Notes: generated by a model not told the origin, from the sequence alone. Positions 1 through 48,929 are shown, counted from the whole stretch's first letter. The stretch: DNA of 48,929 bases, filler included, from Sphacelaria rigidula (GCA_964200075.2; 3 parts of 3 records of this genome joined end to end with filler, not necessarily neighbours in it); one strand, 5' to 3'. A program made the numbers and translations.

Positions 1-47
1 TCTGATGACTATGGCAAGCATGATCATGAGTACACCCCCCCCCCCCT
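1..47 (+). repeat. Oligo(C)-tailed dispersed repeat, family A (partial)
   Basis: tgactatggcaagcatgatcatgagtacac followed by a C-run; matches the reverse complement of copies at ~4305, ~10945 and ~16150. Confidence 0.8.
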
Positions 48-1699
48 GGCAGAGGAGACCACTCCACACCCGGAGGGCTCCGCTGCAGGCACCTCGTCGA
101 AGGCACGTTTTAACACGATTTGGCTTCACTAGAGCGAAAGAATACGCTAAATTTAGCGCGAATTTCATGAGTAAAAGCTGGTAACGGCAAATAATGTTTG
201 AAATCATTATCCAAAAAATGTTCAGATAATCATCACTACCATTACAGTGATCATGGCCAGTTATAACTGGTACCATTTTCGAGCTCCAGTGAAATGTATG
301 ACCTGAAAAAAATACGAGGTCCGAAAGTTAAATAATTTTGTAGAAATCGAAGGGCATAACATCGTAGCAAACGGGTAGGTCGCACCCGGAAGCCGGGGTG
401 AAACATGTCTCAAGTTACCTTGCACACGATGGAGAGCTCATGAGCCACCTCAAAATAACTAATGTAAGATGACTCCGAGATCCGTTGTCCGACACTATAA
501 AATACGTGACCGCGGGGTCCGAGAAGTCAAAGCGTTACCTTTGCGCTAGTACGCGAGCTCGGCGTCGAGCGCTCTAGGGAGAAAGTATGGGGGGAAAAGC
601 GGGTCCGAATGACTAGGTCATGACCCGGACCAGTACTCTAACAAGAAGTAATATTCAGGTAGCTAAAAAACCTCTCCGACGTGCGCAAGTTTTCTCTCTT
701 TTTTTTTTTGCAAATCAACAAACGAAAGTGCCACCATTCGATTAACAAAATGGACCACCAGCGGGGTCATTGAACTTCTCACAGACCCGTGCATAATAAT
801 CACCAATGAACTCCACGCAGATGAACAGGTATTCAATGAAAAACACATGAAGCACACTTCAGTGATGATGATCCGCAGATGAAACGCATTTCACTTAGGA
901 TTCCTTGGCTGCACAATTCTCCGCCTGTTCTTCAGCTATATATATTTAGTCACTCAAGCTATTATAACGCGAACTTTTTCAAACGGAACTTCGGTTGTTA
1001 ACATGCGAGTGCTCATGCACTCAGGTACGCAGGGGGCTGAGAGTTTTACACATATATTTCACTACGCTCACGCCAAATTTTGAAACGTATAACTAAATGT
1101 CAACATACGTGTGTTCATGCAGCAAAGCCCTGCAAACAGTAGTCAAGGGCGACGCGTGGAGTATGACGTTCATGGGTCAACTCATGATTGGTCCAATTTC
1201 ATCGCAACATATATATATATATATATATGTATATATCCATGTCTCACACCCACGAGGATTTGAAGAGGATGGAGACTATGACGGTGGGTCAGAGAACCGC
1301 AGGCTCGTTTGCGCGATAGACTCCGCCTGTCCAGCGCCGAACGCTGTCGGGATGAGCTGAGCCTGAAGCAAAGCCTTATGAGTGAAGTGACATGTACAAG
1401 CCATACAAACTAAAACATAAAAGTGTTACTCGTGAACGAAATATGGTCCATCCGAGTTGCGAGTACTTGCGAAAACCACAACTCCGACGTGGCGCCGATA
1501 GTATGTAAAAAGGGTAAGCAATCATACACGGAATCCCTTCGAGATGGGTAGGTTGCCGGCAAAGAAAAGGGCGGGGTGAGGGAGGGTGGGGGGGGATCTC
1601 CTAAGAAAGCGCCGTCACAGATGAGGGCCGTGGTGGGCACTTTCACCATAGGCAAACGTACAAGGTGCACCGGGTGTGGGGCGTTTTGTATCAGGATAC

Positions 1700-2017
1700 T
1701 CTGACTGGGTCGTGGGTTCGAATCTCGGGGCGATCTGGGATTTTCTTCACACCATACCCAACAGTGGAGAGCGACTATGTCGTGGGTACACAAAATTCGA
1801 CTTAATGGTCGACGAGGGAAAGGTACTGCCGAGCCCCTCTCGCGATAAAAAATAAAATGACAAGCACCGTAGAAGGAAGGTGGGGGACTCAAACAAACAG
1901 AAAAAAAAAAAAAACTCCGCTGTTGGCTTTGCCCCTGTGTGACCCCGGCTGGTGCGCTCACATATACCGAAAGGTGTAGACCGTCGTCCACAATAGATGG
2001 GACGACAACACAACATA
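1700..2017 (+). mobile_element. tRNA-derived SINE, 5'-truncated copy
   Basis: Pol III B-box GGTTCGAATC at 1715-1724; body shared with copies at 7218-8657, 25640-27070 and 44510-44855; ends in a CA-rich tail. Confidence 0.85.
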
Positions 2018-3004
2018 CAGCCGTTTCCTTCAGAAAGTCTACATTCAGGGGCTGTACTCAACGGCTGGCTATAACACGATTATAAAAGTACGTTTTTGTC
2101 AAGGTTTCACGCTCATCCGAACCGTTTCTTCTACACAGCGAGGGTACATATATCGTGGGCATCGGACCTCGGCAAGACAATCGTGCGAAGCACAGAATAA
2201 ATTACACGTACTTTTTCATCGCTTTTTTTCTTGTCTCACACGGAGCCCTCCGAGATTTTCGTAACGTCAAGAGATCAACTCATCTCTCTCCACGCACCTA
2301 CCTGACGTGAAAGTTCGGTATCAAGCAGTCGGCCGTATTGCGTTTTTCTACCACCTTTTGCGCCTAAGATTTCAGACGACGACGCTCAAACAATATAGTT
2401 ACGGGTGCATTCCGGTAGGTGCTCACGTCCACCTTGCTTTCAACGATACGTTGAATCTGCGCAACAGGTCATTCTCTGGCATCGACGATCATGTGAGGGG
2501 GGACTGCCGGGCCTCGCGTGTTGGAAGCTACATGATCTACTCAAGCTCATGTGGTTCCTGTTCTCAGATTTGCGCCCTACAGCGCTGGACGCCTAGCGCG
2601 CGGAGTAGCACAAGGGTTGCGCTTTGGCTTCTCTGACCCCGCGGTGAAGTATTTGTGTTCTGGTACGGACGGCTCTGAGAAGTCATCTTTGATGAGCTAT
2701 TTCAGGTAGATCATGAGCTGTCTGACGTGTGTTAAGTTCCGGACGATAATTGAACCTTTTTATTTTTGTAATATCAGCGCCCGTGTGGAGTTTACTGTTC
2801 AAGCGATGATCGAATCCCTAGGTCACTAGGTCGATCACTTGAAGCTCGAGCGTATTTCTCTCTTTCCTATGCCACTCGAATACAATTGTATACTCTCCGG
2901 CAATGGGGCTGAGCGATGGTATCCATACACATGTGACGGAAGAAAAGCCCAAGGTCACTGAAAAAACACATTAAAAATCAAAAGCTTCGAGCAATTTCAT
3001 TCAC

Positions 3005-6000
3005 CTGCCATCTCGTGTCGAACCAGCGATCCTCGAGGTCGATGACAGTCCCGCCGATTCTGTCGTCTCTCCCGATCGTGTCATAATCCATCATGTCAAT
3101 CTTAAAAAATGAGAAGAAAAAAAAACGGGAAAAGTGGAAGCAAAAGCAAAAGCAAAAGCAAAAGCGTGTAGATATAGTTGTATCTACCGAAGATGTGTAT
3201 ACCAAGGCGGTGAAAAAAATGACATTCCCCCTGAGACTAATGGCTTGACTCGAAAAGTTCATAAAAATCAACAAAAAGAAGCCAGGAAGGAGAAAGAGTG
3301 GAGGAAGCCAGATGAGGCCAAAAGCTACTACATCGGGAATCGAGATTCACAAGCAGCAACTATTTTCTCGGACTGTTCCAACATCAATCGGGAAGTGAAC
3401 TGCGTTTTCTCCACAACATGCCTGCAGTTGCCCAGCACCCGGAAGCTCGCAGTCTACCTCGACTAACTTGTAAAGGTCGGCGTCTGTGACGTCATCGATG
3501 TATTCGTCCTTAAAGTCGAACACCTGCATGAAATAACGAACAAAACGAAAAAAAAGGAATAGAACAGACGGCAATAACAGATACGCGAGCATCACAACCT
3601 CAGAATAAGGAAACATAAGAGCATATAAATGCTACACTGACGGCGGGGAAAAAAAAGGGCGATCGGGCGTCGGGAACGTCTAAAAAAGGAAAAAATAAAT
3701 AAAAAATAAAAAGAACAAGAGTTCTTTTTTTCCTTAGAGCATGTTTGAATTCCGTTTTTCTTGAGACCACGGCTGGACCCCTGGGGGGTCAGTTAAAGTG
3801 CGACAACCAATCAACCAATCAATCAATCAATCAATCGATCGATCGATCGATCAATGGATCAATCAAGAGAAAAAAAAAAATACAGAAAACAGCAATAATC
3901 GCGTGTGTAGTCAAGCACAACTGTACGAGGCTCGCACCACAGCACGAAAAGAGCATTCTTGGACAGTCCAAGAAACAAACATATACACAAGTGTTTGCTG
4001 CAAGGGTTGAGTGAAAAAATATCATCTTGAACTCAAAATATTAGGCACGTGCAGTGAGTAGGTCGAGCCAGCATCAAAACTAATCTCGTAGCAGGGAATG
4101 TTTTCATCACCTGCTTGCCGAGTGTGACCTTGAGGTACGGGTCCGACTTTCCGGGTCGACCGGCGATCCCCACATCCATGGGGGTGAGGCCTCGAGCTTC
4201 GAGGGCGTACAGTCGAACCTTGTAAGCTCTTGGCTGCAAAATCAAGTGGCATCCATCAACGAACACAACAAACGAGAAGTGGGGGGGGGTGCGGAGAAGG
4301 GGAGGGTGTACTCATGATCTTGCAAGCCGTGGTCATGAGACCATTGACATCGTATCCTTACAGAGCCGGGACGGAGCACGTCAGGTTAGGGGAGGGGGAA
4401 ACAAGCTTCATCCTTCGCCACTGGGATGAAAGTGAGTGGGAGGATCATCTTCCGAACGCATTCAATATTCACGCCTCGATACGAACCATCGCCATGAAAG
4501 AATCAAATTTTCAGCGCCAACAACTGACGAACTGAAAGTACACACCGTTACTCCCTTGCACCCAACACACATACACCACACCGCACCGCACCTATCTATC
4601 CCTTGAACCCAACATGCATACACCGCACCGCACCGCGCCGCACCGACCGCCGCAAGAAAACAAGAATCAAAAGCCAAAAACTCAAAAGCAAGCGAAACTC
4701 GATCTCTTCAGAGTGACAGCCACGCGAAATAAGAGCAAAACGTATACACACACACACACAAATGAACTCGAGGCAAGCACGTGAGTAAGCTCGACGTACG
4801 TGCTTGCACACCACTGAAAAAAAAGACAAAGACAAACGTTTATCTTCAAAACGAGAGCAAAATCTAATCAATATTTCACCAAAAAAAAAAAAAAGGAAAA
4901 AAAATCCGACCCTCCTCTCAAAAAACACATGCACGAACAAAAACAACAGAAGTCGAATACCAAACGTAAAAACAGTCTCCGAAACTATAGAAATGAAGAG
5001 AGAAATCCCCGACGGACAAACTGCAAAACCACCACGCTCACAACGCACACAACGGTTCGGAAGCAAAATGACACGCAATCCCCCGCCCCCACACCACTCG
5101 ACCCCATCCTCAGACACACAGCACATAAAAACACTGGAGTGCAACAGCCTATATAGCGTCCGCATCGTGCATTATCCTACTATGAGCCTCTCCTACGGTC
5201 TATTCTCTGCCCCGCCTACGGCTAAAAAGCACGCTTCCTGTATCGCAGTACATAACGACAACCTCGGGGTACAATCGAAACACCACGTACAGGGCGTTAA
5301 CCATCCGCCTACACGCACCCGTAACACACGACGCGCACATGGGGCTAGAGAAAGTGTATGAGCTGAGCCCTTAAAGCACACAGACATACTGTAGTGGAGA
5401 ATGACACGCACATACCTTGAGCAACTCTGTCAAGATCCGTCTGTCTTCCCTTTGTGCCTTGGCCAGGCTCCGGAAAGTCTTCTTGTCGACAAACAGGGGT
5501 TCGTTCTCGGGCTCTCCCTCCGTCACGCGCACGATGCACTTCAGCTTGCCGACCGTTCTTAAGCTGCCCTTCCCACCTATGACCTGATCGCTTGTGCCCC
5601 CGAAGAAGTTGCTGAGAGACGCGAACGTACCAGCGCCGATTGTTTGACCCCGATGCAGGTCGTACGTCTCGAACGGCGTGGTTTTCAGTTCCTCCTCTGA
5701 AGAGAGAACAAAAAGCAAAAAAAAAGTAAAAGAGTTTAAATGAAGGCACCAGCAGAGGCGCGTATGCCGCATGAAGAGATGAGTAAACACACACACACAC
5801 ACAAACATTACGCACGTACCTAAAGAACCCTCCAATGAATCTCGACCACGCAAGTATGGAGCGATCTCCGGCGTGTCGTCATCCTCCTCCCAAAGCTCGC
5901 CCTCCACCGAACGCGCCCTCTTCACGCCACTCTTGACATCACTCATTGTGGGCGGCGCACCCGCTGGCATCACCCCTGCGACCCCACCCGCGCTGCCGCC

Positions 6001-6858
6001 GGCGCCGACGTGCGCCGCCACGCCGCCAGCGGTGCTGGCAGCGGCCGCCGCTCGCGCGCTACTTGTCGGCAAACCAGCCCTCTGCCGCGCAGCGTCAAGC
6101 GCGGGCATAACTCCTATACCAGTGTCCACCACCTCCCCCGTTGCGCTGACAATACACTGGTTGTTCGCCGGGGTGTCCCAGTTTCTCTGGCGTATGACGC
6201 CGATCGCGCCGGCGGCTCCGCCACCGAACTCCGTGGTGCCCGTTAAAGTGCCACTCCGCTGCCGCGCCTTGTAGAGTTGCACGTTATCGGGGGTGTACAC
6301 CGTCTGGCGAGTTCCGCCGAGAAGACTGCTTCCCTGGCTGCTCAAACCGGGTCGGTGGCGGCGGAAGCCAGACTGACCCAGGTTCCCAAATGCACCCTGA
6401 CCCCCCCTGTCGGTGTCGGGGCCGCTGGATACCGAATCGTTGTCCCCGTCACCTCCGTCGCTACTGAAGAACATGCTGCCGCTTCCCCAGACCACGCCGG
6501 CGCCGGCGCCGCCGGCGCGCCTGCTGCCGGCGGAAGGGACTGGTCCGTGCATGCTTGAACCGGCTGCCTCTTGCATCATCTGGTCCTCGTCGTCCTCCGT
6601 TTCAACTCTGTTGGTTCCCATGTGATGCGTTCGATTGACGACAACGATGATGACAATGATAAAGATTATGAAGATGATGGCGGCGGCAACGAGGGCGACG
6701 ATATGAACACGCGTGCGCGGGTAGCAGGGGGGGGGGGGGGGGGCCAATACTATACGGAATTGGGTTATACTAAAGTCCTATATGCTAGCATGTTGAAGCA
6801 AAAAAAGAANNNNNNNNNNGTGAAAGTGGGGGGGGGACAACGGGGGCACGAGCTAGAA

Positions 6859-6895
<37 letters not shown>

Positions 6896-9768
6896 GCACA
6901 TACTATACGGCATTAGGTTATACTAAAGTACTATATGCTAGCATGTTTGAGCAAATAAATGAAGACACGAGACGCGTGCACATAATTCAAAAACAGGTGA
7001 GCGGGATCTGATGAAGTGCGGAAGGGTGATCGGTCATCGACAGGCCATAAAATATGAGGTAAACGCCACCCGCACAGCGCACCATGCGCGTCAGTCAACA
7101 CGCCGACTTTGGTTGAACTCGAGACACGCCACACGATCGAGATAGACCTACTGGTGAGGCGCACACTACACTTGTGAGAATGAGGACTTTCGCTTGGCCT
7201 ACCCGCCCCGTCCTTGGAGGTGTGTGTGTGTGTGTGCGTCCGTGTGTGTGTTGTCATCCAGTCTATTCTGGATGCCGGTCTACAACTTTCGGTATGTGTC
7301 GGCGCACCAGCCGGGGTCACACAGGAGGAAGGCCAACACAGGAATGTTTTCTTGTTCGTTTATTTTTGCTTCTCCATCTTCCTTCTGCGGTGCTTGCCTT
7401 TTTTTTTTAATGTTTTATCGCAAAAGGGGTTCAGCAGTCCCTTTCTCTCGTCGACCATTAACCCTTTTGGAACTTGGCCTCCAGAACGATCAATGAGGCT
7501 AATTACAAATGACGTGTCCTGTATGTGCATGAAACAGTGGCTTGATGTTGCTGAAAATCCACGTATGTATGTAGAACCGCAGGGTTGGAGGAAGACCGGA
7601 AGTTTCATTCAACCTATTTTCAGGTGCAAGTACAAACTCTGTGTATTATACTTCGGGTGTTGTGCGCATCATGCCAGGCAATGTACAGATGTATCACGCA
7701 GTATGAGTCGCTGTGGAGAGCTTAGAACAGGACGTGGCAACCGCCGCCCGTCACTTGTGGCCTCGGATATTGTCCCCATTACCTTGCTACACGGCCCTTT
7801 GTGATCGAGGTGGGCCGCGATTTCCCTCTTTGTTGCAAGCGGCAAATTCTCTTCAAACGGCATGACGTTGAGCCGCAGATACAGTACAGTGCAGCAGCAG
7901 CTATGCCGCTGCAATCTCTCCCTCACATGTTCTGGGCAGTTCTCCGCGACGGAGATCAGCTGTCTATACACAGCTTGTTCGGTACCGCCGATTACATACG
8001 ACCTCACCGCCGCTTGTACCGCCTCGACAGAGGGATACGCAGAACTCATGCCTTTAGCTCCGCCTCTCGTTGCACTGCGTCGCTACATTCAGTCGCCTTG
8101 TGAACATGACCACATATATAGTAGGGTACGTTTACTCCCGAATTTCCCCCGAGCACCACGTGTTGATATTATCAACTAGGGTTTACTATAGGATGGTGAC
8201 CCCAAAAAAAACGGGGGATGGGAGGACGGGCCTACATAAAATGCAAGTAAATGATGAAAAAATCGGGAATCCGAGCCCCGAGAACTTAGAGTTACTTCTG
8301 CTTCGGAGGCTTTTTTGTGGGCCAGGGACAGGGTACACCAACCTTGCAGTGACATTACTTCCGGCAACAGCCCCCCCGCCATTGGTCGTTCTGATGTGGT
8401 CGATGAATTTCGCCTCGCCCTGATTGGACAGGTCGCTCCCAGGCTTTTTTATTTTTATTTTAGTAACACATGGTGAACCCCTTGTTAGTGAGATTCAGTT
8501 CCAAAAGGGTAAAGTCGAATTTTATGTACTCACGACATAGTCGCTCTCCACAGTTGAGCACTGTGTGAGAAAAAAACCCAGATCGTTCCGAGATTCAAAC
8601 CCACAACCCAACCGTCAGAAGGTTTTGAGGTTACCAACTGAGCCACCGGGGCGACCGTGCGCTTCACCTACTGGTTGATTGACCATGCCATCCACTCCTT
8701 CCTATGAGGAACTCCAGACGAACACACGTATTGATCATTATCCGTATCAGTCGACAACAAGAAGCAACACCGCCCTCCCCAACTTCCAGGTCATAGCCAA
8801 GAGTCCCGGTCATGGGCCAGGGGCCTCGGATACTGGAAATAACGTTTTGATGTGTTTGTTGGGAGTGTAGACAGTCTCAATGCAGAGGAGAAAAAGCAGC
8901 CGACATCAAAAGTTCGAAAAAATTCTAACTCAACAACTGCGGAATGCTCAGAGATCAATCAACCTCGATAAACAAAAGCCCACGTGAAAGAAGGGGGGGG
9001 GGGGGCGTACTCATTTGTTGCTTGCCTTAGTCGTTTGACCATTGACCACGCATCCCTTTCGAGACGGAGCACCGTTCCTACTCCTAGTAGAGATACCTCC
9101 AACATTCTGGGAAGGGGAGGCAATAAAGGTGCTGTAGGGTAGGCGCGGATATACGGGGTGCGCAAACATTGCAACAATTGTTGAGTATGACTCGTGTCCT
9201 GCAGCGGATCGTTTGAAATGTATTTCAACCAGTTTAGCTGCTCGGTTCTTACGTTCAATCACCAAGATCTGCATAACATCTAGCTGCTGAGCCCGGTCTC
9301 CGCGGCGTAAACCAACCACACACTTTCGGCTCACGTCATCGACCAACCCTTCCTCCTGTCAAAACCCAGCACAGAACAGTAAACTCATACTGTGACATAC
9401 AACGTGCTCCGGAAGCTGAAATATCCTGAAATATATCGTTTTGCGCTGTGCATCGTACACGGTAGCGCTTGCTTGCTTGCTTACCCGACGGCATGAAGAA
9501 GTTGATCCCTCGCGAAAGTCGCCGATAGTGGCGGCTTATACCCCTCGGCCCACGGCAATTTATCAGTGAGGTCTATCCTGCCTGAGCCCACAAGCGGGGT
9601 CTTGTATCCTCCCAGTCGGGTATCGTACACCCTGCGACGACATTGTTCACCGCCCGGACCGGTGGCAGAGGACACGGGGCGGGGGGGGGGGGGGGGGGGG
9701 AAACCAAAGAGGGTCACGGACAAAAAAAAAAAAACAAAAAGAAGAAGGTATACTTTNNNNNNNNNNGG

Positions 9769-9818
<50 letters not shown>

Positions 9819-12800
9819 GGGGGGGGGGCACAACCAAGGCGTACTTCAAGCACCAGTAAAAACCTCGACAAGTGAGTTTCATGCAATTTGATGATGTAAT
9901 TGGAGAAAATGAACTCTTGCACATGTTGCAGTGCGCGCGAAATCAGCTGACCACATCTGAAAATTGGCAATTGTGTGCTATGTGGCCAAGGCAAGCTCTT
10001 TATCGAGTGGTCGTTCGCCGGCTCACAAATCCCCCGCCCTTCAATGCCCCGAATCTCCCCGCCTACGCCAGCAGAGCAACGTACCGGATTTTGACGCGCG
10101 GTGCGTACGTGACTTCCCGCGGAAGTTCCAGCTTCATCTTCACGCGCTGCAGGTAGGTGAGGATGAAAGCAGGACATAGAAACAACGGCGTGAGCAAGCG
10201 TGAGTGGTGATCAAAAAGTGGCGTTGGAAAACGTTCGGGTGAGGTACATGTGGAGCAAGACAGCGACGGTGCAGCACGCTGGACACAACAGACAAAAACG
10301 AAAGGCTGGGCACAGCACGGTGACAGGGTCAGCACCGAAGATAACCACAGAATACGACGAGACGCCTGAGCGTTATGCCAAAGCACATCGTGGACAGCAG
10401 AGCAGATTTGCCGCGCGACTGCTGGTGGTGGTGCTGCTCGCCAATCGGGTGTCACCGCGCAGCGTCGATCGCATCAACGCAGATCCAAACAAGCTGATCG
10501 CCTCGCACTGTTACGTGTACATACTAGGGGATTCCTCTTGACACTCCTTTTCTTGAGTATTTACTCTCACAACGACGCCACTCAAAAGACTAGAAAGTAC
10601 CTTAAGGAAATTGGCGTTGCTACCGCTGGGCTTGTTGGATGTTTCCGTCTGCAAAGACCTCTTGGTGCCGTCCATGTCATCAACCTGTTGTACAGCCGAT
10701 ACACGAAAGGTTTCACGTAATGGGAGGAGGCGCTTCAAAAGACATCACGCTGGCGCTGTGTAGCAGGCTGGAGTGGTTATTGCTTACCGTTCCCTACCTA
10801 GACAATAGATTCCATACCGTACGCAGTAGACTTTTTGACGATGCAATCTATTGTCCGGTGTGAGTTGTTTACACGGACACACAGGCGCACAACGTGTCGT
10901 TGCTCATGCGAGCGGTGCCTATACATGTACGTGGGGAGAGGGGGGGGTGTACTCATGATCATGCATGCCATAGTCATCAGACCATTGGGGAGAGGGGGGA
11001 GGGGGGGGGGGGGGGGTGGATTGATCTTGCATGCCGTAGTCATAAAACCATTGACGTCGCATCCCTACAAAGCCGGAACGGAGCACGCCGACTTTTCGCC
11101 AGACGAGGCTCAGGGGGTGGTGGATCACGGCGAGTCGCAATGACGATTGGTTACGGTGGCCGATACAGACGTCTATACAGCAGGCGTTTACACGAACGAA
11201 CCTTCACACGTGATAATGGATGAATGACAATGGGATCAAGACCGAAACGTAAAACATTCACGCTTGTTCCTGCTACCAAAGAGACTCCGAATTTGTTCCT
11301 GGTCGTCCCACATCTCAGATGTAGTTTCTCATGGTCTCTTGTAGCCCTTCACCGTCCACATCTAATAGCCTCACCTCGAACACGCAGTACGGAAGCTGCA
11401 TGGGTAGATAGTTATAGGGCTGTAGATCTCGGATGCCCAGGATAACCATGTCCAGGTATGCCTTGTACCAACGATGAAACCCGCGCCGCCAAAGGAGAGC
11501 AAGGGGACATGACAAGAAAAATGGCACAAGTCAGTAGTCTGCATACGTCACACGCCGCACGATACCGCTACGCCACAACATAGTGTGAGCCCGAGAAGGA
11601 AACACAAAACCGTACACTCCAGGTTTAATCGACTGCTTTTCACGCTTACCGTCGGACGATGCAGCAGACGCGCTGGAGAAACCCTGCCACGGCATGGACC
11701 ATCCAATCAATGGATTCAAAATACGTTGACTTTTGTGAGTACTTCACGGAGTGTTTGTATACCACCAGAACAGGTTGACTGTGTTCCACGGAATGTTCCT
11801 TTTCCAGTACAGGTCATATACGTCAACACACACCATACAATGAGTTGGGAGCACCCTGTTCTGTCGTAATGTGCGGGATTGCGGATGTGCCTAAAACAGC
11901 ACTACGAATGCATGATGACAGTCATGTTCAGGTCATGGTCGAAACTTCCAGGGGGGAGCACCTTCCCATCGAAGGAGGCCAACAGTATCCCCCGCCATCA
12001 CGTAACAACAATGTCAACAATAATGTCAACAACAATGTCAACAACAATAACAACTTCATAGTTATTGTAAAACAAAATTTTAATACTATAACACACCGGC
12101 CGAGTTTCTGGAACAATCTTCGGAGGTTCCGGCAAGTCTGCCGACTTGGTATGAATGATTTGGAGCGATACCAGTAGCTCTCCTTGTCCATCCCCGGACT
12201 CTTCCAAGAAAAAGGGAACCCATTTGGGGGGGGGGGGGGGGGGTAGATCCTCGGCGGTTGTTCGCCGATTTGCCTTGATGACCTGAATGCATTTTGTGGG
12301 GTGACGAGAGTAGACAGACAGATGGTATTCGTTGTAAATTATCGCGGTCGGCGCCAGCGGACGCGCAGGGGAAAGGGTTGGCGACGAATGGGTGGGTAGA
12401 TGCTAAGCACAGCGTAACAATCAGCAGATACGATACCTATTTGTGGACGTTGCCTGTAATAAAGACAAGGCATGAAACTCTTGACCCTTTGACTGCAAAT
12501 CACGACGAGGCATTCATATTCCGAGTAGTCCATGTGCACCAGGGCGAACATCATGTGACTGTATTTTCATGCATGCTCCTGCAGTAAAGATTCAAAAACC
12601 TCGCAGCCAAAGGGAAAACCTAGCCCAAGGCTCGATCTCTACCTTCACTACCCCCCCCCCCATCCACCACAACCACCCGAACGTATACGACATGAACAGC
12701 GCGCATCTGCCTAAACGAACCATCCCGCCAATGCCTGACTGACCCTGCCCGCTACACCATCCCCCAGGAAATCCCGAATTCTCAAGATGCTGCTCTGAAA

Positions 12801-15323
12801 TATGACCTAAAGAACGTGCGACAGCACAAAGACGCACACACACCATCACACACTCGCCTCATCGTCCTCAAGGCTGAGGAAAAGGTTGCCGCAGTAGCTG
12901 TCTCTCCCGAAACGGTCCCAGTCGAACAGCTGGATGCTCACCTGGTGCAGGGAAGCGAAAGAGCGGGAGACATCGGGACAAAAATGGCCATGATTACGAA
13001 TAAGTGAATAAAAATGGAGGTAATGCATCATTCGTCCGTCCATCCGTCCGTTTGTTCGTTCGTTCGTTCGTTGATTCGTCGTGACGGGACACATGTTCAG
13101 GTATGCCAAGCGAAGGTACAAGATCAATTCAGGTACAGACAGCTCTGAGCAACATCGTACTTCGCCCCGAATACGATCATGTAATCGGTCGAGATCGTGA
13201 GACACTCCCCGGGCAGCTGCGAACCCCGCGAGTGAATCTTGAAATCGCCTACGTTTCTCCGCAACCCCGTACCCTCGCATCGCTGAATTGCTGAATGTGG
13301 CGAGAGTAGTCGGTCACTTGATATTGAAGAGGAACAGCTCCCAATGATCCCTCTCACGAAAACGCTGGCGAAAAAAGAGCCCCGGCGTTTTCACCGCATA
13401 CATGCGCAAGGAAGTCACTACTTCTGCACATCCTTTTCCCCAGGCGTTTCACACTCCGCGAATGTACAGAGTCGCTCCTGCTGCCATTCCCGTGCTCATC
13501 TCCCGATCTCACAAGTCGCTCACCGGTCAAGGGCAGGTGACAGCGGCGAAACCAACCGCTACCGTTCGTGCTGGGTACTGCGCACAATTTTCTCCAGAAC
13601 AAAAACAAAAAACGCAAATAAGCCACAACTACAAGCGGCGCCACCACTCGAGAACTGCTCACTTTGCACGAGGCTCGTCGTGGCTTATTTCCCCATGTGA
13701 AGCAACCAACAGCGACTGCAACAGGATTTAGAGTAGAGGTTCTTGCCGGCGTCACAATCTGTGAACAAGTTCTTACATCTCTCATTCTTCCAGCCTCAAA
13801 CTCTCACGTGCCAAGTTTTCACACGCAGGACATTGCCAATAGATGACATGTTGTGGATTTACGTTGTCAAAAACGTGTACTGTGTACAATATGGAATCTG
13901 TTGCCTGTTGCAACGGACGCAATAGTCGATACTGCACGCCGTATAATTTTTGACGGTGACATGTATTGCCATTGCTTTCAAGTGGTGGCGCCAACTGTGA
14001 ACACACAAACGCGCGCACGTACAAAAACACGACGCACACGGACGCAACCCCAGGGCTGCACTCGGAGCGCTGATGACCCCACTGCAGCGCCCAAGTCCGG
14101 CATTTATCTTACAACAGAGTAGTGGAGTTTTGCATGTACTGTTCTGTGACGCGCTCGTTGCAGCCTATTGCTTCCGAGGAACAGGAAGCACAGTGAGGCA
14201 GGTGCAGACGGGCGTACCGATCTGCCTGCACTGTTGTTGCCAGCAGTACTCGCGAAAAAAACCGACAGCAAAGTCAGCCGGCGCGGGCAGCCGAAAAAAA
14301 GCAGATGGAGCACCCAGTAACTTGCACGAAGACAAGGTATGCGGTAGGGAAGCCGCGCAAATGCATCGTCTAGTACAAAGCGTACTACTATTTAGAGCGA
14401 CTGCAACATGTGTGTGTGCTGCATCAAAGATAAAAGCTCTCTGTTCCGTGCCAACGAGAATCAATACATTTAATACATGACTGTGACGAGAGCATTAAGT
14501 TCAGTGTTTAACACAACCAGTAAGTTCCATGTGACTGTTCGACAGACCATCCTGCTCGGTGTACCCTCGTTCCAGTCGTGTTTTCAACCCCGTTCCTTCA
14601 TTGGGACGAGTCCATCACGAATCAGTCGACACATTTCTCCGTTGGCACATAGCAGTCTGTTATCGAAGATTGGATCATGACCATTAGCAATCCCGCACAT
14701 CCCCTAGTGTCGTAAATTGTTTTGGTTAGTCATGTCCTCACACCCCAACGACGAACACAAGACTCTACACAAAATCACCGTGCCTGCTGTCTATATTCAA
14801 ACCCTCGAACTTCCACTCAAACTTGTCGTTAGCGTATAATTATAATTTGCACCACCGGGGGGAGGGCCGCTTAGGGCTACAGTTAGGGTTAGGGTTAGGG
14901 TTAGGGTTAGGGTTAAACCAGAATATTTCACACAAACTTGGACAAGCATGGGCCTATTGCGGCTAATGTCGGCCGACAATAGTTGCAATAGGCCCATACT
15001 TTATGCAGTACACTTCTCGTCTAATGAATCTATTGACCATATCTTGTCCAGGGTGTGGAATATTACATGTGTACGAGAGAGAGAGAGAGAGAGAGAAAGA
15101 GAGGTAGAGCAATATGTTCACTCTACAATTGAAAAAAAAGTATACTGGGTTCATGGAGAATGACATCTTCTGAAAACAGCGTTTACTGACTGTGCATTAC
15201 CTGGGGGAAGTAGCGCTGAAACTCAATTGGCGGAAGGTCAGCCTTGACTCTCATCGTGTAGTACCACACAGGATCCACCGTCTCTCGTCTCCGCAGTTCC
15301 TTCGTATCTTCCGTCGATATCTC
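3005..15323 (-). CDS. Ferlin-family multi-C2-domain protein, internal part (partial at both ends)
   Basis: Phase-consistent exons (-): 15323-15201, 12941-12858, 12282-12097, 11461-11375, 10684-10601, 10146-10085, 9631-9485, 6607-5820, 5696-5416, 4233-4111, 3523-3422, 3100-3005. The joined peptide has ferlin-type C2 motifs: VSIQLFDWDRFGRDSYCG, GDGQGELLVSLQ, ILGIRDLQP, PSGSNANF, YAPRVKIRVYDTRLGG, VGKLKCIVRV, VRLYALEARGLTPMD..GKSDPYLKVTLG, LPGAGQLQIDMMDYDTIGRDDRIGGTVIDLEDRWF. The N-terminus and C-terminal TM helix were not found on this scaffold. Confidence 0.9.
4300..4382 (-). repeat. Oligo(C)-tailed dispersed repeat, family A
   Basis: On the + strand: G-rich run, then gtgtactcatgatcttgcaagccgtggtcatgagaccattgac...gggacggagcacg. 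Confidence 0.8.
7218..8657 (-). mobile_element. tRNA-derived SINE split by a DNA transposon (SINE parts 7218-7461 and 8510-8657)
   Basis: Head on the - strand at 8657-8585 has A-box TGGCTCAGTTGG and degenerate B-box GGTTTGAATC. The sequence gaccattaa|gtcgaattt is contiguous in the 1790-1812 copy but interrupted here. (CA)n tail at 7218-7250. Confidence 0.88.
7462..8509. mobile_element. Non-autonomous piggyBac-type DNA transposon (1048 bp)
   Basis: Perfect 13-bp TIRs CCCTTTTGGAACT (7462-7474) and AGTTCCAAAAGGG (8497-8509); flanked by TTAA (7458-7461) and TAAA (8510-8513). The empty site, a single TTAA, is visible in the intact SINE copy near 1802-1805. Confidence 0.88.
8993..9103 (-). repeat. 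Oligo(C)-tailed dispersed repeat, family B
   Basis: On the + strand: G-run, then gcgtactcatttgttgcttgccttagtcgtttgaccattgaccacgcatccctttcgagacggagcaccg; homologous to 16430-16521 and 21841-21944. Confidence 0.85.
10940..11100 (-). repeat. Oligo(C)-tailed dispersed repeat, family A (partial tandem duplication)
   Basis: Two consecutive G-run-led units (10940-10987 and ~11000-11087) matching the 4305 copy. Confidence 0.8.
14871..14915 (+). repeat. Interstitial telomeric repeat (TTAGGG)n
   Basis: One TTAGGG, a 6-bp spacer, then five tandem TTAGGG units inside a ferlin intron. Confidence 0.9.
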
Positions 15324-16148
15324 CTGAAAAAAAAAAATATATATATATATATGTGTATAATATATGCGTTTTGAATGAATGAACAACTAAATCGCAGAGA
15401 AAACATGAGACCAATACGAGTATACGTCATTCAAAACAAGAACGTGGGATGAATCGTGCATGGGTTAGAACTATGTGTGTCTGATTCATGTCGAATGAAT
15501 CACGGACAGGGGCGGACGTGAGCTCCTCTCATACCATACGGATGACGAGTAGGGAAATATGCGAATGATTCATGCCGTACGAATCACAGGTGGGGAAAAT
15601 GCACGTTCGATTTCGTAGCATCTGAATCACGGGTGGAAATCCAGAACGAACCCCCGTTCTTGTAGGAATTGATGCATTCATGAGCTTCTTCCAACAAAAT
15701 CAATTGAGTAAAATAAAAATATGAATCAACGAAACAATATGTCTCTGCCACCTCTCCATGAACCGGTCCGCTTACTATTAACCCCGGCATGTCAACCCGG
15801 TCCATCACCCAACGCTTGTCAGCCCCCGGATTGTCATCCTTCAATATCCAGCCTTGGCTATGGTCATGCTCCTCACTCAGAATGCCGCGTCGCACACCCC
15901 ATCGTTGGCCAGTCCACACCTTGTCCCAAGCCTCACTCTACAAGGCTTACCAATTTCGAGTCCGCGTCGCGATCCCGCACCCTCCGTATCCCCTGCAGCG
16001 AGTGAAAAGCTGTAACTCGCACATACCTTCCGTCCTGGACTAGATAGGCTTCACCCGTCATCTACGGGTCCCTCCTACGTTTCACCTCATCAACCGTTTC
16101 ACTCGTTTGCTTATACTTTCGATTCTCTCGTCAAAAATAAATATATAT

Positions 16149-16229
16149 TGGGGGGCGTTCTCATGATCTTGCATGCCGTAGTCACAAGACCATTGACCTC
16201 GTATCCCTACAAAGCCGGGACGGAGCACG
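16149..16229 (-). repeat. Oligo(C)-tailed dispersed repeat, family A
   Basis: gggggcgttctcatgatcttgcatgccgtagtcacaagaccattgacctcgtatccctacaaagccgggacggagcacg. Confidence 0.8.
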
Positions 16230-16245
16230 GGGGCAAGAGGGGGGG

Positions 16246-16345
16246 NNNNNNNNNNNNNNNNNNNNNNNNNNNNNNNNNNNNNNNNNNNNTTAATTAATTA
16301 ANNNNNNNNNNNNNNNNNNNNNNNNNNNNNNNNNNNNNNNNNNNN
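16246..16345. other. Artificial scaffold linker (N44-TTAATTAATTAA-N44)
   Basis: Six-frame stop linker between N runs; flanking pieces are 16245 and 16243 bp, consistent with size-sorted concatenation. Confidence 0.97.
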
Positions 16346-16429
16346 TTTTTTTTTGTTGATTTTTTTGTAACAAGGTGGACAAAAACAAATGAAAAAGTGA
16401 AGGCAATCTCCGAAAAGATGCCCCCCGTT

Positions 16430-16521
16430 GGGGGGGGGGGGGGGCGTTGGGGGGGCGTACCCATTTGTTTCCTGCCTTAGTCGTTTAACCATTGACCACG
16501 CATCCCTTTCGAGACGGAGCA
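16430..16521 (-). repeat. Oligo(C)-tailed dispersed repeat, family B
   Basis: Near-identical to 9000-9071. Confidence 0.85.
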
Positions 16522-17009
16522 ACCCGGGGGGGGTGGGGCTACGAGTCCGAATCATTTCTCCGCGCCCACGGGAGAACAATTGTTCGCTTACGTACAGTGA
16601 CTTACCCCGACGGTTCCCACTTTCAAAAGTTTCAATGAAGACAACCAACCGTCTCGCGGGGGTAACACGCTGGCCCGGAGTTTCACGAAACTCATCGTTC
16701 GTACAATTTGTCCGCATGTCAACCGATTGGGGTGGGGTCACCACGGCTGTTTGCTTCGGCAGCAACATGCTCTCTGTCAGCACCGCCACCCTGAAGCATT
16801 ATCTCTCTCTCCCCCCTGGAACTCCTCAACCCCCACCCGGAGGAGCAACCGCTGACAAGAAGAAGTCACCAGCCACCCTTGCCTTTTTGTTTGATTTGTG
16901 AGCGGGCGGTCTTGAGTTCCTCCCTTCGAAGCTGCACAAAAGCAAGACGCTGTGCTAGCGAGCTACCGCCGGTGTCACAGAAAAGCCCTGTCGAGCATTC
17001 CTCGCACCC

Positions 17010-19886
17010 ATGAAGCCTTCTGGATCCGATCCCACTCCCGTAATGCTTTCACAAGTACCCACGTCGACGGTGCAATGCGTGATCGCAGGCTGCGGCTACG
17101 AGGTCGAGGTTTACGGCGTGAGGGAGCGACGGCTGCCTTGTACATTTTACAAGTTACCAACTATCTTCCCGCGCTGTCTTCCTCAAAAATTTCACCCCTC
17201 TGCCATTCGAAGGCGTCAGCGCGCTCATCTGAAAACGCACGACGGCGACTTCGCAGAGGGAAGCCCGGAGCAACGGCACCTACTTGAAGCGCAAAGGCGA
17301 TTGGCGTCGATACGGTTCCGAGCGAAGGGGAGCTCGGCACACGAGCTGCAGCTGTCGAGAAGAGAGAGGAGGAACGAGCGGCTGAGAAACTACCGTGAGA
17401 AGGCCGCCCGGCTATTCCACTTGAAGAACGAGCGCTGCTGGAGGGTGAGAGGCGGCAATGTCGTGTCCCCTCGGCAAGCGAATGATTTGCCGTTTGTACC
17501 CCCCATACACAGGCGAAGACGTCTGGCCTCAGGCATTCGAAACGAATCATGCCGCCTATGTACAGTAACGATTTCGGCCTGTGGCGTCGTCCGGCATATC
17601 CCCCATACGAAAAGGGTGTAAAAAAAGAAAGCAGTTCGAGACAAAGAAGGCATAGATTGATCCAGAGGGAAGAATACAAGAGCACAACAGAGAGCGGAAA
17701 AAAACGATACTTTTGTTGACTGTTGCGCTGCGAGGGTAGTCCATCTGGATCGTGCATACCCTTTCCAATTGAAGTTGGTGCCGATTTCGACGGATGAGCT
17801 GCTATTACCGTGTAGGGGTTAATACTCTGGTTTGTTGGGACGTGCAATAGAGAACAAACTCCGCATATACAGACCGAACACTAGAGTGCGGACGTAAGAG
17901 AGCGCTCATCAACATGGAGATTTCCGCCATGTGCACATTCTCGCCCGTCACCTACTCCGCCTTCCATTCCTTCGCGCTCCCTTCGTACATGCAGCCTTTC
18001 GAAGAACGATTACGGGAGTCTGGGTTCCAGCGAAACACGTTACCTTCAGCGGGAGAGGTACATGACATAAACGTACTGGGTCATCTCACCCAAGACGCGT
18101 TTTACGAAGCAGCAATATTTTCTGGGTGCGGGCAACTTCAGATCAACGCTTTCTTTGATGTGGTGGAAGGGGTGCTCCTCACGGCGGAACGAGGCAAGGT
18201 GGGTGACATTGAACGCACACCGTGAGTCACCAGACCTCAAGAAACGTCCGTGAAAAATGGTTGGTACTCGATTTCACTTGGATTCAGACTGAAAAAAGTT
18301 CTCATGAAATTTGGGTTTGGGGCAGATGATCGCAGGTGACCAGTATGCCCGGCTCGTCCAGAACGTGTTTTGGTCCAAACTCGGCACCTGCGGCGTCGAC
18401 TCTGTACGTACACATGTTCCCCTGTTATTAGAGGTGTCTCGAACTCGAGGTTCTCGGTATATTTTACAGTAGACAAATACACCGGGAAACCTCGACTTCG
18501 AGATCCCTTCATCACCCAGACGCTACGTAGTTCGCGTTGTAACAATGAACTGCTGCTTTCTTTTATTTCCTTTTATTTCGTCGTCCATTAGTATCGTGAT
18601 TGCAGCCATCGTAGTGGTCAACAGTCCGCGAAAAGGATGGGATGACACCCCCCTCCCCCCACTCACACTCACACTCACACTACCACTTCCACTCCCAAAT
18701 GGAAACAATAATACTTGTGTATGTTGTAGGTTACTGATGCTGGTACGCAGCTCATGCAATCCGCTCGGTTCAACCTGGGCAATGGGAGGGATCTCCCCAG
18801 CACCAAAGCGCTGAGGACCGTTCTGTCCTTCCGCGAGAGGACGATAACCGCGGAGGAACGCAGCGCGAGGGTCAAACGGCGGGATGACCAACGCCAGGTG
18901 CTGGGGGGAACACACGACTGGCCCGCTTGGGATCCTTACGCAGCAAAGGGCTCGGTGAGTGAATAGTGTACCAAACTCCGCCTCCCGAGGTCATGTACCG
19001 AGAACACGCCACGACCCGGGCCAACCTGAAGGCTCATATCTGCGTAGCACACTATACCTTCCTCGTGTCATGAAGCATACCGCTGTGAAGTGCAGACGAG
19101 TCACCCTACGACAGGGGGGGGGGGATTTCGGGCCATTTGTTGCTCGAAATTTCGAGTCAGATCGTCGTTGAAAGCAGCAACGGTTGTTCGATCGAGCTTG
19201 TTGTGGATCAATAACGCCCATCCATACTCCTTGACACCGTTTGGAACCAAATACAAGCGCAACGCAAGTGTGGAAGGATGTCTGACACGCTTACGAGCCT
19301 CTTCTTTCGTGCAACTAAATACCCTCCGCCCCCTCCTATCGTAGGATGACTCAGACGAACCTGCTTATGCACGCTCTTCTGTTCTAAGGCCACTTGTTAT
19401 TATTTTTCATGTCGAAAACAAAACTCCGGCCGAGAGCTCCTGTATATTTTAACCTTCTCCGTCGCTTCACGCCCGAGAGGAGGGCTACGGTGATGTTGAC
19501 ACGCTGGAATGGCTTCCTGTACCGGTTGAGACCGTCCTGGGACGAATGGGGGCATTTTGTTCTTACCTTCTCGGCCAGCGTTCCACTTTGAATAACAAAC
19601 GGCCAGGCCGCCAGAAACGAATCGGGGTTAGTTTTCCCCGGTCCCCTGATAACGCGACCGTTTGTGATTGAAAATGCATCTGTGCCAAAGGAAAAACCTG
19701 CTCAGACAGAAACTCAAAGGTGCCCTCGGAGCAATCTCAGCGAATAGAGTAGCACGTCATTCCAAGGAGTCAACATTGCTCCCTTTTCGAGCGTACAACA
19801 ACGACAAGGGCCGCAAAAGCGGTAGTCTTCGGTCCGTCTTTTTCCCCTTCACACGTGATGAGTAGCCTGAGGACGAGAGGGTGATG

Positions 19887-19927
<41 letters not shown>

Positions 19928-21114
19928 GAAACGTCACATGCATGATGTACGGCCTCAACGACGGGATCACACTCTCGACGAAAAAATACCCGTACCCGTC
20001 CGGATTCGAGCTGGTGATCTTCCCCTGCTGTGAAGGTGTCTCTTACGACTCATACCACGGGGTTCAACGGTGGCACAAAAAACGTGAAATGCACGGCAAA
20101 AGGTTAGAGAGCATTCGATTTTTTGGTCAAAGGGTTTCGCATACGGTGTACGCATCGATACGCAAAACTTTACCGCGGTAGCCGAAGACATCGAACGTTG
20201 TGCTTGTTGAGTCATGACGTGAAAAGATTTTCCCGCGGCGTTGAACTGGCTCTAAGTTGCCGCCTTGCTTCTCTTCGTCCAACTACCGCAGCACCGTCCC
20301 GAGCGATCATTGCGTAAACCTCATTAAAACTCTCAGCCTGTAGCTCTCCGCATCGAGGCGTGCACAGCCGGCCCAGCTTTCGGCTGATCCACCTGTACCA
20401 CCTTCAGATCTCTTTTACGCTAAGATACTCTCGCCACATAACGATAACGTGCACGCCTCGCTTGCTACCCCCGACAACGCACAGGGATGGGACTACCACA
20501 ATCGGATCATGGGCTTTTCCTCCGTGGGAAAGACTTGCGGCGGGGGCCACCATTTGGCGAGAAGAGATGTGATCGCTGTGTTCGACGCTCTACTGACGAG
20601 CAAGGTCCGTCATCGTGTTGCCTGCGAAATAGGGTTTGGAACAGGGTTTATGTTGTCCGAGATACTAGCGAGAGGCGTCCTTGCCGTCATAGGGCTGGAA
20701 ATCCCCGGAAACGGCACCACGGTGATGCAAACCTTCAAACCCGACCCCAGGGTCGTCCTGTACGAGGCTTACGGCGAGCACCTTTGCCTCGACAGCATGG
20801 TTCGAGCAAGGGTCACAACAATTTGTTGCATAGTGGGAGACCCCGGCTTAACTGAGCACATGACCAGGCTCTTCCTGTCGAGCCCATACGCCTGCGAGCT
20901 GGCGTACCTCCTCCCTGTACATGCGTGTGACGCAGAGCGCCTGCTGCGGGACAGCGGGAGAGTGACAATTCAACGCCTAGCGGTCAGACTGGCAAGGTCG
21001 TCGGGGACCCGGACCATCGTGGTCGCGGTGAAGACCCGCGATGCGCGCAGGCGGACAGAAAACTACAAAATATGGTGCCCTTGCGGCAGGTTTAAGCCCA
21101 CCCCCGCGCCGTAG
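17010..21114 (+). CDS. Putative spliced gene: N-terminal C2H2-like zinc finger and C-terminal class I SAM-dependent methyltransferase-like domain
   Basis: Phase-0 compatible exons 17010-17444 (probable small intron 17109-17186 with a degenerate acceptor; CVIAGC...AHLKTH), 17995-18198, 18730-18954, possible further exons at ~19479-19625 and ~19690-19821, and terminal exon 20485-21114. Joining the exons into one gene is inference. Confidence 0.5.
19098..19352. mobile_element. MITE (255 bp) with GAGTCA-starting TIRs and 4-bp TSD
   Basis: Left end GAGTCACCCTACGACAGGGG; right end reverse complement GAGTCATCCTACGATAGGAGGGG; AGAC duplicated at 19094-19097 and 19353-19356; second copy at 21549-21807. 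Confidence 0.85.
20485..21114 (+). CDS. Class I SAM-dependent methyltransferase-like domain (terminal exon, or standalone ORF from ATG 20509)
   Basis: Motif I VACEIGFGTG, helix, beta2 VIGLE ending in an acidic residue, then alternating strand/helix segments (VTTICCIVG, ELAYLLP, TIVVAVK); about 209 codons open; CAG acceptor at 20482-20484. Confidence 0.65.
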   Translation, partial: GWDYHNRIMGFSSVGKTCGGGHHLARRDVIAVFDALLTSKVRHRVACEIGFGTGFMLSEILARGVLAVIGLEIPGNGTTVMQTFKPDPRVVLYEAYGEHLCLDSMVRARVTTICCIVGDPGLTEHMTRLFLSSPYACELAYLLPVHACDAERLLRDSGRVTIQRLAVRLARSSGTRTIVVAVKTRDARRRTENYKIWCPCGRFKPTPAP

Positions 21115-21548
21115 GTTCGAGGTGAACCTGTAGGTTGGAGCAACCGCCTTGTACAGACAGACAGCTTTTGGGGTGCCCCCTTCCGACGCCCGTCCTGTGT
21201 GTTACTCTCGTCCTCATGTATACGAGTATACGTTAAATTCTGGGAACGAGTGCTTTCCCACCTCACCTACGCCCCCGTTGAGGGGTCCCGCCGAGCGACA
21301 CGGCGAGAAAACCACTGCGTGATGGACTCATGGCCTTTGTCTTTCTCCAGTATATCCAACATTTCTTCCACCCTCTGCTCGTGCGTAGAACCAGGACTGT
21401 TGGCCTGGGCAGGAGGGGAAGAACCACACGCGGGGGAGGAGAGTGCAGTTACTCTTGATTGACTGGTACGCCGACATTCGAACAACGCTTTTGCGCCTTG
21501 TACAGAAAGAGGGTAGGGATGATAGATGTAAAAGATTTTAGTGTAATG

Positions 21549-21807
21549 AAGTCATCCACGATGGGGAGGGGCGGGGGTTTTTGGGCCACTTCTTGCACGA
21601 ACGTCCGAGTCAAGTCGCCGTGGAAAGCAGCAACAACGTTTGCTCGAACGAGGTCTTTTGTAGATAAGTAACGTTGATCCGTACGGATCGACACCGGTTT
21701 GAACCAAATACAAGCGCACCGCGAGTGTGGCAGGTCGTCTGACACACTCACGAGCCTCTCTTTTGGTGAATCAATCAAATTCCCCCCCCCGTATCGTACG
21801 ATGACTC
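21549..21807. mobile_element. MITE, second diverged copy of the 19098-19352 family
   Basis: Shared internal blocks (gaaagcagcaac, aaccaaatacaagcgca, tctgacac..acgagcctct); ends aagtcatcc / gatgactc; flanks AATG / CATG. Confidence 0.8.
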
Positions 21808-21840
21808 CATGTATGAAGTAGAGGTAATGAGCACCTAAAT

Positions 21841-21944
21841 CTTGGAGGTGCCTGTATTAGGAGTAGGAACGGTGCTCCGTCTGGAGACGGACGCGTGGTG
21901 AATGGTCAAAGGACGAAGGCAAGCAACAAATGAGTGCGCCCCCC
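21841..21944 (+). repeat. Oligo(C)-tailed dispersed repeat, family B (diverged)
   Basis: ggagtaggaacggtgctccgtctggagacggacgcgtggtgaatggtcaaaggacgaaggcaagcaacaaatgagtgcgcccccc, the reverse-complement homolog of 9000-9103. Confidence 0.85.
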
Positions 21945-22759
21945 TTGGTAGAATGACTCGGCTGCGACACCGGTGGCACGGGGGGCAGGCGACCTTTGTA
22001 GCCTACACTGTTGATAAGGTGTGTGGTAGAACTCAGGGGGTGTATCACACGTGAAGGTATCGTTGTTTTCGCCCACTTGGAGGATTGCAGCAGTGGGCGG
22101 TGGGGGCGGGTCACGAACTGTATTGGGGTGCGGAATGGACACAAGACAGTCCTCCAGGAAGCGTTTTATTGTCTACATCGAACAGCACCGCTTGCACTAT
22201 CCCACACGCGTTCTATCGCGCGAAAAATGCCAGCTACATGTGCACCTTGGGTATTTTATTTACCCGGGAGTTCCCGGGGTAACGAAGCGGAGTATCTCCG
22301 CCTTCCTCATTTCCCGCCACTCCTTCTTGAAAAATGACCATGACGAGCGGTCAGGACAAGAAACAAGAAAAAAACTCCTTCTCTTGTGTGCCGTTTGACG
22401 TGGTGCCTCAGACGGCGAGAGTAGGTCAGCTGTTCGAGCGGCATCGATTTCCCTTGAAAACGGTGTGAATGATCGGGATGGACTACCCTCGTCGCAGACT
22501 GGGGTGAAGGTTTCTTCATTTACTGTCACATCCCACTGTTTCTTGTGCGCGGGTGTCTCGTAACCAGAACTTAAAAAAAAACGGGCCACGCTGCGCGTTC
22601 GACGTCCACATGTACCGGTACCATCGACGGCCTTACCCTCAACGTGCGAGAGACGGCTTTCCCCATGGTCGAGAAAGAAAATGTGTATCCGAACTCGCTA
22701 CGCCGCAGCACGAAACTCGTTCGCAAATGTATGGTGAGGGATTCACGGAACGAACAACT

Positions 22760-24526
22760 TCAATCGCCCACCTCGACGAGTTCCAAGACGGAGTCCATGT
22801 ACCTCCCGATGAGCTTGTACCTACTGTATGTCGAAGCCGATCCCCAAGCGTTTGCCTGCCTTTGCGTCACATTGCCATGGCTTTTGAGGTTCATCCCTTC
22901 CCCTGTCCCGAGAACGGAAGCGGGGCCCTTCCCAGCCCACATTTGCCACACTGTGCTCAGCTCCCCACACTTGCCCAAGCCCGGCAGCCTTCCTTTGAAC
23001 CAGCCGTGTTGCTCGAGGTCAGGCGGTTCGCCAGGGCAGGGATGCACGATGCGGTGTAATCTTTCTGTCCCCGGTCCTCCCTCCAGCGCAAGTTGACGAA
23101 CCATGTCCATGAGCGCCGTTGCTGTCCTTTCCGATCTCTCAACTTTCGCCTCCAGCGCCTGAAGCTGCAACGACATTTGCGCGTTCGGGGGAAGTGGGGA
23201 GGGCGAGCGGCAGCGGCGAACGGTAGAGGCAGTGGGTGGGTACACATTGAGGATCTACATCTTGGCGTGCAAAAGCCCACCCGCTCCCGACAACGACACA
23301 ACGCGCGCAGCGACAGTACTAACCCCAGCAGCGAGGGTCTCTTGCTTGGTTCCAATTCCTTTCAACTCGTTTACCACCGCCGGACAGGCCTGCGACGACA
23401 ACCGCGTAGCCGCCTCGTTCGCTCCTAACTTGACGATCTCCTTCGACGCGGCTTGCCCCCAATCGGAAAACAGGCGGCTATTGAAAGGGTAGGTCTTGTA
23501 CAGGGCAAAGTCGGGAAAGCGGGCGCGCAGTTCAGCCGCTCCCCTACAAAGCACTAGTCTCAAATGAGCCATAAACTCGAGGGTCGCCCGTTCCGTTCTA
23601 GTGGTTTTCGTATCTCCACTCCACGTGCCGTCATCCAGCCTCTTGAGCAACGCCGTAAACCCCCTGAACACTTCGCGGTATAGCTGGGGAGGCACGTTCA
23701 CTTCTTGTCGAGGACAAAAGTATGACGCGGTACTCGCTGCTTCGCCTCTGCCGACGCATCCGCTCTGGCTCAAAGCCGACATGGTGGAAAGGGGACGGTA
23801 AACGAGGGTGCTGCTGCCCACCGCGGCTCCTCTGTCGTCCTTTGCGTGCGTGACGCATTGAGTTTCGAGCGGTGGCACCCTGCCATGGAGGGAGGCATGC
23901 AGGGAGGGGGAACGGGGTGCTATGAATTCGCCCTTGGGGTATAGTACCGCGCTGGACGCTGACTTCCATCAGCACCTGTTCCATTTTGCATCAGCTTGTC
24001 TTGCCTCGGCTTGTTTGGGAGACACGCTGCAGATGGTCGCGGTCATCCACTGACAAACACACAGCGCCGAGATACACGACTCTGCTCCATTCGATGAGCA
24101 GGCTACCCGCGCGGGGTTATACCTGATGCCTCAGCCCGCGACAAAGAGCACCGCTCATTGATTTTGTATTTATTGATTTATTTTTTACTCATTGATCGGT
24201 CGACTGGTGGATTGGCTGGTTGGTTGGTTCGTTGATTAAAGGGTGGGCACACCAACGATGTATCCAGCACACCGGAAGAGGAAACACTCGCCGAAGAATG
24301 CAACACATGCAGGAAGAGGGGGAGCGGGGGCGGGGGAACATGCTAACAACAAAGACTACACCGACAAAAGGAGCGCCTGAGACGAAGGAAACCCGCGCAA
24401 ACTGACCCGAACGCGAGGACAGGAACAAGACAAGAGCGAGGAGGAAGGGAGAGAGGAGGAACAGAGAGAATAGTGCACATACGAAACAGCGACACACGAG
24501 TACATCGATCGATGCTTTCAAGCAAT

Positions 24527-24568
<42 letters not shown>

Positions 24569-26412
24569 TACATGTGTTGTCTCTATAAACAATCTCAAGC
24601 AAGTAAGAAAGCCATCGCATCAACACACCTGTTGCGGGCATCCTCTTGTGAAGCGCTCACTCGTGCTCCGTGAACAGCTTTCCCCCTTATGCCAGCTTTC
24701 TCGTGAAGCGCGCGCACAGCGGCGTACTGTGCACTTTCCGTATATCTACTGCCACCAGTAGCCCCCGTGAATACGCGAGCCGTGTACCACTGTGTGCGAT
24801 CCAGAAAGTTGGGGATGCTATCGCCGTCCACATCAAAGCGCCAGAAAAGATACACCGCGAGAGAAAACAGAGGGCACAACGTAACATCGGAAGCTTCCAG
24901 GCACATGATGCTGTTTGCACGGCCAAACTTGATCGTTTTCCCAGTCCTGTGGTTTCAATCCCGGACGAGAGAAATCGACAGAGGGGCGCATGCTCACACA
25001 CTTTGCATCGTGATAGGTCGTGAACACATCAGGCCGTACTGCCACACCTGAGTTGCGTCGCAAACATAAAAGAACGCGCAGGGATCACAGCAGCACCAGC
25101 GATAACACTCGCCTCACAGTGACTACGATAGCTCGAGGGTTGCCGGGGCCCAATGCGGGCGTCAGATCGTCCGGCAGTAGCGCCAAATTGTTGAAACTCA
25201 AGTTCCTTGTCAGCTCCCCACGACAGATGAGCGCGTGACTGAGGTAAGAACAAACATCAGCCGTAGCGGGGGGCGGTCGACGACACTTGAATATTGAGCA
25301 CTGCCTGCTTTCATTTCCGGGCGGACTCTCTTCCGTTTACCCCGCTCCCCCCCCCACCACGCTGGGTCTCCGGAGGACTCACCGCAAGTTCGTGTCGGCG
25401 AGGAGTCGGAGAGCAGACCCTGCACGGCGACGATTTCGGCGAGGTGAAAGGAGCGAGAGGGCAGCAAGAAGTACGTTGTGTGTAGTGTTGTTCGCATATT
25501 GAAATCCAAACGATGTCGTGCACTATACGCGGCAAACAAGGTCGATACGCATACGACCTTCACTTGAAATTCAGGTACAATACAAAAGTCGTAGGAACAG
25601 CTGCGACGGAGCAGAAAAAACTTCTGGTGTGGATGGGGAACTTGACTTCACGGTCGACAAGGAAAACGGACTGCTGAACCCCTGTAACGAAAACAAACAT
25701 TAAAGGCAGGCACCGCAGGAGGGACGTGGAGTACTAAAAACAAACAAAAAAAGTACACATCCTGCGTGATCCCGGCTGATGCGCGCAGATACAACGAAAG
25801 GTGCAGATCGGCGTCCACAACAGACGGGACGACAACACACACACACACACACACACACAACCTACTCGCAAGTCGAGAAGAGTATTTGAAAATTGAGTAG
25901 AGGATTTGAGGCCATGCTCAAACTTGGAGTACGGTAGTTGAGGCCATACTCGACCTACTCCAAATTCGAGTGAAGTATTGAGGTCATATTCACTGCAGTC
26001 AAGACTTTGAGTACAGTGTTTGAGGTCATACTCAATCTACCCCAAATTTCGGTAGAGTATTTGAGGTCTTGCGAAAAAAAAAAAGCAAGGGCCGCAGAAC
26101 ATAGGTGTAGAGGTGAAAAAAAAATCGGCTGGTGCGCCGACATATACGGAAAGGTGTAGGCCGGCGTCCAGAACAGATGGGACGACAACACACACAACAA
26201 CACACACACTCAAAACAAAATCGACTTCACGGTCGACAAGGAAAACGGACTGCTGAACCCCTGTAACGAAAACAAACATTAAAGGCAGGCACCGCAGGAG
26301 GGACGTGGAGTACTAAAACCAAACAAAAAAAGTACACATCCTGTGTGACCCCGGCTGATGCGCGCAGGTATAACGAAAGGTGCAGATCGGCGTCCAGAAC
26401 AGACGGGACAAC

Positions 26413-26463
<51 letters not shown>

Positions 26464-27019
26464 CCTACTCGCAAGTCGAGAAGAGTATCTGAGGCCGCAC
26501 TCGACCTAACCCAAACTTGAGTAAAGTATTGAGGTCATACCCAAGTGGTAATCTATACTCGAGTACTACTGAGAGTGCTTACTCAATATTTGAGTGGAGG
26601 ATTGGAGGTCGAACCAACTGGTAATCTATACTCAAGTATTACTGACAGTGCTTACTCAATGTTTGAGTGGAGGACTGGAGGTCGTACTCGATCTACTCAA
26701 AAATTGAGTAGAGTATTTGAGGCCATGCTCAAACTTGGAGTACGGTATTTGAGGCCATACTCGACCTACTCAAAATTTGAGTGAAGTATTGAGGTCATAT
26801 TCACTGTACTCAACACTTTGAGTACAGTATTTGAGGTCATACTCCATCTACCCCAAAATTGGGTAGAGTATTTGAGGTCTTGCGAAAAAAAAAAGGGCAA
26901 GCACCGCAGAAGAAAGGTGGAGAAGTAAAAAAACTTGGCTGGTGCGCCGACATATACGGAAAAGTGTAGGTCGGCGTCTAGAATAGATGCAACAACGCAC
27001 ACGCGCGCGCGCGCGCGCG

Positions 27020-27076
<57 letters not shown>

Positions 27077-30047
27077 TACCCGGAGGTCGGGTAGAGTATC
27101 TGAGGCCGGGTCCCATGTACCACCGCTGACTCTCCCATGGAGGAGTCACATGTGCGGCCAGTAGACTCGCTCATTTTGATAACACGTACCCAACAACCCG
27201 TCTACTCGATTACTCGATGATGATGAGTAGCGCTTGTACTGAAATTGATATCGAAGGGGTTCAAGGGTACCAAATATGTACTGCCATGGGCGGGGGCAGG
27301 TGAGCTGGGGCGGTCAGGTTCATTCACCTGCAAGCTAGTTTTGTTTTTTGATGGCCATCATCCGCTCATACTCATCGCAGCCTGTCTATTCAATATAATC
27401 TTTGAACTGGCGTGACGAAGTCGCCGACGGTCACGGTTGTTTCTCATACCCGGGTGATCCTCTACACTCGAGTATTACTGACAGTGCTTACTCAACATTG
27501 AGTAGAGCATCGGAGGTCGTACTCGATCCACACAAATTTTGTGGCGAGTATTTGAGGCCATACCCAGCCAACTTCAAATTTGAGTGGAGTGTTTGAGGCG
27601 GTACTCGATCTTCTCTAAATTTGATCAGAGTATTCAAGGTCATACCCAAGCGATACGCTATACTCAAATATTACTGCAAGTACTCACTCAATATTTGAGT
27701 AGATTGTTGAAGGTCGTGCTCGATCTACTCAGACATTGATCAGAGTATTTGAGGCCGCACTTAACCCACTCAAAATTCGAGTGGAGTATTTGGGGCCGTA
27801 CTCGACGCACTGAAAATCTGAGCGGAGTAAATACTCGGGTATTTTTGTCGAGTACTCAAAAGTACATACTCTACTTGACGTGCCCTTGTAAAATTGCAAG
27901 AAGTACACTCACAGTACTGCACACTTGTTAACTAGCTACGCGTTTTGATAGTAAATGGTACTACTAACGACACAACGAGTGATCCTGCTGCTATGAGTTT
28001 CGCTTGTGATTTTTGTATCACACTTCAGTCTATCCGGAACATTGAGCACTCACTGGGGTTCTGCGAAACAAGAAGGGTTGCCACCATGGCCCTCCTCCGA
28101 GATCTTCCATACGTGGCCAGCGCAGGCACGCCGTCCACGTATTCGCTCTTTGACAGCCTTAAAGCATTGGCATGCTTGTCATGGACAGACCTCATCACGA
28201 GCATCACTGATTCGTTTGTACACGGCTTCATCTCTCCGACCGAAAATCGATCAGGGTCCACATTGCGCAGATGATCCGCCCAGGCCGAAAGGTTTGACAC
28301 AGCCGTTTGAATCGATCCGCTGGGTGACAAACGCAAGGCGACGACGAAGAAACGGGGGGCGGGGGGTCAGAGAAAATGGGAGCAGGAATCCGGATTCATA
28401 ATAACTGACCTTGCGAAGGGAGCCGAGTCGGCCGTCGATCCTCAACCACCTTCGGTGGAATGCACTTACGCGTGAAGGCGCGGCGCGGATATGATTCCGA
28501 GCCCCTCTCGGATCTGGGTACGCTTTTCCTGCCAGCGGATGAAGGCAATAAGCTGCGCGGGGGCGAGGTAGGGAGAGGCGGAGACGTGCGAGTATCTGGT
28601 GGGATAATTTGTTTGTGATCCTGAAACTAACCGTAGGAATGAAGACTGGCCTTCACTCGCGCTACAGTTGCTGCTGCTGGCGGTGGTGATGCTTTCGACA
28701 TTTGCAATTTTCCGATGTCTGACGCACGTCGTCATCCAGTAATGGGCACAAAAATGCAGTATTTTCTGCAATAATAAACTCACCAACAGGACATGGCGCC
28801 CTCAAGGACGCGGTTCTACAGACGCGTCGTTGACAAACAACAGAACGCAAGAAGGCTCACGCACAGTTCGAATGAATATTGTACAATGAGACAGCGTCGC
28901 ACCTTTGCTGGGCTTGGGTAATACACCGACGCCGCTTTCCTATCCATTCCCTCCTGCAGATCGGGTCTCGTGCCCATCCATGATCCGAAGAGGGCAACGG
29001 CAGCGTTCACATTGTTATGCGAATGCTTGGATCGGCGTTTGCGAGCAGCGTTCTGCGACTCGACCCGAGGACAGTAGAAAGAGAAAGGGCGGTCGAACAT
29101 GTGTACGTGGAGTCACAGATGGTGGGAAACAAGAAGAAGAGAAAAATCTCATCTATATCCGGCGTCCACACACAACATCCTCACCCTCCCCCCCCTTGTT
29201 TTTCTCCTCTCTACCCGTTGGAGCTTCGCCACCGGGAAATCCCCCCCCACAGCGAGGATATCGGTAGCTCATGGCGTACCTTTTCTGCAAACGCCTCACG
29301 ATCAGCCTTCTCGCTCAACGTTAGGCGGCCTTCATCCACCTCGCTTAGTGCAACGACAAACATATCGGAACGCTTGAGGTGCAAGTACCGTTTGTGAATC
29401 TCCTCGTCTCCGCCTAGTCGCCCCCGTGCCGGCGAGTGAACAAGCAACGAGGGACACGCAGGTCAAAAGCCCGGGACGAGTGGACCAGAGAAATGAAGGG
29501 CAACCGTCGAAGCAATCGCTGAGCGGCCAGCTGAGCGACGGTCGGACAACAAAAATGCACTCACCGTTCTGACCCGTCGTGCACAGGTTCGGCAGGCGAG
29601 CTCCAGGTGCAAGGAAAAGAGGGTCGGGCTCGCGCAGGAAATTAGTCCACGGCCGGGACATGAAGGACCGAAGAGTGCTTTGATCAACGGACGGATTAAT
29701 CGCCCCCGATTTATGAAGTACCTCCTTCAGCCACGCCCTCAGAACAAATTTGTGCCCCAAGGGAACGAGATTGACGTACAAAAATGAAGTCACTCCGACC
29801 CTTTTATAGAACATGACCAAACAACCCCTCCACTACCAAAACAGACTCGTTCTCACCTTCCGGTGGACCATACCCATCGGAAAGCTCCACCTCCGGCGGC
29901 TCGACAAAACCGTCAAGATCACCTTCGCATGACCCCCCTACCTCGCTCGACTCCCTCGCTTTTTCCGCCGGAGGGCAAGCCGTATCATCCCGACTTGCCG
30001 AACGACCATAGTTGCTGAAACCGCTGGCGCTGCTGGCGCTGCTGGCG

Positions 30048-30102
<55 letters not shown>

Positions 30103-30709
30103 CGTATGAATCGTTCTCATCCCCCCGGGAACTATGTTTCAGAGGTGACACGTGCCGCGCCTGACAACGGGGAACCGTCTTTGACAACGTTGGCACTTCA
30201 AACATTTTCCACAATAGAGCTGACTTCTCTGCCGTCGCGACGAGCACTGACTACGCTCAGTTCACTCGTCGCTTCTCCGGCTCAGGCGTGGCGTCACTCT
30301 CCGGTAGGGTGAACTCAAGTATGGATCTCACCTTTTCGCTGCAACTATCTTCTCCCCCGCTAGACGCCGGAACGCGGCGTCCTACAGATTTTCCGGAACA
30401 AGCGCCACCTAGAGCGGCGGAGTCCACCCGCTGCCGTCGTGATTCTTTCTCCAGGGGTCTGTGGGCATTGTTGACTACCGTGTCGTCGCTATCCTCCGGT
30501 CCCGATGCGCTCCGGGGTCGCTTGCTTTTGCGTCGACTGCCGTGGCGGGCAACTATTCCGTCACATCTCAGCATTTCCCTGCACTTTACAGCCGACGCTT
30601 TGGCTGCCGATCGTGCCGGCCCAACTCGCCGTGTTGCCGGCGCCGCCGGCGCCTTGGCTTTTGGCGCCCGCCCCGTGCCTCGTCCACTCGCCCCCTCCCT
30701 GTTCGGCAT
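22760..30709 (-). CDS. Crypton-type tyrosine recombinase (NDC10 domain II-like YR with GCR1_C-like C-terminus), multi-exon
   Basis: Phase-consistent exons (-): ~29800-29565, 29413-29280, ~29052-28903, 28552-28470, 28319-28054, 25419-25383, 25238-25113, 24946-24629, 24026-23976, 23879-23324, 23164-22760; low-complexity 5' exons in ~30709-29857 are uncertain. Peptide: LRLLADTNLRHALICRGELTRNL..GPGNPRAIVVTVRTGKTIKFGR..LCPLFSLAVYLFWRF..KAVHGARVSA..AKWN..LVYRPL..SYFCPRQEVNVPPQLYREVF..LEFMAHLRLVLCRGAAELRARFPDF..STVWQMWAG..AWGSASTYSRYKLI, matching the motif order of Crypton recombinases. Confidence 0.85.
25640..27075 (+). mobile_element. Four 3' SINE fragments in a tandemly duplicated block
   Basis: SINE 3' halves with (CA)n tails at ~25643-25860, ~26072-26215, ~26221-26462 and ~26883-27072; 25643-25890 is near-identical to 26223-26492. 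Confidence 0.8.
25861..27890. repeat. Degenerate GAGTA/TACTC-rich repeat array (likely subterminal repeats of a decayed DNA transposon)
   Basis: Many ~30-bp variants of gagtatttgaggycatactcgayctactcaaaatttgag at 25861-26070, 26463-26880 and 27450-27880, all inside the 2.6-kb YR intron. Confidence 0.7.
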
Positions 30710-31294
30710 CGCCGATGGTTTGTGACACTTCTGCGGGGAAAGTTGGGAAAACAGAGTTGCGGGGAGGGCAAGCGGTGGGTATGGCTTATAGCTTCGCTTT
30801 GATCCACCCTGATGGCGTGAAGCAGGCAACGCGCGCCAACTCTCAACTTGAACCTCCCTGCATATCGACTGCGATAGAGCAGCAGGCGTGTCAAAGTGGG
30901 TGTCTTGACTTCAACCAAAAGGTCGACACCGCGGATGTCACGCCTGTCCCGCGTCGAACCCAAACCACCCGCCAACGATCTAGTGTAGGACTGGTGATTT
31001 TGGTTTTTGCTACATGTGCTCGCGTCTGCCTAGAACAAAATCCGAGATACGCGTGCATGCACTGAGGGCGATCACCGTTTCGAACTCGGAAGTAGTGTAT
31101 CAGGGGGCGGCCGGATCCGACGTTCGACGAAGCGTTACTATGTACAGCTGTCGACCGATCGGATTGCAGTGAAGTACGAATCTGACTACGTGAGTGTTGT
31201 GTTGACCAATTTCGTGATCACTTGCGGGAAGGTAGACAACCATTCCAGTACCTCACGAATGACCCGTCTTACAGTCTCCATCAGAGAGTAGGTA

Positions 31295-31365
31295 CAGTTC
31301 AGTTCAGTTCAGTACAGTACAGTACAGTACAGTACAGTACAGTACAGTACAGTACAGTACAGTAG
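31295..31365 (+). repeat. (CAGTA)n/(CAGTT)n microsatellite
   Basis: Direct tandem pentamers. Confidence 0.9.
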
Positions 31366-32534
31366 TCTACATAAATGGGTCGTATCTAAATATATCCTCA
31401 GTGATTTTCGGACATGTGTCCAGCTGGTGCGTCCTCACACACTCGAGTGCACGGCCACTGCTCCTAGTACATCTATTTGCCCAGGCCTCGACGGCCCCAG
31501 CTACCGTATGTCTGACTATTTCACGCGGCCGGGTGAGGGTGGAATCCCCATCATGGTGCGCCCCTGCACCCTCAAAAGCAATCCGAGCGAAAGCCGTGTC
31601 AATTTCGACCTGTTGTAACAGTGGTACATAGAGCCAAGATCGTCACACCGGCTCCTTGAAGCGGAATACATATGTTGTGCCCGCTCCTACTCTACTGTGC
31701 TCTACGTGATGCGAAAACCAGATCTACGCACCCGCACGTGATGAAAGAAGATATGTGGAGCTCCCGCTTGGACAGGTAGCACGCTGGCGCCGTCCTACCT
31801 CCGACATTCAAGGTCCGGGCGACCTCCTACAATGTGCTTACTCCCTCGAACAGGGTGCATCATGTGCTCCTTCCTTGCCAAATTTGAGTCATCATCCAGG
31901 AGTAGGACGCTTGACCAAGTCATCGCTATTTTATTATAACGTCCAACGATTACAACCGCCTTCGTTGCTGCTTTTGATTATGCATGTGCTTCTTCTTGCG
32001 TTGTCGATGTTATTATCGTTGCTACTGCTGCTGCTGCTGCTTCTGCTGCTGCTGTTGTTGTTTTTGTTGGTTTCGTTTATATATCCTACATCGCTGCGGG
32101 TCTGAACAAAGTCAAAGAGTGTTCCCGTCCATTTCAAATTTTACGCTCTGGAGACATTGGGCTATAACGAATCACATAATCGTTGCGACGAAGAAAGAGG
32201 GAGGGCAGGCAGAACGGCACAGCTGCAGGCACGTACCGAGGATAACGCTAGTTTGAGATGGAGCCTGGTAGCGCACGTACGTTTCCGTCACTGTACTCTA
32301 CTCGACTGCACATGCGGCGCGTCTAGCTTCGTCTGGACGTCCCTGGATCGTCCCGCATCGCTGCTTTCCGACCCAAAAGGTGACACTCGGGTCACGGGCC
32401 ATGTCGCACTGGGGACCATGAGATGATTTCCCATCAGTAAATCGGTTTCATCACCCCTCATACCCCAACCCTACCCTATGGTGGCGCTAGGGCGACCCAC
32501 CTGCTACCCAGAGCTATGGCAGCACTCATGCAAA

Positions 32535-32536
32535 GG

Positions 32537-32577
<41 letters not shown>

Positions 32578-32588
32578 GGTTAGGGTTA
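32535..32588 (+). repeat. (TTAGGG)n at scaffold end, possible telomere
   Basis: About nine G-strand units (one TTTAGGG variant) running to the scaffold end in the orientation of a chromosome end. Confidence 0.75.
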
Positions 32589-32688
32589 NNNNNNNNNNNN
32601 NNNNNNNNNNNNNNNNNNNNNNNNNNNNNNNNTTAATTAATTAANNNNNNNNNNNNNNNNNNNNNNNNNNNNNNNNNNNNNNNNNNNN
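32589..32688. other. Artificial scaffold linker (N44-TTAATTAATTAA-N44)
   Basis: Same linker as 16246-16345. Confidence 0.97.
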
Positions 32689-33611
32689 CCGGACCAGGCT
32701 CGCAATCAATCATCAAGTGCGAAGCGCTGTGATGTTTCGGCGAGTTGCATGAAGGGTGAGCTGCATCCTGCTAAGATTATTCGGCCCGAAGCCCACTGAT
32801 TATCTTGCATTTGAATGACAACCTGCAATGAGTTGCTTCATTTTCTGTATCGCCACTTCCATAGACAGCCGCGGCTTATGCACTGCCTCATGGGTGTTTC
32901 ACCATTTAAGCACCTCGTGGTACGATCATCCCCATCGTGCGGAGTTGAAGTTCTCCCACACCGCACGGTATGATCTAGCTCGACCATCATGGTTATCGCA
33001 AAAAAAACGCAAGCGCGCAGAAAAAAATCAGTAACCTGGTCGCTTAGCTTATGCAGTGAGTGGCGTGTTTTAAAGTGTCATCGCCAACCGACGCCAACCC
33101 CATCAGGGGTCCGCCCCTACAAAGTAGTGTGGTGGGTGGCGGGGTGGTGGGCAGCGGAGTGATGGGCGGTGGGCGGTGGGCGGAGGCATGCGAAAAAGGG
33201 GGGACGATGTGCTGTCTACCCCTCCGCCCCCCCGGTAGAAAATATACATATATATATATATATATACAAGCCGCACGGGACCCGGGGCTGCGCTCCGGTC
33301 CCCTCCGTCTTATTTTAGGGTCTCGGTATTCTTGCCTTGCCAAGCCCTCGTGAGAATATATCCTCTCTCGAAATGTTCATGCCCGCCGGGAACATTGCAG
33401 GGCCACCGCGATTGCGCGTCCGTTCGGACGGTCGCGAACGCATGTGTACCCCCGCACTCAAAAGTGAATCACGAATCCGCCAACGGGGTCCCGAGCATAG
33501 GCATTGGCCCGAACAGTAATTTCCCGGGGCGGGTGCGGAGAAACTTGCACACTAAAAACATCAATAAATCTTGTGGTAGCCTCGTTACAAAGTATGCTTC
33601 ACGCTCGTGAG

Positions 33612-33786
33612 TTCGAAATATTCTACATATCTAATACTATATATCAACGATATCAATATCCCATATCGATATTGATATTGATAATTATCGGCAAATATCG
33701 ACTCGGAAATCGGCGATACCGATACGCCGTATCGACCGATATATATCGAAATCGTACCGAGTATCGATATCCGATCTGCAACACTG
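33612..33786. mobile_element. Probable end of a hAT-like MITE
   Basis: Dense ATCGAT/CCGATA palindromic repeats ending in GCAACACTG (reverse complement CAGTGTTGC, hAT-like terminus); matching left end not found. Confidence 0.45.
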
Positions 33787-33987
33787 CCAAAAAGGTATTT
33801 TCCGTTTTTTTGTTGATCGACTTGGGAGAAGTGCCCTGACGGAGCTGTGGCCGATCAACCGAAATAATTATCTTAGCTGCTGCCATCAAACATGCGCACG
33901 TCAAAGTTGACCCGATACCTTTGGACGTTCGCCTCCTTTTTGACCGTTTTTGGAAGCGCAGAGGATTTTGTTGAGCGAGCTCAACAG

Positions 33988-35909
33988 GCCGTGTCGGCGG
34001 TATGGCAAATGACAACACGGGCGCGGGAGTGGGTAGCGAACGTGTCGGATGTGCTGTACCCAGGATCCGATCCACGCATGTTGGACGGTGGGCGCGCTGC
34101 AGTTGGCTTGGCAGATCTGCAAAAGCTGTTGCTGGAGTCACATAGCCTACCTGTGAGAGTTGCTGAAGCCGACGAGGTGACCAGAATAATTCGGGCAGCA
34201 GTGGACTGGCAGCATAAAGCGGACGACGCGCTTGCCGCTCTTCAGACTCCCACCCGAACCAGATCTGGGCGCGGTTCCGCCATGCAATTGACGACATTGA
34301 GAGACATGCTAAATGAAGCCCAGCTCATTCCCGTGAGACTGGATCAGAGAATCGAGCTCAAGGAACGAGTTGAAAGTGAGTGAAGGGAGGATATGTTTCT
34401 CTGGGAGTGTCACTTACATGTACACAATTTATTTCTTGTGTGGGCTTCATGTGCAAGCGTGAGGGAAAGTAGTAGTGTATACTTCTTGGCGCCTTTTCTT
34501 CCCTGGCAAACCTGGCAAACTCCAGTGTTCTTGGTCGTATCTCACTGTTGACCTGTTCGTTGAAATCGTGCACATCGATGTATGTCATAGCATTCCTTGT
34601 CTGCCATGGAACCACAGGTGTCAACGCACTGGCCACCAGCATAAGAGAAGCGTTCCCACCCGGGCGACGCACTAAAACGAGACCTTCTCTTGCTCAGGTG
34701 TGTTGAATTTTATTTAACGTATTTTTGCTTCCAACGGCAATACAGATGTGTATCAAATCAGGTGGACTTAAACCTTTCGCTCGAAAAGCATGTACATGTA
34801 CTCCATGTTGAGCAGACGCAAAACTGCGTGTGCGGTGCCGTTTTTGACAGACGGAGCACCTCATGGACAGGGTACGGGAGTCAGGAGTAGAGTTTCCCGA
34901 GTCGTTGATGCTCCGAAAGCACCTGGGTGCTGTCAACGAATGGCTTGCCAGGGCACAAGCCGCGTTAGCAGGCTCAGTGCAGTTACGCGAGTTGGAAAAA
35001 CTCCTCGCCGAAGCGGAAAAACTCGCGGTGGAGCCAGGCCCAAAGTTGCCGGAGTTGCAGGCCAAGATGGATAAAGCGCTTGGCTGGTTGGAGAAGGTTC
35101 GAAAAGCTGTGCCAAAGCAAAGATCAACAAGAAGAACCATGGATACTGAGGTGGAGAAGGTGCGTTGGTTCAACGGATACTTCGTAAAAACGTATGGTGA
35201 TCTTCTGCGTTCCGCGTTCTGGGCGGTTGTTATTATCGCCGAAAGAACTCTGACGCGAAGTGCAGACGCGTTTTCAAATTGTGTAAGCTTACCAACTTCA
35301 CATCCTTTGATGTTTCGCTTCCCTGAGCTTGAACGTAGTTTCAGCACCCTGTATGTCTTGAAAGAGGCTGTTGATGAGCTCGGCTCTGCGGCGGCTACGT
35401 TCGGCCTCCCAGGCCTGCGATTTAAGGGCGTGATACATGTTTTCTTGTTTTTTCAGGTTAGTTGTCGCATTGCTCTTGCTTCGCTCACGCGGTAGATTTG
35501 TTCGCTCGCTCAAAGTACAATGGGATTCCCACCTCAGGGAGGGTATAGAAGCCGCAGCACTCCGCTGGTCAAGGTGATGGGAAAACGCATCAAAACTACA
35601 CTACTTTGGGCGGACTTCCTGGGTTTCAATCACGATAGTAGTCGTCTTCCTGTTCGCGTCGCCCAAAAACGTAATGATTAATGTCGGCTGATAATAGTGA
35701 AATCCCATGAGGGTCAACTGGCTACAGGAGTGCTGATCCAGTGCCCGACGATGACGTGGAAGGTCAGTGGTGGGACAAAGGTGGCATTGGTAGCATAGTG
35801 GCGGATCCCTCGAGACTGAAGATTCGTCCCGCAAAGGGGGGGATTTGATACCCGGCCAAAAAAACCCGGTGAAAGTGGAAGTGACAGTTGACCGCCCTAA
35901 AAGGGGTTT

Positions 35910-35941
<32 letters not shown>

Positions 35942-38900
35942 ATATTCACATTGAAAATCCGGTACCTGGCCACATTGTGAACGTGTTTTGCAAGGCGGTT
36001 GCTCCCATGACAATTATTTCGACCCTCGTGATAGAAGACAGACCATGCGCTGTTTCGATGACCGTACACTATGCCGCGATCTGTTCGAGTGGTGAGTGCT
36101 TTGCATACTGCGGTGGCGCGATCATCACTTTCCCTCCCTCCTTCCTTCTCCCTCCTCAGCACTCGCACTCGTGCTGCATTCTGAAGCAGAGAGATGGCAC
36201 CAGTAGTAGGCGACTTGCAAAATGGCAAGCTGCGCATGTCATTTATAGTTCGCTACAGCAATTTTTGTGTGGAGTCTCGACTTTGACCGCCGTTAAGCGG
36301 GATCTCGCGTTACAACGGGCCGCATCGATGTGCGATATCACTGTATGTACAAGTAGGTGGTTCTCTGTTGAGTTGATTTTTGCTCGAGACAAGGCAGACT
36401 ACAGTGAAGTATCCGCTGCAATGCCCTACTGTCGTTCTACAGGTGGACCTCAGTCACGTGAAGGGCTTGCTTAATTCGTCTTCAACAACCGGGGTAGAGA
36501 TGGATATGAAAGAATTTAGCCATACGAACGATCTCATCGAGAACGCGGAGGAGTGGATGGCGCGTGTGAGAGAAGTGCTCGAGTCTGGGGAACCGGCCAC
36601 GCTTAATTCCTTGGAAAGTCTACTGCTCGAGGCAGAAGGCATCCCGGTCACCATGGACGAACAACAGCTGTTGACGGCGGGCATCAAGGCGCGACAGTGG
36701 CGACTACGAGTGGACAACACTATCAAGAGTGGCAAGGCCAAAGTGCACGACCTTCAAGAGCTGGCGTCAAAGGTGACGTTTACGTCGATGGTCAACACGG
36801 TGTGGTCTGGTGCACAAACTACGAGAAACTCAGAAGAATAACTTTGTTGAGCCAATGTGGCGGATGGCCCACGAAATCAAAACACCTATGCCGTAAATGT
36901 TGACTTCCCCCAGTGTTGCTACATTTGTGCCGTCTTCGCAAACTTCATTGTTTCTTATCTTGTGACTTTGAACAACTCTCTAAAGACCGCCGTCACTTGT
37001 TGTGTGTGTCTGAAACCTAAACGCGCTTATGATGCAGGGTGCAGCGCTGCGGTCTAGGTTTCCAAAGGATGCCAAGAACCACCGTGTCTACCGTGTTTTG
37101 GATGACAGCGAGTTACAAGCTCTGCTGAAGCGAGGCGAGGGGTGGACTCGAAAAGCGAAACTGTGCTTGCAAAGCATGCAAGCCGGGCGCGGTGTGGGCA
37201 CAACCTACCTGTCCAACTTGCTCAAGGAGGCCGTAGCTGTCAGGCTGAACTTGGCGCCTGAGGTCCGTGTCCGTGGTGACAGTCTAGCAGTTTTGCCAGC
37301 GTATGAATGCATGCCTATCAGTTTTCCGTAGGATTGGGATGCCAAGTAATCCCCTTGCAATCAATCATGGTATTTAGGGCGAGGAGCTTGCATCTGGTGC
37401 ACTGGTTGGCACTTCCAACCGACCAGCCGACTTGCCTTCTTCACACAGTTGAACCTACGTTGCAATCCATGTGAGTTTGTGAAAATTGGAAAGATACAGC
37501 GACAAGGGTATGGAGGTCACTAGACACTTGGTTTTCCCATAGAGATCCATCCTTTTTGGATGTGGGCATTCGCACAGGAGTGATCGATCCAAGAATCTAG
37601 CTTTGCACACGATATAGATCACCTGTCCTGCCACCATCAAGCGAGGTTCCGGCAAGGTAGGACATTTTTTTCATTTCGAGCGCGTTCGTTGAAAGCTGGG
37701 AGTTGGCGGAGAGACGATACAAGAATCTTGGAACATGAGGCAAAAGTATACTGTACTGCGCTGTGCTGTGCTGTACTGTATAGTACAGATCTAACTTGGT
37801 CCTGTTTAGATCTTCGCGGGAATGATGACGAAAAATGTAGTCTGTTGCGAAAAAATATGCCTGAACAACGTGACGTATTTTAACGTTTTGTATGGACCCA
37901 CGTTGATTCATGGTTGGCGAACACCATCACGTGCAATGGCACCAAAGCATTCACTCACACACTCTTGGCCGCACAATTTCCCTCAAGCTGACGTTTTTGA
38001 CAACACGAGATGTTCTATTTGACTGTGCTACATCGTGGCAACGTTTGCTCGATGAGTAAAATTAAACATTCCAATTCCTTTCGCTGGGTATTTTACAACG
38101 TCGTGGCGAGGAGTTGGAATGTACCCGTTTCATCTCCGTCGAGAAAAAAATTGGGAAACGGCGGTTTCGCCGGGGAAAAGTGGGCGGGCTGTTTGAACAG
38201 CGTCCTCATACAGTCCATGTGCGGGGAACGCCAACCCGCGGGGTTTTACGAGAAGACCTTTAGCCGCTGACTGAAGCTTCGCCGGAAACTTGTGTCGCAC
38301 GTTCCCAACTCGCATCAGTCGTCTGAAGCGATAGCCATGAGCCTTCCATAGAGCTGGTGCCGCAGCCGCTGGTGGCACTTATTTTCGATGCGTGGTTGAA
38401 GTTTGTTGCTGTTGAACATTCTACCCCGGCCCGGAATAGAAGCGACAGCAATCAACACACGTAATGTATTGAAATCCTTCGTCGCTCGTGGCGTGTTCAG
38501 TGCTTTGGTGCAGAGTTGATGGCATCGTGGTGAATCATGCACCCACCCCGTCCGCTTTCGTGTATCTGTTTGAGCAGATGAGTACGTTGAGAGATGTTGT
38601 GGGAGAGCTGAATCAATGGCGGGCAGACCATGAAGACGTGTTGCGTCCATTAAAGCTATGGGATGGCTTAGCATTATTGGAGCCACTAGCTCCAAGTTCT
38701 GCTGCTTCCAGCAACTCTGACGGTGACTCCAATCCTTCCCGGAAGGCCAACGTCTCTGAAAAATCGAGAAGTTCGGATGGTACTGATTCCGGCCCAGCCG
38801 CAACTAACTTGGGCAGTGATACCCCTCACAAGACGAACACGCCTGCTGGAGATGGCGCTGTCGACCAAGCGACAAATCAACCCAAGCCTATGGCTAAGAT

Positions 38901-41900
38901 CACCCAACCTGGTCTGCATGCTTGTCTGCATGCAGCTGAAAGGATTGCCGTGGGGCGCAGTCTGAAGGAGGTTCGAGAAATCCGTGCGGTCCAGCAGAAC
39001 GTGGCCGAGTGGATGGAGCAATGTCAAGGTTTATGCCCACGCCGACAAAGCAAACGTCGTGTACAACCCGCTAATAAGCCAACCATTGCACGTCTCGAGG
39101 AGTTCATCAAATTAGGACTAGCCTTTCCTGTGGAAGTATCTGAGGACATATCACGAATTCGTAGCCACATCAATGAAGCTGAGAACTGGCGGGTTAACGC
39201 GAGGGCCGCTCTCGAGAAAATCTCAAAATCCTTCGCCGAACAGACGCAGGAAAGGATGGAGCTGTGGCGGAGAGAGGAGGAAGAAGAGCGTAAGAGCAAG
39301 AACGCCTTGAAGCAGAAAGAGACTAAAGAACAGCCTGCACCGAAAGGACACGGTTCGACTCCCGCATCCACCGCAACACCGGACGCGCCAAGTCAGGCCT
39401 CTGATACAAGCGGAATCGACGCACAGCCGACAGCCGTGCAGGCGGGACAGGTGGTGGGGAGCTCCCCAGTGGACCAGACAGCCAAAACTGAGCCAGAGGT
39501 AGCCAAGGTTGGACAAGAGGTGGCCAAGGTTGAGCGAGTAGCCGAAGCATCTGATGCTGATGAAAGTGATGCTGTCGATAGGGAAGATGAGCTTGATGAG
39601 CTCGAGGAGAAGGACGAAAAAACTCTCGAGCAAATGCTAACTCTAGCGAGGGATATCAGCGTCTTTATGCCCGAAGAAATTTTGATGGAGAGAATTCAGA
39701 AGATAATGCAATGGGCCAGGTGAGCCAGAATTTCATCTTCTTTGAGTGAGAACGCTATCTTCCATCAGGCACCATTATACTGGACCCCGCCAGCTTTTCG
39801 TAGGGAACTTCTCGCAAGAGTTAGTGTCATATCGAATGACCTTCGTATTTTTGCTACGCTCAGCGCAACCTGCATGCTCAAAGATTGTCACGTTGATGCA
39901 GTGCACGTACTGGTTCATCATGCCATGAAACAGTCTTCACTGGGGTAAAACACTCGATCTCGTTGCGTCCGCAGTTGACAGGTTACACTAAGTGTCTGAA
40001 TTGCAGGGTTGGCTTCGAGGTGGTGGCCCATTTTTTGTATCCATTTTTGGAACCGGAGATGAAATTTGGCGTTATCCGTGTCCTCATATTTGCTCCTCGC
40101 TGATTGTACCTCCCCACACAGGAGCGTGCGTGAGAGTGCATCGTACGCTGGGGACGGGTTACAGCTGAGTCAGGCCAAGGATATTGTCAAGGTTCGCGAG
40201 GGTGTTCTCGACCTGAGCGCTGGCGAGGGCGAGGAGGCGGCCGCGTTGACTGTTACTATCGTGCAGAACCTGCAGATTGGTATCGACTGTTACAAGGCAA
40301 AGGTTGAGGCCATTCGGCAAAAGCTCAGGGAGGCAGAGGCTTGGACACACAGAGCAAGGGATATCATGACCCACGAATCCATTACGGTGGAACAATTCGA
40401 GACCCTACTCAAAGAGGCACAAGAGGTCGGGGTGGAAAATGAAGACCTTGCAAAGAAGATTCGCGCCGAGCTCGGGCGATGTAGAGCGTGGATGAACAAA
40501 GCGGATGATGCTTTGAAAGGTCGCGAGAAGCCGAAAGCTAGTTTGGTGAAGAAACTACTCGCTGAGGGCGAAAAGATCAAGGTGACGTTGTTGTTGAGTA
40601 CGCTTTTTCCAAGCCCATACTTTGAACTGCTCTCCGCCCTCGAGACTCGAGGCGATCAACTCATCTCTCGCCTGGTACGTCGTTGACATTTTGGTATCGT
40701 GGCATGGATCAGCAACGGCGTACCGCGCCGAGTTTCGTCGTGTAGGCTTAGGCTTTGCCGCCCACGTCCTTGCGTTTTCGATGGCCAAAATTTGATACTC
40801 GTGAAGAAACCGTATCTGCTCAGATTTTAACCCTCGAGCCCGCCCTATCCGGTTGTAAAATGTTTCAGTTGGACCCCAGGGTGCGGCGGCATCGTGGGGG
40901 CCCGTTTTATTCCAAATGTCGCTATGCCCTATGGCACAGTTGACAGAGTGTGGATGTAAATGCTTTCCACCCTCCTTCGTGACCTGCGCGGGCGCTTCCC
41001 TGTATTGACTGCGGATATTGCTCTGTTACATTTTTTCTTGCGGATTTGTCGTGGCGCAGACGTCTGGCAGTAGACTGAAGGAGCTCAAGCATCACATGAA
41101 GACAGCATCGAAGTGGCTGCAGCGGCTGAAGAAAACGGGTATCGAAAAGGGCACAGCCAGTATCACCGAACTGAAGGCGTTGATCCCTGAAGCCGCCTCT
41201 ATCCGTATCGATCTCTCCGATGATGTTCGGGTTCTAAAGCAAGCCACGTGCAGCTACTGTATCTGTAACCGACCTGGCGAAGATTTGGGATTGTTGGTGG
41301 AGTGTACGGTATGCACTGAGGGCTACCATGTCGTGTGCATGGGGATCCCCACCGAGAAAGCTGAATTGCTGCGTGCGTCAAAAGAAAATTTCCAGTGCAT
41401 CCGCTGTCGTATCAATAGCCTGTTCACCAGCGCAGAGCAGGCAATGCTGACAGCGATGAAGAGATGGATGCCATCAACGTGCTTCGCGGACCAGGCAGGG
41501 TTTGAGGAGGCACCATCAACCGATGATTCAGGTACTACTTGAGCGCGCTCCGTTGTAACACTCACAGAGCATGATTTTGGTTAGCCCAAACATTCACAGA
41601 TTTCTGCACTTGCTTTCATTTGAAGCGTCTCGCGCTTCCTCATTGACAAGCACAGCTTACCGCTTGTTTGAATACCAGGCCGCGACAGATGGCAAGCTTC
41701 GCAGAATTTTGCTGCGCTGGCGGGTGTCGTTCGAGACGCCATGAATCTGCCTCGCAAGAAAATCAGGACAAGCCTTGGAGTATTGTCCGAGGTGGACAAT
41801 AACATAAACGCACTGACGACTCTGCCATGGGGCAAGAACAAATCGGGAGAAGAACAGCATGGACATGCGAGGTGACTCGCCTTGGATACGTTGTGTATAA

Positions 41901-44079
41901 TAGGCGTAGTGGAGATTTGTCTTGGCTGGCGGTTCAAGTACGCCCCCGGTCCATTACAATACCCATTACGACAGCTCACTTCGGTGTATGTGTCCAAGCA
42001 AATAGGTTGGATTATCTGCAAAATGTCGTTGAGATTGCTTCAAGACCATATGGGGATAGTTGCGCGAGCATGATTTGATCGAGCACCAATTGATTTTGCT
42101 TTGCGCTACCCGTTTTATTTCTGTCATTCACAGGGAGATGCTTTGCAGCTTACGAGTGCTGTTATGGTGCACCATGGCGCAGTGGGCGGTGCGCAAGCCA
42201 CCATCTGTCATCCTCCTGTATGACCTGGTGTCGCAGGGGCAGCAACTGAGCCAGGTTGACCACGACTTGCTCGATACCCTCGGTACGATGGCCAGGCGAG
42301 CTTCGCTCTGGGAGGCATCTGTCCGTGATGCATTTTGCGCTCCCAAGGACAACGCATCCACCCCCATCGACGTTGCGGTTCTGTGCACTCTGTTGAGCGA
42401 AGCGAAGCACATTCCTGTCAACCTGCCTCTCGAGCCAAAGGTAGTGGCAGCCTTGGAAGATGGGGGGAACAGATACTGCCTGTGCCGAGGACCGAACGAT
42501 GGTTCCTTTATGGTTGGGTGCGACACGTGCGAGGAATGGTTCCATGGCGCATGCGTGAAGCTGAAGGTAAAAAAATAGAGTTTATGCGTAGTACATGGCC
42601 TTTTATTTTGCCTCTCGAAATGTACTCTGACGCTGATACACACAATTTGTTAGTGCTAATGCTGAACCAAATTGTTCCCTCGTCATCTTGAACCTTCATC
42701 TGATCATCAGGAAGGCGAGGGCAAAAACCTTACGAATTTCGAATGCCCAGGGTGTGCAGAGCGAAAGGGCGTGTCGTACGCATACGGGAAGGTAGACATG
42801 GAGGCGCTCCGAGAACGTGCTGGTGCAGCCGCCCCCGTGGCTGAAGTCCTCCCACAAGCAGAGGAAGAGCCAGCTAGCAGCGAACCCGCGAGCAAGACTT
42901 GCACCTGGCCTCCCCTGGAGGCGGAATATTTTTTTGGTGAGAATGCCATTTTTGGTCCATCATGGTGGCTAATAGTTTCAAATTTCAACTCAGTGCATGG
43001 ATGAACGCAAACACTACAGTCATTGTCGGGATTGGAGTTGTCTCGAAGACACTGAAATACGGTTGCACAGGATTTCAATACGACGCTATGATTTTGAATT
43101 CACACCACAACCGAGTGCTGCACTGTCGCATTTCACCATATAACAACGTTTATGTGAGATTGAGAGTGGCTTTGATCGTCCGCTTCAACCTGAGCCAATT
43201 TTTTAGTCCGTGTGCTTTTCTTTGCCGCCATCACTGGCGTGTGCTTACAGCTACACGTCGGTATCCTACTCAGGGATATCAAGGGCCTCAGTGGCAAACT
43301 ACTAAAAAAAGCACATCGGGTCTCGTCAATGAAAACGATCCACTCACTAACTGACCGATTTTCACTCTCAATCGTATCCTCTACTCTCAATCTCACAAAA
43401 GCATTGTCATGTATCGTGGGAAGATGCACTTGATCCATCAGGCACAGTCAACAACAAAAGGATACATCGAGTAGGCAAAGTTGGTTTCCCCGTCTCATTT
43501 TTGTCGTCTTTACATGTTCCAGGAACGTTGGATCTGACACAACTGCCTGGATCAGACCCTGCGCCACCAACACCACCGGAACCGCAGGATACCCCAGCCG
43601 GCATCGTCAACACAAACGACGCATATCACTATCAAGAGATGCAACATATGTCAAGGCCTGTGCCACAAGCGCCGCCAGCGGTTGAACCGGAGGCGCCCCA
43701 TATTCCTCCGCAGTACACCGCACCGGCGTACTCAACTCCTACACCTGCAGCCTCGCCGGCTCCGGCTCAGTATGGAGCTCTAGGATACCATTACCAGCAT
43801 TATCCCCACGCTGGCGGTGTAGACCCGTTCCGCCCACATGGCAATGAGCACTATGGCGCTCAAATGGCGCCCCCACCCCAGCCCCATCACCCGGAGTCGT
43901 ACGCCTACTCTATACCCCCTGGAGCGACGCTAGAACCTCCCGTGAGCGCCGAAGAGTCGCGGAAACGTAGTGTTCATGGAGATGCACAGGTTGTTGCTCC
44001 CAAAAGAATGAAGACAGATGATCCGATACCGACTGTAAATGAAATCAATCGCTCCAGTGGAACGCCCGGGGCCATGTGA
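33988..44079 (+). CDS. KDM5/JARID1-like chromatin protein, C-terminal part (PLU-1-like helical repeats and two PHD fingers); 5' end missing
   Basis: Phase-consistent exons: 33988-34375, 34618-34697, 34851-35159, 36443-36772, 37038-37262, 38578-39719, 40122-40581, 41060-41531, 41679-41871, 42134-42566, 42711-42936, 43523-44079. Repeated W..RA...L...LL.EA..IPV helical units; PHDs YCICNRP..LVECTVCTEGYHVVC..FQCIRC and YCLCRGPNDGSFMVGCDTCEEWFHGACV..FECPGC. No JmjC/ARID domain is visible here. Confidence 0.88.
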
Positions 44080-44080
44080 T

Positions 44081-46563
44081 TTAAAACTCGAATGATAGAT
44101 TTACTAGAGCAGGCTTGCCGTTGGTGCCGTCTGCGCCAGCAACGTGCTGTGTCATCTTGGATGTTCCCATAAGACCTGTTTCGTGTTTGAGAATGCGTGG
44201 GTGAGCAAGCCAAAAGTGAATTATTTCTTAGAGGATTTACGGCAGAACAATGTTAGATGTAGCCGACATTGGGGTTAATATGTAGGGTGTTCGATGCGTA
44301 CCGGCAGTAGGCACCAACTTACCGTAAAGGTGGGGCACGGCTGTCTTTCGCGACTTGACATTGTTTTTGCCATCCCATGTCATGTCATGAGTTTGTTTCG
44401 AAGCATTGAATACAACAAGTAAGCACAGGAGAAATCATGGCTCTGTTGATACTCGTATAGGTGCCGAACAAACTGAGTTTTGAAGAGGGTGTGTGTCGGA
44501 TGTGTGCTGTGTGAGTGAGTGTGTGTTATTATCTGTTCTGGACGCCAGTCTACACCTTTCGGTATATGTGGGTGCATCAGCCGGGGTACAGGAGGAAGCG
44601 CACTTCACACGGGAGTTTTGTCTTGTTTTAGTACTCCACCTTCTGCGTTGATTGCTTGTTTTTTCATGGCGAAAAGGATTCGGTGGTTCCTTTTCCTTTT
44701 CGACCGTGAAGTCGAATTTTTGTTTACGCACGACATCGTCGCTCTTGACTGCTGGGTATGGTGTGGAAAAAAAACGAGATCGTGTGACTGCACCGAGCTG
44801 CGAACGCACGACCCGTCAGAGGGTTTGGAGTTTACCAATCTGACCATCGGGGCGACAAAAAACACTTCCTGACTCAACATCCAAAGACCGCTCGATGCGG
44901 TTCTCCCACGAGTAAGTTCACGGATGCTGCAACGAACGATAGTACATGGAGCATCCATAAACCTTGACGTTGTACCGAACATGGATAGTTTTCATTGTTT
45001 AAAATACTCACCTGCGAAGTACTGCACGTGCTGCGGTGGCTTGCTTCCGCTGCTTCTGTTGGTTTGGGTATGCTTGACGCGATGCAGGTACACCTGAGCA
45101 TCGTTGGCTCTCCGGAAGTGTGAGAGGTCAGTTTGTTGCGATTTAGTCACGCAAGCGCGCAGGTTGGCGACCTGAAGAGCCCGTCGGCGAAGCACCCACT
45201 CATTCCAATGGTACCCCGATTCTATTTTTTTGTCCAAAAAATGGGTGGGCGTTTCCGTACCGGTATCGCATTTTTGGGGGGCTGTCAATATAGACTTGGA
45301 GCGAGCCTTGCCGTTGTCTCCCTGCAGCATGCGAGTAATACACGTATGTGGGAAATCATCCTGTAGACGCAACAGATGTATCAACTCGGGGGAGAGTCCT
45401 GCGCGTTCAAGGGTCCCCTTAATGAAAAGATCTGGGTCATCCATGAATGTATTGATGGCTACCTGGTGGGCGAAAACAAAGAACTTGTTCTGATATCGAA
45501 TGACACCCAGCTCTGGTTTTCCCGGAAGAAGTAGCCCTTGCCTTTTTACGATTGTCCACGAGCAAAACCCCTGGTACTCAAGCGGCAGTTGCATGAACTC
45601 GGGCGTAGATTCAATCGATAATTTGACTGGTCGTTCTAAAGCCGCCACTTTTTCAAACGGGACACCTCGCAGGTCTTGAATCTGTTGACGTAAGTCGCTA
45701 GATTCGCCTGCGTTATTGTGATATTTCTCGCGGGGCTTTCCGTCGCCTTCCGACGTTCTAGCTGACCCTGCGTCCGTTGGATCTGAACGGTCTGTCGTCA
45801 AAACGGCAGCTTCTGCGGCGAGGGCATTTTCCTCCAACGCGGTGACGCCATCAGCTTGAAAGTCTATCCCATCACGAAGAGAATGCGTGTACGAGTTGCA
45901 AAATGTTTGCAGTACCTCTGCAGTTCTTGTGCGTCCTGCGACGACCCTGTACTCATGGTAAAGGGCTGTCCACTGCGCAGCAATCTCATAGAATTTAGGA
46001 TAAACTTGTTCCTTGGGGACTGAGGCCCGGTTCCCCACTAATTGTTGTAAGTCGCCCATGTCTGAGGTGATAGAATCATGGAGCGCGCCAACCTTGCGCG
46101 CTGAAACCGCAATGTCTTCCTGCAAGCTCTGTATGTAAGATAAATACTGTCGTCGGTTTGTCAGTTCATCCTTCCAGCGGCTGAGCATATCCGATGTAAC
46201 TCCTTGAGGTTGGAGCAAATGACTACGTACGATCACTTCCTGAAGCTGTACGCAGATGCTCTGGACCTTGACAACGTCTTCAGACAGCGAAGTCCCAAGC
46301 TTTCGCAACAGCTCGACGGCGTCCTGCTCCGGGTGTGGGATGTTCACGCCGCCTTTACCTATATGCTGATTAAAAACCCTAATGCCCAGCACTATATTCG
46401 CGAGTTCGTCCAGTTGAGCGTATTTTTCCTCGGGGCCCAGGTTAATGAACGCCTTCAGGCTTATTCGAGGAAATACGCTTTCGAGCGCTGCCGCCACCTC
46501 TCGCTCCACGCCACGCCCCAACTTGGACTCGTCGCTGGCGTGACGGAGGAGATAAGCAAATAT
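44081..46563 (-). CDS. CFAP206: Cilia- and flagella-associated protein 206 (3' part)
   Basis: Large exon 46563-45012 (REVAAALESVFP, QLDELANIVLGIRVFN, ELTNRRQY, SVPKEQVYPKF, LPLEYQGFCSWT..GLLLPG, PELIHLLRL, DTGTETPTHF, YHWNEWVLRRRALQVANL, QTDLSHFRR) spliced in phase 1 to terminal exon 44175-44081 (GLMGT...LVNLSFEF*). Upstream exons were not located. Confidence 0.92.
44510..44855 (-). mobile_element. tRNA-derived SINE, near full length, in the last CFAP206 intron
   Basis: Degenerate tRNA-like head at 44855-44780 (gtcgccccgatggtcagattggt...gttcgcagctcgg), shared body (ccagccgggg, cgaccgtgaagtcgaattt), CA-rich tail. Confidence 0.85.
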
Positions 46564-48929
46564 CTGGGCGGAGTGCGGTGGGTGGGAATTGAGCAGACCG
46601 ATTAGTAGACCATGCTATACTCTCAACAATGTGGTGCTACTGACGGGTTCCGCCTTCGCACGATTCAAGATGCTTAGCCAACACCAACCAAGACCGCCCA
46701 CATCAATTCATGCTCTCAATGAGCAGGAAATTATCTACACATGGACTATTTTTGACATGCGTGGTGGGGTACGCGATACGAGCGAGGGAAACAAGTTGAT
46801 CAAACCTGGAACAACATTCTGAACCGGTTCGTGGCAAGAGTTGCGGTGTATCAAATGTTGAGGGTTTTTATGATCGAGGGGTCAGCTTCCAGCTTCATAG
46901 AGGAATAGAATATGCGGCGGGACTTGTGGTCATTAGACCATTCTAGGAAGTTCAAGTGAGTCAGTATTATTACGATATTTTTTCATTTTTCCCACGCCTA
47001 TCGACCCTTGAACCATGATTATCGACTCGTAGGGCTAAATTCGGAAAATTATGATGACTTGAAGTCGACTGCTTCGACTGGATCCGGAAATTGACAAGGA
47101 CTCAGAGTCGACTCCCACGACTCAAAATAGTGGTCGATAGACATGTTAAAACTTCCATTTCTTTGAAAGGTCAACCGTGCTTCGTGTCAAAACATGGTCA
47201 GCACACCCCACGCGTTAGCATGGGCTCATCATAGGCTATGCGCGAGCTGCGCGATACTTCAAAACGGTAAAACCTACCCATGTTGAACCCATAAGCTTCA
47301 ATGTTTCAAGGATCCCTCTCATTGGTGTGGGCAGGAATTTTGAGCGCTGTCGTCATTGAACATAAGGTCGTATCATACCGAGAACGATTTATCGTTTTTT
47401 AAATCTGTTCGCAAGAGAGATTTGTGCCCACAGCGACCAGTTCGAACCATATCGAAACGCTGTTTGATGTCAAAGTCGAAGCCCAGATTTGCGTGTAGAT
47501 TCAAAATCCCGCGGTTCTCGAAAGTCTTTGATCCAACATTTCTATCCTGCTACAAAATAGGCACGACACGGCAAGACAACAGCCTTACATTGAACCCCGA
47601 AGAAGTATGCACAGACTCCCACCCCGCACGCGTATGAGCTCCAGCGCTAATCCTTGCTCATCAAGGCACGGCAGTCTTCGTTTGACAAAAGTACAATCAG
47701 TATTGGAGAAAGGGCAGCCGTGTGCATGCTTTTTGACCGTCGAAAGACGGCTGTTTTTGACCCCTCGTGTGGGTGTTTCGACCGCGCGTATCACACGAAT
47801 CACTGTGTCATTAATCTGTACAGATTTGACCGAAGTTACGCACAGCGTGCTCAGCTGATGAAAGCTACGACTCGAGCTGTGTTTGGCTCGCGGGGACAAT
47901 GCACTCCTCAGGTTCACGTCTGATTGCGTTGGGCTGTGCGTCAACTCTTGCATGAGTCCTTGTCAAAAATATGCATATCTTCCGCTTCGAGCTGAAAACA
48001 AAATGGCTTTTGCGGAAACAAGTTTTGAGGACTTTTTTCGAGGGATGGTATCGCTGCGAATAATCACTGGCCTCTTGGAGGACGTTCTTCGAGGAAATCG
48101 ATGTCGATATGACTAGCAAAAGAGGCTCGTATCCGCAGCGAAAAGGTCCCATGCACAAAGTGACGCATGCCGGTCCAACCTGTCAATCGACGGCCATAGA
48201 ACAGTCAAGAGGACCAGCGAGCGGCCAAAGCGATATGATTACCCACCGAAGACCAACGATAGAGTAAACAACCTCACGAGGGGATGTTACCACTTGCTCA
48301 TATCTTACCCTCAATCTGTAATCTGGTGCATGGTGCATGGGGGATAGCCCGTGACTACTCGGACACGCCTCTTTAATTCGCTCACTCTACGGATAAACAT
48401 ACATGAAAGAACCGAGCATTCAAAGGGCGTGATGGTGGATATCGGTTCTTGCTTTTCCGAAAGGGTCGGACGAATGAATAATGATTTATCTGAAAATCTC
48501 TTGTTTTTGGTGTAATTCATCCGTACCGTACGAATCAATCCTTCGGCTTTGCTTTCAGCTTCGCACCCCAGGTACGTACATCCCAGGCACGTGAAATAGC
48601 GCAATGTTTGCATAATTATTTGTTTCGACCCGTAGTCAATTATATCTCTTTCGATTAATCAGGCCTGAGAAATTGTGAGTTTAGTTATTCGAGCCAGTGA
48701 TGATTAGTCGTACTCTTGTTCTTTGTGCCTTGCTGTCTTGCTCTTGATCAGCAATACATACTCCTTCTCTAATTCTCATACATCCCAAAGGAAACCCACA
48801 CGAGTCGTGGCTCCTGTTTTGCAAAGCACAAATGTCGGTGGATATTCATCGGTAGCTGAGGACCGACGCCCGAATGGGGGTAGGGTGACTCGTGCACAGA
48901 GTCGAGCTAGGGGACATTGTAGGAGGTTT

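Follow-up and report, generated by a model that had tools for sequence, protein, structure and literature searches.

A transcribed, intron-rich gene for a Crypton-type tyrosine recombinase in the brown alga Sphacelaria rigidula

Introduction

Does an intron-rich tyrosine recombinase (YR) gene with an intact-looking catalytic core belong to a transposon that still moves, or has it become a gene of its host? The question is raised by a locus in the brown alga Sphacelaria rigidula, which lies in a stretch of 48,929 nucleotides analyzed as a whole (hereafter, the window; GCA_964200075.2) and from whose first letter all positions are counted. A first-pass annotation had described the locus as an intron-rich YR gene with a continuous frame and a full catalytic set, which would be either a mobile element or a domesticated recombinase. 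In the account of domestication given in PMC3212892, domesticated Cryptons (NDC10, GCR1, and DUF3504 genes) are mostly devoid of catalytic residues. For brown algae, the literature searched yielded no account of Cryptons or of genes derived from them, although hits for seaweed genera were swamped by the red alga Cryptonemia. In line with a low copy number, the repeat annotation of one kelp assigns 2 copies and 111 bp to Crypton (PMC12595068).

Gene structure and transcription

The locus harbors a minus-strand, transcribed gene of 12 exons, which encodes a Crypton-type YR and extends over about 10.7 kb, from about 30734 to below 20000. All 11 splice joints are found in contigs of each of three runs from one study (X1, X2, and X3), and 0/11 in a DNA run (X4); the evidence consists of contigs, not reads, and X1–X3, which are not recorded as RNA runs, are treated as such only because their contigs are spliced. 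Ten introns have GT..AG ends and one has GC..AG ends. With 11 joints in RNA-like contigs of three runs, the gene is expressed as a normal spliced host transcript, at least in this one study. Introns 1 and 3 also occur in retained form, at depths of 11–20 and about 9, respectively, compared to 25–36 and 44–50 for their spliced joints.

The transcript begins with exon 1 (29857..30734), a 5′ leader that possibly also encodes the N-terminus. Its 5′ end at about 30734 is simply the point at which the contigs end; RNA-like contigs cover 30108/30119–30734 without gaps, and an (AGC)n poly-Ser tract is located at 30053–30100. Intron 1 (29414–29856, joint 29857>29413) encloses the segment at about 29814–29566 that had been taken for the first exon. 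Exon 2 (29280..29413; 134 nt, GT..AG ends) is in frame, is defined by the joints 29857>29413 and 29280>29052 in X1–X3, and carries Met134, the first in-frame ATG that is invariant among the runs. The joints of exon 3 (28903..29052, 150 nt), exon 4 (28470..28552, 83 nt), and exon 5 (28054..28319, 266 nt) are likewise present in X1–X3, and it is in exon 5, from about residue 281 onward, that the protein becomes alignable with fungal Cryptons. The predicted 37-nt micro-exon turned out to be exact: exon 6 (25383..25419) has both flanking joints in X1–X3. Exon 7 (25113..25238, 126 nt), which encodes the CRGE motif of box I, is followed by the GC-AG intron. The catalytic domain continues through exon 8 (24629..24946, 318 nt; joints in X1–X3) with the TGKT and HGAR motifs and the NDC10_II match, and exon 9 (23324..23879, 556 nt), which contributes VTHAK, the nucleophile motif LVY, and the C-terminal helices of this domain. 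Exon 10 (22772..23164, 393 nt), also delimited by joints, supplies a helical linker together with the greater part of a conserved domain at the C-terminus. It is spliced to exon 11 (21267..21404, 138 nt; joints 22772>21404 and 21267>20940 in X1–X3), which provides the last 45 codons and ends with the stop codon TAG at 21269–21267, so that the stop formerly placed at 22760 is intronic. Exon 12 (20000..20940) is 3′UTR and runs on below 20000; a single RNA-like contig (X3 record 13) links 20237–20939, exon 11, and exon 10. On the plus strand, an ORF at 20344–21114 has no match in Pfam, NCBIfam, PHROGs, PDB, or phage records, and its single-sequence AF2 model (pLDDT 35) is unusable.

On these RNA-supported joints the frame is free of stops across 11 exons and comprises 849 codons, corresponding to a product of up to 849 aa, or of 716 aa with Met134 as translation start. 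An N-terminal region is followed by the Ndc10-domain-2/YR catalytic domain (about aa 280–640), the helical linker, and the conserved domain at the C-terminus, which measures about 130 aa. Instead of the 11 or more exons proposed between 22760 and 29800, RNA supports nine there, out of 12 in the whole gene. A proposed 51-nt exon at 23976–24026, which contains the tryptophan of a “KWN” motif, lies in intron 8 and is skipped by the only joint in this region (24629>23879 in X1–X3). The RNA depth of the bin 23753–24169 is the contribution of exon 9 alone, and with the additional exon, HxxR and the His/Trp site would be 17 aa farther apart, whereas without it their spacing matches that of fungal Cryptons. 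Short exons, the micro-exon, and the GC-AG intron show in which ways such genes escape annotation.

Intron 5 (25420..28053; 2634 nt, joint 28054>25419 in X1–X3) has exactly the borders given in the first-pass annotation and is filled with repeats. As described before, it contains duplicated blocks (25644–25889 vs. 26223–26492 at 88% identity, and 25889–26195 vs. 26700–27002 at 90%) and dispersed repeats with approximately 70% identical copies elsewhere in the window (blastn); DNA depth rises to about 35,000 in this intron, compared to about 90 over exons. The designation of these repeats as SINEs is not supported, because no tRNA-like heads were found between 19000 and 31000. Repeats had time to accumulate and become duplicated in this intron without loss of the open frame, which favors long residence of the gene.

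Catalytic domain and active site

The ORF of exon 8 matches the Pfam YR family NDC10_II (PF16787) with an E-value of 3.4e-11 and 43.2 bits (cut-off 26.3), and the ORF of exon 9 matches it below the cut-off (E 3.7e-4, 20.1 bits; exact exon 9, E 2.1e-4, 20.9 bits). In blastp searches, the spliced protein retrieves fungal proteins with NDC10_II and GCR1_C at 21–29% identity and with E-values down to 5e-23; the best distant matches, from Tilletia indica and Amoeboaphelidium, combine both domains. A sequence search of the PDB with exon 8 yielded no match at E up to 1. Structural similarity was assessed on P0002, a relative from Ectocarpus that shares 53% identity with the window protein; its AF2 model (pLDDT 77.4) was built on an alignment that included exons 8 and 9 of the window. 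The predicted fold compares well with Ndc10 structures alone (VIA-align Z 10.8, 10.8, and 9.0; next chain 3.8), and the model superposes on Ndc10 domain 2 with an rmsd of 3.8 Å over 191 of 228 residues (Z 10.8), the Tyr loop being of low confidence. Foldseek also places three Ndc10 entries on top, but with E about 1.

Read by eye, an alignment with 20 distant Cryptons shows that all of them (20/20) share the columns of R, K, H, R, and Y with the window protein. Arg346 and Glu348 of box I (CRGE) fall into the RGE/RSE column, Lys385 (TGKT) into the GK(T/V)N column of the β-hairpin lysine, and His474 and Arg477 (HGAR) into THxxR, a motif also present in the relatives P0002, P0009, P0011, and P0018. 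Tyr515 (TLVYRPLS) aligns with the invariant nucleophile and is nearly invariant in a 12-sequence alignment (A1). Four of the five proposed catalytic motifs (CRGE, TGKT, HGAR, and LVY) are thus located in RNA-supported exons. The fifth, the tryptophan, came from the unused 51-nt exon, and the Crypton Trp column (W in 19/20 distant relatives) is occupied by Ala500. This alanine adjoins His499, which lies 22 residues past Arg477, compared to +23 for the Trp in 19/20 fungal relatives, and 16 residues from the Tyr, as opposed to 9 for the fungal Trp. The motif VTH is kept in all six brown-alga relatives that cover the site (P0005, P0012, P0015, P0016, P0020, and P0088). Judged from these alignments, the catalytic core appears intact and the active site is probably competent.

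C-terminal domain

The C-terminal domain encoded by exon 10 sits where CryptonF proteins have GCR1_C, and has no assigned family; its relatives are P0092 (85%), P0093 (73%), and P0019. The first-pass annotation had suggested a scan for GCR1_C, which by sequence was not detected: in Pfam, neither exons 10 and 11 nor the relatives P0019 and P0088 had a match (at E up to 10 or 0.01), hhalign against 8 GCR1_C segments returned a probability of 1%, and an HMM made for this purpose from 25 segments scored 2.7 bits, inside the range of 1000 shuffles. As a lead only, GCR1_C occurs in 20–66% of the members of the three nearest ESM Atlas clusters (scores 0.85–0.86), and a MAFFT alignment, inspected by eye, sets the domain over GCR1_C.

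Translation start and sequence variation

The start of translation is uncertain, because the ATG of the 849-codon frame (30205–30203), the sole ATG in the frame of exon 1, is present in the window strain only and reads ACG in all four runs (X1–X4). The leader before Met134 measures 928 nt and holds 11 ATGs, 10 of them besides this one. Beginning at the transcript's first ATG (30709), an ORF in the same frame as the main ORF ends with two stops, TGA GCG TAG (30259–30251), which part this ATG from the main ORF. The upstream ORF may be a chance product, given that the GC-rich region is open in several frames and that one in three frames matches by chance.

Variation differs along the coding sequence. 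In exons 9–10, all three listed SNPs are synonymous, and exons 8–10 together have 3 listed SNPs in 1267 nt, sparser than in the neighboring introns. Exon 11 has three non-synonymous SNPs and one nonsense SNP among those listed, all of which fall in its last 18 codons. The purifying selection that had been proposed for this gene has a thin basis in the synonymous SNPs of exons 9–10, but there is variation in the C-terminal tail and at the start codon.

Such features could be expected of a transcribed relic, i.e., a once functional Crypton, or a gene derived from one, whose proper start is gone and which is drifting toward a pseudogene before its frame has decayed. The ACG, the ten other ATGs, the two stops behind ATG 30709, the retained-intron contigs, and the variable tail with its premature stop would all fit; this explanation is nevertheless the least probable of those considered here, since at least 716 codons are open across 10 exons, no catalytic residue has been lost, the SNPs listed for the core exons are synonymous and sparse, and the upstream ORF may be fortuitous.

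Copy number and relatives

X4 DNA contigs cross the exon-intron borders at a depth of 84–120, similar to the flanks (82–110), whereas depth over intronic repeats amounts to 3,000–127,000. By this measure there are no extra near-identical copies, although contig depth is itself no copy number and paralogues under 95% identity would escape. No second copy of the YR gene is present in the 49-kb window. Among 1.84 billion protein representatives, only 83 reach E≤1e-3, and no more than 20 of these reach E≤1e-10; the closest (E under 1e-10) do not exceed 363 aa and are fragmentary and never annotated full-length, in agreement with the expectation that automated annotation would miss the gene. Word-based searches with exon 8 and with exon 10 recovered two relatives apiece. 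The relatives' DNA was not confirmed in IMG/VR (7 pattern matches, 0 confirmed) or in JGI metagenome contigs (41 pattern matches, 0 confirmed). For the single-copy neighbor CFAP206, about 30 brown-alga-level relatives are found, i.e., more than for the YR gene. The identity tiers of the YR (about 85, 72, 66, and 47–64% to Ectocarpus) run in parallel with the CFAP206 tiers (93, 80, 73, and 69% to Ectocarpus), which is no more than suggestive of vertical inheritance.

The strongest competing explanation, although we regard it as unlikely, is that of an autonomous Crypton DNA transposon, low in copy number, which takes its introns along and could excise as a circle and reintegrate by means of its own recombinase. 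It would account for catalytic residues that are intact and conserved across relatives, and for a layout of YR followed by a C-terminal domain as in CryptonF (as described in PMC3212892). Moreover, the relatives include what might be debris of a mobile family: under one Ectocarpus species label, the intact P0002 occurs beside P0001 (Ectocarpus sp. 12), which has RAAR for HxxR and is without the Tyr motif, and P0013 looks frameshifted. Intron positions common to relatives at 33–88% identity are compatible with this explanation as well, as a DNA transposon would also inherit them, and intron-bearing Cryptons are known (reported in PMC13465315). However, depth at flank level and the window provide no further copies, relatives are rarer in protein collections than those of CFAP206, and the mobile unit would exceed 10 kb, including the repeat-laden 2.6-kb intron. 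Element ends or terminal direct repeats are not definable from one copy, and no joint that skips the gene occurs in the X4 DNA contigs, a result that is uninformative either way, as contigs drop rare forms. The multiple copies and mobility that characterize the CryptonF group were thus not observed, considering depth, the window, and the few relatives; diverged paralogues are possible.

Comparison with known Cryptons

The locus shares with CryptonF elements of fungi and oomycetes (Kojima & Jurka 2011, PMC3212892) the YR family NDC10_II, the conserved R, K, HxxR, and Y, and the order of N-terminal region, YR domain, linker, and C-terminal domain. It differs by its brown-alga host, which is absent from the host table of PMC3212892 (the full host lists of that paper may bear on this), by 11 introns over about 10.7 kb in an apparently single locus, by the Ala in the Trp column beside a conserved His, and by a C-terminal domain not recognizable as GCR1_C by sequence. 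Crypton-derived host genes, such as yeast NDC10/CBF2 and GCR1 or the animal DUF3504 genes (ZMYM2-4, KCTD1, and others), are similar in their Crypton YR origin, introns, single locus, and expression, and the predicted P0002 structure resembles Ndc10 domain 2. Unlike the locus studied here, which keeps R, K, H, R, and Y, they have lost most of the catalytic tetrad, as summarized in PMC3212892, and their orthology and synteny are established across species.

Two further systems resemble the locus in part. Glomhopper, a CryptonA of Glomeromycota (PMC13465315), is likewise transcribed and has intact catalytic motifs as well as a large number of predicted introns; whether it is domesticated or degenerating has been asked there, too. 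It belongs to another Crypton group (DUF3504), however, with hundreds of copies per genome rather than few, and has no consistent intron positions across copies (according to a legend in PMC13465315), while those of the brown-alga gene are common to relatives. The YR in an intron of bird ATF7IP (PMC3212892) is also a Crypton-derived sequence at one host locus that, according to its authors, may retain catalytic activity. As presented in that paper, it consists of one embedded block of coding sequence that no transcript supports, in contrast to the independent 12-exon unit with spliced RNA contigs described here.

Host gene or mobile element?

Neither of the observations named beforehand as contrary to the first-pass reading was made: NDC10_II is matched, and the junctions are in use with an open frame. 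The alternative posed at the outset, mobile element or domesticated recombinase, still stands. The X4 depth, the scarcity of relatives, and identity tiers parallel to those of CFAP206 make us lean toward a long-resident, host-gene-like locus. We give a probability of roughly 55% to a low-copy, vertically inherited Crypton derivative, in incipient or full domestication, with a probably active recombinase; a recently mobile copy is less likely. By analogy with other YRs, the recombinase would bind DNA and cut one strand via a 3′-phosphotyrosine link to Tyr515, and the strands would then be exchanged and resealed through a Holliday junction. The data establish the gene's family, its transcription and splicing, the open frame, and the conserved residues, while catalysis, a host function, and immobility are inferences.

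Several observations count against assigning the locus to the host. The retained catalytic residues, mostly lost in the domesticated Cryptons described so far, are equally compatible with a working transposase, and the degenerate-looking relatives P0001, beside the intact P0002, and P0013 are typical leftovers of a transposon family. The 5′ end, with its ACG in four runs, its 11-ATG leader, and an upstream ORF with two stops, is less orderly than that of a host gene should be, and the premature stop and the three non-synonymous SNPs in the tail of exon 11 point in the same direction. It is rather doubtful that the locus is a vertically inherited, single-copy host gene of brown algae for a domesticated, still catalytically active, Crypton-derived site-specific recombinase. 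If this were true, the host might use the enzyme, e.g., for programmed DNA rearrangement or the handling of integrated DNA, and the gene would be unlike the described Crypton domestications, whose active sites were mostly lost.

Protein collections hold only unannotated fragments of the brown-alga Crypton family. An RNA-supported full gene model makes it possible to locate members of this family in the genomes of brown algae and to count them, and the question whether the locus is a still-moving, intron-rich transposase or a host gene that keeps a working recombinase site becomes directly testable.

Transcript structure of the locus

The locus is a real, expressed and spliced gene for a Crypton-type tyrosine recombinase (YR). 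Minus-strand stop-to-stop ORFs of the region 22760-29800, the extent proposed by the first-pass annotation, contain recognisable YR pieces, and this region lies inside a larger minus-strand gene. Seven public sequencing runs from two studies contain the stretch, none of them recorded as RNA, and four were compared over 20000-32500. The contigs of each of three RNA-like runs from a single study (X1-X3) have 11 joints, at which the skipped parts end in CT..AC on the plus strand and are therefore minus-strand introns. None of the 11 joints occurs in the DNA-like run X4, whose contigs are continuous across exon-intron borders. After 1-base boundary shifts, intron ends are canonical throughout (ten GT..AG and one GC..AG, 25112-24947). 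Contigs retaining introns 1 and 3 occur at a depth below that of the spliced form. The transcript evidence as a whole consists of contigs of one study; they show that the spliced form exists, not its level or its ends. At 23232 in intron 9, four bases present in X4 are absent from the retained-intron contigs of X1-X3, probably a strain difference.

According to the joints in X1-X3, the minus-strand exons are exon 1 (about 30734-29857), exon 2 (29413-29280), exon 3 (29052-28903), exon 4 (28552-28470), exon 5 (28319-28054), exon 6 (25419-25383), exon 7 (25238-25113), exon 8 (24946-24629), exon 9 (23879-23324), exon 10 (23164-22772), exon 11 (21404-21267) and exon 12 (20940 to below 20000). The final codon of exon 11 is the stop TAG (21269-21267), followed by a 326-nt intron within the 3'UTR. 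The first-pass model had placed the 37-nt micro-exon (exon 6) and the bounds of the intron 25420-28053 exactly where the joints put them. Three other features of that model did not hold: the proposed first exon falls within intron 1, the stop at 22760 is intronic, with exon 10 joined to exon 11, and a 51-nt exon (23976-24026) supplying a KWN motif is spliced out, exon 9 alone accounting for the RNA depth measured in that bin.

The intron 25420-28053 had been described as having accumulated diverged SINEs and a tandem duplication. Two duplicated blocks (88-90% identity) are indeed present, together with dispersed repeats copied elsewhere in the window; no tRNA-like head was found in the intronic repeats, so the SINE label is not demonstrated. 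Very high-copy repeats occupy 21668-22084 (intron 10) and 25838-27088 (intron 5), where the DNA depth adds up to about 127,000 and about 35,000, respectively, compared to about 90 in unique sequence and exons. Related copies lie at about 1790-2019, 7220-7456 and 44489-44725, and the copies within the window are about 70% alike.

Family, active site and fold

NDC10_II (PF16787) is the Ndc10 domain of Crypton YR origin. The first-pass annotation had named this domain as a check, and the ORF over exon 8 matches it with 43.2 bits, above the curated cut-off of 26.3 (E 3.4e-11); that over exon 9 scores below the cut-off (E 3.7e-4, 20.1 bits; 2.1e-4 for the exact exon). The closest named YR relatives are partial Ectocarpus proteins. 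With one of these, P0002, as query against 1.84 billion representative proteins, 83 proteins matched at E<=1e-3; the number falls to 20 at a threshold of 1e-10 and to 7 at 1e-30. The 20 closest are all fragments (88-363 aa), so the family has never been annotated at full length. In a Pfam scan of ten relatives, the CryptonF combination of NDC10_II and GCR1_C was present in all eight distant proteins (693-1097 aa; Tilletia indica and Amoeboaphelidium supply named members), and both brown-alga-type relatives carry NDC10_II only.

The spliced protein was aligned with 3 close and 20 distant relatives using MAFFT. The conserved R, K, HxxR and Y columns hold Arg346/Glu348 (CRGE), Lys385 (TGKT), His474/Arg477 (HGAR) and Tyr515 (LVY); because the catalytic residues fall in conserved columns, the tetrad plus Lys is, as judged from this alignment, intact. 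The tryptophan column of the GRW motif, occupied in 19 of the 20 distant relatives, corresponds to Ala500. His499 lies at +22 from Arg477, the fungal relatives having Trp at +23, and the VTH motif around it recurs in every one of the six brown-alga relatives whose sequence spans the position. The His/Trp position is thus probably filled by His499. Inserting the skipped 51-nt exon into the protein would disrupt the Arg477-His499 spacing. The recombinase active site is probably competent.

A structural model was built for the relative P0002, on an alignment that included window exons 8 and 9 (pLDDT 77.4). It matches Ndc10 structures with Z 10.8, 10.8 and 9.0, against 3.8 for the best unrelated chain, and Foldseek returns the same three structures at the top, but at E about 1.

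The C-terminal domain

The domain encoded by exons 10-11 is conserved in relatives (85% in P0092, 73% in P0093 and 33% over 300 aa in P0019). It occupies the place of GCR1_C in CryptonF proteins, and MAFFT superimposes the two. GCR1_C, the second domain that the first-pass annotation proposed to look for, did not turn up here: Pfam gives no match, hhalign a probability of 1%, and a custom HMM of 25 GCR1_C segments 2.7 bits, a score within the range of shuffled copies. The three protein-atlas clusters nearest to the C-terminal domain (scores 0.85-0.86) have GCR1_C in 20-66% of their members. These clusters are the sole lead, and the domain is left unassigned to GCR1_C.

Ends of the reading frame

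Once the RNA-supported exons are joined, the frame stays open for 849 codons from the ATG at 30205. This codon reads ACG in all four runs compared (SNP at 30204), and exon 1 offers no alternative ATG in frame. The earliest in-frame start free of variation lies in exon 2; from this codon, Met134, the protein would have 716 aa, behind a leader of 928 nt with 11 ATGs. At 30709, the first ATG of the RNA contigs begins an ORF of 150 codons (30251-30709, minus strand) that shares the recombinase frame and is parted from the recombinase ORF only by TGA GCG TAG (30259-30251). Its peptide is basic and of low complexity, and the leader region is open in several frames; possible explanations for the ORF are loss of an N-terminus, a regulatory role as an upstream ORF, or chance. 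An (AGC)n microsatellite in exon 1 (30053-30100, minus strand) would encode poly-serine, and both RNA and DNA contigs break there.

At the coding end, 21277-21322 holds four SNPs in 46 nt, a density far above that of the core exons; three are non-synonymous and one introduces a stop four codons early. The tail variants are I832S, F836Y, S846stop and T847R.

Antisense to the 3'UTR exon, and reaching into the last intron, runs a 256-codon open frame (20344-21114, plus strand, first ATG 20509) with a GxGxG-like stretch. The protein atlas suggests a SAM-dependent methyltransferase, from bacterial, phage and giant-virus clusters with scores of 0.90-0.93 (recognition 2408). No match was found in Pfam, NCBIfam, PHROGs, PDB or phage records, and a single-sequence AF2 model was unusable (pLDDT 35). 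Both SNPs listed between ATG and stop are synonymous.

Other genes of the window

CFAP206 (PF12018; 44992-46614, minus strand), a single 540-codon open frame, serves as a host yardstick for the YR identities. It is 69% identical to that of Ectocarpus sp. 8, 63-69% to those of other named brown algae and up to 93% to relatives, compared to 51-53% for the sister groups Tribonema and Chrysoparadoxa. These identities place the window in a brown alga. A string of long open frames at about 33877-43100 (plus strand), with Cys/His-rich stretches that look PHD finger-like by eye, probably represents one large host gene with multiple exons. Short N runs (10 or 44 bases), either assembly gaps or masked stretches, were noted at 6810-6819, 9757-9766, 16246-16345 and 32589-32688, the last two coinciding with the 100-letter filler between records.

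Resident gene, mobile element or relic

We favor, with a probability of roughly 0.55, a long-resident, host-gene-like Crypton derivative. In the DNA run, exon depth equals flank depth, with the intronic repeats 30- to 1000-fold higher, and there is no second gene copy within the 49-kb window. YR relatives are scarcer in protein collections than those of single-copy CFAP206, and their identity tiers (about 85, 72, 66 and, to Ectocarpus, 47-64%) parallel those of CFAP206 (93, 80, 73 and 69%). Intron positions are common to relatives down to 33% identity, and the relatives' fragments start or stop at the exon 7/8, 8/9, 9/10 and 10/11 borders. Moreover, the frame stayed open while the large intron filled with repeats, and all three SNPs listed for exons 9-10 are synonymous. 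The parts seen of a kelp repeat annotation contain almost no Crypton (PMC12595068), which we also count in favor of residence.

That the gene is a still-mobile, low-copy Crypton appears unlikely against this evidence, yet it would account for an active site that seems intact: the domesticated Cryptons described in the portion consulted of an earlier study have lost theirs (PMC3212892). Degenerate relatives (P0001, P0013) alongside intact ones point the same way. A transcribed relic, suggested by the untidy 5' end and the variable C-terminal tail, is more improbable still, given the open frame and synonymous SNPs that argue for a resident gene. The same dilemma between mobility, residence and decay is stated, in the sections consulted, for the intron-bearing Glomhopper Cryptons (PMC13465315).

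In a literature search covering papers without their supplements, no published description of a brown-alga Crypton-type lineage was found. The interest of the locus is moderate, and would be greater if the gene turned out to be a conserved host gene with an active site.
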